Source: a virus
Lineage: Duplodnaviria; Caudoviricetes
Strand: one strand, 5' to 3'
Virus record (IMG/VR): IMGVR_UViG_3300042507_004218
Location: 1-61,564 of that record
DNA length: 61,564 nucleotides
Of this stretch, positions 1 to 61,564 are shown one piece after another; positions within the stretch are counted from its first letter, which is position 1, and the number at the start of each line of letters is the position of its first letter. Made by a program: the position numbers and the translations under genes. The notes under the pieces are model-generated. The model searched no databases. It was not told where the DNA came from and saw only the letters and a list, made by a program, of their open reading frames with translations.

Positions 1-166
1 CGGCGCTGAAGCCGGAGAGCTTGGTCTCCTCTTCAAACGAACGCTCGGAGGTCTCCGTCTCGTAGATCTCCTTGTGCTCTTCGCCGTAGCGCTTGTACTC
101 CAGGCCGAACAGGGCGTTCAGTCCAGGGAGCAGTTCCTTGAGTAGTTGGGCACGAGAAATTGCCAT
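1..166 (-). CDS. Major capsid protein, N-terminal fragment (runs off the window start)
   Basis: Manual translation from the ATG at 166 with AAGGAG RBS gives MAISRAQLLKELLPGLNALFGLEYKRYGEEHKEIYETETSERSFEEETKLSGFSA, the typical N-terminus of this capsid family. The C-terminal part lies at 61034-61564. Confidence 0.85.
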   Translation of the reverse strand, partial: MAISRAQLLKELLPGLNALFGLEYKRYGEEHKEIYETETSERSFEEETKLSGFSA

Positions 167-178
167 GATGTGTGCTCC

Positions 179-1105
179 TTAGACGCCAGCAGCCAGCAGG
201 TAGCTGTGATAGCCGAAGTTCCAGCCCACAATCACTTCCGGGTAACCCACGAAAGAGACGGTGGTGCCGCTGCCTGCAGTGACGTTGGTGCTGACCGTGA
301 TGGTCTTGGTCGAAGTAACCACACCCGTGACCGTCAGGTTGCTGCCCGGAGAGCCTGCGGTCGTGCTGGAGATACCAGCGATGATGCACTGCATACCGGG
401 CTGGATGCCCGTGACGGAATCGACCGTGAAGGTCGAGCCACCCGAAGGCGAGTTGGTCAGGGTCGTGGCGACCGTGACAGCCGTGTCCGGGACCATCTGC
501 ACCACACGCAGCGCGGGCGCGGTGCCCGAGCCGGTGCCGACCGTCTGCCGGATGTTGCCCGCCACAGACGAGGACACCGTCGGGTTGGCACCCGAGATCG
601 CCATGGCCGAGTTGCCCGTCGTGGTGCTGCCCGTGTTCCCTGCGACGAGGAACGCGTTGGAACCAACGAACGACGGCGACATGTACCCGATGGTCGTGCC
701 CGTGTTGGCCTGCGTGTTGGCCGAGCCTTGCGCCTGGGTGACCACCGCCGCCTTGAAGAGGGCATTGGGATCGTCCAGCACATAGGCCACCGCGTCAGGA
801 GCGTTGGTCCCTGCGGGCCACTGCTCATTGCGGAGCTTGCCGTAGAGCGGCCCACCCGTGGGGGTGTACTCGCAGCCGAGGAAGACGCCCAGGATGGCAC
901 CCGCCGCAGCGCCAGAGGCGGTATTGGCGTTGTAGGGTGTGATGATGGTGTTGCCGTTGGAGAGACCCACAACGTCGCCCGTGAAGAGGCCCGTGTTGTA
1001 GCCCTGACCAATCGGAATCATCCGGGTAGACCCAGCGAAGGGGATACCCCCACGCAGGTTCACCGGCTGTAGGCCGTAAGGCCCGTCGATGATGGGATAA
1101 GCCAT
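179..1105 (-). CDS. Capsid-associated (decoration/minor capsid) protein
   Basis: 308 aa, G/T/A-rich and beta-like (PYGLQPV..GG..GVFLGCEY..AYVLDDP). AAGGAG RBS. Lies directly upstream of the capsid gene. Confidence 0.6.
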   Translation of the reverse strand: MAYPIIDGPYGLQPVNLRGGIPFAGSTRMIPIGQGYNTGLFTGDVVGLSNGNTIITPYNANTASGAAAGAILGVFLGCEYTPTGGPLYGKLRNEQWPAGTNAPDAVAYVLDDPNALFKAAVVTQAQGSANTQANTGTTIGYMSPSFVGSNAFLVAGNTGSTTTGNSAMAISGANPTVSSSVAGNIRQTVGTGSGTAPALRVVQMVPDTAVTVATTLTNSPSGGSTFTVDSVTGIQPGMQCIIAGISSTTAGSPGSNLTVTGVVTSTKTITVSTNVTAGSGTTVSFVGYPEVIVGWNFGYHSYLLAAGV

Positions 1106-1119
1106 TTAAGACTCCTTGA

Positions 1120-1569
1120 TTACTGACCGCGTCCAAACGAAACCTCAGAACGCCGCTGTTTGAACAGTGGCATACGAGGATCGTTCTCGCGCATGAAGGT
1201 GTTGTCCACAGAATCCATCTGCCCGGACGCCTGAGCCTGATAGAACGCATTCCGTTGATCAACAAGTTCTTTGGGGGTTCGGCAAAGCACCAGACCGCCG
1301 ATCTCCAGGGCATCAGGAATCCGAGACTTCGGATCGCACAGATGTTGAAGTTCAGGATGATCTGCCACCTTGACAGGCTCCCAGCCTTCGCGGAACTTGG
1401 AGGTGATGTTCCTTGGGTCGGCGGTACCCAAGGTGCTGACACGAATCCACCGATAGACATACCCAGGAACCGGGATCGGATCCGGGAGAAGTTCGGCAGG
1501 CTTCCAAGTGATAGGACGCTCTGCCTTGGCGCGAGATTCAGCTTCGCGAGGGGTTCGTTGGTCAGCCAT
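1120..1569 (-). CDS. Conserved head-region hypothetical protein
   Basis: 149 aa with YRWIRVS...REGWEPV...IGGLVLC motif, between scaffold and capsid genes. Confidence 0.7.
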   Translation of the reverse strand: MADQRTPREAESRAKAERPITWKPAELLPDPIPVPGYVYRWIRVSTLGTADPRNITSKFREGWEPVKVADHPELQHLCDPKSRIPDALEIGGLVLCRTPKELVDQRNAFYQAQASGQMDSVDNTFMRENDPRMPLFKQRRSEVSFGRGQ

Positions 1570-2518
1570 TGTCTTTCCTCATCTGTTCCGCAACGGCCCG
1601 AGCGTATTGCTCATTACTGAGCCCGAGACGCTTGGCAAGGTTCACTTGGGTTTGCGTAAGCACGATTTTCTTAGGCGCTGTGCTACGCGTTGCAGGAGCT
1701 ACGACGTTCGCCGCTTTGGCGGACTTGCCAGAGGAAAACGCTTCCGGAAAAGTCCTACGCATTTCTGCATTGATTCGACCGTAGTATTCGTCGCTTGCGG
1801 TGTCTACACCGCTCTCGATCAACTCCTGATGAACTGCCAGGGCGAAGTTCGTCATCCGCTTGTTCGACCCAAACCACGGATTGGCTTCTTGCCACGCACG
1901 GGCCTTCGGGTCGGGGGGAGGCGGCGATGGGAGCGTTTGTACAACATTCTGCGGCGTTTGTACAGGGGGTGCCGCCGGTGCGGGCGGACGATACGCGTTC
2001 AGCCGCTCGATCTTGTTGACCGCCTTGGCCAGTTCCTCTTGTGCAGCGACGATGCCATCAGTATCGAACGCCTCGTGCGCGTCCTTGAGCTTCTGCTTGG
2101 CCGCAGCCACCTCCGCAGCCGCCGTCTGTTTGGCCTGCGCAATCAGTGCCTGCTGGCCCTGGCCAAGCGTGCCCTGCAGCTTCTTGTTCTCTTCAATGAG
2201 GTTTTGGGCCAGCCGCAGAGCTTCTTCGCGCTCTCGCTGGGCCGCTTCCTTGGCTCTACGCTCCTCGTGGTAGCCCTTGGAGAAGTGCTGGATGCGCTGC
2301 TTGACGCCTTCGCTGTACTTCGCCAGTTCGTCATCCGTGACTTCTGCAGGCGGCTCCTTCATTGGCGGGCGCCCGCGATCCGACTCGGGAGTGTCGTCCA
2401 CCACCTCTACGATGTCTTCGCCCTCAACTTCGAAGTCAACCTTGTTGTCTTCGGCCTTGGTGTCCACCGGCGTCTCGTCCGGGAACTTGAACTCTTCTCT
2501 GTCATTTGCCATGTTCAT
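1562..2518 (-). CDS. Putative scaffolding protein
   Basis: Acidic N-terminus, coiled-coil middle, 'NPWFG' motif and C-terminal helix-turn-helix (LAKRLGLSNEQYAR). Located between portal and capsid. Confidence 0.7.
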   Translation of the reverse strand: MNMANDREEFKFPDETPVDTKAEDNKVDFEVEGEDIVEVVDDTPESDRGRPPMKEPPAEVTDDELAKYSEGVKQRIQHFSKGYHEERRAKEAAQREREEALRLAQNLIEENKKLQGTLGQGQQALIAQAKQTAAAEVAAAKQKLKDAHEAFDTDGIVAAQEELAKAVNKIERLNAYRPPAPAAPPVQTPQNVVQTLPSPPPPDPKARAWQEANPWFGSNKRMTNFALAVHQELIESGVDTASDEYYGRINAEMRRTFPEAFSSGKSAKAANVVAPATRSTAPKKIVLTQTQVNLAKRLGLSNEQYARAVAEQMRKDNG

Positions 2519-2913
2519 GCCCTCTGAACGCCACGGGGATCTTGAACGACAGCTTCGACGCTGTCATCGTTGATGATGCGGAACTCTTGTCCGTGAATCT
2601 TCAGTCTCGTGCCGCTGTTGGGACGGACAAGGACGAAGTCGCCTTCCTTGCAGGAGGGACCGGACGGGAAGCGGATGGGATCCTTGTAGCAGTCGGGGCC
2701 CATCTTGACCACCCACAGCACGGGGGACAGCACCTCCTCAAAGTGCATGGTTTGTCCAGACTTCAGAATCCCGCTCTCAAAGGACTCTTCCGCTTGTGGA
2801 AGCATGCAGAGGATGTGGTACGTCTTCGGATCAGGCAGTTGCCTTGCCTTTTCTTCTGGCGTTTCAGGTAGGACAGACGTTGATTTTCCGTCTGACAGAA
2901 CAAATTCACTCAT
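2515..2913 (-). CDS. GroES/Cpn10-like co-chaperonin
   Basis: P..YHIL...ESGIL...VVKMGPD...KEGDFVL...GTRLKIHGQEFRIINDDSVEAVV matches the Cpn10 pattern. Start moved to the ATG at 2913. Confidence 0.8.
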   Translation of the reverse strand: MSEFVLSDGKSTSVLPETPEEKARQLPDPKTYHILCMLPQAEESFESGILKSGQTMHFEEVLSPVLWVVKMGPDCYKDPIRFPSGPSCKEGDFVLVRPNSGTRLKIHGQEFRIINDDSVEAVVQDPRGVQRA

Positions 2914-3103
2914 CTTCGGAATGCTCCATTTGTCGCACGAGGTCAGTGATGTAGGACTGCGCGAGAGAAAGACCCCGGATTTCTCCGCACAGATTCTTGT
3001 ATTCGGCATAGTCTCTTGCCGTACCGTCAACAAGCACTTCAACAAGAGCATCGCGACGCTCTTTGATTTCCTTGAGCACTACGTCAAACGCAGTAGTTGT
3101 CAT
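2906..3103 (-). CDS. Small hypothetical protein (65 aa)
   Basis: Helical protein (DYAEYKNLCGEIRGL), tightly packed downstream of the portal gene. Confidence 0.7.
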   Translation of the reverse strand: MTTTAFDVVLKEIKERRDALVEVLVDGTARDYAEYKNLCGEIRGLSLAQSYITDLVRQMEHSEDE

Positions 3104-3106
3104 GGA

Positions 3107-5569
3107 TCACCCCTTGGTTTGCGGGCGTTGCGCAGCCCGTTGTGCCTGTTGTGCAGCCTTGAGGGCGGCAGCTTGCGCCTGCTGGCGCAGCTTCTGCTGA
3201 TGGGCCTGCTCCTTGTGCGTCAGTTCTTGCTGCGCGCGCATGGCCTGCATCTGCGGCGGCTCGCCCTGGTTCTTCTGGGCATCAAGCGCGAGACGCGCCT
3301 GCTCAAGCTGGAGCTTCTGCTGAGCGATCTGGAAGTCGCGCTGGCTGTCTTGATCCTTGCGCTGCAGCTCTTGGGCCTTCAACTGCAGCTCCATCTGCTG
3401 CATCTGCAGCGTCGGGTCCATGGACTGCTGCTGAGCACGCTGCTGTGCCGCCATGGCTTGGTTCTGCACCATCGTGCGCTGTGCAGCCGCTGCAATCAGC
3501 GGTGCGATGGCCTTCTCGTCCTCAGGGGCAACCGGCGTGTCGCCCTCTTCGTCAAGCGGTGGCAGGGGCACGCCAAGCTGCATCTCGACCTGAGCCCGGT
3601 ACGCGAACGCGGTGTGCTCCGCGATGTGCGCCATGAGCGCGGCCATCATCTGCTGTGCCATGGGGTTCTGCCCCAGGGTGGCAGCGATTCTCGGGTCCTG
3701 CATGAACGCTTGGTGCGTGGCCATATGGGCCTCGTGGTCCTGGTACGCGAACGCCTTGAGGGGGCGCATGCGCAGCACGTCCATGTTCTCCGTGACGGGG
3801 TCGCGGGGCTTCTGGTCCTCGGGCGTGGCCACGAGACGCTCGGCGTTCTTGATCCCCAGCACCTCCAGCATCTGACGGTGCAGGTACGGCTGGTCGTAGA
3901 TCTGCGGCGCGCTTTGCGCAAGCTGCAGTGCCGCTTGGTACTGCATGATGCGTTGGGCCATCGTGGCCGCGTTCGGATCGCTGACCGGGATGACCTCGAC
4001 CACATCGTAGTCGGCCTGCTTGACACGGCGATCCCCGCCCTCGGGCGTGTACGAGTAGTCCTCGTCGGTGTAGTCGCGGATGATCTGCTTCAGGAGCTTG
4101 AACTCCATCTTCAAGCTGGCATGGACCCGGGCCTGAACCGCGCTCATGGTCTTGAGCTGCCGCTCCAGGATGGCCAGGGTGGTGCCCACCGGCGCCTGGG
4201 CTGACATGTCGCTGATCTTCAGATCTGCGATGGCTGCAAGCCTGCGCCCTTCCTCCGTAATGCGCTCCAGGAGCGCGGCAAGCACTTGGCTGGGCTCCTT
4301 GTACGGCAGCGGCATGATGTTGTCGCGCACGGCCCCGGAGGCGATGTCAACGTCGCGGAACTCGCCCGGAGCGATGGGCGTGTCGTCCCCCTTGATCCGC
4401 AGTCCACGGGCCTTCAGACCCCCGGGCAGGTTGCTCAGCGTGCCGGCATCGACAAGCTGCCGGATGATGCTGGTGCCAGCACGGGCGTAGCCCCCGATGA
4501 GGTGGATGAACCCCAGGCCGTAGGCCCCGAAGCCGGGGATGTACGTGTACTGCACGAAGTGCTGCCGCTTGCGCTTGAGGTCGTCGCCCTCTTCCCAGTT
4601 GCGCCGGATGGCCAGGACGTTGCTCGTGCCACGCTCGATGGTGATGACGTAGGGCAGCGCGATGCCGTCCTCGTCCTCGTACCCCGGCATGTCGTAGTCA
4701 ACGTGGATCTCCAGCACTTGATACCGGTCATCTTCGTTGAGCGAGTACCCCTGATCTTCGGCTTTTTTCTTCTCGATGTCAGAGAAGAAGCGCACCGGTT
4801 CGCCCAGGTCAATCTCGCGGTAGAACCCCGCGACCTGGAGCCGCTTGAGGTCGTTCTTCGTCTTGCGCATCACATGCGTCACCCGCTCGCAGGTGTACAC
4901 GTTGGCCGCGCCGTAAGGCATGATCAAGTCTTCTGCCGGGATGTAGGGCGCGTCGGGCATCCGCGTGGCCGGGTTCGGGTAGACCTTCTTGAAGGCCGCG
5001 CCAATGAGGCCCAGACCGAAGAGCAACCGCTCGTGCTCCGGGCGGTAGTCGATCATCTTCTCGGTGAGCATGTAGTTCATGTCCTCACGGACGCGTTCTG
5101 CAGCTTCTTCCTTAGGCTTGGTGATTTCGCCCACGATCTTGGTCTTGACGGGGCCTTGAGCGGGGAACGTCTCCGTGATCATTTCTGACTGGAAACGCAC
5201 TGCTGCCTCCGTCAGCAGCGGGGAAAACACGCCGCAAGCACCGCTCCAAGGTTCAGTGCGGTCTTCGTACTTCATCCCCAGGACTTCAAGCCCCTTCACG
5301 TAGGCTTCGATCCAGTCCTTGCGGCTCTGGATGTCCGCATCCACCAGGGAGAGCAGGTCCGAAGCCAGCGTCTGCAACGCTCCCTCGTCCATGAACTCGG
5401 CCAAGTTGGCATCGAAGTCCTCCGGGCCCTCGGCACCGGGCTCCAGGGTGATCTCCAGGCCATCCACGCCCACCGTGACGGAGTCGGGGTTCTCGATTGC
5501 GATCTCGATGGCTGGGGCCTCGGAGAGAAGCGCGGGGTCCATCGGGGTCATTTGGGGTTCCATTGCCAT
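3107..5569 (-). CDS. Portal protein (podovirus-type, long Q-rich C-terminal coiled coil)
   Basis: 820 aa, immediately downstream of TerL, GGAG RBS. Size, position and C-terminal helical extension resemble P22-type portals. Confidence 0.8.
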   Translation of the reverse strand: MAMEPQMTPMDPALLSEAPAIEIAIENPDSVTVGVDGLEITLEPGAEGPEDFDANLAEFMDEGALQTLASDLLSLVDADIQSRKDWIEAYVKGLEVLGMKYEDRTEPWSGACGVFSPLLTEAAVRFQSEMITETFPAQGPVKTKIVGEITKPKEEAAERVREDMNYMLTEKMIDYRPEHERLLFGLGLIGAAFKKVYPNPATRMPDAPYIPAEDLIMPYGAANVYTCERVTHVMRKTKNDLKRLQVAGFYREIDLGEPVRFFSDIEKKKAEDQGYSLNEDDRYQVLEIHVDYDMPGYEDEDGIALPYVITIERGTSNVLAIRRNWEEGDDLKRKRQHFVQYTYIPGFGAYGLGFIHLIGGYARAGTSIIRQLVDAGTLSNLPGGLKARGLRIKGDDTPIAPGEFRDVDIASGAVRDNIMPLPYKEPSQVLAALLERITEEGRRLAAIADLKISDMSAQAPVGTTLAILERQLKTMSAVQARVHASLKMEFKLLKQIIRDYTDEDYSYTPEGGDRRVKQADYDVVEVIPVSDPNAATMAQRIMQYQAALQLAQSAPQIYDQPYLHRQMLEVLGIKNAERLVATPEDQKPRDPVTENMDVLRMRPLKAFAYQDHEAHMATHQAFMQDPRIAATLGQNPMAQQMMAALMAHIAEHTAFAYRAQVEMQLGVPLPPLDEEGDTPVAPEDEKAIAPLIAAAAQRTMVQNQAMAAQQRAQQQSMDPTLQMQQMELQLKAQELQRKDQDSQRDFQIAQQKLQLEQARLALDAQKNQGEPPQMQAMRAQQELTHKEQAHQQKLRQQAQAAALKAAQQAQRAAQRPQTKG

Positions 5570-5577
5570 GGTGGCTC

Positions 5578-7131
5578 CTAGTAGTACGCAGCGCGTCTAA
5601 CGCTGCGGAATTCACGTGGTTCTTCAGGCTCATCCGACGGCAGTCTGATGAAGCCGCCCTGGCGCATGCGCATGAGCGCCTGCGTGCAAGTATCGACGTA
5701 GTCGTCGTGTTCGCCAGCGGGGAAGGCCGCGATCTCCTCGATGACTTCGCGTGCCCAGCGCGTGTCAGGCGCCCAGACACGACCCGAGGAGAACAGGTCC
5801 GAGACGGCGTTCAAGCGCACGCGCTTGTCGTTCGACTGGTTGGCCTTGCCACGCGAGGGGCTGAACTCGCCAATCGCGATGCCCATGGCGCGTAGCTCCT
5901 GGATCAGAGGCGCACCGGCAGCTTTCTTCTCGATCAAGCAGGCATCTGGCTCCCACTCGCGGTAGTACTCCAGCGCGCGTTTCTTCAGGTCAGGAAATGT
6001 CCACCGCCCCTTGATGGCGTCGAGCAGGATGATGTGGGCGTTGTCGTTGTCTTCCTCGTTGAACCACACGCCCCACGTGGTGCAGGCGGTGTAATCGCTG
6101 GAGGTCTTTGTCTCGTGCGCTGTGTCCCACGACTGGATGATGTACTCGCACTTGGGCGGCTTCTCGTGCTCCCAGATCTGCCAGAGGTCGCGCTTGATGA
6201 CTGCCGCCACCTCAGAGGTGGGGTTCTGCATGTACTGCGCCTGCCAGAAGCGCGGGTCCATGCCTGCACGTTTTGCCTGCAACTGCTCCAATGGCCACTG
6301 CTCCGGCCACAAACTCTTCTCTTCAGGCGTATGCTCGTTCAGAATGGCCGGAAGCTCGACAATCTCCCACTTGTCAGCGTCAGGGTTCTTGATCTGGTGC
6401 TTGATCAACATCCCCGTAAGGTCGATCTCGCTCCACCGCGTCATAATGACGATGATGGCGCCTCCTGGCATAAGGCGCTGGAGGGGGCCGGTCTGGAACC
6501 AGTTCCATGCCGCGTCGAAAGGCGTGCGTGTGCCCGCTTTGATGTCCTGTTCCGAGTGCGGATCGTCGATGACAAACAGATCTGCGCCCCGGCCTGCGAT
6601 ACTGCCGCCCACGCCAACCGCGTAGTATTGGCCACCTTCGGTGGTTGACCACTTTCCAGCCGCTTTTTGGTCCTCAGAAACGCTTGTTTTGGGAAAAATA
6701 GGCGTGTAGACCTCGGTTGCGATGAGGTTTTTGATGCGACGCCCAAAATCTTCCGACAGAGACGCGGTGTGCGTCCCCATGATGACCTTTTTGTGCGGAA
6801 ATTTGCCCAAAAAGTAGGAGGGAAATAGATAAGAGCTGAACTCCGATTTGCCCATACGGGGCGCGATGTTGATGATCACCCGGTGTTTGCGCCCATGGAT
6901 GATGTCATCGAAGATCTTACTGAGCGCGCGGTGGTGAGCGCCTTCCTTGAACCCCGGATAGACGGCGTGTGCGAAGCCTACCACTGAATTCTGAGCGGCT
7001 TTCAAGCGACTTCGGCGTTCTTTCTCTTCGAGCAGGTCGAAGAGTTCCATTTTTTCCTTGACAGAAAGCGTAGGAAGCGCGGCATGAATAGCCTGCGCTT
7101 CTGCGGGGGTCAAGAAATCAGGCAGCTTCAT
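5578..7131 (-). CDS. terL: Terminase large subunit
   Basis: Walker A IAPRMGKS, Walker B LFVIDD, coupling motif IMTRW, RNase H-like nuclease motifs QSWDTA and HDDYVD. Confidence 0.95.
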   Translation of the reverse strand: MKLPDFLTPAEAQAIHAALPTLSVKEKMELFDLLEEKERRSRLKAAQNSVVGFAHAVYPGFKEGAHHRALSKIFDDIIHGRKHRVIINIAPRMGKSEFSSYLFPSYFLGKFPHKKVIMGTHTASLSEDFGRRIKNLIATEVYTPIFPKTSVSEDQKAAGKWSTTEGGQYYAVGVGGSIAGRGADLFVIDDPHSEQDIKAGTRTPFDAAWNWFQTGPLQRLMPGGAIIVIMTRWSEIDLTGMLIKHQIKNPDADKWEIVELPAILNEHTPEEKSLWPEQWPLEQLQAKRAGMDPRFWQAQYMQNPTSEVAAVIKRDLWQIWEHEKPPKCEYIIQSWDTAHETKTSSDYTACTTWGVWFNEEDNDNAHIILLDAIKGRWTFPDLKKRALEYYREWEPDACLIEKKAAGAPLIQELRAMGIAIGEFSPSRGKANQSNDKRVRLNAVSDLFSSGRVWAPDTRWAREVIEEIAAFPAGEHDDYVDTCTQALMRMRQGGFIRLPSDEPEEPREFRSVRRAAYY

Positions 7132-7778
7132 GTTTGCGGCAACACTACTGCGTCAGAAACGGGCTGCGCGTCAACAACGCCCATGAAGCGTGAGAGCTTC
7201 TCCTTGATTTTGGCGTCGAGTTCGGTGTCGCTGACGTTCGTCTTTTTGACCTCTACGCGGTCGGTGAAGAGCGCAATCTCCGTGACGCGGCCAAGTAGCT
7301 CCAGCGCCCTCAGGCGTATGCGTGCATCTGGGTGCTTGGTTTCTTCCACGATCTTGGCTACCGCGTAGCCTCGGATCTCCTTGGCCTGCTCGACGAACTC
7401 CCAGTCGTAGGCGGTCAGCATGCCCGTCAGGTGCTGCACGGCAGCAGGCGTCTTCAGCGCCAGGAGGCGCTGTTTCTGTGTCTCGGACGGGGTGTTGGGC
7501 GCGGTGACGGCCACAAAGGCGCTTTGCGCCATGGCCACGGAGTTCTGCGCTTCGGTGGAGGCAACGGTAGGCGCCCCCAGGCTGGCCAACCAGTTGGCCG
7601 TGCCGTGCTGTGCGGCAATGACCTGGGTAGGCGCGGCGTCTTCAAGCGGCGTGAAGGACGGGCTGTCCTCCGCGCAAATCTCCGGCTCGAAGTCGATCAG
7701 GTGCTGCAGCATGTTTTCGCAGGGCTTGGTGCCCGATGGGCGCGAGTGTATACTCAGGTCGCTTGCTTCGGCAAGCAT
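7128..7778 (-). CDS. Putative terminase small subunit
   Basis: Overlaps the TerL start by 4 bp; helical RLRALELLG motif. Start is uncertain: ATG 7778 (AGGAGA RBS) or ATG 7712. Confidence 0.55.
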   Translation of the reverse strand: MLAEASDLSIHSRPSGTKPCENMLQHLIDFEPEICAEDSPSFTPLEDAAPTQVIAAQHGTANWLASLGAPTVASTEAQNSVAMAQSAFVAVTAPNTPSETQKQRLLALKTPAAVQHLTGMLTAYDWEFVEQAKEIRGYAVAKIVEETKHPDARIRLRALELLGRVTEIALFTDRVEVKKTNVSDTELDAKIKEKLSRFMGVVDAQPVSDAVVLPQT

Positions 7779-7836
7779 GCTTGTCTCCTGCTGCCGGAGC
7801 ATCCGGCTTTGGCCCCCTCGGTGAGGGGGTTTTTTT
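7761..7836 (+). ncRNA. Candidate ~75-nt small RNA carrying an anti-RBS segment
   Basis: TTGGTG-17bp-TATACT promoter (7726-7754), then GCTTGC-TTCG-GCAAGC hairpin, linker CATGCTTGTCTCCT, GCCGGA-GCA-TCCGGC hairpin and an intrinsic terminator. Confidence 0.55.
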
Positions 7837-7838
7837 AT
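7812..7838 (+). terminator. Rho-independent terminator
   Basis: GCCCCCTC-GGT-GAGGGGGT stem-loop followed by a T-run. Confidence 0.8.
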
Positions 7839-7844
7839 TTGTGT

Positions 7845-7964
7845 ATGTCAAGAATTTGACAATATGTGTTTGGTTTTTGTAGTAATGTCAAGGATTTGAC
7901 AAAAGTAATTTTGTTTTTGTAGTAATGTCAAAGATTTGACAAAAGCAGTGTGGTTTTTGTAATT
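7845..7964. repeat. Three AT-rich 40-bp tandem repeats, each containing a TGTCAA-N4-TTGACA palindrome
   Basis: Palindromes at 7846-7861, 7886-7901 and 7926-7941, each followed by GTTTTTGTA. Lies at the divergence point of the two genome arms. Confidence 0.9.
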
Positions 7965-8194
7965 TAATTTTGTAAAAAATGCGTAGTGTGGTTGTGGTTT
8001 CGTGTTCATATAGCGTCGCTACCTCGCTGCACAGCTTGGGGGCTCCCGGGTAGGGTGGGGTCAGCAGTAGGGGCTAGGGGAGCACGCTGAAGGGGGGTTG
8101 AGGGCATATGTGAGAGGGCCGAATCCTCTCGGCGACGCCGCACGCACTGCGGCATTTTGGTAATGGGACACGATGTCCCCATTGGAGTAGCAAC

Positions 8195-8638
8195 ATGAAC
8201 AAGCAATCCCTTTTCCGTGCTTTCGACGCCTACGCTGTGGGTTCGCAGAATCTGGTGGAAACCCTGCGCAAGGCAGCCGTCGAAGCGGGTTTCAAGACCC
8301 TCGAAGACTGCAAGCCCGTGGTGACCGAATGGGCTTCGAAGAAGTACGGTGTGCCCCTGGTCGAGTCGAAGAGCCCGCGCAACAAGGGCGAGATGGTGCT
8401 CGACCGCGCGGCAGCGAAGTACGAAGCCGCCAAGAAAGCCGCACAACGCCTGATGGACGCGCTCGGCGGTGACGCTGACGCGCAGGCAAAGCCGGCCAGC
8501 AACAAGACCGAGGGCGTCGAAGTGCCCGCGCATATCGCTGCTCTGGCAGCGAAGCTGGCAGCGGCTTGCCTGGAATACGAGCAGTCGAAGAAGATCGCCG
8601 CGCAAGCGGTGGCCGAGGCTTTCGCTGCCGCGAAGTGA
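8195..8638 (+). CDS. First early hypothetical protein (147 aa, Ala/Lys-rich)
   Basis: GGAG RBS, phage-typical codon usage, immediately after palindrome 1. Confidence 0.8.
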   Translation: MNKQSLFRAFDAYAVGSQNLVETLRKAAVEAGFKTLEDCKPVVTEWASKKYGVPLVESKSPRNKGEMVLDRAAAKYEAAKKAAQRLMDALGGDADAQAKPASNKTEGVEVPAHIAALAAKLAAACLEYEQSKKIAAQAVAEAFAAAK

Positions 8639-8766
8639 TCAACGGGGACACGTTGTCCCCTTTCCGCTACGTCTGTAGCGGCCTGGGTTCGCCCAGGCCA
8701 GTGCGGATGTGATGCGCCCGTCGGGCGCTGCCGTGCTCGGGGCACAGCCCCGTCAAGGAGAGAGCC

Positions 8767-9120
8767 ATGAAAAAAGTAGCAGAAGCCCTGTATCGTGAAA
8801 TCGAGGCCACCGAAGCGCTTGCCGCGGAGTTTGACCACAAAAGGGGTCACTCCGACTGCTGGTCGCAGACGGTGCGCTACGGCGCATCGCTGGCGCCAAA
8901 AGCGTTGGATGAGATAGGCAAGCTCGTCCGGCGCCACAAGGCGCTGGCAGCGAAGCTTGAAGGTGCGCGTGGCGAGTACCGTCTGGTGCTCACCGAGCGC
9001 ATGACCAACCTCCGCGAGGAGGCCTACGGGTGGCTCAACCACCCGGACATCGTGACCGCTTGCGGTCACGATGTATTCCCAGCGTATCAGGCGTTGGAGC
9101 GCGAATTCCAGCACCGTTGA
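8767..9120 (+). CDS. Hypothetical protein
   Basis: AAGGAG RBS, 117 aa. Confidence 0.75.
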   Translation: MKKVAEALYREIEATEALAAEFDHKRGHSDCWSQTVRYGASLAPKALDEIGKLVRRHKALAAKLEGARGEYRLVLTERMTNLREEAYGWLNHPDIVTACGHDVFPAYQALEREFQHR

Positions 9121-9206
9121 GCGTAGCGGCGAATGGGGACTGCGTGTCCCCATTGCCAGTGCGCTTGGAGCCTGCGACGCAGGCAGCGTGCTATCGAGGA
9201 AGCAGC

Positions 9207-9374
9207 ATGAACTTCAAGACCGCGATCCGCGCCGCTTGGCGCGACCAGGAGATCGCCCGCCTGATGGGCGTGGCGATGAAGAAGCAAGCCCGCAAGGGCA
9301 AGGCACCTTCGCACAAGGTGCTGCCGAAGCCTGCTGCGCAGGCGCAGGCTGCGAAGAAGGGAGGCAAGCAATGA
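9207..9374 (+). CDS. Small basic hypothetical protein
   Basis: MNFKTAIRAAWRDQ...KKGGKQ, GAGG RBS, ATGA overlap with the next gene. Confidence 0.65.
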   Translation: MNFKTAIRAAWRDQEIARLMGVAMKKQARKGKAPSHKVLPKPAAQAQAAKKGGKQ

Positions 9375-9529
9375 TCGACCAACTCAAGGCGATCCGAAAG
9401 GCGCTGCGCGAGCAGCGCAAGGCCGAAGACGCAGCGGCACGCCGTGCCGCACAGGCCAAGGCCCGAGCCCAGGAGCGCGACTCCTGGGCAGACTTCAAGA
9501 CCCTCTGCGCCCCACTGAAAGGGCGTTGA
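9371..9529 (+). CDS. Small hypothetical protein
   Basis: MIDQLKAIRKALREQ..., GGAGG RBS. Confidence 0.65.
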   Translation: MIDQLKAIRKALREQRKAEDAAARRAAQAKARAQERDSWADFKTLCAPLKGR

Positions 9530-9544
9530 ACCAAGGAGAGCACC

Positions 9545-9778
9545 ATGCACAACTACGTCACCTCCGTCGGCTACGACGGCAAGCTCTGGCTCCTGCTGCG
9601 CGAGGACGCCACACAAGGCGTCTACGAAGGGCAGACCGTGCGCAGCTTCAGGGGCGAGAGCTACGTCATCACGGGCGGCAGACCCCCGCACAAGCCCGAG
9701 AGCACGGGCAAGGTGTGGACTGAGGCAGGCGGGGAGTACTACCCCAGCGTCTTCGGCCTGCGCTGGGTCAGAGCGTAG
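9545..9778 (+). CDS. Hypothetical protein
   Basis: AAGGAG RBS; GGRPPHKPESTGKVW...YYPSVFGLRW. Confidence 0.75.
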   Translation: MHNYVTSVGYDGKLWLLLREDATQGVYEGQTVRSFRGESYVITGGRPPHKPESTGKVWTEAGGEYYPSVFGLRWVRA

Positions 9779-9869
9779 GGCGGAGCCGCGCCGGGGTAGA
9801 AATCTACCCCGGCTAAATGGGGACAGGTTGTCCCCCAATCGTATGATGTCAAACGTTTGACAAAGAAAA

Positions 9870-10210
9870 GGGGTGGTGGACACTTGTCCCCGCCCCACTA
9901 GGCGTTGGACACCACCTTGGACGCCCTAAGTCCTTGATCCACTTGGTTCTTTTATTTATTTATATATATAAGTATAGTATAGTAAGAGAAGAGAAGAGCT
10001 GGAAGATTTCTTTATGAACAAGCAACAGCCGGAAATCTTTTTCAGAAAAGAAATTCTTTCCGTCTTTCCCAGAAGTGTGACCTCGCTCCTGAGAAGACAT
10101 CTGGACGCAAACGAGAAAGATGAATGCTGACAACGCCAAGTGCCGTCCAAACTACTGTCCAGTGAGCCTTTGGTCTGGGACAATCCCGGCTTTTGGTGGA
10201 CGCAAACCTT
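9870..10210. other. Putative replication origin: AT-rich core flanked by TGGAC repeats
   Basis: Very AT-rich tract at 9950-10080 (TTTATTTATTTATATATATAAGTATAGTATAG), flanked by several TGGAC(A/G)C / GTCCA motifs. Confidence 0.45.
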
Positions 10211-10295
10211 ACACGTGGCTTACGCCACGTGCCCCAACGGGGACTGCGTGTCCCCTTTCAACCCGGCGCTCACGCGCCTCAACCTGGAGAAAAAA

Positions 10296-10916
10296 ATGGC
10301 TTCGACAGGCTACTACGACCGCTTCCTGCACCTCGGCGTCACCGCCGACTGCCCTGGCTGCGGGCGCACGCTGCGCCTGGGGGATTTCCGAGGGGCGCAT
10401 AGCCGAAGGCTGCGCCCCATATGCGTGCGCTGCGCCCCTGAGAAGGGGCTGGAGGACATGACTCCAGACGAACGTCTGGCGGCGCTCGACAATCAGCGTC
10501 CCTACGTGACGCCCACCAGGGTGGCGCGGCTGAATGCCGCTGACGCGGCGGCTGAGACGCATCGCAGGAAGGCGGGCGCTTTGCAGCGTCGCAGGGCGCA
10601 GCGCACGCGTAACTGGGCGCCCGTGCTGCGGGCGCTGCAGGCGGAGCACACATGGGCGCAGGGGCATGCTCAATTCCCGGGCTCCGCTGCCTGGGGAGAA
10701 TTCTTCGCAGCGTACGCTGCTGCCTTGAGTGACGCGATCCGGCGGGTACGTGCTGCTTCGTCAGGCACGAGTCGGCTCGTGCCGCTGCCTGAGCAGACCG
10801 ACCCCATGCACTGGCTGTATGACGAGACGGTGCGCTCTTTGAAGAAACTCTACGCTGCCTGTGCGCCCATCCCCGGACGCCGGCTGTACCGAGATCCGCT
10901 GTTTCTGCAGGCGTGA
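10296..10916 (+). CDS. Hypothetical protein with a CxxC...CxxC zinc-binding motif
   Basis: CPGC...CVRC. Start moved to ATG 10296 (GGAG RBS), downstream of the palindrome at 10239. Confidence 0.65.
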   Translation: MASTGYYDRFLHLGVTADCPGCGRTLRLGDFRGAHSRRLRPICVRCAPEKGLEDMTPDERLAALDNQRPYVTPTRVARLNAADAAAETHRRKAGALQRRRAQRTRNWAPVLRALQAEHTWAQGHAQFPGSAAWGEFFAAYAAALSDAIRRVRAASSGTSRLVPLPEQTDPMHWLYDETVRSLKKLYAACAPIPGRRLYRDPLFLQA

Positions 10917-10971
10917 GCCTGCGTTTGTAACGGGATAGAAATCTACCCCACATTGAAGAAGGAGAAGTGAG

Positions 10972-11160
10972 ATGCAAGAAGTTTGGTTCATACGAGGCGA
11001 AGCCGTCGATGGGCTGCGCCATATGCTCTTCGCGACCAAGATGGCTGCGGAGATCTACGCTAGAAAACTCTTCCCCGATGAAGACCCGGACAGGCGCTAT
11101 GCGCGTATCTACTGCATGCCTGTCTGGGAAGAACGCGACCTCAAAGGAACCAAGAAATGA
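10972..11160 (+). CDS. Hypothetical protein
   Basis: AAGGAG RBS, 62 aa. Confidence 0.7.
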   Translation: MQEVWFIRGEAVDGLRHMLFATKMAAEIYARKLFPDEDPDRRYARIYCMPVWEERDLKGTKK

Positions 11161-11237
11161 AGATGCACCCCGACGACGCTCTGCTGCTCGCTGTCTGCGT
11201 AGCAGTTGCAGCACTGCTGGTTTTTGGTATCATTTGA
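11157..11237 (+). CDS. 26-aa single-TM peptide
   Basis: MKMHPDDALLLAVCVAVAALLVFGII, AAGGA RBS, ATGA overlap with the upstream gene. Confidence 0.5.
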   Translation: MKMHPDDALLLAVCVAVAALLVFGII

Positions 11238-11326
11238 GCAGGCACAAGCCTGCGCCCAACCGTCGCCCCTGCGGTCCAGGGGCAAACAAGCGGGGACATG
11301 ATGTCCCCATTGAAGGAGAAGCAAGC

Positions 11327-11932
11327 ATGAAGACCATCAACAAGCCCACCCCCACTGCGCTCTTCAAGGCAGCGCTCGACAGCGTCAAGCGTCGGGCCAT
11401 CATCGCGCAGCACAAGCGGGTGCTGTATGCCGCCTTCGTGCGGCTCCCGCAGGTCAAGCCCATCTTCGTCACGCTGGCCAAGGCGGCGCTGGGTGGTGAG
11501 CATCCCTGGGTCAACACCTCGGAGTACAGCGCCGAGGTGTCCCTCGGCCTGACGCTGCGCGAGCTGGAGTCGTTCAAGGACGAGCGCTTGACGAAGCTGG
11601 TGTCTGCCTTCGCGGGGGACGAGGGGACCGCCACCACGACGGACTACACGTACGACCAGCCCAACCGTGACTACCGCTTCACGATGGAGATCGAAGCTCC
11701 GCTGGCCGACCTGCTCGACGAGCAGCGTCGGGGCCTGCGCCTGACCGCTGCCGAGCAGCGCTCGCTGGCGTGGCTGCGCGAGCAGGCCCCGTACGAGGTG
11801 CCGCGCACCGTGCTGCTCACCGTGGGGATCTACGCCTACGTCAAGGCAGACAGCGCCGCCTGCCGCATCGAGGTCGTGGGCATCGAGGAGGAGGTGATCA
11901 AGAAGGAGATCAAGAGGATCGTCTGCGCCTGA
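11327..11932 (+). CDS. Hypothetical protein (201 aa)
   Basis: AAGGAG RBS after the palindrome at 11292; strong GC3 codon bias from 11327 onward. Confidence 0.75.
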   Translation: MKTINKPTPTALFKAALDSVKRRAIIAQHKRVLYAAFVRLPQVKPIFVTLAKAALGGEHPWVNTSEYSAEVSLGLTLRELESFKDERLTKLVSAFAGDEGTATTTDYTYDQPNRDYRFTMEIEAPLADLLDEQRRGLRLTAAEQRSLAWLREQAPYEVPRTVLLTVGIYAYVKADSAACRIEVVGIEEEVIKKEIKRIVCA

Positions 11933-12014
11933 CTGCGTCAGGTAGCGCCCGCTGAGCGGGCGCGTGAGCCCCCGGGGTAGAAAGCTACCCCATTCACCCC
12001 AAGGAGTAAGCAAC

Positions 12015-12224
12015 ATGCCATCCTGGCACCAACAAAACGCATTCCGACGCGACGGTTTCCCTAAGCTGTCGCACCCCACCATGTGGAGCAGCTACAACCT
12101 GCAGGGGCATCTCAGCGTCATGCGCCACGAATCACGCGAAGCGTGCATGACCTACTGCGCCAAGACGGGGGATGTCCCTCTGTCGCCTGACAACCACACC
12201 CTCGCAACGAAGAAGGAGAAGTGA
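12015..12224 (+). CDS. Hypothetical protein
   Basis: AAGGAG RBS after the palindrome at 11974. Confidence 0.6.
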   Translation: MPSWHQQNAFRRDGFPKLSHPTMWSSYNLQGHLSVMRHESREACMTYCAKTGDVPLSPDNHTLATKKEK

Positions 12225-12225
12225 C

Positions 12226-12930
12226 ATGCTATCCATCGACACCAACGCCAAGACCGTCAAGGGTCAGAAGTACGGCTACATGACAGGCGTCCTCTACCTG
12301 TCTCCGTACAACAAGTCCGGGCACAACGTCTGCCCCTTCGCCGCCATCGCCCAGTGCCACGCGCCCTGTCTCGATACTGCTGGCCGGGGCGCGTTCGACT
12401 CCGTGCAGCAGGCACGCCTGCGCAAGACGCAGATGTTCTTCGAGGACCGCGACGCGTTCATGGCCCTGCTGGTGGAGGACATCATGCGCCTGGAGCGCAC
12501 GGCCCAGGCCCGGGAGCTCGTCCCCGTGTGCCGCCTCAACGGCACATCCGACATCAAGTGGGAGCGCATCGCTGTGACCGTCAACGGCCACACTTACGCC
12601 AACATCTTCGAGGTCTTCCCGTTCATGCAGTTCTACGACTACACGAAGACGCCTGGGCGTGACGTAGCGCACATCCACAACTACGACCTGACGTTCAGCT
12701 ACTCCGGCGTGCCCGACTTCCAACGCTACGTGCGATACGCCAAGGAGAGCGGCATGCGCATCGCCGCCGTGTTCCGCAAGCGTGACGAGATCCCAGACAA
12801 GTTCCTCGGCATGGCGTGCGTTGACGGTGACGACAGCGACCTGCGCTTCCTCGACCCCCCGGGTGTCGTCGTGGCGCTGTATGCCAAGGGCCGCGCACGC
12901 CTGGATACGTCTGGCTTCGTCGTCGGCTGA
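12226..12930 (+). CDS. GP88-like protein with a three-Cys cluster (possible Fe-S / radical-SAM-like)
   Basis: NVCPFA..QCHAPCL..AGRG, RLNGTSDI, QFYDYTK, YDLTFSYS, DGDDSDLRFLD, LYAKG. Confidence 0.65.
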   Translation: MLSIDTNAKTVKGQKYGYMTGVLYLSPYNKSGHNVCPFAAIAQCHAPCLDTAGRGAFDSVQQARLRKTQMFFEDRDAFMALLVEDIMRLERTAQARELVPVCRLNGTSDIKWERIAVTVNGHTYANIFEVFPFMQFYDYTKTPGRDVAHIHNYDLTFSYSGVPDFQRYVRYAKESGMRIAAVFRKRDEIPDKFLGMACVDGDDSDLRFLDPPGVVVALYAKGRARLDTSGFVVG

Positions 12931-13061
12931 CAACATGCAACGGGGACATGTTGTCCCCGTGTCTTTTACTATCAACAAATCCCCGCAGTGTGCTACACTG
13001 CAGCCGCGCCTCGGGTTTTCAGGGGCACATCGGGCCAAAGGCCCATTGAAGGAGAAAGCAA

Positions 13062-14051
13062 ATGGCTCATCAAATCGACACCACCTCCCGCGCCACCGCT
13101 TCGTACGCCTCCACCCGCAAGGAGTGGCACGGCCTGGGGCAACTCATGCCCGCTGGCGCCGACCTCGACGCCTGGGCCCAGGCGGCGAACATGGACTACA
13201 AAGTCCTCCGCGCCTACCCGCGCTACGCCGTGGAGCGCATCAACCCCGAGGCTTCCCACATCCCTGCGAGCGCCTTGCGTCAGGTCGAGGACAAGGTCGT
13301 GCTGTTCCGCAGCGACACCCGCGCGCCCCTGGGCGTGGTCAGCGACGGGTACAAGGTCGTGCAGCCCCGGGAGGTGCTGGAGTTCTTCCGCGAGTGGGCG
13401 GACGCAGGCGGGCTCACCATCGAGTCCGCAGGCGTGCTGTTCGGGGGCAAGCGCTACTTCGCCACGGCTCGCCTGGGCGAGGCAGTGGCCGTGGACGGGG
13501 GCCAGGACCGCATCCTGCCCTACGCCCTGCTCTCCACCTCCGCTGATGGCTCCCTGGCCACCGAGGGGCGCTGGACGACCGTGCGCGTGGTGTGCAACAA
13601 CACCCTGAGCATGGCCCGGGAAGGCGCCACAGCCTTCCGCCTGACGCACCGCAGCGCATGGAAGCCGGAGAAGTTCAAGACCATCATCGAGGACGCCCAG
13701 CACGAGTTCGCCTCCTTCATGGAGACGAGCCGCAAGCTGGCGGCAATCAAGGTCGAGACGAAGCTGGCGGAGGAGATGACGACGCTGCTGCTCACCACAG
13801 CCGCGCGTGATGCGGACGCCGCCAAGGAGAGTGCCGGGTTCCAGCGCATCATGGGCCTGTTCCAAGGCACCGCCAAGGGCGCACTGCTGGAGTCGTCGCG
13901 TGAGACTGCCTGGGGGTGGCTGAACAGCGTCACCGAGTACGTGGACCACCATGCGCGTGCTCGCAACGACGAGAACCGCACCGCCAGCGCCCTGTGGGGG
14001 CAGGGCGACGCGCTGAAGAATCGGGCAGTGGAGATCGCACTGGAGGCGTAA
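13062..14051 (+). CDS. DUF932 family phage/plasmid protein
   Basis: MAH start, WHGLG, RSDT..PLGVVS..YKVVQ, SAGVLFGGKR, TTVRVVCNNTL, TAWGWLNSVTEYVDH. Confidence 0.85.
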   Translation: MAHQIDTTSRATASYASTRKEWHGLGQLMPAGADLDAWAQAANMDYKVLRAYPRYAVERINPEASHIPASALRQVEDKVVLFRSDTRAPLGVVSDGYKVVQPREVLEFFREWADAGGLTIESAGVLFGGKRYFATARLGEAVAVDGGQDRILPYALLSTSADGSLATEGRWTTVRVVCNNTLSMAREGATAFRLTHRSAWKPEKFKTIIEDAQHEFASFMETSRKLAAIKVETKLAEEMTTLLLTTAARDADAAKESAGFQRIMGLFQGTAKGALLESSRETAWGWLNSVTEYVDHHARARNDENRTASALWGQGDALKNRAVEIALEA

Positions 14052-14085
14052 GCTGCGCGTGGCGCAGTCGCAACGCGACTGCGTT

Positions 14086-14134
14086 TGTCAACCCCTTGAC
14101 AACATGAATCGGGAGGCCCACAATCGGGCCTCCC
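14086..14134 (+). promoter_or_regulatory. Sigma70-like promoter overlapping a TGTCAA-N4-TTGACA palindrome
   Basis: TTGACA at 14096, 17-bp spacer, CACAAT at 14119. The -10 lies mostly in the loop of a GGGAGGCCC/GGGCCTCCC inverted repeat. Confidence 0.6.
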
Positions 14135-14156
14135 TCAACCCTCAATGGAGTCTCAC

Positions 14157-14429
14157 ATGACTTTCAAGATCGAGTCCGGCATCCCCCTTCCCAAGCGCAC
14201 CTCCGTCGGTCGCAAGGGCACCGAGTTCCCCTTCGCTGACATGGACGTTGGCGAAAGCTTCCTGATGCCCTGCGACATCAGCGAAGAGAAGAACATCGTC
14301 AATTGGCGGCGCAAGCTGGCGTCTGCTCGCAAGCGCTTCGAAGAGAAGAGCGACTACGACATCGAGCTGCGCACCGCCGTCGTCTCCGACGACCGTGGCA
14401 CCGGGGTTCGTGTCTGGCGCACTGCCTGA
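14157..14429 (+). CDS. Small putative DNA-binding protein
   Basis: FKIESGIPLP...FPFADMDVGESF...GVRVWR, a pattern common in small phage proteins. Confidence 0.7.
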   Translation: MTFKIESGIPLPKRTSVGRKGTEFPFADMDVGESFLMPCDISEEKNIVNWRRKLASARKRFEEKSDYDIELRTAVVSDDRGTGVRVWRTA

Positions 14430-14435
14430 CAAGCA

Positions 14436-14485
14436 CTACGCGCCCGCGCTACGCGCCCGCGCTACGCGCTCCGCGCTACGCACTC
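14436..14485. repeat. Tandem 13-14-bp repeat CTACGCGCCCGCG (about 4 copies)
   Basis: Units start at 14436, 14449, 14462 and 14476 (last one degenerate). Intergenic. Confidence 0.85.
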
Positions 14486-14595
14486 AACGCTCTGCTCTCG
14501 CAGGGCGTTTTTGTTGGCTAAACGTTCAACATCCCGCAGGGGCAGGGTGTTTTTCATGGCCGCTTAAAGCGCGGCACAACTAGGAGAGAGTAAGC

Positions 14596-14751
14596 ATGAA
14601 GACCAAGATGCTGACAATGTCCCGTCGCCTGTGGAACACGGGCGACACGCGCCTTGACCGGCGCAATCAACGGGCCTGGGTGCAGGCTGTTCGGCGGCTC
14701 GGGAGCCGCTGGCTGCTGGCAGTGCCGGTGGAACGGAAGGAGCAGCAATGA
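14596..14751 (+). CDS. Small Arg-rich hypothetical protein
   Basis: AGGAG RBS; MKTKMLTMSRRLW...RAWVQAVRRLGSRWLLA; ATGA overlap. Confidence 0.65.
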   Translation: MKTKMLTMSRRLWNTGDTRLDRRNQRAWVQAVRRLGSRWLLAVPVERKEQQ

Positions 14752-15026
14752 CCACCGAAGACGAAATCCGCCGCACGCTGCACCCGGAGGCTTACAAGAC
14801 CATGGAGTTCAACCCCAAGCCGCGCCCGCGCATCCCTCTGGGCTGCGACCAGCAGGGCAGATACCCGCAGGCTGCGGAGCAGCCGCAAGCTGCTGAACCC
14901 TGCATCGACTTGGACGAGGTCGGAGGCCCTCCCGAGCCGCCACCGGAGCCGTGGTGGCCGTACATCCTCGGGGGCATCTGCGCCATCCTGGCGCTGGTGC
15001 TGATCTTCGTTCCGATGGGGGTGTGA
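14748..15026 (+). CDS. Hypothetical protein with a C-terminal TM helix
   Basis: AAGGAG RBS; WWPYILGGICAILALVLIFV. Confidence 0.7.
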   Translation: MTTEDEIRRTLHPEAYKTMEFNPKPRPRIPLGCDQQGRYPQAAEQPQAAEPCIDLDEVGGPPEPPPEPWWPYILGGICAILALVLIFVPMGV

Positions 15027-15027
15027 G

Positions 15028-15240
15028 ATGAAACTCACACCATGGTTCCCCGGCACCGTCAAGCCGGTGCGCGTTGGCGTGTATGAAAGGCAGTACTTTC
15101 GGGAGCAGCTCGAAACCCGTTATTCCTATTGGAGCGGCTACAAATGGTCTACATGGGCGCCAACCCCGAAGGGGGCCCTGGATCTTTGGTATACGGTAGG
15201 CGCGCTCCAAGACCTCCCTTGGCGCGGAGTGCTGAAATGA
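15028..15240 (+). CDS. Trp-rich hypothetical protein
   Basis: TPWFP..VKPVRVGVYER...YSYWSG..W...WRGV. Confidence 0.7.
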   Translation: MKLTPWFPGTVKPVRVGVYERQYFREQLETRYSYWSGYKWSTWAPTPKGALDLWYTVGALQDLPWRGVLK

Positions 15241-15368
15241 CCCTCAATCCCAAAGCCTTCCTCCGGAGGTGCTTTGCCTGCAACCGCGACATGCGCGACC
15301 ACCCGGGCAGCAGTATGCGGCGGGGGATTTGGAGATGTGCGAAATGCACGAAGAAAGGAACCCAATGA
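15237..15368 (+). CDS. Small zinc-ribbon protein
   Basis: CFAC...CAKC, ATGA overlaps on both sides. Confidence 0.55.
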   Translation: MTLNPKAFLRRCFACNRDMRDHPGSSMRRGIWRCAKCTKKGTQ

Positions 15369-15850
15369 CTACGATCACCATTGACCGCGCCGTCGTTGAG
15401 CAGGCGCTGGAGGCGTTGGAGTACGCGCAGCAAGATCGCGAATGCCCAAGCACAACCCGTCAGGCAATCGCCGCCCTCCGCGCCGCCCTGGCGCAGGAGC
15501 AGGACGAGCCAACTGGTAAGCAACCCTTACAGGTTGAGTCGGTGGCAACAACTCAACAACCCGCTGGCGAAACGCCCCCGTCCGACTATCGGCGCGGCTA
15601 TTGGGACGGATTCAACATCGGCAAACGCGAGGGGCGCATTGAGGCAGAAGACGCCTTGGCGCAGCAGGATGAGCCGGAAACCTGCACTTGGTATCAAGAC
15701 GGCGACAGCGACTCAGGCGTTTACGCCACCTCATGTCGGCACTACTTCAACCTTGAAGATGGTACGCCAGAGGACAACAAGATGCAGTGGTGCTGCTACT
15801 GCGGCAAGAAGCTGGTGCAGGAACTGATTACGGAGGGCGACGATGAGTGA
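15365..15850 (+). CDS. Modular hypothetical protein (repeat-jointed array, member 1)
   Basis: QALEALE / LRAALAQ / QQDEP motifs; C-terminal Cys-rich module (CCYCGKK). Confidence 0.7.
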   Translation: MTTITIDRAVVEQALEALEYAQQDRECPSTTRQAIAALRAALAQEQDEPTGKQPLQVESVATTQQPAGETPPSDYRRGYWDGFNIGKREGRIEAEDALAQQDEPETCTWYQDGDSDSGVYATSCRHYFNLEDGTPEDNKMQWCCYCGKKLVQELITEGDDE

Positions 15851-16127
15851 CCTACGAACCGCCGCCCAGCAGGCGCTGGAGGCGTTGGATGAGGCCGACA
15901 CGTTTCACCGCAACCTGTCAGATCAGCGCGCGCGCAGGCTTGCCGCAATGGCCGCCCTCCGCACCGCCCTGGCGCAGCAGGATGAGCCGACACTCACCAT
16001 CGAGCGCCTGCGCGATGCGCTCGTGGCGTCTCGCATCATCCCGCCCGCAGCGGTCGAAGACCCGGACGAATACGACGATGGAGTGACTCTGCATCGCATC
16101 GAAGCACTGCACAGGAGGATCGCATGA
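15843..16127 (+). CDS. Modular hypothetical protein (array member 2)
   Basis: MSDLRTAAQQALEALD...LRTALAQQDEP. Confidence 0.7.
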   Translation: MSDLRTAAQQALEALDEADTFHRNLSDQRARRLAAMAALRTALAQQDEPTLTIERLRDALVASRIIPPAAVEDPDEYDDGVTLHRIEALHRRIA

Positions 16128-17074
16128 ATGACCTACGAACCGCCGCCCAGCAGGCGCTGGACAGCATCAACGAACTGTTTGCCGCCGAACAGTCAGAAGG
16201 CGGAGAACGTGGCGGACATATCCGCACACCGGCCACGCGAGAGCATTTGGTGCGTGTAGCTCAGGCTCGCAAGGCTTTGCATGAAAGCTGCGGCGCCCTC
16301 CGCGCCGCCTTGGCGCAGCGGGCCGAGCTGGTGGAGCCGGTGGAGCCGGTGGATGTGGGGCTGCTTGAGTACCGAGGCAACAGCGTGGCTTTCATCCATC
16401 AAAAAATGACGGCATATCGAACCGGGATTGATGTCGCGTGGGATGCCTTCAGAGCAAAGGGACTGCATCCTGACGGCAAAACGTCATTGGCCGACATGAT
16501 CGCAAAGTACACCGCCCCACCGCAGCAGGCCGAGCCGGCGCAGGGGCCAGAAGGTATGGTTGAGTTCCTGGCCGATCTGCAACGCAGTCGGACGAAGTAC
16601 CCGAAGAACAGGCGCATGTTCGACGGCCTGATGGGCGAGATTGATGAGTTGCGCCGCGCCTACGCTGGCGATGGCGACATTCGTGCCGAAGCATTCGACG
16701 TTGCCGTGTGTGCTTTCCGCATTGCGACCGAAGGTGACGCAGGCGGTAACGCCCGGTTGGAGCAGGCCGAGACGGATCATGAAACCCGAGCCGAACTGGC
16801 GGAGCAGCAGGTTGTGCAACTTGCCGAGGAGCGCGATCACTACCGTAACCTGTGGCAGAAGGCGCAGCAGGATGAGCCGCAACCCATGCACCCTGAACTA
16901 CGAAAGATGTGGGAGGACCACTTCGACAAGTGTTTCAGGGCTATCCCTGTGCCGGAGCAGGCCGAGCCGGTGCAAATGCACCCGTCTCAATTTGCAGAAA
17001 TGATCAAAGGTAAGGAGGCCATGACCGGCATCCCGGTGTACTGGGCCGAGTGGCCGAACAAGGAGGAATCATGA
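16124..17074 (+). CDS. Modular protein with an internal MazG-like module (array member 3)
   Basis: MNDLRTAAQQAL start, several QQAEP/QQDEP joints, internal GEIDEL...AEAFDVA (ExxE...ExxD). Confidence 0.7.
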   Translation: MNDLRTAAQQALDSINELFAAEQSEGGERGGHIRTPATREHLVRVAQARKALHESCGALRAALAQRAELVEPVEPVDVGLLEYRGNSVAFIHQKMTAYRTGIDVAWDAFRAKGLHPDGKTSLADMIAKYTAPPQQAEPAQGPEGMVEFLADLQRSRTKYPKNRRMFDGLMGEIDELRRAYAGDGDIRAEAFDVAVCAFRIATEGDAGGNARLEQAETDHETRAELAEQQVVQLAEERDHYRNLWQKAQQDEPQPMHPELRKMWEDHFDKCFRAIPVPEQAEPVQMHPSQFAEMIKGKEAMTGIPVYWAEWPNKEES

Positions 17075-17562
17075 CTGATCTGAGAGCCGCTGCCCAGCAG
17101 GCGCTGGAGGCGTTGGAGAAGTACCGCAAGATGATGTTTGTGGAAGCAGGGTGTCGTTTTGGCGAAGGCGATGCAGCCATCACCAACCTCCGCGCCGCCT
17201 TGGCGCAGCAGGCCGAGCCGGTGGCGGGAAAGGTTGTAGCGTGGGGCGTGTTCGCCAACATCGACGGCGAATGGCAGTTGCAGCACCCCGTGTTCGCGGG
17301 TGACGAGCAGGGCAAGGTGAACGCTGAGTTTGAGCGCGCATCGTACAGCGGCCCGCAGCCGCTAGAAGTGCGGCCTCTCGGTGTCGTGACTGCTACGGCA
17401 CGGCAGGCCGAGCCGGCGCAGGAGCCGGTGGCGACGCTGATCGCTCAGCGCGATGCGCTGCTGGAAATGCTGAAACTGGCCCGATCCATCATCGGCCACC
17501 CGGATGACGCGCACTCACAGATGATCGACGCCGCCATCAAGGCGGTGGAGGAGGAAGCATGA
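17071..17562 (+). CDS. Modular hypothetical protein (array member 4)
   Basis: MTDLRAAAQQALEALE...LRAALAQQAEPVA...QAEPAQEPVA...DAAIKAVE; AGGAGG RBS. Confidence 0.7.
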   Translation: MTDLRAAAQQALEALEKYRKMMFVEAGCRFGEGDAAITNLRAALAQQAEPVAGKVVAWGVFANIDGEWQLQHPVFAGDEQGKVNAEFERASYSGPQPLEVRPLGVVTATARQAEPAQEPVATLIAQRDALLEMLKLARSIIGHPDDAHSQMIDAAIKAVEEEA

Positions 17563-17801
17563 AGAGACTGAGCTACTACCCGGCCCGTGCCGCAGTGAAG
17601 ATCACAAGCATCGTCCTCATCTCGCAGATCATGGTGGAGATGGGCGGGCCTGTATCGCGCAAGCCAGAGTTCTGGTGGGTCATTTATGCGTGCGCCGGAG
17701 CATTTGTCCTGTCCGCGCTCTACGCGATTGCGGTCGTCGTGCGGAATGCATGGGTGGAATACTGCGACGCCATCAAGGCGGTGGAAGGAGAAACCAAATG
17801 A
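17559..17801 (+). CDS. Hypothetical membrane protein
   Basis: Two hydrophobic segments; ends DAIKAVE like the previous gene. Confidence 0.6.
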   Translation: MKRLSYYPARAAVKITSIVLISQIMVEMGGPVSRKPEFWWVIYACAGAFVLSALYAIAVVVRNAWVEYCDAIKAVEGETK

Positions 17802-17917
17802 AACGCGAGTACGTTATTTCTATTGACTCAAGCAGGGGCTCATCAGTGTTGGGGCGCTTGGTGCGCGCGCTGCTGTTTTGGCCCCGTTGGATTCTGACCG
17901 GAAAGGCTGAGCTATGA
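17798..17917 (+). CDS. Small hypothetical protein
   Basis: AAGGAG RBS, ATGA overlaps. Confidence 0.5.
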   Translation: MKREYVISIDSSRGSSVLGRLVRALLFWPRWILTGKAEL

Positions 17918-18183
17918 ACCGAGATGACATCATCCGCATGGCGCATGAAGCAGGCTGGTCTGGTGTCTTCGTCATTGAATGGGCCAAACAGCCTGACGAG
18001 CATCCAGTGGAGAAAAGCCTGCCCGTGCCGGTGACGATGGAGCAGATTGAACGCTTCTTCCGCGCAGCCTACGCTGCCGGCGCCGCTGCCGAGCGCGAGG
18101 CGTGTGCGAAGATAGTAGAAACGCATCAATGTACGGGCTGGGGCATTCTTAGTGCCGCCATCCGCGCAAGGAGCAAGGAATGA
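17914..18183 (+). CDS. Hypothetical protein (EREACA...AIRAR family)
   Basis: MNRDDIIRMAHEAG...AEREACAK...AAIRARS. Confidence 0.7.
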   Translation: MNRDDIIRMAHEAGWSGVFVIEWAKQPDEHPVEKSLPVPVTMEQIERFFRAAYAAGAAAEREACAKIVETHQCTGWGILSAAIRARSKE

Positions 18184-18386
18184 ACCTACAAGTGGAGTTG
18201 ACCAAGTTGCTCATAGAGAGCTACGACCGTGGCGTCAAGGACGCAACGCAAGCCGCGATTGAAAGCTTCCAGGAGGCCATGCGTTTGGAGCGCGAGGCGT
18301 GTGCCCAAATTGCCGACGCCGAGGCCAGCATCGAGGGCATAGCGCAGCGCATAGCTGCCGCCATCCGCGCAAGGGGGAACACATGA
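18180..18386 (+). CDS. Hypothetical protein (EREACA...AIRAR family)
   Basis: LEREACAQIA...AAAIRARGNT. Confidence 0.65.
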   Translation: MNLQVELTKLLIESYDRGVKDATQAAIESFQEAMRLEREACAQIADAEASIEGIAQRIAAAIRARGNT

Positions 18387-18715
18387 ACGAACCGACCAGA
18401 GAACAAGTAAGAAGTCTGACAACGCAAGCAGTCCGCATGACTGTGGACGATTTTGCAATCAATGGGTTTGCCATCCCGAAGGATATTGAGGCAAACATCA
18501 CCGAAAAATACGAGTTTATCTACTACCTTGTGAAGTTTGCACAGGAGCAGGAGCGTGAACGCATCATTTCCGTAGCACAGTCTCGCCTAGACCACGAAAG
18601 AAGCGCCCTGGCGCACAACCTCTATCGGTGGCACGCCGCAAGCGAATGGCACCAAGCGAGGTGCGGCGGCATGGAGGACATGCTTGCCGCCATCCGCGCA
18701 AGGGGAAACACATGA
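18383..18715 (+). CDS. Hypothetical protein (ERERII...AIRAR family)
   Basis: QERERII...LAAIRARGNT; ATGA overlaps. Confidence 0.65.
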   Translation: MNEPTREQVRSLTTQAVRMTVDDFAINGFAIPKDIEANITEKYEFIYYLVKFAQEQERERIISVAQSRLDHERSALAHNLYRWHAASEWHQARCGGMEDMLAAIRARGNT

Positions 18716-18930
18716 ACAACACCGAAATCTTCAGCGTAGCCGAGCGCATGGCGAGCCATTACGTATCTGGCTATTGCTTCGACCACGCAGACATTGCTGC
18801 GTTTGCACGATGGGCAGCGGGGCAGGAACGCGAACGCATCATTCAGTTCCTGCAAGAAATGCAGCGGCAGGCTGGAGACGCGCACAACCACTACGGGCAC
18901 GCTGCGGTACGGATCAAGGAGGGTGTATGA
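18712..18930 (+). CDS. Hypothetical protein
   Basis: QERERII motif; ATGA overlaps. Confidence 0.6.
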   Translation: MNNTEIFSVAERMASHYVSGYCFDHADIAAFARWAAGQERERIIQFLQEMQRQAGDAHNHYGHAAVRIKEGV

Positions 18931-19106
18931 ACACCGTGCTTGTCTGGGTGCTGGTCACTTTTGGTGGATCCAGCAGTAGCGCCCTTGTGTATAGTCCTCC
19001 CATGCCAGATAAGGCGATGTGCGAGCAACTGCAGAAGAGCATTGTTGAAACTCGAAATCAGTTCTACATGCGCTGCGTTCAAATCAGAATGGTGGTGATC
19101 AAATGA
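18927..19106 (+). CDS. Small exported/membrane protein
   Basis: Hydrophobic N-terminus, two Cys, AGGAGG RBS. Confidence 0.6.
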   Translation: MNTVLVWVLVTFGGSSSSALVYSPPMPDKAMCEQLQKSIVETRNQFYMRCVQIRMVVIK

Positions 19107-19426
19107 GCGACAGGGAAATGCTGGAGTTTGCTGCGAAGGCGGCGGGGATTGATCTTCAGGAAACTGAAGATGGCTTCGAAGCGGATTTTGATGATTCTAG
19201 AGTATGGAACCCCCTCGCCGACGACGGCGATGCGTTGCGACTGATGGTATCTATAGGCATCAGAGATTACTTTGGTCTTGAGGTACAAAAACACTGCGTT
19301 CAAGCAACTTGTTTTGAGCCGTGGGAGCACTGCGAGTATGAGGAGTACAAAAACCAAGACCCCCTCGCCGCCACCCGCCGCGCTATCGTCAGGGCTGCGG
19401 CAGAAATTGGGAGGCAGATGCCATGA
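19103..19426 (+). CDS. Hypothetical phage protein
   Basis: DREMLEFAAKAAG...WNPLADDGDALRL...ATRRAIVRAAAEIG, a common phage family pattern. Confidence 0.75.
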   Translation: MSDREMLEFAAKAAGIDLQETEDGFEADFDDSRVWNPLADDGDALRLMVSIGIRDYFGLEVQKHCVQATCFEPWEHCEYEEYKNQDPLAATRRAIVRAAAEIGRQMP

Positions 19427-19572
19427 CCCGCGAACAATACCTCAACATCCTGATGCTGCTTAATGTTATGGAGGCACTAATGCAGGCGCACAAAACGCCC
19501 TTCCCTCCCTATCTCATCGGGAGCCTGGATGAGGCCGTGAAAATATTGCGCGAGGAAATCCTGAAAGAATGA
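19423..19572 (+). CDS. Small hypothetical protein
   Basis: GGAGG RBS, ATGA overlaps, 49 aa. Confidence 0.55.
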   Translation: MTREQYLNILMLLNVMEALMQAHKTPFPPYLIGSLDEAVKILREEILKE

Positions 19573-19799
19573 AATGCCCCCACTGCACCCGTGACGGCAA
19601 GAGCCAAGTGCTGGAGAGCCGCCCCGCTGACGGGCAGATCTGGCGCAGGCGCCTGTGTAAACTGTGCCTGAAGACTTTCGTCTCCTGCGAAACCGCTGAA
19701 CCCGGCATGACCATGCCTACGCAGACGCAGTCGCGGCACAGGCTCAAGGATCGCACCCCCAAACCCGAAGACCGCAACCTCAACTGGAGCAAGAAATGA
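19569..19799 (+). CDS. NrdR-like zinc-ribbon protein (no ATP cone)
   Basis: MKCPHC...SQVLESR...IWRRRLCKLCLKTFVSCE matches the NrdR N-terminal ribbon. Confidence 0.7.
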   Translation: MKCPHCTRDGKSQVLESRPADGQIWRRRLCKLCLKTFVSCETAEPGMTMPTQTQSRHRLKDRTPKPEDRNLNWSKK

Positions 19800-19966
19800 A
19801 CCCCCTCGCTCAAGAACTCAACGCCACGACGCGCACGCTGTCCGCACCCTGGCCGTTTCCTGTTAGCATCACGGCCACCATGACCTACGCCAACAAGCAA
19901 CCGCCTACCCCGCGCCCGCCTACCAAGGCCGAGCGCCTCGACGCCCTACCTCCTGCACTGTTCTGA
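19796..19966 (+). CDS. Small Pro-rich hypothetical protein
   Basis: GGAG RBS, ATGA overlap, 56 aa (APWPFP...PPALF). Confidence 0.55.
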   Translation: MNPLAQELNATTRTLSAPWPFPVSITATMTYANKQPPTPRPPTKAERLDALPPALF

Positions 19967-20116
19967 CGAGCGGCGCAGTTGCTACACAGCGGTTCTAGCC
20001 TCGCAGATGTGAAGCCCCTGTGTACCGTTCGCGTCGCCGCTCGTGGTGAACGAACGTGAACGGACCTCCTTAACCTAGAACTCGCGGGAGGCTAGGAATC
20101 TGCGTTCCCTCCCGCA
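19966..20116 (+). ncRNA. Candidate multi-pseudoknot structured RNA
   Basis: At least five complementary segment pairs in a 150-nt intergenic gap (detailed in findings). Confidence 0.6.
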
Positions 20117-20133
20117 CCTAACAAACACACACC

Positions 20134-20436
20134 ATGGCAAAGACACCAGAAAAACGAGTCAAGGATGCGTGCGTCGAAGTGCTAAAAGCTTTCAACGCGT
20201 ATTACTTCTTCCCCGTCATGGGCGGCTACGGACGCTCCGGTATCCCGGACATCATCGCTTGCTACAAGGGCTACTTCATCGCCATCGAGTGCAAGGCGGG
20301 GTTCAACACAACCACTCAACTACAGGAAAGGGAGCTAAAAGCTATCGCCGCTGCGGGCGGCATCACCCTGGTGATCCGCGAAGACACAATCGATCTGCTC
20401 CGACAGGAGCTTAGGAGAATCAAGTATGGAGAGTGA
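20134..20436 (+). CDS. VRR-NUC domain nuclease (Holliday junction resolvase-like)
   Basis: PEKRVK...GIPDII...FIAIECKA...LQERE...AGG. Confidence 0.85.
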   Translation: MAKTPEKRVKDACVEVLKAFNAYYFFPVMGGYGRSGIPDIIACYKGYFIAIECKAGFNTTTQLQERELKAIAAAGGITLVIREDTIDLLRQELRRIKYGE

Positions 20437-20731
20437 CAAGAACGAACGCGCAGTCGAGTTTATGGCGGGCTCACTGCGACAACTGCTCATGATTATTGAT
20501 AAGCAAGGCGGGGACGCCGAAGAAGTAAAGCATATGCTCTGCCAGAGCCTGTCTTACGTCATGCTGGCCATGTTGGGTGAGAGTGCTTGCGGCGTCTTCG
20601 TCTATCTAGACGAGCACAGCACGCTGCGTATCAACGCGCTGGCCATGCCGCCAGAGGATGCGATGCAGATGTTGCGCCACGCCGCAGATCGCATACAGAA
20701 CCACCTCCCAGAAGCAGGAGAACTGCATTGA
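20426..20731 (+). CDS. Hypothetical protein
   Basis: AGGAG RBS; overlaps both neighbours. Confidence 0.65.
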   Translation: MESDKNERAVEFMAGSLRQLLMIIDKQGGDAEEVKHMLCQSLSYVMLAMLGESACGVFVYLDEHSTLRINALAMPPEDAMQMLRHAADRIQNHLPEAGELH

Positions 20732-22713
20732 GCCAACCCTTCGACACCATCATCGCGCTCGACTTCGAAACGGCCTGGGGCCGCAAGGTGGAGCTGGGCT
20801 TCTCCTGCCAGACCAACGAGGAGTACATCCGTGACCCACGCTTCAAGGCGTGGGGGCTGTCGTGGAAGACCGTGGGCACCGATGAGATCCCCGTGTGGAT
20901 CCGGCACGACCGCATCAAGCGCTGGGCCGCAGGGTTCGACTGGTCCCGCACTGCCGTCGTCTGCCAGAACACCCAGTTCGACGGCACCATCCTGGCGTGG
21001 ATCTACGGCATCCACCCGTGCTTCATGTTCGACACCCTGGCCATGGGCCGCGCCCTGTACGGCGTCGAGGTGGGCAACAGCCTGAAGGCTCTGGCCGAGC
21101 GCTTCGAGCTACCGCCCAAAGGCGACGGGCTGAGCCCGTCGGAGAACGTCCTCGACGATCTGCCCTTCCACGTGGAGCAGACCCTGGCCGACTACTGCAA
21201 GCATGACACGTGGCTGTGCGAGCAGATCTTCCTGCGCATGCTGCCGCAGTTCCCATCCAAGGAGCTACGCCTCATCGACATGACCCTGCGCATGTACACG
21301 CGCCCGCTGCTGCGCCTGGACAGCGAGATGCTGCAGGGCGCCATCGAGGAAGAGCGCACGGCCCGGGAGGGCCTGCTGCAACGCCTGGGTGTGGCCGAGG
21401 CGGCGCTCGCGTCGAACGATCAGTTCGCTGAAGTGCTCAAGACCTTGGGCGTCGATCCGCCCGTCAAGAAGAGCAAGACCACGGGCCAGGAGACCTGGGC
21501 GTTCGCCAAGAATGACGCGCTGTTCCAGGCGCTGGTGAACTCCGACAACGAGGAGGTCGCGCTCCTGTGCGAAGCACGCCTGAAGGTCAAGAGCACCACC
21601 GAGCGCACCCGGGCGCAGCGGTTTCTCGACATCTCCACGCGGGGCAACCTGCCGGTGCCCCTGAGCTACTACGGCGCAGCCACGGGGCGCTGGACGGCCA
21701 GCAAGGGCTCGGCCATCAACATGCAGAACCTCAAGCGCGGAAGCTTCCTGCGCAAGGCCATCATGGCGCCCGAGGGCCACGTGCTGGTGGTCGGAGACCT
21801 GTCGCAGATCGAGCCCCGCGTGCTCGCATGGCTGTCGGACTACGACGACCTGCTCAACATCTTCCGGGCCGGCGGCGACCCCTACGCCCAGTTCGGCGCC
21901 CCGATGTTCGGCATCCCGGGCATGACCAAGGACAGTCATCCGACGCAGCGCCAGAGCGCCAAGAGCGCGCTGTTGGGGGCCGGGTATCAACTGGGCTGGG
22001 CGAGCTTCGCCGCGCAACTTCTGACGGGCTTCCTGGGCGCCCCGCCCAAGCGCTACTCCAAGGACGAGGCCAAGCAGTTGGGCGTGACCGGGGCCGACGT
22101 TCAGAAGTTCCTGTCCTGGGATGAGAACCTCAAGGCCATGGCGGAGATCCCGCACACGTGCTCCGAGCTTGATCTTGCGATCCACTGCCTTGCGGCCAAG
22201 GCCATCATCGACAAGTACCGCGCCACGGCCACGCCGGTCGTGGGCTTCTGGAGCCTGCTCGGGGAGTTGATCGAGCACGCGCTCTACCGGGGCAACGAGT
22301 ACCAGCACAAGTGCCTGACCTTCCGCAAGGAGGAGATCGTCTTGCCAAGCGGCATGAGTCTGAGGTATCCTGACCTCAAGCCAGAGGACGGACCGAAGGG
22401 TCGCGTTCAGTGGACCTATGCCGATGGGCGCAACGGCAAGCGCGCCAAGCTCTACCCCGGCAAGATCTGCAACAACGTGACCCAAGGCACGGCCCGCTGC
22501 GTGATGACGGACGGCATGCTCCGCGTCGCGAAGCGCTACCCGGTGGTGGGTACGGTCCACGACGAGCAGATCGCCGTGGCGCCGGCGGCGGAGAAGGACG
22601 AGGCCAAAACGTGGGTTTTGGCCCAGATGGTTGCGACCCCGTCATACCTGCCGGGGATACCGCTCAACGCAGATGTAGGAGCACATGAGAGATATGGTCT
22701 CGCAAAAGGATGA
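20728..22713 (+). CDS. polA: DNA polymerase family A with 3'-5' exonuclease domain
   Basis: ExoI ALDFET; motif A DLSQIEPRVLAWLS; motif B RQSAKSALLGAGY; motif C TVHDE. Probable TTG start with AGGAG RBS. Confidence 0.92.
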   Translation: MSQPFDTIIALDFETAWGRKVELGFSCQTNEEYIRDPRFKAWGLSWKTVGTDEIPVWIRHDRIKRWAAGFDWSRTAVVCQNTQFDGTILAWIYGIHPCFMFDTLAMGRALYGVEVGNSLKALAERFELPPKGDGLSPSENVLDDLPFHVEQTLADYCKHDTWLCEQIFLRMLPQFPSKELRLIDMTLRMYTRPLLRLDSEMLQGAIEEERTAREGLLQRLGVAEAALASNDQFAEVLKTLGVDPPVKKSKTTGQETWAFAKNDALFQALVNSDNEEVALLCEARLKVKSTTERTRAQRFLDISTRGNLPVPLSYYGAATGRWTASKGSAINMQNLKRGSFLRKAIMAPEGHVLVVGDLSQIEPRVLAWLSDYDDLLNIFRAGGDPYAQFGAPMFGIPGMTKDSHPTQRQSAKSALLGAGYQLGWASFAAQLLTGFLGAPPKRYSKDEAKQLGVTGADVQKFLSWDENLKAMAEIPHTCSELDLAIHCLAAKAIIDKYRATATPVVGFWSLLGELIEHALYRGNEYQHKCLTFRKEEIVLPSGMSLRYPDLKPEDGPKGRVQWTYADGRNGKRAKLYPGKICNNVTQGTARCVMTDGMLRVAKRYPVVGTVHDEQIAVAPAAEKDEAKTWVLAQMVATPSYLPGIPLNADVGAHERYGLAKG

Positions 22714-22942
22714 CATAATTGACTACGCCATGCCGTTGATGAATGTCGAGAGCAGGGCCAGAGAGATCCACGACTTGTGCCTTGAGCACAAGTATGGAGA
22801 AGCCCAGGAAGTAGCACGCTTCCTGAATGCAGAAACGCGTGTGCTCATCCACACGCTACACATCATGGAAGAGAAGGAGCAGCATGCTTATCCCAAAATC
22901 GTTCAAGCTGGGCAACCGCCCGTATCAGGTGCGGGTGACTAA
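22694..22942 (+). CDS. Hypothetical protein
   Basis: Helical ORF overlapping the end of polA; start uncertain. Confidence 0.55.
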   Translation: MVSQKDDIIDYAMPLMNVESRAREIHDLCLEHKYGEAQEVARFLNAETRVLIHTLHIMEEKEQHAYPKIVQAGQPPVSGAGD

Positions 22943-23186
22943 AAGCGTCCGGGGCCCGCGCGGCTCCGTCGGGCGTGTGGACTACAAGTCCCGCACCATC
23001 GACATCGCCGTCCTCAACTACTGGACCGGCGAGAAGCTGCCTGACGCAGAGGTCAGCGATACGTTCTGGCATGAGGTCACGCATGCCATCCTCGAGAACA
23101 TGGACCACCCGCTGTACCGAGACGAACGCTTCGTAACCGCCTTCGCCAACCGGCTCAACGAAGTGGTGTCAACCGCCAAGCTCTAA
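22884..23186 (+). CDS. Small HExxH metallopeptidase-like protein
   Basis: TFWHEVTHAIL followed by a downstream E (DERFV); AAGGAG RBS. Confidence 0.7.
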   Translation: MLIPKSFKLGNRPYQVRVTKSVRGPRGSVGRVDYKSRTIDIAVLNYWTGEKLPDAEVSDTFWHEVTHAILENMDHPLYRDERFVTAFANRLNEVVSTAKL

Positions 23187-23854
23187 TGGAAATCAAGCCC
23201 ATCACGTGGTCACACTCAGCGCTCAAGAAGTACGAGCAGTGCCCGCGCCAATACCACGAAGCGATTGTTCTGAAGAAGTATCCGTTCAAGGATACTCCGC
23301 AGACGATCTACGGCAAAGACCTACACAAAGCTGTGGAGCTTTACGGCAGGGACAACACGCCCCTGCCGCCTCAGTTCGCGTTCGTCCAGCCGGTGGTGGA
23401 CGCGCTGCTCGCCAAGCCTGGGCGCAAGTTGTTCGAGCACGAGATGGGCATCACGCCTGACCTGCGCCCCTGCGCATTCGACTCCAAGGAGCGCTGGGTA
23501 CGGGGCATCGCAGACTTGCTGATCATCGACGACGACAACCTCACGGCGCGAGTCGCGGATTGGAAGACGGGCAGCCACAAGTACCCGGACTTCGACCAGC
23601 TTCGCCTGATGTCGCTGATGGTCTTCGCGCACTTCCCGCACATCCGGCGCGTGAACTCGGCGCTGCTCTTCGTCGTCAAAAACCACATGGCCAAGTACCG
23701 CATGGACAGAGACGATGCCGAAGCAGCTTGGCAAGACTACCGCGAGCGCGTGGCCAAGCTGGAAGGCAGCTTCGCGCATGGCGTGTGGAACCCGAAGCAA
23801 TCGCCGCTCTGCGGCTGGTGCCCGGTGAGAGAGTGTTCATTTCATCCGAATTGA
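23186..23854 (+). CDS. PD-(D/E)XK exonuclease (RecB/Cas4-like)
   Basis: WSHS..CPRQY, RGIADL, VADWKTG, C-terminal CGWCP...C. Confidence 0.88.
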   Translation: MEIKPITWSHSALKKYEQCPRQYHEAIVLKKYPFKDTPQTIYGKDLHKAVELYGRDNTPLPPQFAFVQPVVDALLAKPGRKLFEHEMGITPDLRPCAFDSKERWVRGIADLLIIDDDNLTARVADWKTGSHKYPDFDQLRLMSLMVFAHFPHIRRVNSALLFVVKNHMAKYRMDRDDAEAAWQDYRERVAKLEGSFAHGVWNPKQSPLCGWCPVRECSFHPN

Positions 23855-23862
23855 GGTGTCCC

Positions 23863-24093
23863 ATGGCACGAGATTACCAACGCGAGTACGCGCTCTTCCA
23901 CGGTAAGCCCGAGGAGATCAAGCGCAGGGCTGAGCGCGTCAAAGCGCGTCGGCTCATGGAGAAGACAGGCGCGGCAACCAAGGGCGACGGCAAGGATGTC
24001 GATCACATCCGACCGCTCAAGAACGGCGGCACTTCCGCCAGAAACAACCTACGCATGCGCAGCAAGTCCGCCAATCGAAGCGACAAGCGCTGA
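23863..24093 (+). CDS. Small HNH-like protein
   Basis: KDVDHIRPLKNGG...NLR...ANRS; GAGG RBS. Confidence 0.7.
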   Translation: MARDYQREYALFHGKPEEIKRRAERVKARRLMEKTGAATKGDGKDVDHIRPLKNGGTSARNNLRMRSKSANRSDKR

Positions 24094-24110
24094 ACAACAA
24101 TGGAGCAAGC

Positions 24111-25697
24111 ATGGAAGTAGTAGACAACAAGTTACTGGTATTCAACACACGCAACCCAAGCCGCTACCAACTGATTCCCAAGCATCACGCCGAGCCCATC
24201 CAGGGCGGCTACCGCGTGGCAGTCTGGTGGGGGCTTGACGAAGTCCGGGTGCTCAAGAACCTGGGCGTGAAGAACGTGCCGTCGCCCATCTACGGGCGCT
24301 ACGACTGGCCGGGGCGCTACAAGCCCATGGCCCACCAGAAGGAGACCGCGAGCTTCCTCACGCTCAACCGGCGTGCGTTCGTGCTGAACGACCCGGGCAC
24401 CGGCAAGACCATGGCCGCGCTGTGGGCGGCGGACTACCTGATGAAGCGCGGAGAGGTTCGGCGTTGCCTGATCCTGTGCCCGCTGTCGATCATGCACTCG
24501 GCCTGGATGCAGGACATCGGCAACTCCATCATTCACCGCAGCGCGGTGGTCTGTCACCATTCGAACGCAGCGCGGCGCATCGAGCTGATCCAGCAAGACT
24601 TCGAGTTCGTCATCTCCAACTACGAAGGCGTGGAGATCATCGCGGACGAGATCAAGAATGACGGCAGGTTTGACCTGATCATCGTGGACGAGGCCAACGC
24701 ATACAAGAACCCGCAAACGGCGCGTTGGAAGAAGCTCGCGTCAATCATCAAGCCCGAGACCTACTTGTGGATGATGACCGGCACGCCCGCTGCGCAGTCA
24801 CCGCTCGATGCCTATGGGCTGGCCAAGCTCGTGAACCCCAACGGCGTGCCCAAGTTCTACACGGCATGGCGAGACATGGTCATGCAGAAGATCACCATGT
24901 TCAAGTGGGCGCCCAAGCGCGACGCTGCAGACAAAGTGTTCACTGCCCTGCAGCCCGCCATACGCTACACCAAAGACCAGTGCATGGACCTACCGCCCGT
25001 CGTCACAACGACGCGTGAGGTGCCGCTTACGCCGCAGCAGGCCAAGTACTACAACATGCTGAAGACGGCGATGGTGGCGCAGGCTGCAGGCGAGACGATC
25101 ACGGCAGTCAACGCAGCGGCTGCGTTGAACAAGCTGCTGCAGATCAGTTGCGGCGTGGCCTACACGGACAACCAGGAGACGGTCGAGTTCGACGCTACGC
25201 CTCGCTTGAACGTGCTGCTGGAGGCGCTTGAGCAGACAGAGCGCAAGGTCATCGTGTTCGCGCTGTTCCGCGCAGCCATCTCTACTATCAACAACTTCCT
25301 CAACAAGCGCGGCTACGCTTGCGAGGAGATCCACGGCGGCGTCACGGCCAGCCAGCGGACGGACATCATCAAACGTTTCCAGACCCATCCCACGCCGCGT
25401 GTGCTCGTCATGCAGCCCCAGGCTGCGGCGCACGGCATCACGCTCACGGCAGCGGACACGGTGATCTTCTACGGACCCCTGATGAGCGTGGAGCAGTACA
25501 CCCAGGCCATCGCCCGGGCGGATCGCAAGGGGCAGGACTCGGACAAGGTCACGGTCATCCACATCCAGGGATCGCCCGTGGAGAAGAAGATGTTCGCGGC
25601 GCTCGCGGGCAAGGTGGACGACGCCCGCCTGCTCGTGGACCTGTTCAATGAGGAACTCAAGGAAAGGGGGTTGCCCGACGCCAAGGGCCGTGTGTAA
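24111..25697 (+). CDS. SNF2-family helicase
   Basis: DPGTGKT, IVDEA, MTGTP, HGITLT, QAIARADRKGQ. Confidence 0.92.
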   Translation: MEVVDNKLLVFNTRNPSRYQLIPKHHAEPIQGGYRVAVWWGLDEVRVLKNLGVKNVPSPIYGRYDWPGRYKPMAHQKETASFLTLNRRAFVLNDPGTGKTMAALWAADYLMKRGEVRRCLILCPLSIMHSAWMQDIGNSIIHRSAVVCHHSNAARRIELIQQDFEFVISNYEGVEIIADEIKNDGRFDLIIVDEANAYKNPQTARWKKLASIIKPETYLWMMTGTPAAQSPLDAYGLAKLVNPNGVPKFYTAWRDMVMQKITMFKWAPKRDAADKVFTALQPAIRYTKDQCMDLPPVVTTTREVPLTPQQAKYYNMLKTAMVAQAAGETITAVNAAAALNKLLQISCGVAYTDNQETVEFDATPRLNVLLEALEQTERKVIVFALFRAAISTINNFLNKRGYACEEIHGGVTASQRTDIIKRFQTHPTPRVLVMQPQAAAHGITLTAADTVIFYGPLMSVEQYTQAIARADRKGQDSDKVTVIHIQGSPVEKKMFAALAGKVDDARLLVDLFNEELKERGLPDAKGRV

Positions 25698-25745
25698 AAT
25701 GTTTGACAAGCGGGCCGCAGGACCCGCCCAACCAAAGGAGCAAGC

Positions 25746-26138
25746 ATGGATCAGGAAGAAGTACCGCTGGACAAGCTGGTGCGCATCTACATGAAGATGC
25801 GGACGAAGCTGTCCGAACTTGATGCCGAGGTCGAAGGCATCAAGGAGCAACAGCAGTTGATCAAAACCGAGATCAAAGACCGTATGAGGTCTGTCGGCGC
25901 CAAGTCGATGAAGACCGAATACGGCACTGTGTCGCTGACCGAGAAGACGCGCTACTACACCCAGGACTGGGACTCGTTCAAGCGCTTCGTCATCGAGAAC
26001 GACGCAGTCGATCTGTTGGAGAAGCGCATTGCGCAGACCAACATGAAGCTGTTCTTGCAAGAGAACCCCACACTGGTGCCCCCGGGTCTGAACTCGGACA
26101 CCGAAATCGACGTTTCAATCCGCAAGGCTGCGGCGTAA
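25746..26138 (+). CDS. Conserved replication-module hypothetical protein
   Basis: N-terminal coiled coil, TEYGTV...DWDSF...LLEKRI; AAGGAG RBS. Confidence 0.75.
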   Translation: MDQEEVPLDKLVRIYMKMRTKLSELDAEVEGIKEQQQLIKTEIKDRMRSVGAKSMKTEYGTVSLTEKTRYYTQDWDSFKRFVIENDAVDLLEKRIAQTNMKLFLQENPTLVPPGLNSDTEIDVSIRKAAA

Positions 26139-26150
26139 GGAGCTATCCAC

Positions 26151-27149
26151 GTGAGCAATATCGCACTCTTTTCTTCGTCCAACGTTCCGGCATTCGCCAA
26201 GAAGCAGGAGCTGTCGGCACTGGCCAAGTCGCTCTCGGGCGGCGCTGGTGGCGGCGGCAAGCGCATCTCCATCAAGGGCGGCGTGTTCCGCCTGCTGGTG
26301 GACGGCAAGGAAATCGCCGCCATCGAGGAGCGCTACCTCGATGTGGTCCTGGTGAACGCCGCGCCCAAGATCGGGCGCACGTTCTACATGAAGACCTACG
26401 ATGGCGACACGCCCAGCGCCCCGGACTGCTGGAGCGCCGACGGCGAGAAGCCCGACGCCACCGCTGCCAACCCGCAAGCGTCGAACTGCGCAAGCTGCCC
26501 GCAGAACGCCAAGGGCTCGGGGCAAGGCGACAGCCGCGCCTGCCGCTTCAGCCAGCGTCTGGCCGTGGTGCTGGCCAACGACATCGAGGGCGATGTCCTG
26601 ATGCTGCAGGCGCCTGCGGCGTCGATCTTCGGCAAGGCCGAGGGCGAGAACATGCCGCTCCAGGCGTACGCTCGGTTCCTGGCGGCGCAAGGCGTGTCCC
26701 CCGAGACGGTGGTCACCCGGATGAAGTTCGACACCAAGGCGGAGGCGCCCAAGCTGTTCTTCAAGCCCATGCGCTGGCTGACCGAGGAGGAGTACGCCGC
26801 TGCGACGCAGCAGGGGCAGAGCCCGGAGGCCAAGCAGGCCATCACGATGACCGTGGCGCAGATGGACAAGGTGGCTGCTCCTGCTCCCATGGAGCTTCCC
26901 GGCAAGCCCCCGCAGCGCGCGGCTGCGCCCGCCCCTGCCCCGGCGCCTGCGGCTGAGGATGATGACGAGCCCGCGCCGCCCCCGCCGCGTCGTGGCCGTC
27001 CGCCCAAGGCTGTCGTCGAGGCCCGCAAGGCCGCAGAGGCGGCTGCAGAGGAGCCGCCCGAGCCGGTCGTCCAGCGTGCGCCTGCCCCGCCCGCTGCCGC
27101 GCCCAAGACCCCGCTTGCGAAGCTCGCGGAAGATTGGGATGATGAGTGA
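26151..27149 (+). CDS. Putative ssDNA-binding/annealing protein
   Basis: GTG start with AAGGAG RBS; four-Cys motif, Pro/Ala linker, acidic C-terminus EDWDDE; located in the replication module. Confidence 0.6.
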   Translation: MSNIALFSSSNVPAFAKKQELSALAKSLSGGAGGGGKRISIKGGVFRLLVDGKEIAAIEERYLDVVLVNAAPKIGRTFYMKTYDGDTPSAPDCWSADGEKPDATAANPQASNCASCPQNAKGSGQGDSRACRFSQRLAVVLANDIEGDVLMLQAPAASIFGKAEGENMPLQAYARFLAAQGVSPETVVTRMKFDTKAEAPKLFFKPMRWLTEEEYAAATQQGQSPEAKQAITMTVAQMDKVAAPAPMELPGKPPQRAAAPAPAPAPAAEDDDEPAPPPPRRGRPPKAVVEARKAAEAAAEEPPEPVVQRAPAPPAAAPKTPLAKLAEDWDDE

Positions 27150-27184
27150 GTAACTGGGGGCGGCACTGCCGCCCCCTTTGTCAT

Positions 27185-27463
27185 ATGCCCTACTCAACCG
27201 ACACCATCTACAGAGTCAAGAAAGGATCGCACAGCCTGGGCAACACGCTTGGGCGCCTTGCGGTTGATCTTGACTTCTCCGTACAGCGCATCGCCAAGGC
27301 CACAAACGCCACTAGGCAGACCGTTTACAACTGGTTGTCTGGAGGTGAAGTGATGGGCGCCTACCGCCCGAATGTCGAGCGCTTGATCAACATACTGAAG
27401 ACAGCAAGAACTGCTGACGAAGCCTGGGGAGTAGCATGCCGGGAATTCAACCTTCAAGCCTGA
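27185..27463 (+). CDS. Cro/XRE-like HTH protein
   Basis: SVQRIAKATNATRQTVYNWLSG. Confidence 0.75.
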   Translation: MPYSTDTIYRVKKGSHSLGNTLGRLAVDLDFSVQRIAKATNATRQTVYNWLSGGEVMGAYRPNVERLINILKTARTADEAWGVACREFNLQA

Positions 27464-27618
27464 CGCCGAGTGAACTCGTGCGCTACGCGGATCAGTTTAA
27501 TCACAACGGTCTGCCGAAGCACTGGTGTCAGGAGCTTATCGCCATGCTCGACGCGTATGTGACGAAGTACGGCGACGAGGCAGTAGCGAAGCGCCCAGAG
27601 CAAGCGTCCCTTTTCTGA
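27436..27618 (+). CDS. Small hypothetical protein
   Basis: GGAG RBS, 60 aa, ends ASLF (sliding-clamp-motif-like). Confidence 0.6.
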   Translation: MPGIQPSSLTPSELVRYADQFNHNGLPKHWCQELIAMLDAYVTKYGDEAVAKRPEQASLF

Positions 27619-27633
27619 GGGGGATTGCTCTTC

Positions 27634-30519
27634 ATGGAACCGCAAGAGTTTCTTGCGGCGGTATTGCCGCCGCCAGGGCACGGCTACTATTGCGTAGCCG
27701 CAATAACCCCCAAGAAAAAAGAGCACCACTTTGTTCAAGAAATCGAAGGGCTGCTGCCTAAGACGCAGCAGTGGCTAGACGAGCGCAAGGATGTGTACTT
27801 TGCGCTGTCCACGTTCAAGGAGCGGGGTTCTCGCGAAGCAGTCAACGCGGCATACATCAAGTCCGTGTTCATCGACATGGACGGCTACGCCTCCAAGAAG
27901 GCTGCAGCGGAGGCACTGAGCGCGTTCCTTGAGCGCACCGGCCTCGACACGTTCGGCACCCCATGGGTGGTGGCCTCGGGCGGCGGGCTGCACTGCTACT
28001 GGGCGCTGGAGGAGCCGGTCGAGATCGCGCAGTGGAAGCCCGTGGGCGAAGCGCTCAAGCGCCTGTGCAAACAAGAGGCGCTGGCCATCGACATGACGGT
28101 GCCGGCTGACGCCGCCCGGGTGCTGCGCATCCCTGGCACGTTCAACTTCAAGCCGAAGTACCCCGAGCCCAGGCCCGTCAAGCTGCTGGTCGAGGGCTGC
28201 ACGGTGCCGTTCGAGGCGTTCTCCCAGCACATCTTCTCGCTGGTGGGGGAGCCCGAGGCGCCCATGCCCACGCTGTCCCTGCCAGGGACACGCCCGACGC
28301 CCACGGCGACCGGCGTGAAGCTCATGGAGAACAGCACCACCCGGTTCAAGAACATCCTACAGCGCACCGTTGCAGGCGACGGCTGCGCCCAGCTTGCGCA
28401 CTTCGTCGAGCACGCGGCTGACGAGGGCATGGAGCCGCTGTGGCGCGGCTGGCTGTCCCAGGCGAAGTACTGTGCGGACAGTGAGCGCGCCGCGAAGTGG
28501 CTGAGCGATCTGCACCCCTACGACGCGCAGCGCATGCAGATCAAGCTGCGGGAGATCAAGGGGCCGTACCCCTGTCTGAAATTCGACAGTGAGAACCCGG
28601 GCGTCTGCGAGGGCTGCAAGCACTTCGGGAAGATCACCAACCCCCTGGCGCTCGGCAGAGAACTGATCACCGACAACGCACCGAAAGAGATCGAGATCAC
28701 GCCGGCTGATCCAGAAGATCCCGAGGCGCCACCGGTCAAGGTCATCCGCCCCACGCCCCCCAAGGGCTACTCATACGGCGCCAACGGCGGCGTCTACGTG
28801 GACAAGATGGTGGAGGAAGCCGACGGCACGAAGCGCAAGCGTCAGGTGCTCATCCTCCCCTACGATCTGTTCGTCGTGGACCTCCTGAGCAAGGAGGGCG
28901 AGCACACCGTCCACATGGTGGCCAACCGGCCCAACAAGGCCATCGACATCCTCATGGCGCAGCGCTACGCGGTGTCCAAAGATGAATGCATCAAGACCCT
29001 TGCGCAGCAGAACATCATCGCGTCTTACGGCCCCAACAACGATGTCAACCTCTACGAGTACGTCAGGGCGTGCGTGGTGGAGGCCAGCACATCCAAGCAA
29101 CCGGTCATCATTCCGCAGCAGTACGGTTGGCAAGAAGACGGCTCGTTCGTCTACTCGGGGCGGGTGTTCCGCCCCGACGGCACCTCCCGCACGGTGCCCA
29201 TGCCTGACCTAGCGAACCTCACGCGCAACACGCGGCAGCAGGGCACGCTGGAGGAGTGGCGCAAGCTGCCCCAGATGCTGATCAGGCGCAAGCTCTTCGA
29301 CCATCTGGCCATCGCCAGCATCGCCTTCGGCTCCCCGCTGATGCGCTTCACCCAGATGAGCGCGTTGACCTTCCATGCAGGCTCGACCGACTCGGGCACC
29401 GGCAAGTCGCTGGCCCTGTCGCTGCTGAACTCCGTGTGGGGCCATCCGATCCGATACCGCACGGGCAAGAGCACGAGCCCGGTGACCATGCAGCAGCGCA
29501 TGGGCAACCTCAACAGCCTGCCGTTCACCAGCGACGAGATCACGCACAAGTCGCGGCAGGACATGGAGTGGTTCCCGGGCTTCATCTTCGATGCGTCCGA
29601 GGGCCAGGGCAAGGAGAAGAGCGAGGCGCACCACAACCGCGAGCGCATCAACAACGTCTCGTGGTCCATGATCCCGCTGCTGACCTCCAACACGCACATG
29701 CACGACTACATGTCGGGCGCGCGCAACCACACCTCGCAGGGCGAACTGCTGCGCATGCTGGAGTGGACGCCGGAGGTCAAGCTGGAGTGGACGCCGGAAG
29801 AGGAAGAGCTTCTGAAGCTGCTGAACAACCACTACGGGGTGGCAGGAGAGCGCTACGTCAAGTGGCTTGTGCAGAACCAGGAGCAGGCGCGTAGCATCAC
29901 GATGCAGGTCATTGCGCAGATCAAGCGCGACTGGCAAATGAGCGGAGACGAGCGCTTCTGGGCTGCTGGCTGTGGCTGCGTGATCGCCGGGGCGATACTG
30001 GCGTCGAACAAGTACGCGAACATCATCGACCTGCCGGTGGACGGCATTATCGAGAGCCTGCACAAGCTGGTGATCAAGGCCCGCAAGATCGTCAAGTCGG
30101 GTACCCGCACCGCCGAGGATGTCCTGAACGCGTTCACCCGGGAGCACTTTGGTTCGTTCGTGGTGCTGCGCATCAGCAACGGGTCGCTCATGGCGGCACT
30201 GGGTAACGGCCAGGAGATCGACCAGACCATCACGCGCAGCAAGGTCATGGGGCGCGTAGAGCACGAGATCGCCAAGCGTGGCTACGTCGAGTACTTCATC
30301 GAGGAGCAGGTGCTCAAGGCGCACTGCGTGTCGATGTCGTTCGGCTACGAGGCGTTCAAGCGCAACATCCAGGCCATCCGAGGCTACGTCGTGCAGTTCA
30401 CGCGCAAGGACATGATGGCCAAGACCAAGGGTCCGCAGATGCGCGTGCGGACGATCAGCATCAGCCGCCCCATCGAGGACGACACGAATGCCGAGCTACT
30501 TCCCGTGGGACAAGCTTGA
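27634..30519 (+). CDS. Primase-helicase (AEP/RepB-like primase + DUF927 + P-loop)
   Basis: FIDMD, SGGGLHCYW, RVLRIPGT primase motifs; Cys cluster; YGWQ...F (DUF927); SGTGKS Walker A; SDEIT Walker B. Confidence 0.88.
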   Translation: MEPQEFLAAVLPPPGHGYYCVAAITPKKKEHHFVQEIEGLLPKTQQWLDERKDVYFALSTFKERGSREAVNAAYIKSVFIDMDGYASKKAAAEALSAFLERTGLDTFGTPWVVASGGGLHCYWALEEPVEIAQWKPVGEALKRLCKQEALAIDMTVPADAARVLRIPGTFNFKPKYPEPRPVKLLVEGCTVPFEAFSQHIFSLVGEPEAPMPTLSLPGTRPTPTATGVKLMENSTTRFKNILQRTVAGDGCAQLAHFVEHAADEGMEPLWRGWLSQAKYCADSERAAKWLSDLHPYDAQRMQIKLREIKGPYPCLKFDSENPGVCEGCKHFGKITNPLALGRELITDNAPKEIEITPADPEDPEAPPVKVIRPTPPKGYSYGANGGVYVDKMVEEADGTKRKRQVLILPYDLFVVDLLSKEGEHTVHMVANRPNKAIDILMAQRYAVSKDECIKTLAQQNIIASYGPNNDVNLYEYVRACVVEASTSKQPVIIPQQYGWQEDGSFVYSGRVFRPDGTSRTVPMPDLANLTRNTRQQGTLEEWRKLPQMLIRRKLFDHLAIASIAFGSPLMRFTQMSALTFHAGSTDSGTGKSLALSLLNSVWGHPIRYRTGKSTSPVTMQQRMGNLNSLPFTSDEITHKSRQDMEWFPGFIFDASEGQGKEKSEAHHNRERINNVSWSMIPLLTSNTHMHDYMSGARNHTSQGELLRMLEWTPEVKLEWTPEEEELLKLLNNHYGVAGERYVKWLVQNQEQARSITMQVIAQIKRDWQMSGDERFWAAGCGCVIAGAILASNKYANIIDLPVDGIIESLHKLVIKARKIVKSGTRTAEDVLNAFTREHFGSFVVLRISNGSLMAALGNGQEIDQTITRSKVMGRVEHEIAKRGYVEYFIEEQVLKAHCVSMSFGYEAFKRNIQAIRGYVVQFTRKDMMAKTKGPQMRVRTISISRPIEDDTNAELLPVGQA

Positions 30520-30745
30520 GCGGGGGCAGGGCTTCTTCGTTCCCGCGCTTGACCTGGACGCCATGCGAGAAGCGGGACTGCTGGCTGCAGTCCCGCTGCG
30601 CTTGAAGGACGCCCGCGCTACCTACGGCATCAGGGACGGGCAGCTTGGGGTGCTGTTCTACCGGAAAGCCCCTGCACGGCCTGAGCGAGACGAATCTTCG
30701 CCTGACGCGCCCGGTCAAGCTCCGCCCGCTTCCGATCAGGCGTGA
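30488..30745 (+). CDS. Small protein resembling the 14157 family
   Basis: FPWDKLERGQGFFVP...GVLFYR; GAGG RBS. Confidence 0.6.
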   Translation: MPSYFPWDKLERGQGFFVPALDLDAMREAGLLAAVPLRLKDARATYGIRDGQLGVLFYRKAPARPERDESSPDAPGQAPPASDQA

Positions 30746-33700
30746 GGGTGGACGCCCGCACCTGACGTTCGAACTCGGTGATCTGCCCCATCTGCTCCCT
30801 GAACGCGCCTGCCACGGACGCCAGGGATAGCTCGTCGGCCTTCTCCTCGGCGTAGCGCTTGGCCTGCTCGGGCTTGTTTTCCGCGAGCATGCGCTTGTAG
30901 GTCTCCTGCACCTGACGGACCTTGTTCATGCGCTCGTAGACGAGGTCGATGATGCCGCTGGCGTCCTTGGGCTGGAACAGCGTGCCGACCAGCGGGAGGT
31001 CTGACGGGCGCTTGGTGGCAGGCGCAGGGCCCTCGCCAGTACCGGCAAAGGGCGCACTGAGCGCGGAGATGAGCGCCATGCCCATCTGGCCGGTGTAGCC
31101 GCTGATCAGGAACTCCAGCTTGATGGGGGAGAAACCCGTCATCTCGCCCACGGTTTTGGCAAGCTCCGTGGTGCTCTCCCGCGCACGGTACCCAGGTTCG
31201 ATGGCTTGCTCCCGAGCGGACTCGATGTCGCGCCCGGTGTAGGCCGACACCCCGAAGCCAACCTCCAACAGCGGCTTGACGGCTGCAGGGATCATGTAGG
31301 ACGAACCGCCAGGGATCATCTGCTGCACGATGTGCTTCAGCGCCTTGAGGGCTTCTTCGCCGCCTTCCTCGTTGGACAGGGTGTTCACGATGGCCTCGGG
31401 CAGCGCCTTGAAGATGTAGCCCAGTTCGAACGGGATGGGCAGGCGGATGGGCTGCTCGACGCCCGGGAGCGACACGAACCAGTTCCCGTACTTCTCCTCG
31501 GGCTTGGCGTTCTTGTACGCCTCGTCGTCCTGCATCGCCATGGCGTAGGCAATGCTCAAACCGAACAGCATCATGCCACGGGCAATCAGCTTCTTGCGCA
31601 CGCCCAGGCGCTCGTTCATCGGCATCTGGCCCGTGAACGACCGGTACAGAACGTCCAGGCCCTGAATCTGCGCGTTGAAGAAGGGGATCAGCGTGCTGGC
31701 CATGTGCAGGCTGGGCGACAGCCCGCGCCGGCTGAAGTTCATGGACTCCAGCGCCCTGTACGTGGCCTCCATCTCCGACAGGCCCTGCTTGAGGTAGTCC
31801 TCATACTGAGCGCGGCGAGTGAGCGCATCGACCTGAGCTGCCTTGCCCTCCAGATACGCGAGGCCGTTGGTAACGCTCAGCTTGCCCGCCTGCATCGCCT
31901 TGATCATGCGCGACATGTCCTCGGGCATGCCGGTGAAGACCTGACCGCCCGTGATGCCGCGCCGCTCCAGCACCCCTGCCTTGCCGATCTGCTTGAGCGC
32001 ACTCAGTATCGGCACCGTGTTGGAGCCGCTGGCAATTGCGGCTTGCGTAGAGTCCCGGAACAACATCCGTGCCATGTAAACCGGAGACGCCACGATCATG
32101 CGGCGCAGGAAGCGTGCAGGCATGCCCATGACGCGCACGAAGGCCGGGAACATCGTCGGGATGCCCGCCAGACCCTTGACCAGCAGGTCGCTGCTGATCC
32201 CCAACGCCTCAGTGTCCACCACGCCGAAGTGCTCGACGCCGTCGAGCTTGAACGTCACCGCGCCCGCCGGGGCGTTGCCGCCCTTGACCTTGCCAACAGT
32301 GGCGAGCCCGAGATCCTTGAACTCGAACATCAGGTTCTTCATGGCAAGGTTGTGCGTCGCCATGTCGATCAGCATCGAGGTGTTCTGGATGCTGCTGGTG
32401 ATGAAGTCCATGATGGGCTCGTCACCGCCCACAAGCTCCTGCAGATGCGGACTGTCCTTCAGGTTGCCGATGCGGATAGGCGTCTCCTTGCCGATCATGA
32501 GTTCGGCCACGCCGTCGCGTATGCGGTAGTAGGGGATGTAGTCGTTCTCCTGCAGCAGCTCGTTGGCTTGCTCCTTGCTCAGGGCGCCGGTCTGCACGTT
32601 GAAGTTGATCAGGTCGCGGTTGTACTGGTTGTAGATGTCGCGCACTTCGCTGAACGCGTCGCGCAGCACTGGGTTGGCGTCGATCTCGGCCTTGGCGGCT
32701 TTGAAGTCCTCCGGCGTCGGCATGGAGTCCAGGCGGCTCTCCAGGCTGTTCATGCGCTTCGTCAGCACCGTGCGCTGTTCAGCGGACAGCTTCGTGGACT
32801 TGAGTTCGTTCTCGATGCGCTTGATCTCGCCCTGCGCCCACACGCGGCCAAAGTTGAGCGTGTTGTAGCCCACGCGCTCGCCACGGATCGCAGCCATGTA
32901 GAGCGTCGCAAGCTTGTTGGACGCGTCGGCGCTGCCCGCTTCCTTGACCACATCCTTGCGCTTCAGGATGTCGAACGCCTGCTTCAGGTTGGCCCCGGGC
33001 TTGGCCTCGATGAGGTACTCCTTGGTGCCGTCAGGACGAATGATCTCCCTGCGTTCCGGCACGCCGTTCGTGATGGCCTGGGATGTGAAGTGCATCTGCT
33101 GGTCAACCATGCGCAGGTAGTACATCGCCTGCATGGCTTTCGTAGGGTCCGCGCCCGCACGCTTGAGCGCCTCCTCGGTGGGGAAGTACTTGTCGATGAA
33201 CTGCGCACGCCCGCCGATGCCAAGGAAGTTGTCGCGGATCTTGTCGATTACGCCCTTCTCTTTGCCCACCAGTTGATTGGCAACACGTGCTGCGGTGGGC
33301 AGGTTGCGGGAGAAGAGGATTTCTCCCGGCTCCGTACGGGCCTCGGCAGCGGGCGCTGCCTGCCCGCGCATCTCCATCTTCGCTGCACCGAACGCCATGT
33401 CCACGATGCCTTGCGCATCCAGCGTCTTGGGCGGCAGGCCAAACTTCTCCAGTGCGCGCCGGAAGAGCTGTGCGACGCGGCCCAGCCACTGCCCCAGCAC
33501 ACCCTTGGTCTCGGTGGGCTTGACGCCTGCGTTGACGGCCTCCTCGATGGCATAGGCCAGCAACTCGTCGTTGACCTGACCGGCCGGCGTCTCCGCTGCC
33601 TCCACACGTGCGCGTGCGGCCTGGGCCACCCGGGCCTCGGTACTGCCGTCGGTCTTTTTCTCCCAGGACTTGACGGCGTTGACCAAGGCGCTGTACTGGG

Positions 33701-36700
33701 CGTCGCCCAGCATGCTCTTCAGGCCCACGTGGGCGCCAACCTCGTGCAGCAGCACGGACAGCGCCTGCCCCTGGGGGATGTTCTCCGCGATCAGGAACGC
33801 CTTGTTGCCCGCGCTGTCCACGAAGCCGCGAGCGTCTGCCGGAATCTTGCCCTTGTACTGCGGGTTGGCCGCAACGAGCGCGTCCACCGAGTCGTAGATC
33901 TGCACCCGGCCCAGGTCCGGGAAGGTCTTCTTCAGCTCCGTGCGCACCGTTCCGGTGGTGGACGGCGTAGCGGTGGGGCCACGGGAGCGAAAGATCTCGT
34001 CAAGGGGCCGCGCATCTTCGTCTGCTGCCTCCGGCGTTTCTTCGCCTTCGACTTTTTGCGCAGTTTCCGCTTCTCGAAGCGCTTCGAGAGAAACAGTGTC
34101 TTCTTCCGCAGGCGCTTCTGCTTCCCTATCCGCTTCGTCCAGCAGCTTTCTTTCCGCAGGCGTCAAGCTTTCTCCGGCTTCGTCCTTAGCGCGTATCTCA
34201 GCAAGCCGCTCTTCTTTCTTGCGACGAGCAACCGTTTCTTTTGTACGGCTGCGATTGTCCTGCTCGATGAGGAACTGCTCCAGAGGCGTAAGCTCTTCGC
34301 CTCGCGCTTGCCGTTGACGCGCTTCGCGCAGCAAGCGTGCTTCTTCCACAGATGCTCGTTCTTCGACGCCAACTCCCTTACCTTGATAGACCGTCTTCTC
34401 TGCTTTGCGGGCTTCCGCCGCTTCGGTGCGCGTAAGGGCTTCGCCGGTAGTCTCCGGCGCTCCTGCCCGTGTGGCCGCTTCCCGAGCAGACGCTGCGCGT
34501 TCTGCCGCATCTGCCGCTGCTTTTTCAGCAGCACCGATCCTGCGCTTGGGCTGCGGTTGCGCACCTTTGAATGCACCGGAAGAAATCAAATCGGCTACTG
34601 CGTCGCGTTTGCGGACAGCAGTGGCAAGTTCCGTAATGTCTTTGTCGTAGCCTTTCCAGACGACTACTGACTGCATGACCTCGTTTCTGGCCAAGTTGTA
34701 TGCGCGTTCCGCTGCTTGCAGATCCGGTTCGATGGCGGCACGCGCCTCCGCTGACTTTGCGGCTTTGTACTTTGCCTGAAGTTCGTCGTACGGCTTGCGC
34801 TCTTTGATTTCCTTCAGCTTCATCTGCCGAACAGCATCAGTCTTATTGCGCAGCTTTTCAGCAAGCGTAGAGACACGCGACTGGAGTCCGCTGAGCACCT
34901 TTTGAGGGTCGCCCAGAAGTTGCTTCTGCTCAACAAGCGTGATACGCGGCTGTGGCTGTTCCCGAGACAAACGCTGCGCCTCAGTAAGCGCAGGGTAGAC
35001 AACTGCGCCAAGTTCTTGCGTTGGCGCAAAGCGCGTACTACCGGGAATTCCAGCACCTTCAACCGCACGACCTCCCGGTGCCGCCTGCATCCGTTCAAGC
35101 GCCTGCTGCTGCGCCACATAGCGCTTGGTTCTTTCGGTTTCCGCGAGGCCTCGCTTGACTGCTTCGCGCTCGCGTTGTGCCTTGGCCGACTGAGCAGCAG
35201 CGGCTGCGTCCGCCCGCGATACGGTAATCCCCGCCGTGCCCAAAGACTCGCGTGCCTTGCCAAGCTGTTCTTGAAGCGCTTCTATTCGCGCGTCCATGCC
35301 CGGTCTACCCGAAAGCTGCGCAATATCATTCAGCGCTTTTTCTACCGCTACGGCGCGGATCAGGTAGTCGGTTTTTGCAAGCAACGCTCCGCGTTCGGCT
35401 TCCGCAGCCTGAAGCTCCGTAGCATACACCTGCGCTACTTCAAGCAACTGGACCTTGTCTTCCGCCGACACATTGGCGGAATTTATTACGCGTGCTCTTG
35501 CACCGCGAACTTCTTCGATGCGACGAATGCGCTCATCTACATCCATCTTGTCGATGGCCGCTTGTGTAAGCGCAGGCTTAGCGTTCGGGATGTAGCTGAT
35601 CGAAAGTGGTGTCGTTATCTGAAGCGTTTCGCCTTTTTTGACAAGCGCGGTAAGCTCCTTGTCAGCTTTAACGATGGCGCGTGCGGCAACAAGGGTATCC
35701 TTGGCGGCTTGGATAGCTTTTAGTTCTTTTTCTTTGCGGGCAATTTCTTCTTTAAGCTCTTTCAGGCTTTTACGAGCTTTGTCAAACCGTGCCTGTTCAC
35801 GTTGAAGCATTGTCCTTGGACGGTCTTTTCCTTCCAAGAACTTTTTGAACGCTTCAGGGGTCTCAAGAATGAAGCCTTTTTCCGCACCTTCAGGGAACAG
35901 CGGCAGTTGGGCTTCAGTGTCAGCGCGACCTTGTTCAAACGCGGTCAAGGCAAGGCGGAGTTCTTGCGGAACGTCCAGATCAAACTCAGGCGTAGCTGCG
36001 CTAGGACCGCGCAGGGTGTCGGGGCCAATGGCGCTTTTCCCACGCCCCGGGACAGGAGCGCCAAATTCAAGCGCAGTGCCTTTTGGCACTGCTTGCCCTG
36101 CGCGTACTTCTGCTTCATATTCAGCGCCGAGGCGCTCGGCAGTTTCGGGCTTGGCGCCTTTCTTTGCTGCTCGTTCTGCGCGTTCACGCGCATACGCATA
36201 AGCGTCGCGTGCGGCATCCCCGCGAGACATTCCTTTACGCAAGTTGTCCGCAAAGCGCTGTTGTCGCGCTTCTGCCAATGTCAAATCTTCTTCTGCCGCC
36301 GTTGTGGGCTCCGCAGTAAATGCGCGTGCGTACGACGTACTCGTGATACGGCGCGGAGCACCTTCCCCGGGCTGTGTGGCTTCTACCTGCTTGAGAAGCG
36401 CGTCTACAAGCCCGTAATAGCTCTTGGGCGCAACTTGCGTTTCCGGGTAGATCGTTTTGCCGCTGGGCGTTTCAAAGCGCAACGGCTTCAGCTTCTGTTC
36501 TTCACGGCCAACTTGCGTATCTTGTGCAGGCAGTGTGCGCTCAACACGACGTAGCAGTTCGTAGATGTCTTGCGGGAGATCTTCTCGGGCAAGCGAAGAT
36601 GCCAGCCGCGTTTCAAGGTCTTTTGCAGTAAGCGGTTTCTCAACGGGAGGACGCCCTTCAACTTCTTCGCTCGGCGGCGAATACAGGCGGAACTCTCCCG

Positions 36701-38735
36701 TACCTTTAACACGGCGAGGCTCTGCGGGAGCTTTGGGTTCTTCTGCGGTATAGGTGACGTCTTCGCCCAGCAAAAGCTGTTGCGTCTGGCCAATTGCAGC
36801 AGACGGCTGCGCTTCAGGCGGCGTCGCACGCGCAATGCGCTCCAACACAGTGTCCAGATAGGGAGCTTCTTTGACGCTTTCGGGCAACCGCCGCGCAGCC
36901 ATACGCTGCAACGAAGTGATCTCCGGCCCGAGCTTGCGGCGTTCCTCAGTCTCTGCAAGACGTTCTGCTTCAGCGCGTTCCGTCTCTTCGAGCGCGGCGC
37001 GTTCTTCTGCTTCAAGCTGTGCAATAGGCGAGCCTTGCTGCTTCGCCGCTTGCTGCATGTCGTACTTCTTGAGGCCCTCTTTTACAAGGCTGAGAATGGT
37101 GGCGCTTTCACGCTTGCCAAGATCAGGAAGCTGCTCGTTGGCTTGCACCAAACGACGCGCCGTGGGAATGGAGCCCAGCAGGTACTCAGCATAAACGGGT
37201 GCTCGATCTTTTGGATCAAGCCTATCAGCATCCTGTTGGCTGTTCGCAAGCGCAATACGGCTTTGAGCATACGCAGCGGTAGGTTCAACACGCGGTCTTG
37301 TAACAACCGGCGCGGTAATATCGCCAAAGTCCGCGCTCAACTCCTCCGGTTTTTCTGCAACCAGCGCGGTGCGAGGCTGGCGCTTGACGGCTTCCTGATA
37401 CGAGTACTCCGCGTACTCCTCTGGCGTCATGCCCTCGACGCGCTGACGTTCCTTGAGCTGGGCGATCTCCGCTTTCCGAGGCGTGTACTCCGCCGTGAGC
37501 GGGCGCATCGTTTCGTTGGTGAACGCCTTCAGTTCTTCGACACGTTGCTGGTACTCGACGCGTTCATCAGGAAGCGCATCTTTACCGGGCTTGTCTTTGA
37601 CCGCTGCCTGCAATTCCTGCATGCGCTTGACGGCGGCTTGGTAGTCCGTGTCAAGCTTCAGCAGGTACTCCGGCGACTTCTTCTCCGCCTCCGCTGCCTC
37701 GCGTGCAGCCTTGCGTTGCTCGGCCTCCTGGGCTGCTGCAGCCTCCGCCTGTGCGGTGCGGGCTTCGCTGCGAGACATTGCGCGGCCTGCTGTACCAAGC
37801 GGGGCGCCCACCAGCGTGGTCTGGTAAGCCGCCTGAGCGTACTCCGTCAGCGCGTCGTCAGAGAGCACCGGCAAGCCCGCCTGGGCCCGCTCAAGGGCCT
37901 GCTGGACCACCTCCGTAGGCACCTCCGCTGCAACACCCACTGCCGCGCCTTTGGCAACCATCTTGCCCAGCGACTCACGTGCCAGCGCCTCTGCGGCCTT
38001 CTCCTTGCCCTGCTTCAGCAGCGCCTCTACCTGCGGACCGAAGAGCTTGCCGGCCACCGTGCGCCCAAGAGGGATGAACGTGCCTGCAGCCTCCAGGCCG
38101 GTCTGGAGCGCTGCCGCGCCCGCTGCCGCGCCCACATCGATGTCGATGGGCTTGCCTGCCTGTTGCTGCTCTGCCGCTTGCCGCTCGATGTTGCTGCCGA
38201 AGATGGACGGCATTGTGCTGGCCAGGAAACCCAGGCCACCGCCCACGATAGGCCCAACAGGGCCCGTCACCGGAGAAGTCAATGCACCAAGCTTGGCCCC
38301 CGCTGCTGTGGCACCCAACGACGCCCCCAGTTGAGGAAGCTGTTCAGCGATGGCCAGCGGCGCCTGCCGTGCCACCTCGAATGCCGCCGCGAGAGCACCT
38401 TGCGTGCCGTAGACCTCCTTGACCTTGTCCCAACTGACTTGGGCGGCGTAAGGTGAGGCTGCGGCCCGCTTGAGCGCAAGCTCCGCCGCTTGGTTGGCGT
38501 CACCCGTCGCTGCCTGGACGCCTGTGGTCGTGGTGCCGATCAGGCTTTCGAACCCGCGTCCAAGCGCTGCACCAAATCCCGTGCGTTGTTCAGGCGCGGT
38601 AGGCGCAGGGGCGGCTGCCCCCGCCTCTCTGCGAAGAGCAACTTCGAACGCTTGCAGTACCGTGGCGTAGTCAGGAGTACCGCGTTTGTCCTGATTTGCG
38701 CGAAGCCATTGTTCGTACGCAGCAGAGGTCGTCAT
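30630..38735 (-). CDS. Giant polyvalent virion/ejection protein (2701 aa) with a metallopeptidase-like domain and C-terminal LPD38-like domain
   Basis: LLHEVGAHVG...ELLAY zincin motif; RLPIPFELGYIFKALPE resembles LPD38; last gene of the late arm, as for podoviral internal proteins. Confidence 0.75.
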   Translation of the reverse strand: MTTSAAYEQWLRANQDKRGTPDYATVLQAFEVALRREAGAAAPAPTAPEQRTGFGAALGRGFESLIGTTTTGVQAATGDANQAAELALKRAAASPYAAQVSWDKVKEVYGTQGALAAAFEVARQAPLAIAEQLPQLGASLGATAAGAKLGALTSPVTGPVGPIVGGGLGFLASTMPSIFGSNIERQAAEQQQAGKPIDIDVGAAAGAAALQTGLEAAGTFIPLGRTVAGKLFGPQVEALLKQGKEKAAEALARESLGKMVAKGAAVGVAAEVPTEVVQQALERAQAGLPVLSDDALTEYAQAAYQTTLVGAPLGTAGRAMSRSEARTAQAEAAAAQEAEQRKAAREAAEAEKKSPEYLLKLDTDYQAAVKRMQELQAAVKDKPGKDALPDERVEYQQRVEELKAFTNETMRPLTAEYTPRKAEIAQLKERQRVEGMTPEEYAEYSYQEAVKRQPRTALVAEKPEELSADFGDITAPVVTRPRVEPTAAYAQSRIALANSQQDADRLDPKDRAPVYAEYLLGSIPTARRLVQANEQLPDLGKRESATILSLVKEGLKKYDMQQAAKQQGSPIAQLEAEERAALEETERAEAERLAETEERRKLGPEITSLQRMAARRLPESVKEAPYLDTVLERIARATPPEAQPSAAIGQTQQLLLGEDVTYTAEEPKAPAEPRRVKGTGEFRLYSPPSEEVEGRPPVEKPLTAKDLETRLASSLAREDLPQDIYELLRRVERTLPAQDTQVGREEQKLKPLRFETPSGKTIYPETQVAPKSYYGLVDALLKQVEATQPGEGAPRRITSTSYARAFTAEPTTAAEEDLTLAEARQQRFADNLRKGMSRGDAARDAYAYARERAERAAKKGAKPETAERLGAEYEAEVRAGQAVPKGTALEFGAPVPGRGKSAIGPDTLRGPSAATPEFDLDVPQELRLALTAFEQGRADTEAQLPLFPEGAEKGFILETPEAFKKFLEGKDRPRTMLQREQARFDKARKSLKELKEEIARKEKELKAIQAAKDTLVAARAIVKADKELTALVKKGETLQITTPLSISYIPNAKPALTQAAIDKMDVDERIRRIEEVRGARARVINSANVSAEDKVQLLEVAQVYATELQAAEAERGALLAKTDYLIRAVAVEKALNDIAQLSGRPGMDARIEALQEQLGKARESLGTAGITVSRADAAAAAQSAKAQREREAVKRGLAETERTKRYVAQQQALERMQAAPGGRAVEGAGIPGSTRFAPTQELGAVVYPALTEAQRLSREQPQPRITLVEQKQLLGDPQKVLSGLQSRVSTLAEKLRNKTDAVRQMKLKEIKERKPYDELQAKYKAAKSAEARAAIEPDLQAAERAYNLARNEVMQSVVVWKGYDKDITELATAVRKRDAVADLISSGAFKGAQPQPKRRIGAAEKAAADAAERAASAREAATRAGAPETTGEALTRTEAAEARKAEKTVYQGKGVGVEERASVEEARLLREARQRQARGEELTPLEQFLIEQDNRSRTKETVARRKKEERLAEIRAKDEAGESLTPAERKLLDEADREAEAPAEEDTVSLEALREAETAQKVEGEETPEAADEDARPLDEIFRSRGPTATPSTTGTVRTELKKTFPDLGRVQIYDSVDALVAANPQYKGKIPADARGFVDSAGNKAFLIAENIPQGQALSVLLHEVGAHVGLKSMLGDAQYSALVNAVKSWEKKTDGSTEARVAQAARARVEAAETPAGQVNDELLAYAIEEAVNAGVKPTETKGVLGQWLGRVAQLFRRALEKFGLPPKTLDAQGIVDMAFGAAKMEMRGQAAPAAEARTEPGEILFSRNLPTAARVANQLVGKEKGVIDKIRDNFLGIGGRAQFIDKYFPTEEALKRAGADPTKAMQAMYYLRMVDQQMHFTSQAITNGVPERREIIRPDGTKEYLIEAKPGANLKQAFDILKRKDVVKEAGSADASNKLATLYMAAIRGERVGYNTLNFGRVWAQGEIKRIENELKSTKLSAEQRTVLTKRMNSLESRLDSMPTPEDFKAAKAEIDANPVLRDAFSEVRDIYNQYNRDLINFNVQTGALSKEQANELLQENDYIPYYRIRDGVAELMIGKETPIRIGNLKDSPHLQELVGGDEPIMDFITSSIQNTSMLIDMATHNLAMKNLMFEFKDLGLATVGKVKGGNAPAGAVTFKLDGVEHFGVVDTEALGISSDLLVKGLAGIPTMFPAFVRVMGMPARFLRRMIVASPVYMARMLFRDSTQAAIASGSNTVPILSALKQIGKAGVLERRGITGGQVFTGMPEDMSRMIKAMQAGKLSVTNGLAYLEGKAAQVDALTRRAQYEDYLKQGLSEMEATYRALESMNFSRRGLSPSLHMASTLIPFFNAQIQGLDVLYRSFTGQMPMNERLGVRKKLIARGMMLFGLSIAYAMAMQDDEAYKNAKPEEKYGNWFVSLPGVEQPIRLPIPFELGYIFKALPEAIVNTLSNEEGGEEALKALKHIVQQMIPGGSSYMIPAAVKPLLEVGFGVSAYTGRDIESAREQAIEPGYRARESTTELAKTVGEMTGFSPIKLEFLISGYTGQMGMALISALSAPFAGTGEGPAPATKRPSDLPLVGTLFQPKDASGIIDLVYERMNKVRQVQETYKRMLAENKPEQAKRYAEEKADELSLASVAGAFREQMGQITEFERQVRASTLTPDRKRAELDRARQAKIRLAQAVQGLSGRTAPQAARP

Positions 38736-40441
38736 TACTGCCCTTTCATGATTTCAGCAGCCCTGGCTTCTACGTCAGTTGTACCCGTGGCAGGGGTAGC
38801 GGCGGTTGACGCAACCGTCCCGATACTGCCATATTTGACATCCATTAGGCGCTGCAATCGCGCCATTTCTGCGTCCAGCGCCGCAACTGCTTTGGCATCT
38901 GCCAACGGATTTGCAAGCAGCTTAGCCTTGGCATCCGCAAGCTGCGAGTACTGCACGCCTTCAGGCGACTGCATACGTTTTTGAAGCAGCGAAGCCTCTG
39001 CAAGCGCTTGTCTTCCAGGAACCGCCGCCGCTTGCGCTCCCGCCGCAATCGTCTTGGCTCTGGCTTCGCTCCGCTTGATTTCAAGCTCCGCACTCTCGGT
39101 TTCAAACTTGTACCGAAGCGCAGCGATCTTCTCCGCAGACTCACGCGCCGTCTTGGCATCATTAGCCAGACGCGCTTCCTGATACTTGGCAGTCTCAAGC
39201 TGCAGTTGCCGGTACGTGTTGTTGAGCTGCCGCACCTTTTCGCTGCCGGCGGAAACATACTCCTCGGCCTTCTCTTTGCGCGCTTCACGTGCGCCAAGCA
39301 CTGATGCTAGCCCGGTGCCAAGAGAACCGAACAGTTTGCCTTTCGTGGGATCAATCGAGCCCATCAGTGCAGCAAGCGCTTGCGTGTCTTCAAGCAGTGG
39401 CAGATTAGCGCGGTCCATACGCCGCTGACCTGTACGGACAACTTCTTCACGGATGCGCCGCGCATCCTCCATGGCCAGTTGCTCTTGAAGAGCCTGAATC
39501 CCCGATACTCTCTCGCGTTGCGCTTGAAGCTCAGGAGAGACACCTTGCGGCTGTGAAGCAGCCATCAGTGCCTGGAACGCCTGCATGCGGGGGTCTACTG
39601 CTGGCGTGGCAGCAGGAGCCGCAGCGGGCGGCTTCTCAGTACTCTCGTCGATGCGGCGGCGCTGCGTGGAGCCTGCTGCGGAGCCCGTACCAACGCCTGC
39701 TACGCGCCGCGCTTCTCGCACAGCAAGCGGTTCTGGATAGGGAGCGGCGGGCGCAGTAGCTGCCGGAACTGCCGGCGCTGCCGCAGCGCTAGGCGTTGGC
39801 TGCGTAAAGAAATTCGTCAGCGCGTCTGCAATCGGTACACGCCTTTCTGAAGGCGTGGAAAAGTAGTCGTAAATGCGACGAAGCGGTTCGTCAGGCCCAA
39901 GGCGCTCAAAGAAGTTTTTGTCTTTTCCTTCTTGCGCGGCTCTTGCGGCACGAATACGTTCGGCATTTTGCCGAATGATGGTGTCGCGCTCCGTAGACGA
40001 TCTTGGATTACCGTTCTTGTCGTAGTCAGGATTGACCAGCAATTCTCCGGGCACGAAGCTGCTCCCGCCTCCCGCCAGCGCAACGATGCCGCCCGTAGCC
40101 ATCCTTCGCACTGGCATGCCTTGCATACCGGGCATCTGCTGCGGCTGCGCCGCTTGCGCCGCCTGCATCAACGTTTCATTCGCAACCGTTCCTTGTTGCT
40201 GCTGCGCCTGTTGCTGCGCCAGTTGTCCTTGCACAGCGGCGCGTGCTTGGTCTTGCTTACGTACCTCATCGATGCGAGCAAGAAGCTGGATCGAAGGATT
40301 GCGCATGTACTCTTGGACAAGCTCGTCAAGCGGCATGCCTGAATACTGCTGCACCACGGCGCTTGGCGTACCCTTGGCTTGCGGGGGCGCAAACTGGAAG
40401 CCCTGAGCTTGTCCGGGCATCAAAGACTGCATTGCCGCCAT
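38735..40441 (-). CDS. Putative internal virion/ejection protein
   Basis: 568 aa, Q/A-rich and helical; MATGGIVALAGGG motif. Confidence 0.6.
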   Translation of the reverse strand: MAAMQSLMPGQAQGFQFAPPQAKGTPSAVVQQYSGMPLDELVQEYMRNPSIQLLARIDEVRKQDQARAAVQGQLAQQQAQQQQGTVANETLMQAAQAAQPQQMPGMQGMPVRRMATGGIVALAGGGSSFVPGELLVNPDYDKNGNPRSSTERDTIIRQNAERIRAARAAQEGKDKNFFERLGPDEPLRRIYDYFSTPSERRVPIADALTNFFTQPTPSAAAAPAVPAATAPAAPYPEPLAVREARRVAGVGTGSAAGSTQRRRIDESTEKPPAAAPAATPAVDPRMQAFQALMAASQPQGVSPELQAQRERVSGIQALQEQLAMEDARRIREEVVRTGQRRMDRANLPLLEDTQALAALMGSIDPTKGKLFGSLGTGLASVLGAREARKEKAEEYVSAGSEKVRQLNNTYRQLQLETAKYQEARLANDAKTARESAEKIAALRYKFETESAELEIKRSEARAKTIAAGAQAAAVPGRQALAEASLLQKRMQSPEGVQYSQLADAKAKLLANPLADAKAVAALDAEMARLQRLMDVKYGSIGTVASTAATPATGTTDVEARAAEIMKGQ

Positions 40442-40443
40442 AA

Positions 40444-42897
40444 TCAGGTACCTTTGCCAAACAGGAGGTTATAGAGTAGCGCGCCGCCAAGACCACCTTG
40501 CGTCAGTGCGCCCAGCGTCGAAGCGCCGGTCTCGTAACGCGGCGCTTGCAAAGGCAACCCTTGGAGGAGACTCTGCATAAACGTAGCCTGCTGGTACGGG
40601 TACTTCAGCGATTCCTGGAACTGCTGGTAGCCGAAGTCTAGCGGCTGTTGGGCAATCGCCCGCTGCGTTTCGCCTGCCCTGAGGATGTCGGCCAGCCCGC
40701 GCTGCTGCGCTTCGAACTGCTGCGTGCCCAGCGACCCCAGACCCTGCGCGGCGGCAAGCTGCTGCCTGAGCGCGTCCAAGCCGTACTGAGCGCCGAACTG
40801 CCGAGAGGCTTCCGTCTGCTGCGCACCGGCAAGGCCGTAGCGTGCGAACTCCTGCGCCTGCTGCAGCGCCTGCTGGGCAGCGAACTGCCGAGACATCTCC
40901 TGGGCCTTCTGGGCGTCCATGCCGAATTGCGCTTGAAGCTGCGCCGCAGAGAGCGTCTGCCCTGCGTTGAACTGGCGTGCAGCCTCCTGAGCCTGCTGCG
41001 CGGACAGCCCGTACTGGGCCTGAAGCTGCGCTGCCGTCATGCCTTGTTGGGCACCGAACTGACGCGACGCCTCGGCGGCACGCTGTGCCTCCAGAGCCTG
41101 CTGAGCACCAAACTCCGCACTGCGGGCCGCTTGGCCCGAAGCAAACTGCCGGGACAACTCTTGAGCCTTCTGCGCCTCCATGCCGAACTGGGCCTGAAGC
41201 TGCGCAGCGGTCATCTGCTGGCCGGAATCGAACTGGCGTGCGGCTTCTTGTGCCTGCTGGGAAGACAGCCCGTATTGAGCCTGCAGTTGGGCAGCGGTCA
41301 TGCCCTGCTGCGCAGCGAACTGTTGAGACTGCTCCTGCGCTCTACGCGCCTCCAGCAGTTGTCCAAGCCCTTGCTGGCCAAACTGCGCCCCAAACTGCCG
41401 CGATGCCTCGGCAGCCCTCTGCGCTTCAAGACCAAACTGCGCCCCGCGTTCCGCACCGAACTGGCGTGCAGCCTCTGTCTGCTGCTGAGCCGTCATGCCG
41501 AGCTGCGCTTCCTGGGCGCGTTGCGCCAAGGCACGGTCAAAGGCCCCTTGCAGGCCCCGGGTTCTGATGTCTCCAATCTGCGTGGCGAGGTTGCGCTGGG
41601 CTTCCGCCTCCTCGATGGCCTGTCGCGCACCGCCGAAGGCACCTGCCTGGGCGAAGCGAGCGCCGCGTCCCTGACGGGCAATGTCAGCCTGCCGCTGGGC
41701 CTCCCGCGCTTCGATGTCGGTGACACCGGAGATGTACGGGCTCATGTAGTCCTGCACCGAGCCCACGGGGCCGAGGCCGGTGGTGATCTGCCCAGGCTGG
41801 TAGTTGAACCCCGGTGTGAACTGCGCACCTTGGTACTGCCCTTGCCCGATACCTGCCGTGAAGTCCGTAGATGGACGGTACTGCCCAGGTGCTTGAAACT
41901 GGTTACCGAACTGCGTGGCAGGGCCAAAGCTAGGCGCTTGGAAACCAGTAGAGAACTGCCCAGGTTGGTACGCTTGAGGTGCCTGATAGCCGCCACTAAA
42001 CGTGCCGGTTTGGTATTGTCCAGGTGCCTGAAACTGGTTACCAAACTGCGTGGCGGGGCCGGCTTGGTAGCCGAACCCGGGAGCGAACGCGCTCGGTTGG
42101 TACGCGCCGATGCCTTGGAAAAAGTTGCCGAAGGTCGAGGGCATGTAGCCCATACCAGCGGCCCGCATGCCTGCATCTGCCATCATGTTGCTGGCAATAC
42201 CGAACTGCTGCGGCATCTGCAGGTTCTGGTAGCCCATGAAGGCTTGCTGCTGGAGCGGCGACGCGGGTGCAAAACGCTCCCCGGTGTACGGCTGGAAACC
42301 GAGGTTCGCCAAACCCCACCCCTTGGACAGCATGTCCTGCACATAGGGGCCGAAGCTCGCAGAGAGCGTGGACTGAGAAGGGTCGATGCCGGTGGCGGCA
42401 GCGCCGGTGTTGGTGGTTGTGGTGTCGGTGTTGGTGCCGGTGTTGGTGCCGGTGTTGGTGTTGGCGGCTGGATTGGTGTTAGTATTGTTCGCAATCGTAC
42501 TAATAGGCTGTTCACCCACAAAAGGGTTGTCTTTCTCCCATTGCTGTTGTTTTTGGAAATACGGATTTACTGTAGAGTTCCAATCGTTATAAATTCTATC
42601 GTATTCGGCTTTAAGTTGCGGGTTTGCCCAGTACCCTTGGTAGACCCCCGGATTAGGATTTGCCTTCTTAAAAGTTTCTAGCGCTTGTAAATTTTTGTCG
42701 TACGCGATTGCTTCAGGAGTTGTTTTGATGTACGCGTCACGTTGACGGTTCCCTTCGTTCCAAGGACCATATATTGTATCAGGAATAATCCCCCCAAAAT
42801 CAGGACCGATTGAATTACGTTCAACACCCCTAGGTCCTTGATTGCTATCAAAGTAGTTAGAGAGCTCTTGAAGTGTAGAGTCTTGTCCGCTTACCAT
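40444..42897 (-). CDS. Repeat-rich putative DNA-transfer (pilot/ejection) protein
   Basis: 15-aa F/Y/P/G repeats followed by 29-aa Q/A helical repeats; Gly-rich hydrophobic C-terminus. Confidence 0.65.
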   Translation of the reverse strand: MVSGQDSTLQELSNYFDSNQGPRGVERNSIGPDFGGIIPDTIYGPWNEGNRQRDAYIKTTPEAIAYDKNLQALETFKKANPNPGVYQGYWANPQLKAEYDRIYNDWNSTVNPYFQKQQQWEKDNPFVGEQPISTIANNTNTNPAANTNTGTNTGTNTDTTTTNTGAAATGIDPSQSTLSASFGPYVQDMLSKGWGLANLGFQPYTGERFAPASPLQQQAFMGYQNLQMPQQFGIASNMMADAGMRAAGMGYMPSTFGNFFQGIGAYQPSAFAPGFGYQAGPATQFGNQFQAPGQYQTGTFSGGYQAPQAYQPGQFSTGFQAPSFGPATQFGNQFQAPGQYRPSTDFTAGIGQGQYQGAQFTPGFNYQPGQITTGLGPVGSVQDYMSPYISGVTDIEAREAQRQADIARQGRGARFAQAGAFGGARQAIEEAEAQRNLATQIGDIRTRGLQGAFDRALAQRAQEAQLGMTAQQQTEAARQFGAERGAQFGLEAQRAAEASRQFGAQFGQQGLGQLLEARRAQEQSQQFAAQQGMTAAQLQAQYGLSSQQAQEAARQFDSGQQMTAAQLQAQFGMEAQKAQELSRQFASGQAARSAEFGAQQALEAQRAAEASRQFGAQQGMTAAQLQAQYGLSAQQAQEAARQFNAGQTLSAAQLQAQFGMDAQKAQEMSRQFAAQQALQQAQEFARYGLAGAQQTEASRQFGAQYGLDALRQQLAAAQGLGSLGTQQFEAQQRGLADILRAGETQRAIAQQPLDFGYQQFQESLKYPYQQATFMQSLLQGLPLQAPRYETGASTLGALTQGGLGGALLYNLLFGKGT

Positions 42898-43730
42898 TAC
42901 GCTCTCCTTTGGAGCTTGTTCATCAGCGCGTACAGCGCCGGGGCTCCGCCTGCTCGATTCACAACCGCCTTGGGCACGTAGGCTTCACCGTTGGACACCC
43001 GCGCAGGGGTACGCCCTGCGATTGTCGCAGGGATGCTGTCGCTTGTACCAGTCCCCGGGCCCACAATCGGGCGTGCTCCGGGCAACATCTGGGCAATCCC
43101 ACGCGGGCCTCCCGCGCCGTCCACTGCCCGCTTGGTCATCACGAAGCCGCCATCCTCCATCTGCATGGGGCGCCGGTGCGTCCCGGTGACGCCACCGGTA
43201 GCGTAAGCCTGCATGAGCCCGCCGTTGGCCGCGTACTGTGCGATGGGGCCGTACTTGCCCTGCGCCATGGTGCGGGTAGTGGGCCTTGGCGCTGCCACGC
43301 CGGTGTAGCCCCCGCCGCGAGGCGGCTGCTTGTCGAGGTAGGACAGAAGAGCGCCCAGCCCTGCAAGACCGGCACGGGAGGAGAGGACACTTTGCGCGGT
43401 GTCGAACGCTTTGCCACCGTACTTCTTGGCGACATCAAGCCAGGAGGGCGAGCCTACTGAGGCAAGAACTTTACCTGCCGCATCAACGATGTCGCCTGTG
43501 GAACTGACTACGCCCGTCAGACCGCCACCTACGTCTATGGCTCCTGGGACGCCTTTTAGTGCATCGATGACGCCAGTCCAATTAGTAGCCAGATCGCCAC
43601 TGCCGCCATACAGATCTTGGAGGAAACTACTTGCGTTGTTGGTTACATCGCCCACACTGCTGACAATATCACTTATGTCGCCCCCAATAGAAGAAAGATC
43701 AAAATTATCAAGAAAGTCTAACCAACTCAT
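42897..43730 (-). CDS. Putative virion protein
   Basis: Start moved to ATG 43730 (GGAGG RBS). ANGG/ATGG motifs and a GPGTGTSDSIPA...RVSNGEAYVP module. Confidence 0.65.
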   Translation of the reverse strand: MSWLDFLDNFDLSSIGGDISDIVSSVGDVTNNASSFLQDLYGGSGDLATNWTGVIDALKGVPGAIDVGGGLTGVVSSTGDIVDAAGKVLASVGSPSWLDVAKKYGGKAFDTAQSVLSSRAGLAGLGALLSYLDKQPPRGGGYTGVAAPRPTTRTMAQGKYGPIAQYAANGGLMQAYATGGVTGTHRRPMQMEDGGFVMTKRAVDGAGGPRGIAQMLPGARPIVGPGTGTSDSIPATIAGRTPARVSNGEAYVPKAVVNRAGGAPALYALMNKLQRRA

Positions 43731-43731
43731 A

Positions 43732-45084
43732 TCATCCTCCGTAGGGCAAACCAAACGGTGACATTGCAATTCCACGACGAACGTCCGCGTAGTTCGGTCG
43801 CTCCTCACGTTCTTCCTGCTGCCTCAACAGGCTTGCTAGGCCCAACATCCCGGCAAGATTGGCGCCGCTCGGCGCAGGGGCCGGAGCGGGGGCGGGGGCC
43901 GCCGCTGGCGCTGGTGCAGGCGCGGCTGTTACCTCATTCCCACTTCCACCCCCACTATCCGCTGCAGGGGCTGTTGTCGTGGGCGTCTCGCCGGTACCGC
44001 CTGTCGTGTCTTGCGCCGCAATAGCGTCGATCTGAGCTTGGCTCAGCGGGGTCAAACCAGTAGCGTCCTGGAAGGCTTGGCTGTTCACGATGTTCGACAC
44101 CAGCCCCGGCATGGTGAGCCCTGCGATGGGTCCCGCCACATGCCCCAGCGCCTGTTGGGGAGTAATGACACCGCTGAGAAGACCACCCAGCGCCTGCGTG
44201 CCAGCGATCATAGCCCCTGCACCTGGGACCAGCATGCCCATGAGGGTGTCGATATTTTCGTTGAGGAATGCGTGCGCTTCCATCGAGGCTAGCGCTTGAT
44301 CAACTGTTTGGGTCGGAGATATTTCCATACTGCCCAAGCCCGCATCGGACAGCATTGACAGCGTACCTTGATCAAGCCCTGCTGTGCTTATTGACGGCGG
44401 AGCTTCACCAAGGAAGCCAGTATCCAAAGCGCTTGAACCGACAAGATCTTCAGGAGTAAGCCCCAACATCTGCGCGGCCACATTGACAGCGTTTTGCTGC
44501 GCGGACAGATCTGGCAGTGGTGCGTTAACACCGAACCCAGGGGTGTTGGGGTTCAGGCCAAGAGAAATGTTCAGACCTGCGGAGGCAAGGGGGACGCCCG
44601 CACCTGTACCCCAACCTCCTCCTGAAGCATTAGTGACAACATTCCCCGCCGTCAAACTTGAAAGCGAATCCAGCACCGCCTGTTCAACGGGGTCGGTCGC
44701 AGGCCCGGGAGCAGGACCGGGAGCAGGACCGGGGCCACTTAGTCCGATTTCTCCAAGAACAGCGTCAAAATCAACAGGGGCAGGCCCGGGAGCGGGGCCG
44801 GGGCCGGGAGCAGGACCGGGGCCACTGCCTTCTTCAGTTTCCCCACCTTCGCCGCCTTCTTCGCCGCTCTCCGCAACGACGCCGCCTAGACCGTCTGCAC
44901 CTGTCAGCCCGACACTGACCCCGGGGTCCCCCCCAAGGGCATCAAGGCCCACCGTGGAGGTTTCGCCTCCACCGCCACCGTCGCCACCGCCATCGCCGCC
45001 ATACAGCCGCATCCGCCCAGCCACCGGACGGAAAGCGCGAGGGTCAAGATCGGGGACTTCGCACGCCCAATTCTTGTATCTCAT
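43732..45084 (-). CDS. Acidic low-complexity protein (Gly/Pro/Ala repeats)
   Basis: GPGPAP repeats, APAPA tract; co-oriented within the late operon. Confidence 0.6.
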   Translation of the reverse strand: MRYKNWACEVPDLDPRAFRPVAGRMRLYGGDGGGDGGGGGETSTVGLDALGGDPGVSVGLTGADGLGGVVAESGEEGGEGGETEEGSGPGPAPGPGPAPGPAPVDFDAVLGEIGLSGPGPAPGPAPGPATDPVEQAVLDSLSSLTAGNVVTNASGGGWGTGAGVPLASAGLNISLGLNPNTPGFGVNAPLPDLSAQQNAVNVAAQMLGLTPEDLVGSSALDTGFLGEAPPSISTAGLDQGTLSMLSDAGLGSMEISPTQTVDQALASMEAHAFLNENIDTLMGMLVPGAGAMIAGTQALGGLLSGVITPQQALGHVAGPIAGLTMPGLVSNIVNSQAFQDATGLTPLSQAQIDAIAAQDTTGGTGETPTTTAPAADSGGGSGNEVTAAPAPAPAAAPAPAPAPAPSGANLAGMLGLASLLRQQEEREERPNYADVRRGIAMSPFGLPYGG

Positions 45085-45485
45085 ATCGACCTCTCAAACA
45101 GGACGCTTTTTTCCTTGAACCCGAAACGCGACCAAAGGCGCACTGTGGACGGCCTACCCGCCCCGCCGATGTGCGTAGCTCCTGCCTGTTTCAGCAGCGC
45201 AGCAAACTGCGCAAAGTTCTCCTGATCTGCGATCAACCTACCGCCCATCGCCAGCACGAACGCAACGCGCTTGTTTCGATTGTTCTGAAACGCCACGGCG
45301 GCAGCGCCAACCACGGCGTCGTCTTTTGCCCAATACAGAGCGCACCTACCTTGCCCAAGGTCAGCGCGAAGCTGATCCAGCGTTATGTCCCCATTCGACC
45401 ACTCCAGCGCATCCTTGAGAAAAGGCTCAACCAGCGGCCAGCTTTGGTGGACATGTGAAGTGGGGACAGCCTGGATCACGCTCAT
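45081..45485 (-). CDS. Putative GNAT-fold virion-assembly protein
   Basis: 134 aa; GAGRPSTVRLWSRFGF; position matches small acetyltransferase-like genes in podoviral tail modules. Confidence 0.5.
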   Translation of the reverse strand: MSVIQAVPTSHVHQSWPLVEPFLKDALEWSNGDITLDQLRADLGQGRCALYWAKDDAVVGAAAVAFQNNRNKRVAFVLAMGGRLIADQENFAQFAALLKQAGATHIGGAGRPSTVRLWSRFGFKEKSVLFERSI

Positions 45486-46834
45486 GTCAAATCCCAGAAT
45501 GACATGGTCCCGATGGCGTTGTGCGTGCCGGTCAGCGCACGGGCTGCGACGGTGTAAATGTCACTGACCCCTCCCAAGGTAGCACCAAGCTGCAGATCCC
45601 AGTTGTAGTCGCTGCCGTTGGATATTGGCGCAGAGGTCTGCGTAGATGCCAAAACATAACTTGAGAAGACAACCGTGCCTCCGGTCAAGGCAGTTGCAGA
45701 CAGATCTTGCTCCACGTTAGAAGACGAAGAAGCCACCCAAGAGGCTCCGGTCAGCGTCGGGTTCTTGATCAGCGCAACTTCAAACGTCACAGCCGATGTT
45801 GCGGTCGGTAACACAGAGTATCCATCCGGGATCACCACCGCCCCCGTGCGCCCAGTAGCCAGACGAATGGACATCAGTGGAACGAAAGAAGAACCAATGT
45901 TCGTGTTTGCCGCCGTCATGCGGACAACATCAGTAGCAACACGCTTTTCGTAGCCACCCTCAGAAATCACCGTTGAGCAGATTTGACGCAGGCTCCCGGC
46001 ACTGGCCGTCACCCCGGTATTGGTGATCTCGTACCGCACCGGCAAGATGGCGGTGGTCATGTAAACGCGGTCAAGGTTGTTCGCGTTCTGGAAGGTGTGG
46101 CAGATGATCGTCTGGCCGTTGATGATGAACCCGGTACGGACAGAACCCACCCCGAGCCATTCAAAGTCCTGCCAGAAGATCTGCGCCTTGGTGATGTCGA
46201 TGGTAAGCGCGGAGTCCCCCGTGCCGTTGAGTTTGTCGCCGTTCCACTCGGCCTGAGGCACCCTGGTGTCCACTGCGGTGCCCGTCACGTAGGTGCGCCG
46301 CACCATGTACAAGGTCGTGCCGTCAAGCTCGAAAAAGACGCCGTTCTCGGTGTTGAAGTAACCCACCCTGACGCGCTGGTTCTCTTGCGCCGCGCCGATG
46401 ACGAAGGTGTTCATCACCAGAAGCCCCTTACCCGGCTGGTAGGGGAATGACCGATAAGTCTGCCGCACCACCTCCGACCCGCTGCTCGTGGTCGTGGTCA
46501 TGTTGACGGTGGACTCGTTGGCGATGTAGGTCACCGCCCCGCCTGTGGCAGTCGTCTCGCTGAACAGGTCGTTCTTGGCGTAGCGGTTCTGGCTGTCGAA
46601 GAGGGTGTAGGGTTGGCTGAAGCGAGCGCGGCCAAAGGCATCCAGGGCGGTGCCGTAGAAGTTGACGTTTACAGGTTGCGCACTCACGATCAGCCCCAGC
46701 AGGTTGTCGAGTTGGTTGAAGTACAGCCGAAGGACGTTGACAAGCGCATCGAAGTACTTCTGATCGTATTGGGGTGTCGGTTTAGGCAGCGAAGGCGCTG
46801 TAAACCGCTTGATGACGTTGGCCCAGATACTCAC
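45482..46834 (-). CDS. Structural protein (beta-rich)
   Basis: LRLYFNQLD N-terminus, DAFGR, YQPGKG, EWLGVGSVRTGF. Confidence 0.6.
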   Translation of the reverse strand: MSIWANVIKRFTAPSLPKPTPQYDQKYFDALVNVLRLYFNQLDNLLGLIVSAQPVNVNFYGTALDAFGRARFSQPYTLFDSQNRYAKNDLFSETTATGGAVTYIANESTVNMTTTTSSGSEVVRQTYRSFPYQPGKGLLVMNTFVIGAAQENQRVRVGYFNTENGVFFELDGTTLYMVRRTYVTGTAVDTRVPQAEWNGDKLNGTGDSALTIDITKAQIFWQDFEWLGVGSVRTGFIINGQTIICHTFQNANNLDRVYMTTAILPVRYEITNTGVTASAGSLRQICSTVISEGGYEKRVATDVVRMTAANTNIGSSFVPLMSIRLATGRTGAVVIPDGYSVLPTATSAVTFEVALIKNPTLTGASWVASSSSNVEQDLSATALTGGTVVFSSYVLASTQTSAPISNGSDYNWDLQLGATLGGVSDIYTVAARALTGTHNAIGTMSFWDLT

Positions 46835-48708
46835 GATTTACGCCCGTCTGGTCGAATGTCGATTCGCGGCGCACCAAGCTGCCACTGAACCCCAAGCTCA
46901 TCCGAAGCGATCTTCATGGACATCTGCCTGCCACGGACCCGGATATTGACCTGCCCGGTGAACTGCTCCACAGGAACCGTTGCGCTGCGAATGACAGGAA
47001 AAGCGTTGCTCCCCGCCACAGACATATTCGAGCTTGTGCTTGGCACTGGCGTGATGCCCCGGGTGTACCCTGAACCCGAATTCTGTAGCGGGAACAGGCT
47101 GAGCGTAGCACGCGGCGCTGAAGCTGTCGAGCCTCGGAAGGTGATGTCCGGGAGCACCCGCCAGACGAAACCGAAGTTGTGCCCGTCGTCGATGTCAAAC
47201 TCAGACGAGGTGATGTATGCGTTGATCGGCACAGGCGTGCCCGACTCATTGTCGTCTACCTCGTACTCCTGGTATAGCAGTCGTTGGCCATTTGCGGAGA
47301 TTGGGTAGCTGCTGATAATGCCGGCATCGATCCAAGCGGTTCTGGACAGGTTGCCGTAATACCAGACCTTCTCAAGGTAGTTGTAGACAACGTATTTGTC
47401 GATGGTGGTAGAACCCGACGAGCAATAGAACCACCAGATCTCATTGAACTGCTCTACCGTGGCAGCGAAAGTCTGTTGAGTCTGGTTGAAGTTGTAGTTG
47501 CGGAAGACGTATTCCCGCACATCGCAGGGCAGCGTTTGCACGCGCCCGTCGTACATGTAGAACTTCTCCTCGCCCATCCAGTAGGTGACGCCCGCAGCAA
47601 CGATACAGGCCCGGTCGCTCACGATGGAGACGTTGTCGGCCAAGATCTGCGTGCCCCAGACGATGGGCGGGCCGAGGTACTGGAGAGAGTACAGCGAGGT
47701 GTCCGTCCAGACCAGAATCTCCTGACGTACCTGGAGCACAGCTTGAATTTCGCTGCCGTGGGACAGCCGCACACTACCCGCTTGGTTCGTCGCCGCAGGG
47801 GTCCAGTTGACTGCACTCTCCTGATCAGACCACCGGATCAGCATGGGGTCGAGCGTGATGCTGCCGTAGTCCGTACAGCCAAACGCCAGGACGAAGCGCG
47901 AGGTGTCGGAGACGATCAGCAGGTTGTGCAGTGCCGGAACGTCGGACGCGCCGGGAAGGGACGAGAGTTCCACGCCCCGGGCCGTGAGGCCAGAGGAAGC
48001 GTCCCAGTAGTACATGGCCCCACCCTTGGGGCCGAAGATCAGGTCTTCGCCGAAGTTCTGGTTGTTCCAGATTCGCAGTGGTTGCGCGGTCAGCGAACCT
48101 GACCCCCAAGACCCAGAGCCCCACGAGCCACCACCCCAGCCAGTGGCGGGGTACTGAATGGCGCCGCCTGTGTTGACCTGATACGCGCCCGTGACCGCAA
48201 CACCGCCCGTCGTACCCGCAGCCACCACGCTGCTGGTGGTGATGGAGTAGTTGTTGACATCGATGTAGGTGATCTGGAATTGAGCGTTCAGAAGGGAAGC
48301 GTAGGTGCCGGTGACCCCACTGAAGGTCACGAAGTCCCCGTTCAGGGCTCCGTGGAGAGGATCATTGACGATGACCGTCGTTGTACCGTCACCAGTAAAG
48401 GGATTGTTGGGCAGGCTGCGCGTAGCACGGAGGGGCGTGATATCGTTGTATGCCCCGCCGTACATGATGTAGTACTTGAGATTGGTGCCCATCCCAAGAT
48501 AGATAGCCGCAGAGAACGTAGTCCACGGCCACATGGAACGGCAAACACCAAGGAAGGTGTTGTTGGACAACTGCGTCCAGCCCCCGATCTTTTCCGGGGT
48601 GCCGTAACGGAACCTGACCTTGTCGCAGTCATACCAGCCACCTTCAGTGGTATACCGGGTATTCTCCCTGTTTACCCCAGGTTTGAAGATGATTTTCTTC
48701 AGCGGCAT
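46831..48708 (-). CDS. Tail hub/stabilisation protein (P22 gp10 / tubular-B-like)
   Basis: 625 aa beta-propeller-like (PEKIGGW, IRWSDQE, YMYDGRVQTLPC, GRQMSMKI). Confidence 0.65.
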   Translation of the reverse strand: MPLKKIIFKPGVNRENTRYTTEGGWYDCDKVRFRYGTPEKIGGWTQLSNNTFLGVCRSMWPWTTFSAAIYLGMGTNLKYYIMYGGAYNDITPLRATRSLPNNPFTGDGTTTVIVNDPLHGALNGDFVTFSGVTGTYASLLNAQFQITYIDVNNYSITTSSVVAAGTTGGVAVTGAYQVNTGGAIQYPATGWGGGSWGSGSWGSGSLTAQPLRIWNNQNFGEDLIFGPKGGAMYYWDASSGLTARGVELSSLPGASDVPALHNLLIVSDTSRFVLAFGCTDYGSITLDPMLIRWSDQESAVNWTPAATNQAGSVRLSHGSEIQAVLQVRQEILVWTDTSLYSLQYLGPPIVWGTQILADNVSIVSDRACIVAAGVTYWMGEEKFYMYDGRVQTLPCDVREYVFRNYNFNQTQQTFAATVEQFNEIWWFYCSSGSTTIDKYVVYNYLEKVWYYGNLSRTAWIDAGIISSYPISANGQRLLYQEYEVDDNESGTPVPINAYITSSEFDIDDGHNFGFVWRVLPDITFRGSTASAPRATLSLFPLQNSGSGYTRGITPVPSTSSNMSVAGSNAFPVIRSATVPVEQFTGQVNIRVRGRQMSMKIASDELGVQWQLGAPRIDIRPDGRKS

Positions 48709-48722
48709 GGCTGCACCCTAAA

Positions 48723-48893
48723 TCAGGCATTGCGCTTCTTGTCCCAGACGGACCAAGCCACGCCGGCCAGCGTAGCCACGGCACCGGCTACTGCGTTGAT
48801 GGTGTCACCGTCCAAGCCCCAAGAGACCAGAAGACCGCCGCCGACAGTGGTCAGAGCGTGGCGGACGAGAGCGGTAATCATTGTTGCGTTCAT
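48723..48893 (-). CDS. Putative holin (2 TM, 56 aa)
   Basis: MNATMITALVRHALTTVGGGLLVSWG...AVAGAVATLAGVAWSVWDKKRNA, close to the endolysin gene. Confidence 0.65.
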   Translation of the reverse strand: MNATMITALVRHALTTVGGGLLVSWGLDGDTINAVAGAVATLAGVAWSVWDKKRNA

Positions 48894-49183
48894 AGGATCT
48901 CCGGTTTACGAAATGCCCGAGAGGGGATCACGGATGCGCTCCCATCGAGCCATGCGATTTGAACAGACTCCTCCACCAGAATCCAGCACCCTGGGACTCG
49001 GATCTTGTCCTCGATGAAGACTGCCCAGCGGGCGGTCCCTACGCAGGGGCCGGGTTCACGGTGAAGCTCTACGCGGGTGTCCCCCGCTCGGACCTCGGCA
49101 ATGGGCCCCAGGCCATCGCCCATGACGCTGCCTGAAACACTACCCGCCAGGAGCAGAGCGAACAAGGCAGCGGAGGGGCGCAT
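48890..49183 (-). CDS. Small exported protein in the lysis cassette
   Basis: Signal peptide MRPSAALFALLLAGSVSG, two Cys. Confidence 0.6.
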   Translation of the reverse strand: MRPSAALFALLLAGSVSGSVMGDGLGPIAEVRAGDTRVELHREPGPCVGTARWAVFIEDKIRVPGCWILVEESVQIAWLDGSASVIPSRAFRKPEIL

Positions 49184-49184
49184 A

Positions 49185-49661
49185 TCACATCTCCATGATG
49201 TCGCAGCAGCGGCGGGTCCATCCGCGCCCGAAAGCACCGAAGGTGTTGAGGTTGGTCAGGAAGCGCAGGCGTTGGGAAATGAGCCGTGCCCGCAGTGCGT
49301 CCGGGTTGGCCGCGTTGGCAGCCGCCAGTGTGCGGGGGCCGAGCACGCCGTCATCAGCCACACCAAGGGCCCGCTGGAGCCACAGGATGGACTGCCGCAC
49401 CCCGGAGTTCACCGCAGCATCGAAGACCGCGTAGCGCACCGCAGCGGGCAGTTCATCGGCCCGGACAGGCTTCCAGTACTCCTCCAGGTAGATACGCTTG
49501 GCGAGGTCCACAGGAAGGTCCTGCATGGCCCCTTTGTAGCCGACGCGACGGGCGACGGCTTCCGTGATGCCCATGTTGGTAGCCGCACCCGGGTCGAGGG
49601 GATGATGAACATACCCCCCTTCCGCTTTCAGGACATGCTGAAAGGCTGCGTCGAACTGCAT
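49185..49661 (-). CDS. Endolysin, glycoside hydrolase family 108
   Basis: EGGYVHHPLDPGAATNMGIT, FDAAVNSG, LQRALGVADDGVLGPRT, FGRGW. Confidence 0.9.
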   Translation of the reverse strand: MQFDAAFQHVLKAEGGYVHHPLDPGAATNMGITEAVARRVGYKGAMQDLPVDLAKRIYLEEYWKPVRADELPAAVRYAVFDAAVNSGVRQSILWLQRALGVADDGVLGPRTLAAANAANPDALRARLISQRLRFLTNLNTFGAFGRGWTRRCCDIMEM

Positions 49662-49663
49662 GA

Positions 49664-49825
49664 TCAGTCCGTCAGCCCGGCGGGCTCGGGGGTCTTGACT
49701 TGGGGAGCGGCCTGGGCCTGGATCTCCTGCACGATCTGGAACACCTCACCGTACGGGCGGGTGCCAAGGTACTGGAGGAGGCCGTTGATCAGGGACAGCT
49801 TCAGGGTGACGTCTTGGTCTTGCAT
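49664..49825 (-). CDS. Small hypothetical protein (53 aa)
   Basis: GAGGA RBS; LINGLLQYLGTRPYGEVFQIV. Confidence 0.65.
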   Translation of the reverse strand: MQDQDVTLKLSLINGLLQYLGTRPYGEVFQIVQEIQAQAAPQVKTPEPAGLTD

Positions 49826-49834
49826 GATGGTTCC

Positions 49835-50176
49835 TCAAAAGGACGGGTTGACAGCCGTAAGCCACGGCAGGGGCGGTTGAATGACCGGGGGGTTCTTCTG
49901 ATTCTCGATCTGCTGCGCCACGTTGGCTTCGGTAGCCTCCTTCGGCACACCAGAGCCCCAGCACCACGACAGAACCATGTCCTGCGTCAGTTCGTTGTAC
50001 GGCGTGAAGTCGCCGTTCTCGTCGGGTTCTTGGGTGAATGAGCAGGTGCCGTAGACGGTGCCGGAAAAAGCGCCGTCAGTGCCGTTGCAGCGCCAGCCGC
50101 ACTCGATCACGTATTCGGGCGGGGTTGCCGTGGTCGGCGTGGTCTTGAGCCAGTCGATAGTCCAGGTCGGGGTCAT
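49835..50176 (-). CDS. Tail-fibre-associated protein (possible chaperone)
   Basis: FTPYNELTQDMVLSWCW...PPLPW; AAAGGA RBS. Confidence 0.65.
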   Translation of the reverse strand: MTPTWTIDWLKTTPTTATPPEYVIECGWRCNGTDGAFSGTVYGTCSFTQEPDENGDFTPYNELTQDMVLSWCWGSGVPKEATEANVAQQIENQKNPPVIQPPLPWLTAVNPSF

Positions 50177-50187
50177 GGTGGTTCCTT

Positions 50188-50676
50188 TCAGGGTTGACGG
50201 GCATATTGCCCATGAAATTTGAGACGCGCTTCTGTAGCTACTAGACCAGCAAGTTCAAGGTCTTTGAAGTACCCGACCATGTGCGTCTTGCCGTTCTTCA
50301 TCACGCGCACTACCCATGCTTTACTTGCTTTGTGCCATGACACGCCGGGGTGCCCCGAGGTGTTACTGGCAAGCGCGGGGCGGTTGCACTGGTTCTCGCT
50401 GCGGTTTGCAGCCCGCAGGTTCTCAATCCTGTTGTCTGCACGGTCGCCATTGATGTGGTCAATCTCTGGCGGCAGATACCCATGGTGCATCAGGAAGATC
50501 AGCCGATGCGCCTTGTGAACCTTGCCCATCCATGTGATGTGGCGGTATCCAGTCTTGTGCAGTGACCCAGCGGGCTTATCAATCCAACGTGATTTGTTTG
50601 GATGCGTCACCCCGCGCCAGTACAAGGTTCCGTCCCTGTACTCAAAGCAGTCGGCAACTTGTGTTTGAGTGATCAT
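50188..50676 (-). CDS. HNH-AP2 homing endonuclease
   Basis: HKAHRLIF...IDHINGDRADNRIENLR followed by an AP2 domain (NTSGHPGVSW...GYF). Confidence 0.88.
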   Translation of the reverse strand: MITQTQVADCFEYRDGTLYWRGVTHPNKSRWIDKPAGSLHKTGYRHITWMGKVHKAHRLIFLMHHGYLPPEIDHINGDRADNRIENLRAANRSENQCNRPALASNTSGHPGVSWHKASKAWVVRVMKNGKTHMVGYFKDLELAGLVATEARLKFHGQYARQP

Positions 50677-52832
50677 GTTGCATTCGTCGTTGCCAGCAGG
50701 TAGTACACCGTACCGTTGACCTTGATAGCGATCTTGTGCGTCACAGTAACATTGGTGATGCCCGCACCAGTTACGCCAGAGCCTTCGCAGTAAACGGCGG
50801 GGATAGTGTTTCCGGCGCTGAGATCAACCGAGTAAACCTGCACCGTGTCCGCCGGGCCGGTAGAAGGTTCGGTTCCCGATCCAACACTCAGAACACCGAC
50901 GGCGCTTGTGCCAACCGATGTGGTGTTAAGTGCAAGGTTACGGTTAGCGTCTAACGTAAGCGCCTGCGTGAACGAGATGGCATTGCCTGCGGTGCCGCCT
51001 GCTGACACATACCATGCGTGAGTGCTACCGCCATTTGCGCCGGTCATTTCGTACCGGGCTGCACCTACGCTGCTGGACTGATATAGCCAGTTAGTGCCGT
51101 TCCAGTAGGCGGCATGAGTCATATCACTGGCGGTGCTGCCAGCAGCACGACAAGACAACGCAGCACCAAACCCTACTTGCGCCGCTGTTGCAAGACTCCA
51201 AGCACTCGGCGTCACCCCCAAGCCGAGGTTGCCGGAGGAGTCGAGGCGCATACGTTCGGTAGCATTAATATCAAAACGCATTGCCGTTGCGCCCTCAGTG
51301 CCAATGGCAACAAGGCCAGTATCCCAAGTTAAATAGCCACTATTAGAACGACCGGAAGCTGTTATTACTTGACCCCATCGAGTTACACCGCCGCTAGAAA
51401 CACCAAACCTTGTCCCAACTTGAAATTGATTTTCAGGCGAACTCGTCCCAATCCCCAGACCTGTGGAGGTCAGCACCATCTGATCTGACCCGCCGCCAGC
51501 GACAAACCCTAACTTGTCTGCTGCGGGGAAAAAGATGCCGGTGTTAGTGTCAGAGGTGTAAGAGAAAACAGGATCAGCGTTAGTGCCAGCAATAGAAGAC
51601 TTCAGACCTGTGGAGGTCAGGCGCATTTGTTCGGAGCCAGATGCGTTAAAATACAGCCCACCAGCCCCCATGTAAACGGATTCAGCAGCGACCAGTGACG
51701 CGCCGTTAAAGATGCCGCTGTATGTGCTGTCAGAGTAAGTCCGCAGCTTTGTTGCTGCGGCCCCGAAAATACCCGTGCCGCTAACAGCAAAATTCGTCCC
51801 ATCAAACGTCAGCGCACTCCCGCTTGTCGCCACCTTGGACCCGTTGAGATACAGCACGCCGTTGGCGGTGCCTGCTGAGAGCGTGGGATTGGCGACCAGG
51901 GTCAGCGTGCTGCTGTTGAGCCGCATCTGCTCAACATCATTGATGGCAAACACCAGCGGCACGTTACCGCCCGTGCTGACATAAGCCGCCGCAGAACCGA
52001 CGGCATACATATCCAGCCTGCGAGTACCACTTTGGTCAAAAAACCTCAGAAGACCGTTGTTGCCGTCACTGGAAGACGTTATGCGTACATTCGTCCCGCC
52101 CGTGGTAGTGCCGACCAGGAGGCTGGAGCCATCAAAAGCAAGGCTTGCACTGTCCGTCTGCGCCCCGCCCGTGGTGCTGTAGACCAGCCTCGTCGGCGTC
52201 AGGCTGGTGTTGGTGATGGACGAAGACGACACCCCCGTCAGACCCGTCAGACTCGTCACCCACTGCGGAGCACTCCCGGAAGAGGTGAGGACGCGGTTGG
52301 CTGCACCGATGCCGAGCTTGCTCAGGGCCGTGGTACCTGTGGCGTACAGGAGATCACCAGCGGTGTAGCTCGACTGCCCCGTGCCGCCCGAAGCGGCTGC
52401 CAAGGCCGTGCCAAGCGTCAAGGACGCCATCGCGTTGAACGTTTCAACAACGTCCGTACCATTGCAATACAGGAACCTGTACTGGCCCGCAGGCACTGCA
52501 ATCCCGGTGCCGCTTAGCGTCTTCAGCGTCAGCGTTTGGTTCGTGTCATTGCGGAAGACATAGAACTTGCTGGCAGCGGGGCAGATGACGTTCCTGCTTG
52601 CTCCTGGCGTTCCGGTTGCCACAATGAACATCTTGCGGGCCTCATTGGCCGCAGAGCCATCCCCGTTGCTCAGGGTGTAATCGCTGCCCCCTACCGTGAT
52701 GGTCGTGGTCCCGGCAACAGCCTCAGACAAAGGTGTCGTGATGGCGTTATTGACCGTCGTGCCCCAGGTACCTGAAAGCTCACCAGTGGCCGGGAGTTCC
52801 AGTTTCAGAAGAGGGGTAAATGAAGAAGGCAT
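50673..52832 (-). CDS. Tail fibre / receptor-binding protein
   Basis: G/T/S-rich; GELSGTWGTTVN anchor; repeated EQMRL/ERMRL(D/T)S(S/T)G motifs. Confidence 0.8.
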   Translation of the reverse strand: MPSSFTPLLKLELPATGELSGTWGTTVNNAITTPLSEAVAGTTTITVGGSDYTLSNGDGSAANEARKMFIVATGTPGASRNVICPAASKFYVFRNDTNQTLTLKTLSGTGIAVPAGQYRFLYCNGTDVVETFNAMASLTLGTALAAASGGTGQSSYTAGDLLYATGTTALSKLGIGAANRVLTSSGSAPQWVTSLTGLTGVSSSSITNTSLTPTRLVYSTTGGAQTDSASLAFDGSSLLVGTTTGGTNVRITSSSDGNNGLLRFFDQSGTRRLDMYAVGSAAAYVSTGGNVPLVFAINDVEQMRLNSSTLTLVANPTLSAGTANGVLYLNGSKVATSGSALTFDGTNFAVSGTGIFGAAATKLRTYSDSTYSGIFNGASLVAAESVYMGAGGLYFNASGSEQMRLTSTGLKSSIAGTNADPVFSYTSDTNTGIFFPAADKLGFVAGGGSDQMVLTSTGLGIGTSSPENQFQVGTRFGVSSGGVTRWGQVITASGRSNSGYLTWDTGLVAIGTEGATAMRFDINATERMRLDSSGNLGLGVTPSAWSLATAAQVGFGAALSCRAAGSTASDMTHAAYWNGTNWLYQSSSVGAARYEMTGANGGSTHAWYVSAGGTAGNAISFTQALTLDANRNLALNTTSVGTSAVGVLSVGSGTEPSTGPADTVQVYSVDLSAGNTIPAVYCEGSGVTGAGITNVTVTHKIAIKVNGTVYYLLATTNAT

Positions 52833-52841
52833 TTCAGAACC

Positions 52842-53447
52842 TCACGTTTGTATGTCGTTCCACCCGGGAGTTTGCGGGTTATTCACATCGGTCCAGCCGG
52901 GAGTCTGAGGGTTGCTCACCGCGCTCCACCCAGGGGTTTGAGCATTGGGCACATTGGTCCAGCCGGGGCTCTGCCCGTTTGAGATATTCTGCCAGTTGGG
53001 GCTCTGGCTGTCATCTATTGGATTCCACAGATACCCGGCGCTGAACAGGTCCGCCCCGGTAGCACCCTCGCTGATCGAGGCCTTGAACGTGACCAGCGCC
53101 CCGACCGCATCAGAGCCTGCGGCCCCCTCAGCAACGCTCGCCGCAAAGCGAACCTGCGCCTGGAAGGCGTCTGAGCCCGTGGCCCCGTCACTGACCGCCA
53201 CCTGGAAGACAACAAGCCCCACCGGGCTGTCCGAGCCCGTAGCGCCCTCGGAGATGGCAGACTGAAGGGTCGCCTGGGTTGTAGTGCTGTCAGCCCCTGT
53301 AGCGAGTTCGCTGACGGCGGCTTGGAAAGTCGCCTGGGTTGCGGCGGCGTCCGCCCCCGTTGCGGCTTCAGAGACACTCCGGTCATAGACCGACATCCCC
53401 CAGCCAGCTTGCCCCCAGGTGCCGGAGCCCCAGCCGCCTTCGGACAT
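52842..53447 (-). CDS. Repeat-containing structural protein
   Basis: Six ~21-aa S(E/D)xAxGxD repeats and five 11-aa Q(S/T)PxW repeats. Confidence 0.7.
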   Translation of the reverse strand: MSEGGWGSGTWGQAGWGMSVYDRSVSEAATGADAAATQATFQAAVSELATGADSTTTQATLQSAISEGATGSDSPVGLVVFQVAVSDGATGSDAFQAQVRFAASVAEGAAGSDAVGALVTFKASISEGATGADLFSAGYLWNPIDDSQSPNWQNISNGQSPGWTNVPNAQTPGWSAVSNPQTPGWTDVNNPQTPGWNDIQT

Positions 53448-53449
53448 GA

Positions 53450-53968
53450 TCAGGCCGCATCGAGGCTGAACGTGTAGGTCAGCACCAGCACATCACCAGA
53501 GACCACCGAGCGGTCTCCAGGAGCGGCAAAGTCCGCAGCGGAGAACAACGTCCCCGTGCCACCGCCCTTGGTGTTGCTGCTGGTCAGGAACGCCCCACCG
53601 ATGGTCGCCGTTGCGTTGATGTTGAACTGGGCCGGGGACAGCGTGTTGCTGATGACCGAAGGGTCGGCAGTGGTCGCCGTGCCGAAGTTGCACTGAGGCC
53701 GCGTGGCGTTGCTGTAGCCCGTCTCTTCAGTCCACCCCGTATGGAGCGCCATGGTGTCACCAGCAGCGGGACTGTTGGTCGCGCCAGACCCGTACAGCCC
53801 GAGATACCACGCAGTGATCTGGGTGCCCCCGGCGAAGTACACCGCGTTCATGGTCTGCAGGCCCTGATTCACCACGAGGTTGTGGGACTCCGCGTCCCAC
53901 TTCAGCGCACCTTCAGAATCGAAGCACTGCAGCTTGAACACGCCTCCGGCTTTGGCTTTTTCAATCAT
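53450..53968 (-). CDS. Structural protein
   Basis: HNLVVNQG...GTLFSAADF...GDVLVLTY; GGAG RBS. Confidence 0.65.
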   Translation of the reverse strand: MIEKAKAGGVFKLQCFDSEGALKWDAESHNLVVNQGLQTMNAVYFAGGTQITAWYLGLYGSGATNSPAAGDTMALHTGWTEETGYSNATRPQCNFGTATTADPSVISNTLSPAQFNINATATIGGAFLTSSNTKGGGTGTLFSAADFAAPGDRSVVSGDVLVLTYTFSLDAA

Positions 53969-53977
53969 CTTGGACTC

Positions 53978-54394
53978 CTAAGCAAAGCGCAGCAGCGCCG
54001 TGGTGGCTGTGGGCTGCGGTAGCGTGATGGTGAACGTGCCTGATGCGGTCTTGTCAGCACCGAAGTCAATCACCGCAATGGCCCGGTTGGCCTTGCTGGT
54101 GTTGTAGATCAGCCCGCCCCGGCATGTAAACGATGCACCAGTCCACACCGGGTTGTTGAAGGTGACATATGCAGTGGTGCCAGAAAGCAGGACTTGGACC
54201 CCGGTAAGGATCTCACCGCCTACGGTGTACCCCGCGCCAACAACCTCCTGGGAAGCTGTGTAAACCGTCGTTGCCTGACTCAAGTCAGCCTGCCCCGTGT
54301 AAAGAGCAAACTTCAAGACATCAGTATCCAGGTCGTGGATACCTAGCCAGGATTCCTGCTTGAAGGAAGAGCAAAGGCCCTGAAGGATTGCCAT
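53978..54394 (-). CDS. Structural protein
   Basis: SFKQE...LKFALY...GGLIYN...VIDFGADKT. Confidence 0.65.
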   Translation of the reverse strand: MAILQGLCSSFKQESWLGIHDLDTDVLKFALYTGQADLSQATTVYTASQEVVGAGYTVGGEILTGVQVLLSGTTAYVTFNNPVWTGASFTCRGGLIYNTSKANRAIAVIDFGADKTASGTFTITLPQPTATTALLRFA

Positions 54395-55051
54395 TTACTT
54401 CACCGGATACCTTACCTGCCCAGACCTGTACGCATCCTGCCGGTTCTTTGCATCGCCAAGCTGTTTGAGCAACTCAAACGACTCATTGAACTGCGCGGCA
54501 TACAACTGCACCGTATCTTGCTCTGCCTTCATAAACCGCGCTGCTTCTACCAAGACAGCGTTCAACAAGACGCTCTCGAAGTTATCGCCAAGCCAGGACG
54601 TACCCGCCGTGACGATGCTCTCCGGATAGTAGAAGTAGTGCAGTTCTGCCGACAGCCCAGAGGTGGGCGTGGGGCCGAGGATGAAGGTCAACTCGGTGGG
54701 CAGATTGAAGACGGGTCCGAAGATAGCGTAGTACCTTGGCGTGCCCTCAGTGGCGGGATCGGGGTAGCTCTCCCGGATGAAGTTCACATCCTTGTTCAGG
54801 AGATAGCTGTACTTCCCTGTCCCGTCGATGACCGCCAAACTGAAGACCGACAGAAAGTCATTTGGCGTGGTCAGGTACTTGTTTCCCTGGCTCAGAACAC
54901 CAGTGACGTTCTTGCGCAGCGCCGGAAGCTGAACCGCGTTGTAGATCTTCTGCTCAGCCACCTTCGTCATGGTGGCAAAGTCAGTTGCCGAGAACGTGTT
55001 CTCGGTGTAGTCCTCAACCGCCGTCTGAAGCTGCGAGTAGGTCAGAGCCAT
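54395..55051 (-). CDS. Head-tail adaptor/connector protein
   Basis: TYSQLQ...AEQKI...GTPRYYA...LGPTP...ELHYFY. Confidence 0.65.
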   Translation of the reverse strand: MALTYSQLQTAVEDYTENTFSATDFATMTKVAEQKIYNAVQLPALRKNVTGVLSQGNKYLTTPNDFLSVFSLAVIDGTGKYSYLLNKDVNFIRESYPDPATEGTPRYYAIFGPVFNLPTELTFILGPTPTSGLSAELHYFYYPESIVTAGTSWLGDNFESVLLNAVLVEAARFMKAEQDTVQLYAAQFNESFELLKQLGDAKNRQDAYRSGQVRYPVK

Positions 55052-55099
55052 GTTGTAAACCCATCAACCCCAGGTTGTAAACCTACCGGGGCCATGTTG

Positions 55100-55273
55100 T
55101 TAAGCCATCGGCCCCCGGGCCATAAAGCCCTTGGTCTGCGCCTTGCCGCCGCGCACCTTGATGCCGGAGGTCTTCGGCTCAGGGGCAGGGGCACTGGCGA
55201 TGTTGCCCACCACCACACGCGGCATGGGCGCGGGAGCGTTCACCACCGGGGTAGGTACGGACTTGGCCTTCAT
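55100..55273 (-). CDS. Small basic protein (57 aa)
   Basis: Manual translation: MKAKSVP...KTSGIKVRGGKAQTKGFMARGPMA; ATGA overlap. Confidence 0.65.
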   Translation of the reverse strand: MKAKSVPTPVVNAPAPMPRVVVGNIASAPAPEPKTSGIKVRGGKAQTKGFMARGPMA

Positions 55274-55443
55274 TTCTTCCCCTTGCGCCCGACCGGGCCT
55301 TGGTTGGCGGTGCGAGCCATGCCCGCGCCCATCTTGAGCATCATCTCATTGGTCACGCCGCCCTTGGCGAGCTTGGTCTTGGGTTTGTCCGGGTGCATCG
55401 CCGCCTCATGCTTGTGGACGGCTTGTTTGGGTGTCATCTTCAT
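55270..55443 (-). CDS. Small basic protein (57 aa) with LAKGG motif
   Basis: Manual translation: MKMTPKQAVHKHEAAMHP...KLAKGGVT...; AAGGAG RBS. Confidence 0.65.
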   Translation of the reverse strand: MKMTPKQAVHKHEAAMHPDKPKTKLAKGGVTNEMMLKMGAGMARTANQGPVGRKGKK

Positions 55444-55494
55444 GGGTTTCTCCTTCGGGCTGCGCCCGGGTGAATCATACCGCCGACAGGCGGT

Positions 55495-55920
55495 TCAGGA
55501 AACAGTCACTTGTCCCACCTCGCCCTTACCGACCAAGGTGTTAGGCGTGAGTACTGCGTCAAAATCTCTTGCGCCTCCAATCGGGTTCCAACCCCACTGG
55601 ATGACCAGCATGCCCTCGCCCGGGAAGCCCCCCTGATCCAGCCCCGTGCCAGAGGTGGGGGCTGTTTGCAAACCAGTGGTACCTGATTGATACCACGTAT
55701 TGGTGTCAGGACGGGGGTCTCTGATTGCTTGTGGATCTGAGATCGGATACATGCCAAGCTGCAACTGCGGGTGATCGGGCGTCCAACACTGCGGACACGC
55801 TTTGATCTGCGTTTGCTTTGTCTTGACGACGAGGTTCTTGAGCTTCTTCAGGTCAAAGCGAAACCCACAAACGTCGCAGAAGCCGAACGCTTTGGCGCCA
55901 TTAGCAAAGCGGTTTGCCAT
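55495..55920 (-). CDS. Hypothetical protein with a CxxC...CxxC motif
   Basis: CDVCGF...CPQCW.PDHPQL...DPRPD. Confidence 0.7.
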   Translation of the reverse strand: MANRFANGAKAFGFCDVCGFRFDLKKLKNLVVKTKQTQIKACPQCWTPDHPQLQLGMYPISDPQAIRDPRPDTNTWYQSGTTGLQTAPTSGTGLDQGGFPGEGMLVIQWGWNPIGGARDFDAVLTPNTLVGKGEVGQVTVS

Positions 55921-55922
55921 GT

Positions 55923-56579
55923 TTACAGCCTGTTACCTTTCCGGACGTTTTCTACGCCACGCAAAAGCTGCAGATTGTTCGGTACGTGAAGGCCAGATAC
56001 AGTTTTGCCGCGAAGCGGAAGCACATGATCAACATGCCATGCTTCTTTGTTAACACGCGTTAGCATCGCAGCAATAGCGTAGTAGGCTTCAATTTTTAAC
56101 TTGTCAAATTCTGTGAGCCACTTTGGCGTACGCTGCAATCGGGCAGCTTTGCGTTTACCGGTGTGCGCGTTTACGATGCCCTTGTTCGCCATCCGCCACT
56201 CTTTTTGACGCGCAAGCTCAGTTTCTTTGTGTGCGTAATAGTGCTTACGCGATTTTGCTCTGTCCTTTTCGGGGTTTGCTAGTCTACGTTCTTTTGCTTG
56301 TGATTTAACTTTATCAATGTTTTTTTCGCGCCATGCGTTGTTACGAGCTAAACGTGCGGTTTTATTTTGCTGGCGGTAAATCTTACCTTGAACTTTCATG
56401 TACTCCAAAACAGAATCCCTGTTTTCTTGGTACAGTTCTTTTTTCCTATCGGATACACATTGAACACACGCGCCCGCCACCCACCGTTCGGCCACATGGC
56501 CTTTGCGGCAGGGCTTGCCAGTAAAGTATTTGCCTAGCCCATTAGCTAAAGCGTATTGACGGGTAACTATTTCTTGCAT
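55923..56579 (-). CDS. HNH endonuclease (mobile, low GC)
   Basis: YFTGKPCRKGH...CVQC; WHVDHVLPL...GLHVPNNLQ...NVRKGN. Confidence 0.88.
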   Translation of the reverse strand: MQEIVTRQYALANGLGKYFTGKPCRKGHVAERWVAGACVQCVSDRKKELYQENRDSVLEYMKVQGKIYRQQNKTARLARNNAWREKNIDKVKSQAKERRLANPEKDRAKSRKHYYAHKETELARQKEWRMANKGIVNAHTGKRKAARLQRTPKWLTEFDKLKIEAYYAIAAMLTRVNKEAWHVDHVLPLRGKTVSGLHVPNNLQLLRGVENVRKGNRL

Positions 56580-56581
56580 GT

Positions 56582-57325
56582 TTAACCACCAAGAAACATT
56601 TGTCGCGGGACCAGACGAATAGCAGCTTTCTCACGATCTTCTTCCGAAGCGCGTTGCCAGTCTTCGTCGTACTGCGCCTTCAGCACCTGCATGCGCTCCA
56701 TAGCACCGGGGATCTTCATCGACAGGTAGTACGCAAGGCCAGAAACCAAGCACGGAAGGAAGCGGAAGGGGATGTCCTGCGTGGCAGTACCGCCGTCACC
56801 GGCATCTTGGATACGGCGCAGATACCAATACACGAACTGATACACGCCCGTCTGATCAGGCGTGGGCCATACCGTGATGCTTGGCGCTGCCGTGGCGCTG
56901 GGGGAGTAGCTGCTCCCTGCCGGGTACGTAGCATTCGAGTTCCGGTTCACCAACACCTGGATAGGTCTCGCCTGCTGGAGCTTGTTGGGGATGGACGAGT
57001 ACGTGCTGATGCTGATCCGCGTGATGGTGAGGTCCACTTGCGTGGAGACATTTCCTGCTCCCGTGCGGATGACATGCTCCAGGAGATCTACGGTGTCTGA
57101 CGGAAGCGGATAGGTGTTTGTGCCCTGAACTAGATTGATCGTGCCCTGGTTGAAGGTCCACATGTTGACCCCCCGGTTGGCCCAGTCGGCAAACAACAGG
57201 TTCAGGGACCGCCGCGCAGTGCGCAAATCATAGCCCGTGCGAAGCTCCGCTCCGCAGCGCTCAAACGCCTCCTCGACCGCATCGTTGAGGTCGAGGTTGA
57301 AGGTGGTGGTCCCTGAAGTGGTCAT
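56582..57325 (-). CDS. Head-tail connector (tubular-A-like) protein
   Basis: TSGT..F...EEAFERCG...ARRSLNL...WANRG...VWPTPD...PFRFLPCL. Confidence 0.65.
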   Translation of the reverse strand: MTTSGTTTFNLDLNDAVEEAFERCGAELRTGYDLRTARRSLNLLFADWANRGVNMWTFNQGTINLVQGTNTYPLPSDTVDLLEHVIRTGAGNVSTQVDLTITRISISTYSSIPNKLQQARPIQVLVNRNSNATYPAGSSYSPSATAAPSITVWPTPDQTGVYQFVYWYLRRIQDAGDGGTATQDIPFRFLPCLVSGLAYYLSMKIPGAMERMQVLKAQYDEDWQRASEEDREKAAIRLVPRQMFLGG

Positions 57326-57328
57326 GCG

Positions 57329-58081
57329 TTATCCTAAAAACGCCTGCATTTGTGGGCTATTAACACCTAGCGTTTGTAATTGTTGGCTTTGGTTTAACAA
57401 CCGTTGCTGCTGCTCTGGACTTTTTCTAAACCAATTTTCACGAGCACTTCTGGCGTTTTCTACGCCCATTCTAGAGTCATCTAAAGGATTTGTGGCAGCG
57501 TCCATAGCATTACGCATTCCAGCTTCCCGTTGACCGCGGTTAACGCCTAGGCCAAAGCGCTCCATAAGTTCGCTACGATACGCCTCATCAGGTTTAATGT
57601 CCATGGTTAGCGACCCGGGTTCCCTTAAAGGAGTCGCCCTCAAAGGACTGCTGCCGAACATATACGCTTCAGTAGGCATGTTCCTAAAGTCTTGTTTCAA
57701 CGCGTTAAAGTTGGTATTACCTGGATTGATCGGTTGCATGTTCTGTTGCTGACCAAACTGCCCTAAACCGCCAATACCGCTGAAGAAGGGATTAAAGTTG
57801 CCGAAGCCCCCGCCGAAGCCAAAGGGGCTGTAGCCAAACTGCCCCAGGCCCCCCATCATGGGGTTGAAGCCGCCATAACCACCACCGAAGCCGAAGGGGC
57901 TGTAGCCGCCACCGAAGCCAAAGGGGCCGTAACCGCCGCCGAAGCCGCCACCGAAACCGCCGAAGCCGCCCCCGCCAAAACCAAACGGGCTCCCAAAAGT
58001 GCTATAGCCAAATTGCCCCAGTCCACCAGAAAATGGGCTGTAGCCTTGATCAAATTGTTGGCGTGCGGGTTGGTAGAACAT
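57329..58081 (-). CDS. FG/YG-repeat low-complexity protein
   Basis: N-terminal ~110 aa of YSPFGFGGG / GGLGQFG repeats. Confidence 0.6.
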   Translation of the reverse strand: MFYQPARQQFDQGYSPFSGGLGQFGYSTFGSPFGFGGGGFGGFGGGFGGGYGPFGFGGGYSPFGFGGGYGGFNPMMGGLGQFGYSPFGFGGGFGNFNPFFSGIGGLGQFGQQQNMQPINPGNTNFNALKQDFRNMPTEAYMFGSSPLRATPLREPGSLTMDIKPDEAYRSELMERFGLGVNRGQREAGMRNAMDAATNPLDDSRMGVENARSARENWFRKSPEQQQRLLNQSQQLQTLGVNSPQMQAFLG

Positions 58082-58314
58082 TACCTGTACCTCGCGGTCT
58101 TCTGGGCAATGCCCTTGGGTTGCTTGACGAACTGCTTGCCTGCAGCCTTACCTTGACGTTTGGCTTTGGTCGTTGCCGCGTACTCAGCAGGGGACAAAGC
58201 TGCAATTGCGGCTTTGGGCAGATACCGCTCCCCCGTCTTGGAAGACGGTTTCCCAGACTTGGTCTGCCATTCCTGGTTTGTCCAATCGCGGAGCGATTTT
58301 TGCGGGGACTTCAT
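58081..58314 (-). CDS. Small basic protein (DUF5872-like, C-terminal half)
   Basis: QKSLRDWTNQEWQTKSG...GERYLPKAA...KQFVKQP. Confidence 0.7.
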   Translation of the reverse strand: MKSPQKSLRDWTNQEWQTKSGKPSSKTGERYLPKAAIAALSPAEYAATTKAKRQGKAAGKQFVKQPKGIAQKTARYR

Positions 58315-58315
58315 G

Positions 58316-58561
58316 TCAGTCCTTGTACGAACCGCCCTTGGCCTTGTACTGCTTCGCCAGAAGCTGGGCCTTGCGGGCGCTCCATTGCCCTGCAGCGGTG
58401 CCTTGTGTCGCCTGCCCCTTGATCTTCTCAAAGAGGCTCTTGCGCATCCCAGGCTTGGTGTAGTTGCCTGCTTCGTTCACGCGAGACTCGCCACCCTTGG
58501 CGTAGCCCTTGGGACGTTTTAGTTCCGGGCGGATAGCGCCCATCCCGCGTGAAACCTTCAT
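58316..58561 (-). CDS. Small basic protein (DUF5872-like, N-terminal half)
   Basis: YAKGG; NYTKPGMRK...GQWSARKAQLLAKQYKAKGGSY. Confidence 0.7.
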   Translation of the reverse strand: MKVSRGMGAIRPELKRPKGYAKGGESRVNEAGNYTKPGMRKSLFEKIKGQATQGTAAGQWSARKAQLLAKQYKAKGGSYKD

Positions 58562-59172
58562 CAGTACACCTTGCACTTCCTCAGGCCGCGTTGCTCGCAG
58601 CCAGAACCCTTGACGCTGCCGCCGCTCTTGACGCTGCCGCCCTTCTTGAAGGCCGGGATGATGTCGTCGTCACGCACCAGAGGGCTTCGCGGAGCAGGGG
58701 CCGGTTGCCCCGCCCGCATGCGGCCTGCAAGGGCACGCAGACCGACGTTGGTCCCCAAGCCTCCCATCAGGCTCAGCGCCGCGATTGCGCGGTCTCTGGC
58801 TTCGTCCCGCTCCTGCTCAGGCCGCTTGGTCGGCTGACGCTTCGCAATGCGTGTCAGCGCGTCTTCCTTGGCCTCTGGAGCCGTGGTACCCAGCAACGAG
58901 CGCAGCGTGGGCGCCGCCGAAGGCGCGGGCGCGGGCGTGGGCGTGGGCGTGGGCGCTACGTCCCGTCTACGAGACGTATCACTGTACGCTTTTTGCGTAC
59001 GTTCTTCTTGCGTCTCAGTGCTGTAGGTCTCGCCACGCCATGGAAAGTCCCGGCGACCTTCCCTCTTGGCCTTGTTGAACGCTGCACCGAACGATAGGTC
59101 GTCGAACTCCCTCTCCATGCCAATTCTGTTGGCATACTTGGCGCGTTCCCGGAGCAGTGCCGCGTCAGCCAT
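58561..59172 (-). CDS. Basic hypothetical protein
   Basis: SFGAAFNKAKREG..FPWRGETYST; PT/PA linker; FKKGGSVKSGG...GCEQRG. Confidence 0.65.
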   Translation of the reverse strand: MADAALLRERAKYANRIGMEREFDDLSFGAAFNKAKREGRRDFPWRGETYSTETQEERTQKAYSDTSRRRDVAPTPTPTPAPAPSAAPTLRSLLGTTAPEAKEDALTRIAKRQPTKRPEQERDEARDRAIAALSLMGGLGTNVGLRALAGRMRAGQPAPAPRSPLVRDDDIIPAFKKGGSVKSGGSVKGSGCEQRGLRKCKVY

Positions 59173-59173
59173 T

Positions 59174-59410
59174 TCACACCCTCCTTCCCTTGGTGTGCCC
59201 CTGGGTCACGCAGCCATCGGCGCGGGTGACGCCGCCACTGCGGTACGCCTTGGCCATGCCGCCCTTGGCCTTCTTCATCGGAGGCTTCGGCGGGTAGTCC
59301 TTCTTGGTCTGCTCAGCAGCTTTCCGCTCAGCAGCCTTGCGTTGCGCAGGAGGCAGGGCAGAGCCCATGTCGATGTCCACCGGAGGCGGACCCATTTCCT
59401 TGGTGTACAT
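59174..59410 (-). CDS. Small basic protein
   Basis: AAGGAG RBS; KAKGG...YRSGGVTRADGC..GHTKGR. Confidence 0.65.
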   Translation of the reverse strand: MYTKEMGPPPVDIDMGSALPPAQRKAAERKAAEQTKKDYPPKPPMKKAKGGMAKAYRSGGVTRADGCVTQGHTKGRRV

Positions 59411-59420
59411 ACTGTTCTCC

Positions 59421-59774
59421 TTACTTGCAGCTTCCGCCACCCATCATCTTGACCATCTTGCCCTTGCTCGCGACCTTGCCCTTGCGCTCAACACCGCCAC
59501 CCTTGGCAAACGGCTTGCCCTTGGCTTCTTCCTTCTCGTGCTTGATCATGGCCTTGGGAGCGCCCTTCTTCTTCATGAAGGCCAGTTCCTTCTTCATCAT
59601 GGCAGGGGACTCGGACTTTTGCTTCATTTCAGACTCCTTGAGGGCACCGCCCTCGGCCTTGTGTTGCTCAAACTTTTGGCCAACGGCCTGGGAAATACCC
59701 ACCTTCTTGGCGAAGCTGGGGCTGTGGGCGACAGCACGCATGAGGCGTGCCTGGGATTCACTCTTGTACGGCAT
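59421..59774 (-). CDS. Small Lys/Met-rich protein
   Basis: QARLMRAVAHSP.FAKKVGI; AEGG, FAKGG, MMGGG. Confidence 0.7.
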   Translation of the reverse strand: MPYKSESQARLMRAVAHSPSFAKKVGISQAVGQKFEQHKAEGGALKESEMKQKSESPAMMKKELAFMKKKGAPKAMIKHEKEEAKGKPFAKGGGVERKGKVASKGKMVKMMGGGSCK

Positions 59775-59964
59775 CGGTTTTCGCAGGTTTGCTGCGTCCG
59801 GTCAAACCGCGCACGGTGTCTGTCTCCCAGATACGAATTCCGGTCCAGATGATGGTGAACAATGCCGCAAGAGCTGGGAGAGCTTGGACAAGAGCGCCGA
59901 TAACGGTAACTATTGATAGCGCGTCAACCAAGGTTTTGGTTTGCTCAGTCAATTCCGGCTTCAT
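59758..59964 (-). CDS. Small membrane protein (holin-like)
   Basis: Hydrophobic LPALAALFTIIWTGIRIWET. Confidence 0.6.
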   Translation of the reverse strand: MKPELTEQTKTLVDALSIVTVIGALVQALPALAALFTIIWTGIRIWETDTVRGLTGRSKPAKTDAVQE

Positions 59965-59965
59965 G

Positions 59966-60220
59966 TCAGCAATTCCACGCCCTTAGGGATTTGTTGATAC
60001 GGGAGTTGGGATCCTTGGCCGTCTTTTCAGACGTCAATTTCTTCTTCATCCCCTGCATCCGGGCACAAAAGGAATCTCTGCGCGGACCGCCTTCTGGTTG
60101 CGGTGCTTTTAGTCCTGGTTTCCCGGGATTAGCTGCGTTATAAGACGCACGCCCCTTGGCATTGAGGCCCCCTTTGGGGTTCTTGCCTTCGGCTCGCTGC
60201 CAAGCGGGGGTCTTAGCCAT
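59966..60220 (-). CDS. Small basic protein (DUF6321-like)
   Basis: GGLNAKGRASY...RRDSFCARM...DPNSRINKSLRAWNC. Confidence 0.75.
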   Translation of the reverse strand: MAKTPAWQRAEGKNPKGGLNAKGRASYNAANPGKPGLKAPQPEGGPRRDSFCARMQGMKKKLTSEKTAKDPNSRINKSLRAWNC

Positions 60221-60491
60221 AGAACACCGTTGCGGTGGTGTCCGTCCCGGAGACGGTCACATGGAGGTCGGTGTAGCACAAGACCCCTTCACCAGGGATC
60301 AGGATCGAGAAGGGCGTGCCGTTCGCCACCGTGGCCGTTGAGTACAGCGTAGTACCCGTGGCCCCGCCGTCTCGCACAACCACCGTGCCCGCTGTAGACC
60401 CCGGCGTGACAACCAGACCCTTGAAGCGAGTCCGGGCCGCAAAGACCGTTGCTGTGCTACTGACGTAGCCAGCTTTTACGTCAGTTTGCAT
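60213..60491 (-). CDS. Small structural protein
   Basis: QTDVKA...IPGEGVL...TVFYG; AGGAGG RBS. Confidence 0.7.
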   Translation of the reverse strand: MQTDVKAGYVSSTATVFAARTRFKGLVVTPGSTAGTVVVRDGGATGTTLYSTATVANGTPFSILIPGEGVLCYTDLHVTVSGTDTTATVFYG

Positions 60492-60503
60492 GACAGCCTC
60501 CTA

Positions 60504-60863
60504 TCAGGCCGCGAGCAGACCGAGATCTTTCAGCGCCTTGACGATGTCGCCAACGGTGTAAGCAGCCGTGCCGGTGTTGCCAGTGTAGGTGCTGTCTGCG
60601 CGTGCAGCCGTGCCCGCGCCTGCGGTAAAACCCGTCGTCGTGCCGGTCGTCGCCGGCTGAACCACCGCCGTAGCGCCGTAGAAACCGACCGTGTCAGTGG
60701 CGGCATTGCCGATGGACGCACTGGCGGTTACATCCAGCGAATCCACAGTGGTGGCGGGGCCAAGCGTGGAGGTGACCGTAACAGCGCCAGTGGTGCTGTT
60801 CTTCGTGATGGTTTGGAAACCGTTCTCCGAACGAACCGGCCCGTTGAAAGTCGTGGAAGCCAT
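60504..60863 (-). CDS. Head fibre/decoration-like protein
   Basis: TTFNGPVRSENGF...VGFYGAT.VVQP...LKDLGLLA; first gene after the capsid gene. Confidence 0.65.
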   Translation of the reverse strand: MASTTFNGPVRSENGFQTITKNSTTGAVTVTSTLGPATTVDSLDVTASASIGNAATDTVGFYGATAVVQPATTGTTTGFTAGAGTAARADSTYTGNTGTAAYTVGDIVKALKDLGLLAA

Positions 60864-60960
60864 GAAGGTTTTCCTCAGTTTGCGCCCGCCGTCGTTGAGG
60901 TGACGTCTGCCGAGTCAGTCGGCGGGCTGGGGTAGGTCTCGGTGCCCTGTGCGGGCGTAG
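60864..60960 (-). ncRNA. Candidate structured 5' leader with an RBS pseudoknot
   Basis: GCCCGCCG/CGGCGGGC stem enclosing two small hairpins; loop CCTCA is complementary to the TGAGG RBS. Confidence 0.45.
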
Positions 60961-60982
60961 CCCGAGCCTAGCACACTCTTTG

Positions 60983-61013
60983 GAAAAAGAAAAGGCCCGC
61001 CGAAGCGGGCCTT
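60983..61013 (-). terminator. Rho-independent terminator after the capsid gene
   Basis: AAGGCCCGC-TTCG-GCGGGCCTT followed by TTCTTTTT. Confidence 0.9.
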
Positions 61014-61033
61014 GCGCACGAAGCGGCTTGGGG

Positions 61034-61564
61034 TCAGGCTCCAGGCGACGCGAACATGCCGAGCGGATCAGACACGCCGAAGCTGTAACGCTCGCGGGCC
61101 TTGTACCGGCTGTTGCCCGTGTCGAAGTCAGCATCCATGGACGTTGCCAGGGGCACGCGCACGAAGTGCTTCAGACCGTTGGGCACATCGGTGGTCAGGA
61201 ACCACGCGTTGGTGTCGGTCAACCAGTGGTTGATCGTGTAGCCCTCGGGGACCGAGCCGTTGTTCTTCAGGGCGTTGATGTCGTTGTCGGCGGTGCCAAC
61301 ACGGAGGTTGGTCTCCAACAGACGCGTTGCAACGAACTGAAGCGCCGGAGGCACGATCAGCTTGCGGGGCTTGGCGGCGATCAGGAGGCCGCGCTCATCG
61401 GTCCAGCCAGCGATCTGGATGACCGCAGCTTCAAGCGAGGTCTCGTTCAGGTCAGCACCGACCGAGGGACGGTTGCTGTTGGTGCCGCCGCTGGTCAGCG
61501 GGTGATCCGTCGCAAACAGACTCTTGCCGTCGCCGTAGGTCACGGAGGCGTTGAAGCCGTTGTT
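61034..61564 (-). CDS. Major capsid protein, C-terminal fragment (enters from the window end)
   Basis: NNGF...GDGKSLFATDHPL...PRKLIVPPAL...NHWLTDTNAWF...YKARERYSFG.SDP; Mu gpT-like capsid pattern. Confidence 0.88.
   Translation of the reverse strand, partial: NNGFNASVTYGDGKSLFATDHPLTSGGTNSNRPSVGADLNETSLEAAVIQIAGWTDERGLLIAAKPRKLIVPPALQFVATRLLETNLRVGTADNDINALKNNGSVPEGYTINHWLTDTNAWFLTTDVPNGLKHFVRVPLATSMDADFDTGNSRYKARERYSFGVSDPLGMFASPGA

Follow-up and report, generated by a model that had tools for sequence, protein, structure and literature searches.

A predicted small RNA gene appears to lie between the early and late genes of a lake phage and its relatives

Our question was whether the short stretch of DNA at the head of the packaging genes of a lake phage encodes a small RNA, which strand it would be read from and what it might act on. 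The window, which is the whole stretch of DNA that was analysed (61,564 nt), carries on its minus strand a terS-like gene, whose conserved body of 194 aa spans 7128-7712 and lies directly upstream of terL (5578-7131). Beyond it we predict, with considerable confidence, a plus-strand small non-coding RNA gene of about 78 nt at 7761-7838, its start placed 7 nt after the -10 hexamer and its end at the end of the U-tract, and this gene appears to sit between the early and late genes in the relatives as well. Its promoter would consist of a -35-like hexamer TTGGTG (7726-7731), 17 nt upstream of the -10 hexamer TATACT (7749-7754). The predicted RNA opens with a 5' hairpin, GCUUGC-UUCG-GCAAGC (7761-7776; DNA GCTTGC-TTCG-GCAAGC), followed by the linker CATGCTTGTCTCCT (7776-7789) within a CU-rich region predicted to be single stranded (7777-7792), a second hairpin, GCCGGA-GCA-UCCGGC (7793-7807; DNA GCCGGA-GCA-TCCGGC), and an intrinsic terminator (7811-7838) made of a GC-rich hairpin with a stem of 9 pairs at 7811-7831 and then TTTTTTT. 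The -10 hexamer, the two hairpins, the linker and the terminator all lie where the first-pass annotation of this DNA had placed them. A peptide of 15 codons from the plus-strand ATG at 7777 was also considered and was rejected, as it is without a Shine-Dalgarno sequence. The contigs of the one clear RNA run have no cover over 7108-8045 and are uninformative on expression, and two other runs are probably DNA. At least 9 lake runs contain half or more of the sequence words of the phage DNA.

The same unit recurs upstream of the terS-like gene in related lake-phage contigs. A covariance model of the 3' half of the RNA found one match in 71 of 81 sources (the window and 80 related loci), always on the strand opposite to the terS-like gene and with four of the matched loci lying outside the seed, and it also matched two further MAG contigs that carry terS relatives. 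The comparisons that follow draw on an alignment (A1) of 46 unique sequences, on promoters scored in 45 relatives and on folding tests of 24 lineage representatives; within A1 the spacing between conserved blocks differs by tens of bases. No near-identical DNA was found in the phage collection, and an exact 29-mer had no match among viral contigs. The cultured phage DSL-LC04, whose terL shares about 49% identity, differs in the DNA upstream of terL, where it has neither the terS-like gene nor the element.

As an 80-nt plus-strand RNA the element folds at -36.9 kcal/mol (z = -3.15), and none of 200 shuffled sequences was as stable. In the window alone, the minus strand gives a fold of about equal quality (z = -3.34), so that the strand could be decided only with the relatives. 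Of the 24 lineage representatives, 23 fold more stably as the plus strand than as its complement, with a mean difference of -6.2 kcal/mol, and coding-region controls show no bias (strand difference +0.1 kcal/mol; Wilcoxon p = 8e-7). The 5' domain has 49 G.U pairs when read as the plus strand versus 8 on the complement. The stretch of second hairpin plus terminator, taken alone, shows little strand preference (23 versus 18 of 42), and some terminator stems have a G.U pair on the minus strand only. The terminator is the top match of the window scan, which counted 7 terminator-like sites versus 1.9 +/- 1.4 in shuffles; its hairpin and T-run are present in all 46 unique sequences, in the plus orientation only. 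Pairing in its helix stands at 82.6%, and 6 of the 9 pairs show compensatory changes. Comparison with the relatives thus backs the earlier proposal of a self-contained plus-strand unit, in its promoter, hairpins and terminator as well as its strand.

In the closest relatives the 5' hairpin keeps its stem and changes its loop (GGAU, UGCU). The second hairpin is present in 22 of the 24 representatives, built from many stems that are unrelated in sequence, and is better than shuffles at p < 0.05 in 21 of the 24. The covariation score is 0.274 versus 0.126 in shuffles, with none of 500 as high, and slid controls reach at most 0.128. In the covariance-model alignment the second hairpin is paired in only 45% of cells because the alignment is poor there, and RNAalifold on a MAFFT alignment of the 3' half, also too poor, predicted only 3 pairs. 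A second covariance model, R2, was used for searches only.

A promoter scan of 7000-8400 gave no sigma-70-like site at the scan threshold because the -35 of the window (TTGGTG) matches at only 3 of 6 positions. In the relatives the plus-strand -10 reads TAnnnT in all 45 that were scored (TATACT in 15, TATATT in 11, TATAGT in 9, TACACT in 7, TATGCT in 2 and TAAAGT in 1), and across A1 its T1, A2 and T6 never vary, with A4 conserved to at least 90%. A -35 TTG lies upstream of it at a spacing of 16-18 nt in 41 of the 45 and is missing in four sequences, the L003 group. In 19 of the 24 representatives the 5' stem begins to pair at position +1 or +2 of the predicted RNA.

Back to back with this promoter, and inside the small RNA gene, lies a candidate late (terS) promoter on the minus strand, TTGCCG-N18-TACACT (7745-7774), a motif that is unique in the window. 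All 45 scored relatives carry a TTGCnn -35 on the terS strand, and 44 of them follow it after 17 or 18 nt with TACACT or TACATT; the 45th, L060, keeps TTGCnn at the same spacing but has the hexamer TACTTC. The -10 hexamers of the two strands (TATACT and TACACT) have a TA in common, so that at the level of sequence the locus has overlapping opposite-strand -10 hexamers, each with a -35 at 17-18 nt, as in a bidirectional promoter. The late promoter would likely start the terS mRNA near 7737, outside the small RNA, with the predicted divergent starts about 23 bp apart. Since the two promoters stand back to back, the small RNA and terS transcripts may not overlap. Passages of PMC12825309 give 18, 10 and 23 bp as common spacings of bidirectional promoters and describe this class as one in which one binding event excludes the other. 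A GCAAG block lies at a fixed distance from the -10 regardless of its structural context, and its conservation may reflect a role as the -35 of the opposite promoter and not one in the RNA. Support for the late start site from a hairpin in the 5'UTR of terS is slight (mean z = -0.57), and this hairpin has no strand preference.

On the far side of the terminator are three tandem repeats of about 40 bp (7838-7961, plus strand; period 40 and 3.2 copies by tandem repeat finder), with TGTCAAnnnnTTGACA palindromes and TTGACA-N18-TAGTAA promoter-like sites directed toward the early genes. This pattern was found twice versus 0 expected, and by reading of the relatives' sequences TTGGAC-N18-TATAAT stands at the repeat position. 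Reading also picked out weak TTGACA-N18-TACTTT-type sites on the terS strand within the repeat region of the window, and it yielded no convincing sense (terS-strand) promoter upstream of the hairpins in the relatives.

The name terS-like reflects gene position only. Sequence searches of Pfam, PHROG and the PDB found no match for the protein, a profile search against solved structures gave a single weak, chance-like match, and its structural model, all-helical with a pLDDT of 68.8, has no Foldseek match at E <= 0.001. In the search for a host, the single protein had no match in bacterial genomes and its profile found only 4 short MAG contigs from four unrelated groups, which are probably mis-binned phage DNA; one Limnohabitans MAG held no RF02278 match over the cut-off. 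The conserved start of the protein, MLxHL, corresponds to 7712 in the window and not to 7778. The small RNA overlaps the ATG at 7778 of a window ORF and is an exact complement of AGGAGACAAGCATG on the terS strand. Behind this Shine-Dalgarno-like block, an ATG, GTG or TTG follows in 41 of the 46 unique relatives; the resulting ORF is a fusion in 13, encodes 2-52 aa in 28 and is absent in 5, and it occurs in all three frames. In lineages without a Shine-Dalgarno sequence at the terS ATG, by reading, the upstream ORF in most cases either joins the terS start as a fusion or extends beyond it. Cis silencing of terS through the ATG at 7778, as the first-pass annotation had it, therefore fits poorly with the conserved start at 7712, an overlapped ORF that is not conserved and a late promoter start near 7737. 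From the same reading, the self-contained unit and its exposed anti-Shine-Dalgarno linker hold. A type I toxin-antitoxin pair was rejected for the locus as the sense ORF is not conserved, and so was a lambda-like late leader with antitermination, since the terminator points away from the late genes.

What the RNA offers for pairing is its linker, with an invariant CUCC core at 7785-7788. In A1 neither C79 nor T80 varies, CTCC is conserved, and the core is predicted to be unpaired with a mean probability of 0.90 versus 0.45 for the whole RNA, exceeding 0.8 in 19 of the 24 representatives. Within the linker, UGUCUCCU at 7782-7789 makes up a CU-rich 5' site that is predicted to be unpaired and is complementary to ribosome-binding sites. 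The opposite strand retains its GGAG throughout, including the 5 of 46 sequences where no start codon follows. The look-alike start regions reported earlier for the phage genes do exist, at 11327, 14596, 22884, 24111 and 25746. The motif GCAAGCATG occurs 6 times versus 1.18 +/- 1.10 expected (0 of 100 shuffles reach 6), and GGAGNNNAGCATG at no more than one mismatch occurs 13 times versus 5.24 +/- 2.31. In the window the linker pairs better with early than with late start regions (-16.5 versus -13.8 kcal/mol, p = 0.006), and the same preference is seen in three of six genomes, namely the window, G001 and G002. A genome's own linker was the best of the six in only two genomes and in G005 it was the worst of the six for its own genes, so there is no co-variation of linker and targets, a check that had been proposed with the first reading. 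The flank-shuffle z is only -1.3 to -1.8, in three of the six genomes. Pairing in trans with early-gene start regions is thus plausible and generic, in that any GGAG...AUG region pairs with the linker, and we infer only that the RNA could serve in an early/late switch.

From these features we consider it about an even call that the locus encodes a trans-acting RNA directed against ribosome-binding sites. Under this model a host sigma-70-type promoter (TTGGTG-17-TATACT), as its conservation suggests, would start transcription near 7761 and yield an RNA with, in order, the 5' hairpin, a CU-rich single-stranded stretch (...CAUGCUUGUCUCCUGC...), the second hairpin, a short U-rich spacer and the intrinsic terminator. 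The exposed CUCC stretch would pair with the Shine-Dalgarno and start regions of mRNAs and so block ribosome binding, acting in trans in the manner of the Hfq-dependent double-hairpin 'toxic' small RNAs of the Burkholderiales (RF02278, NcS27, S17). Candidate targets are host messages and/or the phage early genes, which have GGAG(A)AGCAAGC-AUG in common in their start regions. The promoter of the RNA would be one half of a bidirectional promoter, of which the other half (TTGCCG-18-TACACT, minus strand) probably drives the late operon led by the terS-like gene. A fuller account, which we hold to be doubtful, is that this freshwater phage family carries a copy-like version of a host double-hairpin anti-RBS RNA within one bidirectional promoter shared with the late packaging operon, such that firing of the RNA damps host and/or early-gene translation and late firing stops RNA synthesis. 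If true, this would be a timing device made of an RNA plus the geometry of its promoter.

Four other readings of the locus were weighed. It may be a by-product of a symmetric bidirectional promoter with an insulating terminator, so that the RNA is functionless in sequence, the plus-oriented polymerase competes with the late promoter and the short transcript is stopped before it reaches the early promoters. The shared TA of the -10 hexamers and the predicted starts about 23 bp apart fit the bidirectional class as described in passages of PMC12825309, the terminator stands directly before three tandem early promoters, and the GCAAG block keeps its distance from the -10 whatever the structure. 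This reading leaves unexplained, however, the invariant unpaired CUCC, a second hairpin formed from unrelated stems in 22 of 24 representatives, the G.U-rich 5' domain specific to the plus strand and the reciprocal likeness to RF02278, and we find it unlikely. We are more sceptical still of cis-antisense action, in which the RNA would pair with a late leader transcribed from further upstream, block the Shine-Dalgarno sequence and ATG at 7778-7789 or a leader ORF, and shut off terS and terL. Its models are P22 sar or P1 c4/icd. The exact complementarity to AGGAGACAAGCATG, the start codon behind the block in 41 of 46, the upstream ORF that so often joins or passes a terS start lacking its own Shine-Dalgarno sequence and the weak TTGACA-N18-TACTTT-type sites in the repeats would all suit it. 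They must be set against a protein that starts at 7712, an upstream ORF that ranges from 2 aa to a fusion in three frames and is missing in 5 of 46, the want, in the relatives, of a convincing sense promoter ahead of the hairpins, and a late motif that would start the terS mRNA about 23 bp from the RNA start, leaving no overlap.

Another idea is that the conserved feature is a sense-strand 5' leader of the late operon, with a minus-strand structure or leader ORF, an A-run and hairpin as a 5' stabiliser and an irrelevant plus-strand RNA. In the window the two strands fold equally well (minus-strand z = -3.34), the Shine-Dalgarno-like block and ATG of the minus strand resemble a normal start region, and some terminator stems have their G.U pair on that strand only; yet 23 of 24 representatives fold better as the plus strand, with unbiased controls, the T-run follows the hairpin on the plus strand only in 46 of 46, the -10 pattern TAnAnT reads on the plus strand and so do all the Rfam and model matches, which makes a leader improbable. 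Least credible to us is a DNA site (pac, cos or terminase-binding) at the head of the packaging genes with incidental hairpins. The location at the 5' end of a gene in the terS position would suit such a site, as pac sites are often found there, but the G.U pairs and the compensatory changes in the stems speak for RNA, the spacing of the conserved blocks differs by tens of bases, and the direct terminal repeats of G003 and G005 lie far from the locus.

The trans-acting anti-RBS model draws on a likeness to known bacterial RNAs, which is best described as suggestive. At gathering thresholds Rfam gave no match in the whole window. Below threshold, the sole RF02278 match in the whole genome is 7782-7838 on the plus strand (22.6 bits versus a gathering cut-off of 50), where UGUCUCC (7782-7788) equals the first 7 positions of the model. 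RF02278 matches were found at E <= 10 in 4 of the 11 sources tested, the best relative being L019 with 28.7 bits, also below the cut-off of 50; 5 of the 11 match neither RF02278 nor RF02837. In the reverse direction R2, built only from the phage RNAs, was run on 20 Burkholderiales loci with true RF02278 genes and hit the exact gene site in 15 of them (E <= 1, 14-37 bits), to be read against a best non-cognate match of 20.6 bits in 216 kb of control DNA and a contribution from generic terminator features. The 3' half is thus linked to RF02278 by matches that are reciprocal but weak, membership is not established, and the likeness could reflect either descent or convergence.

The likeness consists of a CU-rich single-stranded stretch with a hairpin immediately 3' of it, after which come a short spacer rich in U and an intrinsic terminator rich in GC. 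In RF02278 this Rho-independent terminator behind the spacer is the family's second hairpin, and the phage RNA has the same arrangement. Some family members are longer as primary transcripts, given as 92 nt for NcS27 and 190 nt for S17 in passages on the family, and the predicted phage RNA is longer in the same way. In true members, however, hairpin 1 is nearly invariant (CCACC-CUCCUCCUU-UGGUGG) with a second CU-rich site in its loop, and all 20 examined carry CCAyC-CUCCUCC-like loops, whereas the stems and loops of the phage hairpin are variable, unrelated and without that CU-rich loop. Further differences are that the RNA described here is encoded by a phage, bears an additional 5' hairpin domain and always lies between late and early promoters. 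RF02278, with B. cenocepacia ncS03/05/27/62 and bdhR1 and B. pertussis S17 as named members, scores above the cut-off in 44 of 121 Burkholderiales genomes. Passages of PMC5688073 describe CU-rich unpaired regions complementary to ribosome-binding sites, and those of PMC5688073 and PMC11722255 describe slowed growth upon overexpression as well as Hfq binding by S17 and repression of a target fusion. No title among the RF02278, NcS27 or double-hairpin RNA papers in the matches listed names a phage-encoded copy. The best sub-threshold Rfam match is to RF02837 (Burkholderia RNA 7 / anti-hemB, ncS04), with 23.9 bits versus a cut-off of 49.5; its full model (1-81) spans 7759-7838 on the plus strand, nearly coinciding with the predicted RNA, and has three hairpins including the terminator, although its middle helix aligns poorly to the phage RNA. 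It matches 6 of the 11 sources (the window and 5 of 10 relatives, the latter at 18.5-25.1 bits), and the passages on that family do not show a function. If true, the RF02278 likeness would be a clue to the host (Burkholderiales) of a large lake-phage group that has no cultured member.

The promoter arrangement resembles the bidirectional promoters of Warman et al. (PMC12825309, in the passages concerned) in its overlapping opposite-strand -10s and in predicted starts about 23 bp apart. Those promoters are E. coli chromosomal, whereas here the locus is in a phage, its starts are predicted only, both arms are strongly conserved and one of them is predicted to yield a structured, terminated RNA. 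If true, phage gene timing would be tied to bidirectional-promoter geometry. The known phage cis-antisense RNAs (P22 sar, lambda OOP and aQ, P1/P7 c4) are, in passages of PMC12197685, likewise small, ended by intrinsic terminators and paired with phage start regions or leaders. They differ from the present case in that the ORF overlapped here is not conserved and the target transcript probably starts outside the small RNA gene. The same review, in those passages, mainly covers lambdoid, P1, P22 and prophage examples.

A mechanism has been proposed for few of the small RNAs of phages that are lytic or uncultured. T4 shuts off early messages at their start regions by means of proteins, the translational repressor RegA and the endoribonuclease RegB. 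If its own early genes are the targets, the lake phage would resemble T4 in directing a phage product to the GGAG start regions of early mRNAs, and would differ in using an RNA in place of proteins. A phage mimic of a host-wide translation-damping small RNA would then, if true, be a compact RNA route to host takeover or early-gene shut-off.

A comparison of relatives makes it very probable that a small RNA gene, conserved among them, occupies 7761-7838 (+). The first-pass annotation had proposed here an RNA silencing terminase in cis and/or early and replication genes in trans, and a sequence check located every element it listed: a -10 hexamer TATACT (7749-7754, +), a 5' hairpin GCTTGC-TTCG-GCAAGC (7761-7776, +), the linker CATGCTTGTCTCCT (7776-7789, +), a second hairpin GCCGGA-GCA-TCCGGC (7793-7807, +) and a GC-rich terminator hairpin of 9 pairs (7811-7831, +) followed by seven T, which in a terminator scan was the strongest within 7000-8400. 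The window alone can decide neither strand nor promoter, since folding does not separate the strands (z = -3.15 for the plus-strand RNA, -3.34 for the minus strand) and a promoter scan of 7000-8400 at its threshold detected no promoter for the unit. Only in the window is UGCUUCGGCA in the 5' hairpin (7764-7773, +) complementary to UGCCGGAGCA in the second (7792-7801), and in its minimum-energy fold the two therefore form a single long helix, the loop of which contains the CU-rich linker, whereas in the closest relatives the two hairpins fold separately.

The window (IMG/VR virus record, 61,564 bases) is rated 97% complete, and a sequencing-run search found its DNA mainly in lake-water metagenomes. 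By classification it is linear and has no end repeats; two complete related genomes, G003 and G005, have direct terminal repeats, with ends far from the terS-like gene. The minus-strand gene arm runs from about 7800 down to 1 and opens with the terS-like ORF (7128-7712/7802, -; 194-224 aa), directly followed by the large terminase gene terL (5578-7131, -), which shares no more than 49.5% identity with its counterparts in Pelagibacter phage HTVC027P, phage DSL-LC04 and others. The plus-strand arm starts at 8195 and includes genes for DUF932, a family A DNA polymerase, an SNF2 helicase and a DUF927 protein. This layout places the small RNA unit in a hub between the replication ("early") and packaging/structural ("late") arms. 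Where the two arms converge there is a single ORF of 2426 aa (30630-37910, -).

The terS-like protein has 270 IMG/VR relatives, and 80 loci were kept for comparison. Every kept locus with sufficient upstream sequence has the same layout, which reads on the terS strand as a TGTCnA...TnGACA palindrome, an A-run, a GC hairpin, a second hairpin, AGGAGA(A)GCA, a variable stretch, CTTGC, 17-18 variable bases, TACACT, a short stretch and the conserved protein start ML(E/D)HL. Used as a covariance model, the 3' half matched once in each of 71 of 81 sources, always opposite the terS strand; the remaining 10 include truncated and divergent loci. The element was also detected by covariance model in two more MAG contigs bearing terS relatives. 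In one relative, L078, a tRNA gene (2809-2881, 66.7 bits) adjoins the small RNA terminator and replaces the palindrome and promoter region.

Folding across relatives favors the plus strand. In 23 of 24 representatives the predicted plus-strand RNA (75-132 nt) is more stable than its reverse complement, by 6.2 kcal/mol on average, while neighboring coding pieces of equal length have no strand bias (+0.1; Wilcoxon p = 8e-7) and are about 12 kcal/mol less stable than the predicted RNAs. In the 5' domain the plus strand forms 49 G.U pairs and its complement 8, and UUCG and GCAA loops are present by inspection in the plus orientation; the second hairpin and terminator by themselves show a weak strand preference (23 vs 18 of 42). 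Of the 24 representatives, 22 have the second hairpin, built from many unrelated stem sequences. In a model-fitted alignment, poor at this hairpin (45% of cells paired), covariation scores 0.274, compared to 0.126 for shuffles (0 of 500 as high) and at most 0.128 with partners slid. The CUCC core of the linker (7785-7788) has a mean predicted unpaired probability of 0.90, against 0.45 for the whole RNA, and all 46 unique sequences have a T-run after the terminal hairpin on the plus strand only. With its conserved promoter pattern, terminator and strand-biased folding, the plus-strand unit of the first-pass annotation has held up, and we regard a plus-strand RNA gene as well supported by comparison and highly likely.

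The promoter pattern was read in the alignment of these 46 sequences, with hexamers and spacing scored in 45. In TATACT, positions 1, 2 and 6 (T, A, T) never vary and the fourth hardly does, giving the TAnAnT pattern typical of -10 elements (TATACT 15, TATATT 11, TATAGT 9, TACACT 7, TATGCT 2, TAAAGT 1). Upstream, at a distance of 16-18 nt, 41 of 45 have a TTG, which the L003 group of four sequences lacks, and in 19 of 24 lineage representatives the predicted RNA has its first paired base at +1 or +2. Read on the terS strand, this DNA has TTGCnn-N17/18-TACACT or TACATT in 44 of 45 (the remaining one keeps TTGCnn and reads TACTTC), a motif that occurs once in the window. The two opposite -10 hexamers have TA in common, so that the predicted starts are about 23 bp apart, a spacing that passages of PMC12825309 name as common for bidirectional promoters, where binding one way excludes the other. 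We thus read the core 7726-7774 as a putative bidirectional promoter with predicted starts, one arm of which would drive the small RNA and the other probably a late mRNA from about 7737 that would not overlap it. A purely promoter-level role, through competition and insulation, is a serious rival to an RNA that acts by pairing. Beyond the unit, 7838-7961 holds three tandem repeats of about 40 bp, each with a TGTCAAnnnnTTGACA palindrome and, on the plus strand, TTGACA-N18-TAGTAA (TAATTT in the third copy); these are probably tandem early promoters with the -35 inside an operator-like palindrome. Relatives have TTGGAC-N18-TATAAT in this place.

Action in cis on terS is weakened, both by the position of the probable late promoter and by the ORF over the linker, which is not conserved. 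The ATG at 7778, to which the linker had been noted as antisense, is unlikely to be a functional terS start: the conserved protein start MLxHL corresponds to 7712, and among the 46 sequences the ORF behind the SD-like block is an in-frame terS fusion in 13 (the window among them) and 2-52 aa in any frame in 28, while 5 have no ATG, GTG or TTG there. Within one close group a 1-base indel shifts its frame (L055 vs L039). Because of this variability and frame shift, 7713-7802 is conserved as nucleotides and not as protein, and an N-terminal extension of the terS-like ORF, whether from ATG 7778 or ATG 7802, lacks conservation at the coding level. ATG 7712 has no Shine-Dalgarno in the window, whereas most other phage genes have a strong one. 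The gene itself (7128-7712, -) gave no Pfam, PHROG or PDB sequence match, and its all-helical, low-confidence protein model gave no fold match; it is gene order alone that suggests the small-terminase label.

The look-alike start regions that had been proposed as trans targets are real. There are 6 occurrences of GCAAGCATG, where 1.18 +/- 1.10 would be expected, and plus-strand (early) genes often have GGAG(A)AGCAAGC-ATG as their start region. The four at 10972, 11327, 12226 and 13062 (10950-13065, +) have a longer upstream block in common, (A)TTGAAGGAGAAG...ATG or GAAGAAGGAGAAGTGA-ATG, suggesting that these start regions were copied or are under strong selection. When the 20-nt linker was paired with start regions from crude gene calls in six genomes, duplex energies favored early over late genes in the window (-16.5 vs -13.8 kcal/mol, p = 0.006; 21 of 31 vs 7 of 21 at or below -14) and in G001 and G002, not clearly in G003-G005. 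Real linker flanks beat shuffled ones in the window (z = -4.6), G002 (-5.0) and G003 (-3.4) and hardly differ from them in G001 (-1.8), G004 (-1.75) and G005 (-1.3). In only two of the six genomes did the resident linker rank first of the six for that genome's early genes, and so the anticipated co-variation between linker and targets was not found. Such pairing would be expected from any sequence complementary to a "GGAG-spacer-AUG" region. Action in trans through the exposed anti-SD stretch, by analogy with the RF02278 family, is the most likely reading, with host messages, phage early genes or both as candidate targets.

No Rfam family matched at its cut-off. In permissive mode the best matches lie on the plus strand and cover the predicted RNA: RF02837 (anti-hemB; 23.9 bits, 7759-7838) and RF02278 (Betaproteobacteria toxic or double-hairpin sRNA; 22.6 bits, 7782-7838), the latter being the sole RF02278 match in the genome, with its model start UGUCUCC at 7782-7788. 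Either family matched the same strand in five of ten relatives tested (L003, L013, L019, L039, L054) and neither in the others (L015, L017, L021, L063, L078). Among 121 genomes of the order, sampled around a Limnohabitans MAG, RF02278 is frequent: 44 score over the cut-off and 82 at E <= 0.001. Scores grade continuously between 76 and about 29 bits across the order, and divergent members are therefore probably lost at the curated cut-off; one Burkholderiales genome (G075) has 9 matches, several within a few hundred bases of one another. Passages of PMC5688073, PMC10987360 and PMC11722255 describe unpaired CU-rich regions complementary to ribosome-binding sites in these RNAs, slower growth upon ncS27 overexpression and, for S17, RNase E cleavage of a long form to 67 nt, Hfq binding and repression of a target fusion. 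Our covariance model built from phage sequences only finds the RF02278 gene precisely where it lies in 15 of 20 bacterial loci (14-37 bits, 13 at E <= 0.035), with a best non-cognate match of 20.6 bits in 216 kb of other DNA. True members have UGUCUCCUCCAcCCUCCUCCUUUGGUGGAUUcAG plus a terminator and, in hairpin 1, a conserved CU-rich loop with no counterpart in the phage RNAs; both have a 5' CU-rich site, a spacer and a terminator. The likeness appears real but remote, short of membership in the family.

Follow-up and report, generated by a model that had tools for sequence, protein, structure and literature searches.

Palindromic stem-loop spacers between small early genes of an uncultured phage lie where genes are swapped among its relatives

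Described systems of repeated intergenic elements

Promoter-early stem-loops (PeSLs) were described in the T4-type phages RB49 and phi1 (Arbiol et al. 2010, PMC2839356). In that account they are ~100-bp composites, each with a sigma-70 promoter, which are proposed to link the modules that are shuffled; the authors speculate that a specific DNA-binding protein takes part, show terminator activity and mini-circles, and draw a comparison with integron cassettes (PMC2839356). Compared with PeSLs as presented there, the locus described here is alike in its repeated intergenic motifs, its GC-rich (GGGG...CCCC) stem-loops, its hyperplastic early region with small orphan genes, and in insertions, deletions and replacements between close relatives that are limited by stem-loop motifs. 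It differs in that a TTGACA element adjoins only one of seven copies, the genes appearing to form one operon behind shared upstream promoters, and in that the conserved unit is a perfect 17–27 bp palindrome with invariant arms. Moreover, the phage family is unrelated to the T4-type phages. The locus also resembles integron attC arrays, with promoterless small ORFs in one orientation behind a common promoter, a palindrome (imperfect to perfect) close behind each ORF and homogeneous within the array, and cassette content that is hypervariable between close relatives; its AAC...GTT flanks recall attC core sites. However, integron attC sites span 57–141 bp and carry extrahelical bases, whereas the palindromes here span 17–27 bp without such bases, no integrase was found, and in the closest relative, L154, what is swapped between conserved spacers is the ORF alone and not the ORF plus its site.

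Stoperators differ in sequence among related phages. At many such sites in cluster A mycobacteriophages, repressors bring transcription elongation to a stop (PMC9283540). Stoperators resemble the present sites in being many copies of one short phage-specific sequence in intergenic gaps, but they are asymmetric, serve the monomeric immunity repressor of temperate phages and are spread over the whole genome, whereas the sites here are palindromic and lie within ~5 kb of a genome in which neither repressor nor integrase was found. Finally, N4 virion RNA polymerase promoters need A or G at -11 and G at -10 in the loop, G at -8 and a G:C loop-closing pair (PMC4496689). They share with the present sites a short hairpin with a 3-nt loop upstream of early genes; however, the loop and stem bases given there as required are absent here, and a virion RNA polymerase was not detected.

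Seven palindromes in the early region

The window, that is, the whole stretch analysed, is an entire virus record of 61,564 nucleotides and is 97% complete. It comes from an uncultured phage with a podovirus-like genome of ~60 kb. By terminase, the closest relatives in culture are HTVC023P-type pelagiphages, with <50% identity. The features of its early region are as follows.

7846..7941, + strand: three tandem 40-bp modules, each TGTCAA-N4-TTGACA, then TTTTTGTAGTAAT
7960..8160, + strand: 5' leader of the early operon, G-rich and conserved, with nucleotide matches and conserved blocks
8164..8180, + strand: palindrome copy 1, TGGGACA-CGA-TGTCCCC, in the 5' leader with the g1 start 14 nt downstream
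8195..8638, + strand: g1, first early gene, conserved, 147 aa, with palindromes 1 and 2 on either side
8644..8660, + strand: palindrome copy 2, GGGGACA-CGT-TGTCCCC, g1 stop 5 nt upstream, -12.1 kcal/mol as RNA
8661..8766, + strand: structured spacer after palindrome 2, hairpins 8664-8681, 8680-8699, 8714-8728 and 8738-8752, then an RBS
9135..9151, + strand: palindrome copy 3, GGGGAC-TGCGT-GTCCCC with AAT/ATT extension, g2 stop 14 nt upstream, -17.5 kcal/mol
9790..9813, + strand: second hairpin family copy 1, GGGGTAGAAAnCTACCCC, between the g5 stop and palindrome 4, -21.9 kcal/mol
9819..9835, + strand: palindrome copy 4, GGGGACA-GGT-TGTCCCC, preceded by g5 and a family-B hairpin, TGTCAAACGTTTGACA 11 nt downstream
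10239..10255, + strand: palindrome copy 5, GGGGAC-TGCGT-GTCCCC, g6 start 40 nt downstream
10933..10948, + strand: second hairpin family copy 2, in the g6–g7 gap, GGATAGAAATCTACCC with a single mismatch
11292..11308, + strand: palindrome copy 6, GGGGACA-TGA-TGTCCCC, RBS directly next, g9 start 18 nt downstream
11974..11991, + strand: second hairpin family copy 3, in the g9–g10 gap
12942..12958, + strand: palindrome copy 7, GGGGACA-TGT-TGTCCCC with AC/GT extension, g11 stop 11 nt upstream, -16.1 kcal/mol

A first-pass annotation had reported seven 17-bp palindromes. Six are exact copies of GGGGACNNNNNGTCCCC (8644, 9135, 9819, 10239, 11292 and 12942); 100 dinucleotide-preserving shuffles gave a mean of 0.00. 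The copy at 8164 instead reads TGGGACACGATGTCCCC: one G is missing from the left arm, which leaves a perfect palindrome over 15 bp (8165-8179); the matching site in L154 is the full 17-mer. With up to one mismatch allowed, the 15-bp core has 11 matches against 2.57 expected, namely the seven early sites, 53884 (no mismatch), and 22978, 23349 and 53768 (one mismatch each). Thus the statement that there are none elsewhere holds for the 17-mer and almost holds for the core. The seven copies are all outside the ORFs taken as genes, in the + strand early operon only. The stop codon is 40 nt before 9819 and 54 nt before 11292, with other hairpins between, and copy 5 (10239) is preceded by an AT-rich island. 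Copy 2 (8644) is the first hairpin in a conserved, structured stretch: two of the four hairpins in the 8661..8766 spacer carry compensatory changes among relatives, and for the adjoining spacer hairpins taken together, both partners have changed in 6 of the 29 consensus pairs.

Some finer points of the annotation did not hold. The two TGCGT copies had been taken as the same pattern reversed, yet they have 6-bp arms and a 5-nt centre, and the opposite strand reads GGGGACA-CGC-AGTCCCC, in which the seventh pair is not restored. Nor is the central G invariant, as the sense-strand centres of relatives include C, A and T. The AA(C/T)...(A/T)TT flanks are real but vary by phage (GAACC/GGTTC, ATAC/GTAT, GAAC/GTTC). 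As RNA, the copies fold with -9 to -17.5 kcal/mol. Given symmetric flanks (AAC...GTT) without a one-sided T run, the palindromes are not canonical intrinsic terminators. In terminator calling, only one of the seven copies (12940) was terminator-like on the sense strand, and 11292 was so on the opposite strand only.

The modules at 7846..7941 are probably early promoters of the sigma-70 type in which a palindrome covers the -35 box. In relatives, too, the operon is preceded by a promoter region that is rich in AT, contains TGTCnA-N4-TnGACA and TATAAT-like boxes and repeats the module layout. The palindrome at these promoters is other than the 17-mer, and no 17-mer site lies at the promoters themselves. 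Within and just before the 5' leader, 7956-8065 is matched at the nucleotide level in nine relatives' loci, two of which (L048 and L049) are one contig. At the other end of the array, g11 matches Pfam GP88.

Conservation, divergence and gene exchange among relatives

A motif scan of relatives showed that the sites are conserved. The same palindrome occurs, in 3–10 copies each, in relatives whose large terminase is 66–98% identical (47–61% GC), and the array there sits in the same hypervariable region, adjoining terS. In G001-G004 (large terminase 66–72% identical; 47.5–56% GC) the 17-mer is present in 10, 4, 3 and 5 copies, and most of the window's early genes have no match. Across whole records (G000-G006, G008 and G009) each palindrome family is confined to one 5–8 kb stretch by terS; G007 has no palindrome family of at least three copies. 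Other relatives have different palindromes in the same region, with both arms changed. For example, the orthologous site after g1 in nine relatives reads GGGGACA/TGTCCCC, GAGGACA/TGTCCTC, GGGGTGA/TCACCCC, GGGGGAGAA/TTCTCCCCC and others. Among the 19 family sites that depart from their family's arm at two positions, 6 are compensatory; pairing is thus selected, and the stem sequence is conserved too. Single mismatches comprise 14 sense wobbles, 21 antisense wobbles and 24 others; there is no sense-strand G.U excess, and nothing ties the pairing to the RNA strand. Arms are identical in about 15 phages and centres vary, the loop-adjacent pairs being A:T and the centres AT-rich. This is the pattern usually seen where a dimeric protein binds duplex DNA, and not where an RNA hairpin is selected for stability. 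Of 37 distinct GGGGAC-type sites in six phages, 24 follow a sense-strand stop codon by no more than 20 nt, and some are >100 nt from the next gene. Moreover, arrays in several phages mix two or three palindrome families, and three hybrid palindromes were found (GGGGAC..GTCCTC in L161 and L169, GAGGAC..GTCCCC in L169).

Gene content between the sites varies among relatives, with breakpoints at or beside the motif. In L154 (terminase 98%) an unrelated gene stands in place of g2, between 8769 and 9118, and an extra gene is inserted between two copies of a ~95-bp palindrome-holding spacer. Public metagenome runs, compared as contigs and in three of four cases probably DNA, yielded contigs that skip g10 and g7 and contigs in which the match to the window breaks off at 8165, 8183, 11311 and, in three runs, 9155/9156; variant contigs from two runs skip from 11237 to 11311, at copy 6. 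The gene replacements, insertions and deletions in the close relative and in the contigs thus have their limits at or beside palindromes. Sharp homology ends fall within 20 nt of a family palindrome in 27 of 104 cases against 8.4% of random positions (about three times), the other 77 (74%) lying >20 nt from any such palindrome. When all alignments of at least 70% identity are taken, the enrichment drops to two-fold (65 of 483 ends against 6.6%). Among the annotation's suggestions, that of boundaries for early-gene cassettes has direct sequence support: the replacement and insertion in L154, the variant contigs, the hybrids and the enrichment of breaks. Viable breaks would in any case be expected at gene borders, and that is where the palindromes stand. 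Between copies, contiguous identity extends over only ~7–11 bp, which is short for homologous recombination and counts against a role as linkers.

Possible roles of the palindromes

The palindromes are stem-loop spacers between small, fast-changing early genes and mark the places of gene swaps among related phages. We tentatively propose, at somewhat less than even confidence, that they are transcribed intercistronic stem-loops that double as crossover linkers, PeSL-like without the promoter. Host RNA polymerase would transcribe a polycistronic early operon from the tandem promoters at 7846-7941, and each palindrome would stand at a junction of small promoterless genes, usually in the order stop codon, palindrome, next RBS. 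In the RNA, stable hairpins of 6–9 bp would punctuate the message and may cause pausing or attenuation, protect processed 3' or 5' ends, or shield the spacers from Rho. In the DNA, the palindromes and the conserved spacers around them would serve as shared linkers for the exchange, gain and loss of cassettes, with recombination perhaps occurring at the palindrome itself rather than breaks being selected at gene borders. Such turnover may keep the copies alike within an array and spread the same palindrome to distant relatives.

The annotation had also raised an operator array, here a phage-encoded dimeric protein, with g1 as the candidate, binding the 17-mers as duplex to shut off or partition early transcription, much as repressors act at mycobacteriophage stoperators. 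We consider this unlikely, even though the invariant arms, variable central 3 nt, AT-rich centre and half-site centres 10 bp apart fit it and the palindrome differs among close relatives, as co-evolving specificity would predict. The GGGGAC and GGGGAGA types both match GGGGA-N7-TCCCC, so that mixed arrays could, in our reading, still serve one protein. Of 63 early regions, 33 start with a g1 homologue, among them every region with at least three GGGGACA- or GGGACA-type copies (no further G). However, g1 similarity tracks terminase similarity and not palindrome type: L164 (GGGGTGA) and G009 (GAGGACA) are nearer to the window's g1 than are G003 and G004 (GGGGACA), and ACA-N3-TGT palindromes also occur in phages without detectable g1 (L049, L163, L191, L210, L218 and L192). 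No recognisable DNA-binding fold was found in g1 (best Foldseek E-value 0.84, best VIA Z-score 4.9), and a weak HTH protein (27146-27463) tracks overall relatedness rather than palindrome type. The compensatory variants, mixed and hybrid arrays, covarying hairpins and promoters lacking the 17-mer also argue against it, as does the lack of an integrase or repressor among 67 scanned ORFs. Lower still in probability is an RNA hairpin bound by a phage-encoded protein, either as a translational operator before each RBS or as an early-RNA processing site, which may be likened to coat-protein operators or Cas6-type hairpin nucleases. Selected pairing with a conserved stem, covariation in the structured spacers and hairpins that often end 14–27 nt upstream of the next start codon, directly before the RBS, are consistent with it, and residues 35-92 of g1 are weakly KH-domain-like (Z 3.7–4.7, not significant). 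Against this, loops, the usual recognition element, are unconstrained, the sense-strand G.U excess is absent, and no RNA-binding or nuclease domain was found in the early genes.

Two further readings are very improbable. N4-like hairpin promoters had been suggested, and the geometry stands (7-bp stem, 3-nt loop). In this reading the hairpins would extrude from DNA under supercoiling and be used by a phage RNA polymerase that has escaped recognition. An AT-rich centre would favour extrusion, the sites are confined to the first-expressed region and differ in sequence by phage, many genes start at a short, fairly regular distance from the hairpin, and 30630-38735 encodes a giant virion-type protein of 2701 aa. 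But this protein has LPD38 and an HExxH motif, and Pfam, PHROGs and PDB sequence searches gave no RNA polymerase match, as the annotation had already remarked; loops vary with an A:T closing pair, sigma-70-type promoters probably head the operon in the phage and its relatives, and the sites keep close to upstream stops (24/37 within 20 nt), some being >100 nt before the next gene. Slightly more remote is the reading that the sites act as decoys or mimics of something in the host, such as a CRISPR repeat (compare RNA anti-CRISPRs) or a REP-like element, or that they signal stepwise DNA entry, another of the annotation's suggestions. The sites do lie where anti-defence genes usually sit, and GGGGAC-N5-GTCCCC pairs are repeated in diverse bacterial genomes, with 67 loci holding two copies 35–65 nt apart among 185,579 species genomes. 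Most of these, however, are lone pairs or iteron-like runs whose centres differ, a spacer-bearing array was found at none of the eight of these 67 loci whose copies were inspected, and the same palindrome is present in phages of 47–61% GC, probably with different hosts. Overall, the first-pass interpretation is partly supported. At one of the 67 bacterial loci, L328, three copies lie 71 bp apart.

The early operon and its intergenic palindromes

The 61,564 bp of the window constitute a whole virus record with an estimated completeness of 97%, laid out as follows.

3107-5569, leftward: portal
5578-7131, leftward: large terminase
7128-7802, leftward: likely small terminase (terS)
~7850 to 30500, rightward: about 12 small orphan genes first, then DNA polymerase, exonuclease, helicase and primase
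remainder of the window: structural genes, including that of a 2701-aa protein

By terminase, the nearest named phages are pelagiphages of the HTVC023P/027P type and a few lake or cyanobacterial phages, all at <50% identity. A nucleotide search of named phage records found no close relative (4 records, covering ≤3% of the query), and at least 600 terminase relatives are present in IMG/VR. Most of the genes flanking the palindromes have no Pfam or PHROG match.

The first-pass annotation had described seven GGGGAC-N5-GTCCCC palindromes between the first early genes, and this observation was confirmed. GGGGACNNNNNGTCCCC occurs exactly six times in the window, compared with 0 occurrences in 100 shuffles, and the seventh copy, at 8164, has a left arm that is one G short. 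All seven lie between genes, in the opening 5 kb of the rightward operon (8164-12958). Five have 7-bp arms around a 3-nt centre (CGA, CGT, GGT, TGA or TGT) and two have 6-bp arms around the 5-nt centre TGCGT; the closing pair is A:T. The flanks are symmetric, and as RNA the copies are predicted to form 6- to 9-bp stems at -9 to -17.5 kcal/mol. Across six phages, 24 of 37 distinct sites lie ≤20 nt downstream of a sense-strand stop codon, and many sites end 14-27 nt upstream of the next start codon, immediately before the ribosome-binding site. A second hairpin family, GGGGTAGAAAnCTACCCC, occupies three more gaps in the same manner. A search for intrinsic terminators flagged a single copy (12940) of the seven on the + strand and the copy at 11292 on the - strand only; with symmetric flanks that carry no T run on one side, the palindromes are not canonical intrinsic terminators.

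Expression of the operon probably starts upstream of the array. Three tandem 40-bp modules at 7846-7941 each carry TGTCAA-N4-TTGACA, lying over a -35-like box, and a TAGTAAT box, and look like early promoters with a built-in operator. The TGTCAA-N4-TTGACA motif gave 12 strand-matches where 0.97 were expected, with further copies downstream at 9847-9862, 14086-14101 and 25693-25708. In relatives the order is a terS terminator, a TGTCnA-N4-TnGACA palindrome, TATAAT-like boxes in an AT-rich stretch and then a conserved G-rich leader, and we infer that these modules and boxes are host-type early promoters. A consensus scan of 7700-14300 found three promoter-like sites, none of them a repeated part of the palindrome unit. 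One of these (9820-9847, score 9/12) overlaps the copy at 9819, whose GGGACA forms the -35 hexamer; this is also the only one of the seven copies adjoined by a TTGACA palindrome (9847).

Several other features of the region were noted. The G-rich 5′ leader (7960-8160, ~200 nt) contains blocks GTGTGGTTGTGG..GTGTTCATA and GGGTAGGGTGGGGTC, which are kept in many relatives despite differing genes; it matches no Rfam family, and its G runs could form a quadruplex. Against Rfam, 7700-14300 produced just two matches, both below threshold; each is to a betaproteobacterial small RNA and falls at the terS terminator. The spacer at 8661-8766, which follows the first early gene (g1), holds a chain of four further hairpins, one with a UUCG loop, and its nucleotide sequence is conserved with compensatory changes in at least 8 relatives, though the downstream gene differs. 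Within the early region, which is 60% GC, an AT-rich island at 9920-10130 (TTTATTTATTTATATATATAAGTATAGTATAGTAAG...) follows the TGTCAAACGTTTGACA element; its sole ORF has 38 codons (10014-10130), and the island may have arisen as a foreign insert or serve as an internal promoter.

Palindrome families in related phages

An exact-pattern scan of IMG/VR recovered at least 149 stretches, many of them multi-copy. Four of the virus records recovered (G001-G004) are syntenic with the window, with terminases 66-72% identical and GC contents of 47.5-56%. They hold 10, 4, 3 and 5 exact copies, respectively, against 0 for a reversed control pattern, so that the same 17-mer recurs in these relatives, in every case within the stretch beside terS. 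Most of the early genes of the window have no counterpart there. Among the 80 best terminase loci, just 6 contain the exact 17-mer. At the corresponding position several closer relatives have different palindromes, including GAGGACA-N3-TGTCCTC, (TA)GTGTCA-N3-TGACAC(TA), GCTGACA-N3-TGTCAGC, GGGGGAGAAATTCTCCCCC, GGGACGGAATTCCGTCCC and ATGCCATTA-N2-TAATGGCAT, among others. Of 63 non-redundant early regions, 40 hold one or more families with ≥3 such hairpins, and many of the others are short fragments. In nine whole virus records (G000-G006, G008 and G009) the palindrome families are restricted to one stretch beside terS. Across phages the palindromes are perfect and 17-27 bp long. We also noted a second family in the early region of G001 (loci L234/L237), GCCGGTG(A/T)CCGACCGGC, with four copies at 63016-65064, and three copies of GGGGGC-N4-GCCCCC in G005.

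Comparison of these sites suggests that pairing and sequence are both under selection. The orthologous site just 3′ of g1 is spelt differently in nine relatives and is fully paired in each. In the spacer hairpins next to that site, 6 of 29 consensus pairs are altered on both sides, and among family sites with two departures from the family arm 6 of 19 are compensatory. Sequence constraint is seen in the arms, which are identical across all copies of a genome and across ~15 phages that differ widely in GC; the centres, by comparison, drift. A constraint at the RNA level was sought as a preference for sense-strand G.U, and no signal emerged among single mismatches (14 sense, 21 antisense and 24 other, beside 179 perfect sites). 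Nothing here ties the pairing to RNA. The A:T pairs beside the loop and the AT-rich centres suit an RNA hairpin no better than they suit cruciform extrusion or a protein site on duplex DNA.

Gene exchange at or beside the palindromes

The closest relative of the window, locus L154 (terminase 98% identical), matches it over 7819-8769, 9118-9353 and 9367-9437. Between 8769 and 9118 an unrelated gene stands in place of g2, the second early gene. L154 also has an additional gene flanked by two copies of a ~95-bp palindrome-bearing spacer, and an extra palindrome between g3 and g4, a pair that overlaps in the window. Contigs from public sequencing runs were used for variant junctions only: seven runs matched, each at ≤0.20 of sampled words, contigs were aligned at ≥90% identity, and three of the four runs aligned are probably DNA; they yielded neither transcript ends nor transcript levels. 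Among the matches listed, joints were found at 8062->8165, 11237->11311 (two runs), 12012->12224 (removing g10) and 10903->11163 (spanning g7), and loose ends at 8183, 9155/9156 (three runs) and 11969 (a variant with a GGGGAC palindrome), with 65 further loose ends. In G001 and G004, homologues of g11 and g12 stand in different surroundings, likewise adjoining palindromes. Palindrome types are mixed within single arrays (three GAGGAC with four GGGGAGA in L169; two GGGGAC with six GGGGAGA in L158), and three palindromes are hybrids, with a GGGGAC arm facing a GTCCTC arm or the opposite combination.

Across 21 loci aligned at ≥88% identity, 27 of 104 sharp homology ends lie ≤20 nt from a family palindrome, compared with 8.4% of random positions, and 11 lie ≤5 nt away, compared with 4.1%; 74% are farther than 20 nt. 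With looser alignments 65 of 483 ends are near palindromes, against 6.6%, an approximately two-fold excess. Since ends were counted in both partners of a pair and the baseline was random positions rather than gene borders, we read this excess as an association, not proof of mechanism. Taken together, gene content between the sites varies among relatives, with breaks at or beside the motif. Of the four readings offered by the first-pass annotation, that of boundaries between exchangeable cassettes is the only one that the sequences back, through the L154 swaps, the contig joints, the hybrids and the homology ends. We tentatively favour it, and consider it quite possible that the palindromes are stem-loop linkers between early-gene cassettes.

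The closest known kind is the promoter-early stem-loop (PeSL) of T4-type phages (PMC2839356). Both are repeated intergenic motifs with a GC-rich GGGG...CCCC stem-loop in a hyperplastic early region among orphan ORFs, and both bound differences between close relatives, though 74% of the ends lie elsewhere in our case. The element of the window is set apart by having no promoter in each unit, by a conserved core that is a short perfect palindrome, and by genes that form a single operon. PeSLs also act as transcription terminators and give rise to mini-circles through recombination. No description of it surfaced in one general literature search of limited breadth, and term searches of PMC9599517 and PMC12753301, which treat the cultured group nearest to this phage, found no palindromes, hairpins or stem-loops mentioned.

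Early regions contain the fastest-evolving phage genes, many of them probably for host takeover and anti-defence, which raises the question of how new genes can be gained and lost there with expression kept intact. The present lineage lends itself to studying this in nature: it has one operon, short perfect palindromes at the junctions, several 'dialects', hybrids and arrays of mixed type. Should the palindromes direct exchange, a gene pool would be shared by phages that differ greatly in GC, and metagenomes could be searched with a sequence handle for cassette borders and orphan early genes.

Alternative readings and candidate factors

A DNA operator array, also suggested by the first-pass annotation, is unlikely. 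It would accommodate the AT-rich centres and the constancy of the arms, but no repressor or integrase family was found in the ORFs scanned. Known stoperators are asymmetric, oriented with transcription and genome-wide, whereas these sites are palindromic and restricted to ~5 kb. Were the palindromes nonetheless to bind a phage protein, they would form a new regulator-site pair of rapidly changing specificity. An RNA-protein site is improbable; it would suit the maintained pairing, but the lack of a sense-strand G.U excess among single mismatches counts against it. Hairpin promoters of the N4 virion-RNAP type, another of the earlier proposals, are highly improbable. The likeness lies in a hairpin ahead of early genes, with a stem of 5-7 bp and a loop of 3 nt. 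However, N4 promoters require loop purines (-11, -10), a G at -8 and a G:C loop-closing pair (PMC4496689), and both the fixed loop bases and the G:C pair are absent here, the loops being variable (more so in relatives) and closed by A:T. Moreover, an RNA polymerase family was detected in 0 of 48 ORFs scanned in PHROGs and 0 of 58 in Pfam, sequence-level searches that a very divergent enzyme could escape, and the 2701-aa protein had no RNA polymerase among its PDB sequence matches. Mimicry or DNA-entry signals are the least probable of all. Searching species genomes for pairs of copies spaced 35-65 nt apart returned 67 loci; of the eight whose copies were inspected, none resembled a spacer-bearing CRISPR array. 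Another locus, L328, has three copies 71 bp apart. In a viral scan, the tandem matches L053 and L024 were plain tandem repeats in giant-virus bins. We observed GGGGAC-N5-GTCCCC clusters with other centres (e.g. GGGGACTTTTAGTCCCC) in the bacterial genomes L312 (Tropicimonas), L286/L310 (an Acidobacteriota MAG) and L331, as paired or iteron-like repeats.

A stronger version of exchange, in which a lytic phage lineage has an integron-like cassette system with the palindromes as its recombination sites and active, targeted swapping of early genes, is improbable. As in an integron array, a common promoter precedes promoterless cassettes of one orientation, and the site follows each of them. attC sites are 57-141 bp long with paired core sites and extrahelical bases, whereas these palindromes are perfect and 17-27 bp, and no integron integrase or recombinase family was found in the ORFs scanned. 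Under such a scheme heavy transcription of the early region would go along with extrusion of the palindromes, as cruciforms or hairpins, and a phage-encoded factor would recognise or cut them. Co-infecting phages could then capture or swap early, probably anti-defence, genes as a targeted process and not as a by-product of general recombination. Candidate factors would be g1, which has no fold match, or a Holliday junction resolvase-like protein at 20134-20436. The latter has 100 aa, a PD-(D/E)xK-like motif and a Pfam Hjc match of 21.7 bits (cut-off 21.1), and is kept in 7 of 9 relatives' records. The window encodes another junction nuclease, similar to endonuclease VII, at 55923-56579.

The product of g1 (8195..8638, 147 aa) has 82 database relatives, with a variable N-terminal part and a near-invariant C-terminal helix pair, which we would guess to be a ribbon-helix-helix. 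A homologue opens the early gene series in 33 of 63 regions, and g1 co-occurs with the ACA-N3-TGT class of palindromes. As a specificity factor it is doubtful: its similarity tracks terminase relatedness and not palindrome type, some phages with such palindromes lack it, and its model (pLDDT 80) found no PDB fold match by Foldseek (best E 0.84) or by VIA-align against 48,161 chains (best Z 4.9; KH-like rows 3.7-4.7).

Lastly, three features outside the array were noted. An HNH endonuclease at 50188-50676 (PHROG 99, E 1.5e-63) has a counterpart in 0 of 9 relatives' records and is probably a mobile insertion within the structural genes. The 2701-aa protein (30630-38735) is probably an ejected virion protein; its first ~1600 residues are of low complexity, rich in Ala, Glu, Lys and Arg, and an HExxH motif lies in its C-terminal third together with LPD38, a domain of 'polyvalent' proteins. 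ORFs 15843-16127, 16124-17074 and 17050-17562 share the N-terminal start M.DLR.AAQQAL.. and LRAALAQ..EP repeats, and form a local paralogue family with no database family.

Follow-up and report, generated by a model that had tools for sequence, protein, structure and literature searches.

How did a chain of adjacent genes, in which the same short DNA repeats frame inserts of no resemblance to one another, come into being in a phage genome? The genome in question belongs to an uncultured freshwater phage, and the whole stretch analyzed (~61.5 kb) is termed the window below. An earlier note on this DNA regarded the array as an integrase-free, in-frame module-shuffling system producing a combinatorial effector library. 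We consider it very probable that the locus is a chain of small accessory genes built from exchangeable modules, which are recombined at conserved in-frame joints.

Genes, modules and joints of the array

Genes A–D, which span 15365–17562, are adjacent on the + strand (Table 1) and have an N-terminal helical hairpin of ~50 residues and Gln/Glu/Pro linkers in common, while their inserts are mutually unrelated. In gene A, the hairpin (matched by the N-module HMM) is followed by a middle module closed by a QQDEP joint (15662–15676) and by a Cys-rich C-terminal module. The modules of gene C are parted by QQAEP, QQDEP and EQAEP joints. Gene D terminates in a second conserved hairpin, the last codons of which hold a ribosome-binding site and the ATGA overlap into the next gene. 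The four consecutive genes of the earlier note are thus correct for the N-module, and the fifth, gene E, follows them with the end joint as the only common feature. A hydrophobic stretch in gene E was noticed by eye. The array had been delimited to 15365–17801 but is in fact longer, as a second paralogue set downstream shares joints of its own (EREACA; AAIRARG plus ATGA). Modules of this set were found fused behind N-terminal hairpins in the proteins P0025, P0027, P0029 and P0070, and, to judge from these sequences, the set belongs to the same module pool as genes A–D.

Table 1. Genes of the array and copies of the joints, by position in the window
Feature	Position	Strand	Description
Gene A, 161 aa	15365..15850	+	ORF; N-terminal hairpin 15365–15511
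Gene B, 94 aa	15843..16127	+	ORF; N-terminal hairpin + 45-residue helical C-module (TLTIERL...)
Gene C, 316 aa	16124..17074	+	ORF, repeats; long-loop N-terminal hairpin + five modules C2–C6
Gene D, 163 aa	17071..17562	+	ORF; N-terminal hairpin, middle module 17221–17415, C-terminal hairpin (AQRDALLE...AAIKAVEEEA)
Gene E, 80 aa	17559..17801	+	ORF, repeat family D8; ends in AIKAVE end joint like gene D
Second paralogue set	17914..18930	+	ORFs 17914–18183, 18180–18386, 18386–18715, 18715–18930; repeat families D7, D9, D11
Joint J1	15843..15889	+	Gene start + helix 1, M-x-D-L-R-x-A-A-Q-Q-A-L-E-A-L; repeat family D4
J1, further copies	15374–15420, 16124–16170, 17071–17117	+	Repeat family D4
Joint J2	17172..17224	+	Helix 2 + linker, L-R-A-A-L-A-Q-Q-[AD]-E-P-V; repeat family D2
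J2, further copies	15460–15509, 15941–15990, 16282–16352	+	Repeat family D2
Internal Gln/Glu/Pro linker joint (QQAEP)	16513..16538	+	Repeat family D1
Internal linker joint, further copies	15652–15677, 16855–16880, 16945–16972, 17391–17439	+	Repeat family D1
Joint J3	17446..17465	+	AQRDALLE, first helix of C-terminal hairpin; repeat family D12
J3, weaker copy	16010–16026	+	Repeat family D12
Joint J4	17529..17556	+	AAIKAVEE, Shine-Dalgarno-like GGAGG, ATGA stop/start overlap; repeat family D8
J4, second copy	17765–17792	+	Repeat family D8

The repeats quoted in the earlier note are real, being present at each position it had given, and none of them is expected by chance. A 32-mer is identical at 15849 and 16130, CAGGCGCTGGAGGCGTTGGA is located at 15401, 15870 and 17098, and CTCCGC(G/A)CCGCC(C/T)TGGCGCAG at 15476, 15957, 16298 and 17188, while GCCATCAAGGCGGTGGA closes two adjacent genes (17533 and 17769), as had been described. 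GCAGG(AT/CC)GAGCCG, counted about 8 times before, recurs in exactly 7 copies (15664, 15977, 16525, 16867, 16957, 17208 and 17403). With expectations taken from 100 dinucleotide-preserving shuffles of the entire window, matches numbered 4 for the 21-nt joint (0.00 expected), 7 for the QQ[DA]EP joint (0.14 expected) and 3 for the N-terminal joint (0.00 expected); all the matches of these three joints lie at 15.3–17.5 kb on the + strand, and none elsewhere in the 61.5-kb genome. A repeat search recovered a 26-nt linker family of 11 copies, a 49-nt family of 5 and a 47-nt gene-start family of 4. The tracts of homology are short, as proposed, although the suggested 20–30 bp understated their size: identical tracts reach 32 nt in the window and, as families, up to about 47 nt. 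The inserts were said to be lower in G+C, which holds: the G+C content is 71.4% in the joints (686 nt) and 58.0% in the inserts (1751 nt). Situated inside ORFs or across ATGA overlaps, the joints are repeated directly and in frame, without inversion. Between 12000 and 21000, the promoter-like sites numbered 2, with 1.7 expected, and the terminator-like sites 12, with 7.5 expected; neither kind exceeded the background inside 14.6–19 kb, and none coincided with any joint.

Cassette differences among related genomes

Related loci kept a backbone comprising the DUF932 gene, an endonuclease-like gene and the DNA polymerase gene, and in 21 of the 41 viral loci there were 1–4 N-modules between the backbone genes. 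The interval of 4–8 kb that separates the DUF932 and DNA polymerase genes (~7 kb in the window) differed in nearly every related locus, so that no fixed colinear arrangement was seen. Distant relatives, of which the DUF932 proteins are 60–79% identical, possess their own different module sets at the same place.

The contigs L043 and L047 are 99.2–99.8% identical to the window in the shared flanks, yet carry other modules. L043 corresponds to 16183–17226 of the window at 99.8% and then diverges inside J2 (breakpoint about 17213–17226), with the similarity resuming at J3 (17443–17554, 98.2%) and at J4 (17765–18390, 92%). In this contig, the middle of gene D is swapped for other sequence between two joints, and gene E has likewise given way to other sequence from one copy of the end joint to the other, both breakpoints lying in J4. 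L047 corresponds to 15206–16340 at 99.3% (99.2% over the part scored for the match ends), diverges in the J2 of gene C (about 16310–16318) and retains the hairpin of gene C with an unrelated tail. The crossovers in these near-identical genomes fall within stretches of exact identity. The similarity to the window re-enters at J3 in L043, L042 and L046. When 15365–18400 was compared with all the fetched loci (blastn matches of at least 100 nt), 32 of the 35 internal match ends were within 5 nt of a joint, the joints so defined occupying 33% of the region (binomial P of 8e-13, in which the ends are not independent and L005 and L006 are duplicates).

Furthermore, single modules, hairpin loops included, recur elsewhere with other partners and in other order. 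Among 36 proteins with the hairpin loop of gene D, at least 9 kinds of N-terminus stand before the loop and 29 distinct 25-mers after it (the latter an upper count, since register shifts inflated part of it), and the C-module of gene B occurs in 12 other proteins, where its distinct upstream partners number about 10 after merging offset duplicates. The loop of gene A sits behind a different helix 1 in P0143, P0115 and P0125, its middle module is also present in a different gene of L047, and its Cys-rich end, which bears a weak match to phrog_10312 (E of 1.2e-4), also follows other hairpins in P0023 and P0196. As for gene C, C2 was detected in P0070 and P0143, C3 in P0089, and C5 in P0143 and P0184; P0143 has C5 before C2, the reverse of the window order. 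Four adjacent genes on the same strand with common N-termini might also be read as plain tandem duplicates that diverged in place without any exchange of modules. Such duplicates are at odds with inserts that are mutually unrelated, with the same inserts occurring elsewhere with other partners and in other order, and with whole-cassette differences between near-identical genomes. In-place divergence is contradicted by the cassettes of L043 and L047 and by the module contexts, and its probability seems negligible to us.

The main caveat concerns assembly. All the sequences, the window included, stem from short-read metagenome assemblies, and joints of 20–47 nt could have allowed assemblers to cross between co-occurring phages, by which L043, L047 and many of the database proteins would be chimeric. 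Most of the database matches come from contigs of 0.5–3 kb. In four other metagenome runs, the joint bins were covered 47–4270x versus about 5–10x in the neighbouring bins, and the k=31 Logan contigs break or branch exactly at the joints or join non-adjacent ones; for the window parts under contig cover, to which the interpretation of these contigs is limited, single contigs confirmed the window order only across D–E (16777–17943, 17092–18111), C and A, and none of those listed bridged A–B–C. On the other hand, the tracts of exact identity are at most 32–47 nt long, a length that the final k of the usual assemblers exceeds, and, outside the joints, the distant relatives have diverged too far from the window for long stretches of exact identity. 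The variant genes also recur in independent sources: P0002, comprising 4 member sequences from two sources, is one residue off L043 (inside a joint), and the genes of P0012 and P0017 are carried by L044 and L045, respectively. Single contigs in other samples cross several joints with 0 differences. Altogether, we judge it quite improbable that the cassette differences are products of assembly.

Codon conservation and the mode of exchange

In the four paralogues, 86 of the 105 joint codons for identical residues are identical, versus 38.5 expected from the genome codon usage, so that the joints are not conserved at the protein level alone. Between the window and its relatives, the corresponding figure was 936 of 1417 (66% vs 36% expected). 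Rare Leu codons are kept at set positions, namely CTA (10 of 15; 3% genome-wide), TTG (11 of 19; 12%) and CTC (18 of 27; 22%). The conservation of the joint codons, rare ones among them, exceeds what codon bias would give. The 66% codon identity to the relatives is no higher than that of the orthologous DUF932 gene (49–74%, 16 loci), of which the codon bias is much stronger (GC3 of 0.89 vs 0.69–0.75).

In-frame module shuffling at the joints, as the earlier note proposed, is thus supported by the cassettes of L043 and L047, the positions of the match ends, the recurrence of modules with other partners and in other order, and the conservation of the joint codons. We propose that the genes, in a phage that shows no integrase, are translationally coupled and consist of modules of about 17–80 residues bounded by a small set of conserved in-frame joints. 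J1 would provide the gene start and the first helix of the N-terminal hairpin, J2 its second helix and the Gln/Glu/Pro linker, and the QQ[AD]EP linkers further joints inside genes; J3 would form the first helix of the C-terminal hairpin and J4 its last helix, with the J4 codons doubling as ribosome-binding site and as the ATGA by which the next gene overlaps. Homologous recombination may involve paralogues of a single genome or relatives that infect the same cell, and since the joints comprise 20–50 nt of near identity in the same frame, it can replace, add, delete or reorder modules with frame and coupling intact. The hairpins would serve as a constant scaffold or partner-binding ends, and the inserts as variable specificities. 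We infer that homology drives the exchange of modules.

Illegitimate recombination combined with selection, the classic model of mycobacteriophage mosaicism, offers another route to such genes. Non-homologous events would then survive as in-frame products joined at domain boundaries, and the joints would be kept for their peptides, with DNA identity irrelevant. The N-terminal hairpin is indeed a real and widely conserved protein element (6032 clusters; see below), and selection on hairpin and linker peptides alone would also place the ends of similarity at the joints. We nevertheless regard this route as improbable in view of rare codons fixed position by position, the 32-nt identity linking genes B and C whose peptides diverge straight after it, crossovers of near-identical genomes inside exact-identity stretches, and community-wide depth spikes (at least 95% DNA identity) confined to the joints.

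As to the enzymes, the genome holds genes for a PD-(D/E)XK nuclease (23186–23854), an HNH endonuclease and a protein with a weak match to Hjc-like resolvases (20134–20436). The phage recombination proteins invoked as the agent in the earlier note were not substantiated beyond the PD-(D/E)XK nuclease and the weak Hjc-like match: the phage yielded no recognisable recombinase or annealing protein, and PDB sequence searches of two unannotated ORFs of 320–330 aa (26151–27146 and 10967–11929) returned nothing. In line with the term integrase-free, no integrase, invertase, transposase or reverse transcriptase was matched in PHROGs at E<=1e-5 among the 42 larger ORFs, and no lysogeny genes are apparent. 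The strikingly uniform joints and the nucleases listed above might be taken as signs of a generator programmed to diversify the array in each infection, be it a shufflon-type recombinase, a diversity-generating retroelement or a dedicated nuclease. Such a generator is highly improbable, given the absence of the relevant enzymes from the 42 larger ORFs (a set without the small ORFs), the arrangement of the joints as direct in-frame repeats and not as inverted sites, the absence of a template/variable repeat pair with adenine-specific differences, and variation seen between genomes and not within one. Of the proposed module-shuffling system, the shuffling is supported, while a dedicated system, as opposed to ordinary recombination between short conserved coding sequences, was not borne out.

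The hairpin family and comparison with known systems

The hairpin profile matches 6032 protein clusters (50% identity clusters, E<=0.001), and the N-terminal hairpin match starts in the first 10 residues in 144 of the best 150. Nothing in Pfam scored above the gathering score for genes A–E, no NCBIfam family (toxin, immunity and secretion families included) was matched by A–D, and PHROGs gave weak matches only, to phrog_10312 for the C-terminal module of gene A and to phrog_7931 for gene B. Toxin, immunity and secretion families were absent from A–E and 31 relatives (Pfam, E<=0.01–0.1), as were adhesin matches from the focal proteins in Pfam and PHROGs. The earlier term "effector" finds no backing, as no module matched a functionally characterised family (Pfam, PHROGs and NCBIfam for the focal proteins; Pfam and PHROGs for up to 32 relatives) with the sole exception of an RNA_pol_A_CTD-like (RNA-polymerase alpha-CTD-like) insert in one relative, P0038. 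This insert was also the only Pfam hit of any kind among the 31 relatives scanned. No match was obtained by tblastn of P0015 and the gene D protein against 50,697 deposited phage records or by blastn of 14000–19500 against deposited phages, and a literature search found none of the motif strings AAQQALEAL, YTAPPQR, LRAALAQ and QEPVAW. In genome contigs, a DNA pattern spanning J1–J2 occurred at 1 locus only; this lies on a contig of a Pseudomonadota MAG, has phage-like neighbours and gives no host assignment.

The AlphaFold2 model of gene B (mean pLDDT of 76) has helices at 4–20 and 25–44, a linker and then 53–93, and that of gene D helices at 2–26, 31–48, 120–141 and 147–162 with pLDDT below 50 in the middle; in both models, each predicted hairpin is a helical unit of its own, and the linkers between such units have low confidence. 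Foldseek of the gene B model against PDB and BFVD yielded generic helical bundles and no hit at E<=0.001. For gene B and P0015, the best named clusters in the ESM Atlas were DUF1380 (0.85 and 0.76) and DUF551 (0.75), which are leads only because all fall below the 0.9 bar. Complex prediction for two copies of the N-terminal hairpin scored 0.25 against a mark of 0.42, a score that argues neither for nor against a dimer.

Since 6032 clusters are matched by a profile with no Pfam or NCBIfam family, marginal PHROG matches and no deposited-phage match for two queries, the hairpin family represents a sizeable part of viral "dark matter" with a simple grammar, in which only a few in-frame joints connect small protein modules from an unannotated and very large pool. 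We infer that the diversity of modules serves interaction with the host, for which an arms-race role is most likely. It is also conceivable, though we find it unlikely, that the joints are a connector set conserved at the codon level under second-order selection across the freshwater phage community, and that the array is a combinatorial repertoire for host takeover or anti-defence, the hairpin docking the variants onto one partner. Within one phage or among co-infecting ones, coupling-bearing N- and C-terminal hairpin cassettes and in-frame Q/E/P linkers would then allow thousands of small modules to recombine, yielding novel multi-domain proteins. The array suits testing whether DNA-level conservation of connectors is itself selected, and constitutes a tractable natural system for the share of short-homology recombination in new multi-domain proteins. 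Loci of this kind are presumably mis-assembled or fragmented in many viromes because the joints break k-mer assemblies.

The locus is a clear case of the known mosaicism of phage genes, with joints that are coding and in frame. Module exchange at short conserved sequences has long been accepted for phages; here it is readable at single-nucleotide resolution inside genes, and genomes 99% identical in the shared flanks have already swapped cassettes. Mosaicism of phage protein domains in general, as portrayed by Smug et al. (2023, PMC10684548), is recent and ongoing sharing of fragments among otherwise unrelated proteins, read as an arms-race signature. The sharing of protein fragments is common to both, whereas the hairpin family is made of small unannotated accessory proteins without a tblastn match (two queries, 50,697 records). 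Polymorphic toxin systems (CdiA, Rhs and similar), as described by Zhang et al. (2012, PMC3482391), have a conserved pre-toxin motif and orphan cassettes. The resemblance to the array lies in an invariant N-terminal part, a conserved motif at the junction and C-terminal modules that vary and are swapped by cassette recombination; in contrast, neither a toxin domain, an immunity gene, a secretion-related domain nor an orphan cassette was found in the array.

Boundary or linker sequences in the mosaicism of lambdoid phages, and relaxed homologous recombination by phage Rad52-like recombinases, were reportedly treated by Clark et al. in 2001, Martinsohn et al. in 2008 and De Paepe et al. in 2014. 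Like the joints, these linkers are short conserved sequences at module boundaries acting as crossover points between otherwise unrelated DNA. The linkers lie mostly at gene boundaries of temperate phages with a known annealing protein, whereas most of the joints are inside genes of a phage without lysogeny genes or a recognised annealing protein.

In gp37, conserved "His box" motifs reportedly swap adhesin specificity, as attributed to Tetart et al. in 1998. The T-even gp38 adhesins have hypervariable segments parted by conserved glycine-rich motifs, according to Trojet et al. (2011, PMC3157838). The array shares their architecture without homology to gp38, as short conserved coding motifs frame interchangeable in-frame variable segments, and in these adhesins recombination between motifs swaps the segments determining specificity in frame. 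As for gp38, it is a single virion protein whose function is known and whose segments are fixed in number; the array, in contrast, consists of small non-structural genes in which the number and order of modules vary, and no sequence relation is seen.

A further likeness is to promoter-early stem-loop (PeSL) cassettes, for which Comeau et al. reportedly described modular shuffling in T4-type phages in 2014. As depicted by Arbiol et al. (2010, PMC2839356), PeSL cassettes mediate modular shuffling in hyperplastic regions of these phages. Both systems have many copies of short conserved cassettes across a region whose small genes are non-essential, cassettes that also hold the expression signals of the next gene, and close relatives differing by cassette-bounded insertions, deletions and replacements, as L043, L047 and 32 of the 35 match ends exemplify. 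The PeSL cassette is an intergenic unit of a sigma-70-like early promoter and a stem-loop terminator, whereas the joints form in-frame coding sequence, both within genes and at gene junctions, and instead of promoters bear translational coupling (SD plus ATGA). Because the joints are coding, in frame and also inside genes, they shuffle protein domains and not only whole genes. If the connector-set reading were true, the set would be the coding-sequence counterpart of the PeSL system of T4 at the level of protein domains.

Gene array and its joints

The array of genes A to E, described in an earlier note as chimeric genes built from variable inserts and short conserved coding repeats (hereafter joints), lies inside a series of + strand genes (about 14.6-20 kb) in which most junctions are ATGA stop/start overlaps. 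Inside this series, no promoter-like or terminator-like site above background was found. The paralogues of the second set, downstream, have three elements in common: a motif at the N-terminus (MNRDDIIRMAHEAG), EREACA as internal joint, and AAIRARG(NT/SKE) as the end, which carries an ATGA overlap. In other phages, modules of this set stand in fusions behind N-terminal hairpins (P0025, P0027, P0029 and P0070). The 39-codon ORF is kept in a related metagenome locus, L043, with 92% DNA identity across the ORF.

Features of the array, its surroundings and other parts of the window
Feature	Position	Strand	Length	Remark
DUF932 / TIGR03299 'phage/plasmid-like protein' and DUF7303 protein	13062-14429			E 3.9e-53, 1.1e-74; directly upstream of the variable operon
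Gene A	15365-15850	+	161 aa	
Gene B	15843-16127	+	94 aa	
Gene C	16124-17074	+	316 aa	
Gene D	17071-17562	+	163 aa	
Gene E	17559-17801	+	80 aa	
ORF MKREYVISID...	17798-17917		39 codons	between gene E and the next paralogue; ATGA-coupled
Second set	17914-18930			four small, translationally coupled paralogues
phrog_5086 match	19103-19426			E 1.4e-29
Hjc-like protein (weak)	20134-20436			21.7 bits vs cut-off 21.1
PD-(D/E)XK nuclease	23186-23854			E 2.3e-17
Large ORF	30630-38735	-	2,700 residues	last ~390 residues match phrog_18222 (function unknown, E 4.5e-29)
HNH endonuclease gene	50188-50676	-		phrog_99, E 9.9e-63; amid virion genes

Genes A to D each begin with a module of ~50 residues, in which a variable loop (~17-47 residues) connects helix 1 (M-x-D-L-R-x-A-A-Q-Q-A-L-E-A-L; ITIDRAVVEQALEAL in gene A) with helix 2 (A-I-x-A-L-R-A-A-L-A-Q), and a Q/E/P linker follows. 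AlphaFold2 predicted this module to be a helical hairpin, with helices at residues 4-20 and 25-44 in protein B (mean pLDDT 76) and 2-26 and 31-48 in protein D. The C-terminus of protein D was modelled as a second hairpin (120-141 and 147-162; pLDDT about 90), and its middle module had pLDDT <50. Four further Q/E/P joints divide gene C into modules C2-C6. At the end of the C-terminal hairpin, the codons for AAIKAVEE double as a ribosome-binding site of the GGAGG type, and ATGA comes next.

The repeat strings quoted in the earlier note were each found in place, and the inserts are indeed lower in G+C than the joints (58% and 71%, respectively). The 21-nt joint CTCCGC(R)CCGCC(Y)TGGCGCAG matched the window four times, the QQ[DA]EP joint seven times and the N-terminal joint three times (0.00, 0.14 and 0.00 expected, respectively), all on the + strand at 15.3-17.5 kb. 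A repeat search of the window recovered an 11-copy linker family, a 5-copy family of 49 nt, a 4-copy gene-start family of 47 nt and an end-of-gene family common to D and E.

Where aligned residues of the two helices are identical, the four paralogues used the same codon in 86 of 105 cases, vs 38.5 predicted from codon usage in the long genes of the window; when the window was compared with its relatives, the count was 936/1417 (66% vs 36% expected). Which codon is preferred depends on the position, and it is often a rare one: one Leu column has CTA in 10/15 (3% of Leu codons genome-wide), other Leu columns have TTG in 11/19 (12%) or CTC in 18/27 (22%), and one Ala column has GCG in 25/26. The DUF932 orthologue, a strongly biased gene (GC3 0.89), speaks against DNA-level conservation: it had 49-74% identical codons in 16 loci, and the joints between genomes are therefore not more conserved than this gene, in a comparison that is uneven because the joints were compared all-against-all between paralogues with unrelated loops.

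Arrangement in relatives and module combinations

We retrieved 40 viral loci via the upstream DUF932 gene, which is a conserved anchor in all of them and is followed in the backbone by an endonuclease-like gene and then DNA polymerase. As the earlier note had anticipated, the relatives are not colinear: the 4-8 kb inside this backbone are different almost everywhere. An iterated hairpin HMM detected 30 hairpins in all ORFs of these loci, four in the window and the rest elsewhere; the non-window hairpins were distributed over 21 of the 41 viral loci L002-L042, with one to four per locus. In L007 (7720-8676), an end joint (AIKA...AKAEGGS) continues directly into MTTLREAAQQALEAL in the same frame, and two genes that are separate elsewhere form one fused ORF of 318 residues with two hairpins.

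Six metagenome loci were retrieved with protein D, and two of them, L043 and L047, are near-identical genomes with other modules and are the decisive cases. L043 is 99.8% identical to window 16183-17226. The identity runs through CTCCGCGCCGCCTTGGCGCAGCAGG, then CC stands against AT, GAGCCGGTGGCG is common, and the sequences after it are unrelated; similarity resumes at CAGCGCGATGCGCTGCTGGA in the first helix of the C-terminal hairpin (17443-17554, 98.2%) and a second time at the end joint (17765-18390, 92%). Thus, the middle of D and gene E were replaced, each between two joints. L047 is 99.3% identical to window 15206-16340 (99.2% over the scored part) and diverges inside the joint of C that spans helix 2 and the linker. 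There, A and B are unchanged, the hairpin of C is retained with an unrelated tail, the middle module of A is reused in another gene, and the C-module of B stands behind a different hairpin.

Blastn matches of at least 100 nt to the fetched loci, taken together, had 35 internal ends, of which 32 fell within 5 nt of a joint, and joints so defined occupy 33% of 15365-18400 (binomial P 8e-13; the ends are non-independent, L005 duplicates L006, and a conserved joint inherently stretches matches to its far edge).

A word-indexed search with D residues 1-52 retained 56 of 967 candidate proteins at E<=0.001, and module combinations were read from 37 of the 56 and from representatives of a profile search. 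The hairpin of D was fused to the C-module of B in P0003, P0006 and P0014 (junction AQQAEP|TLTIERL), to the Cys-rich module of A in P0023, and to second-set modules in P0025, P0027 and P0029. Helix 1 of A's kind precedes the loop of D in P0007, P0008, P0010, P0013 and P0014. When 14 window modules were searched by blastp against all fetched proteins and ORFs, the loop of D had 36 matches with 29 distinct downstream 25-mers (an upper count, inflated by register shifts), and the C-module of B had 12 matches, whose upstream partners fell into 11 clusters; two of these were one hairpin shifted by a residue, which leaves about 10 distinct partners. The loop of A had four matches, three of them behind another helix 1. 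C2, C3 and C5 were each present in other contexts, with C5 before C2 in P0143; D middle, C4 and C6 matched only the window's own near-copies.

At E<=0.001, the profile of 17 hairpins matched the representatives of 6032 clusters built at 50% identity; at E<=1e-10, it matched 254. Of the 150 best matches, 144 begin within residues 1-10, and 148 have a length of 51-333 aa. The remaining two, P0059 (2709 aa) and P0077 (933 aa), are repetitive, score highly via 13-15 short stretches and are probably spurious members; P0077 is a perfect tandem repeat that looks as if translated out of frame or from low-complexity sequence. Neither the hairpin nor any module is covered by a Pfam or NCBIfam family, and 4 of 32 relatives scanned matched PHROGs, all weakly and all of unknown function. 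In P0038, a metagenome protein of the family, the insert at residues 103-134 matches the RNA polymerase alpha C-terminal domain (PF03118, E 1.8e-6, 28 bits vs cut-off 23.8) and is the only module with a named family. Searching 50,697 deposited phage records with D and P0015 by tblastn gave no match, and the hairpin and joint peptide motifs did not occur in the literature searched. When 185,579 species genomes were searched with a DNA pattern spanning the helix 1 joint and the joint of helix 2 and linker, a single locus matched, on a Pseudomonadota MAG contig, and its neighbours are phage-like.

The phage and its joints in other samples

The IMG/VR record is linear (61,564 bases) with an estimated completeness of 97%, and carries genes for large terminase, portal, virion proteins, DNA polymerase I, helicase and primase, as well as a 2,700-residue ORF that may encode a giant virion or injected protein. 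Its DNA polymerase shares <=31% identity with that of any deposited phage, the best match being Rhizobium phage RHph_TM3_14A. The focal stretch was present wholly or partly in 24 runs listed (19 studies), labelled mostly as lake or other freshwater metagenomes, six as 'fungus metagenome' and some as estuary or unspecified; we therefore regard the phage as belonging to an uncultured freshwater lineage.

Logan contigs from four runs, each of a different study, were placed on window 14000-20500. Contig ends and overlaps fall in joints (in run X2, pieces 15534-15877, 15994-16158, 16132-17118, 17092-18111 and 18082-19126), and joint-bearing bins reached 47-4270x (15736-15952) and 25-889x (17906-18122) vs about 5-10x in adjoining bins. 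Contigs link non-adjacent joints, e.g. 15988 to 17421 and 18111 to 18357-18360, and back-joins lead from an AAIRARG gene end to the AAQQALEAL start at 17089-17095. Joins with short sides were flagged as deriving from other organisms, and they indicate that many other genomes carry the joints at >=95% identity. The main caveat is that the assembly of short reads may have created chimeras at the joints. Single contigs with 0 differences spanned D-E (X3 16777-17943; X2 17092-18111), C (X2 16132-17118) and A (X3 15291-15872), confirming the window's own arrangement there in other samples; among the contigs listed from the four runs, none bridged A-B-C. In run X5, the bin 19208-19424 had a depth of 715x vs about 3-30x in adjoining bins, so that part of the phrog_5086-matching gene is common to many other genomes in that sample.

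Candidate mechanism and comparison with known systems

Homologous recombination across in-frame identities of 20-50 nt, both within a genome and between co-infecting relatives, is the most economical reading, and repeated exchange would in turn keep the joints alike. Among the phage's own genes are one for a PD-(D/E)XK nuclease and one for a weakly matching Hjc-like protein; no annealing protein was recognised in family searches or in PDB sequence searches with two unannotated ORFs (26151-27146 and 10967-11929), and any enzymes of exchange are therefore inferred. The 42 larger ORFs scanned gave no match to an integrase. Nothing points to a programmed generator: these ORFs gave no recombinase or reverse transcriptase match, and the repeats are direct. 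As an evolutionary process, module shuffling at the joints is supported by the non-colinear relatives, the cassette swaps in L043 and L047 and the recurrence of modules with other partners. The array forms a variable region of one coupled operon, with the DUF932/TIGR03299 gene on one side and the replication genes on the other, a position that hints at host-directed accessory proteins; the alpha-CTD-like insert of P0038 is a similar hint.

Lambdoid boundary sequences are among the closest described systems. So are the PeSL cassettes of T4-type phages (PMC2839356), the gp38 adhesins with conserved motifs and hypervariable segments (PMC3157838) and the general domain mosaicism of phage proteins (PMC10684548). 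The array works like these four systems. Unlike them, it has one small connector set, placed inside genes as well as at the gene junctions that bear translational coupling, which governs module number and order, and its family is unannotated and metagenome-only.
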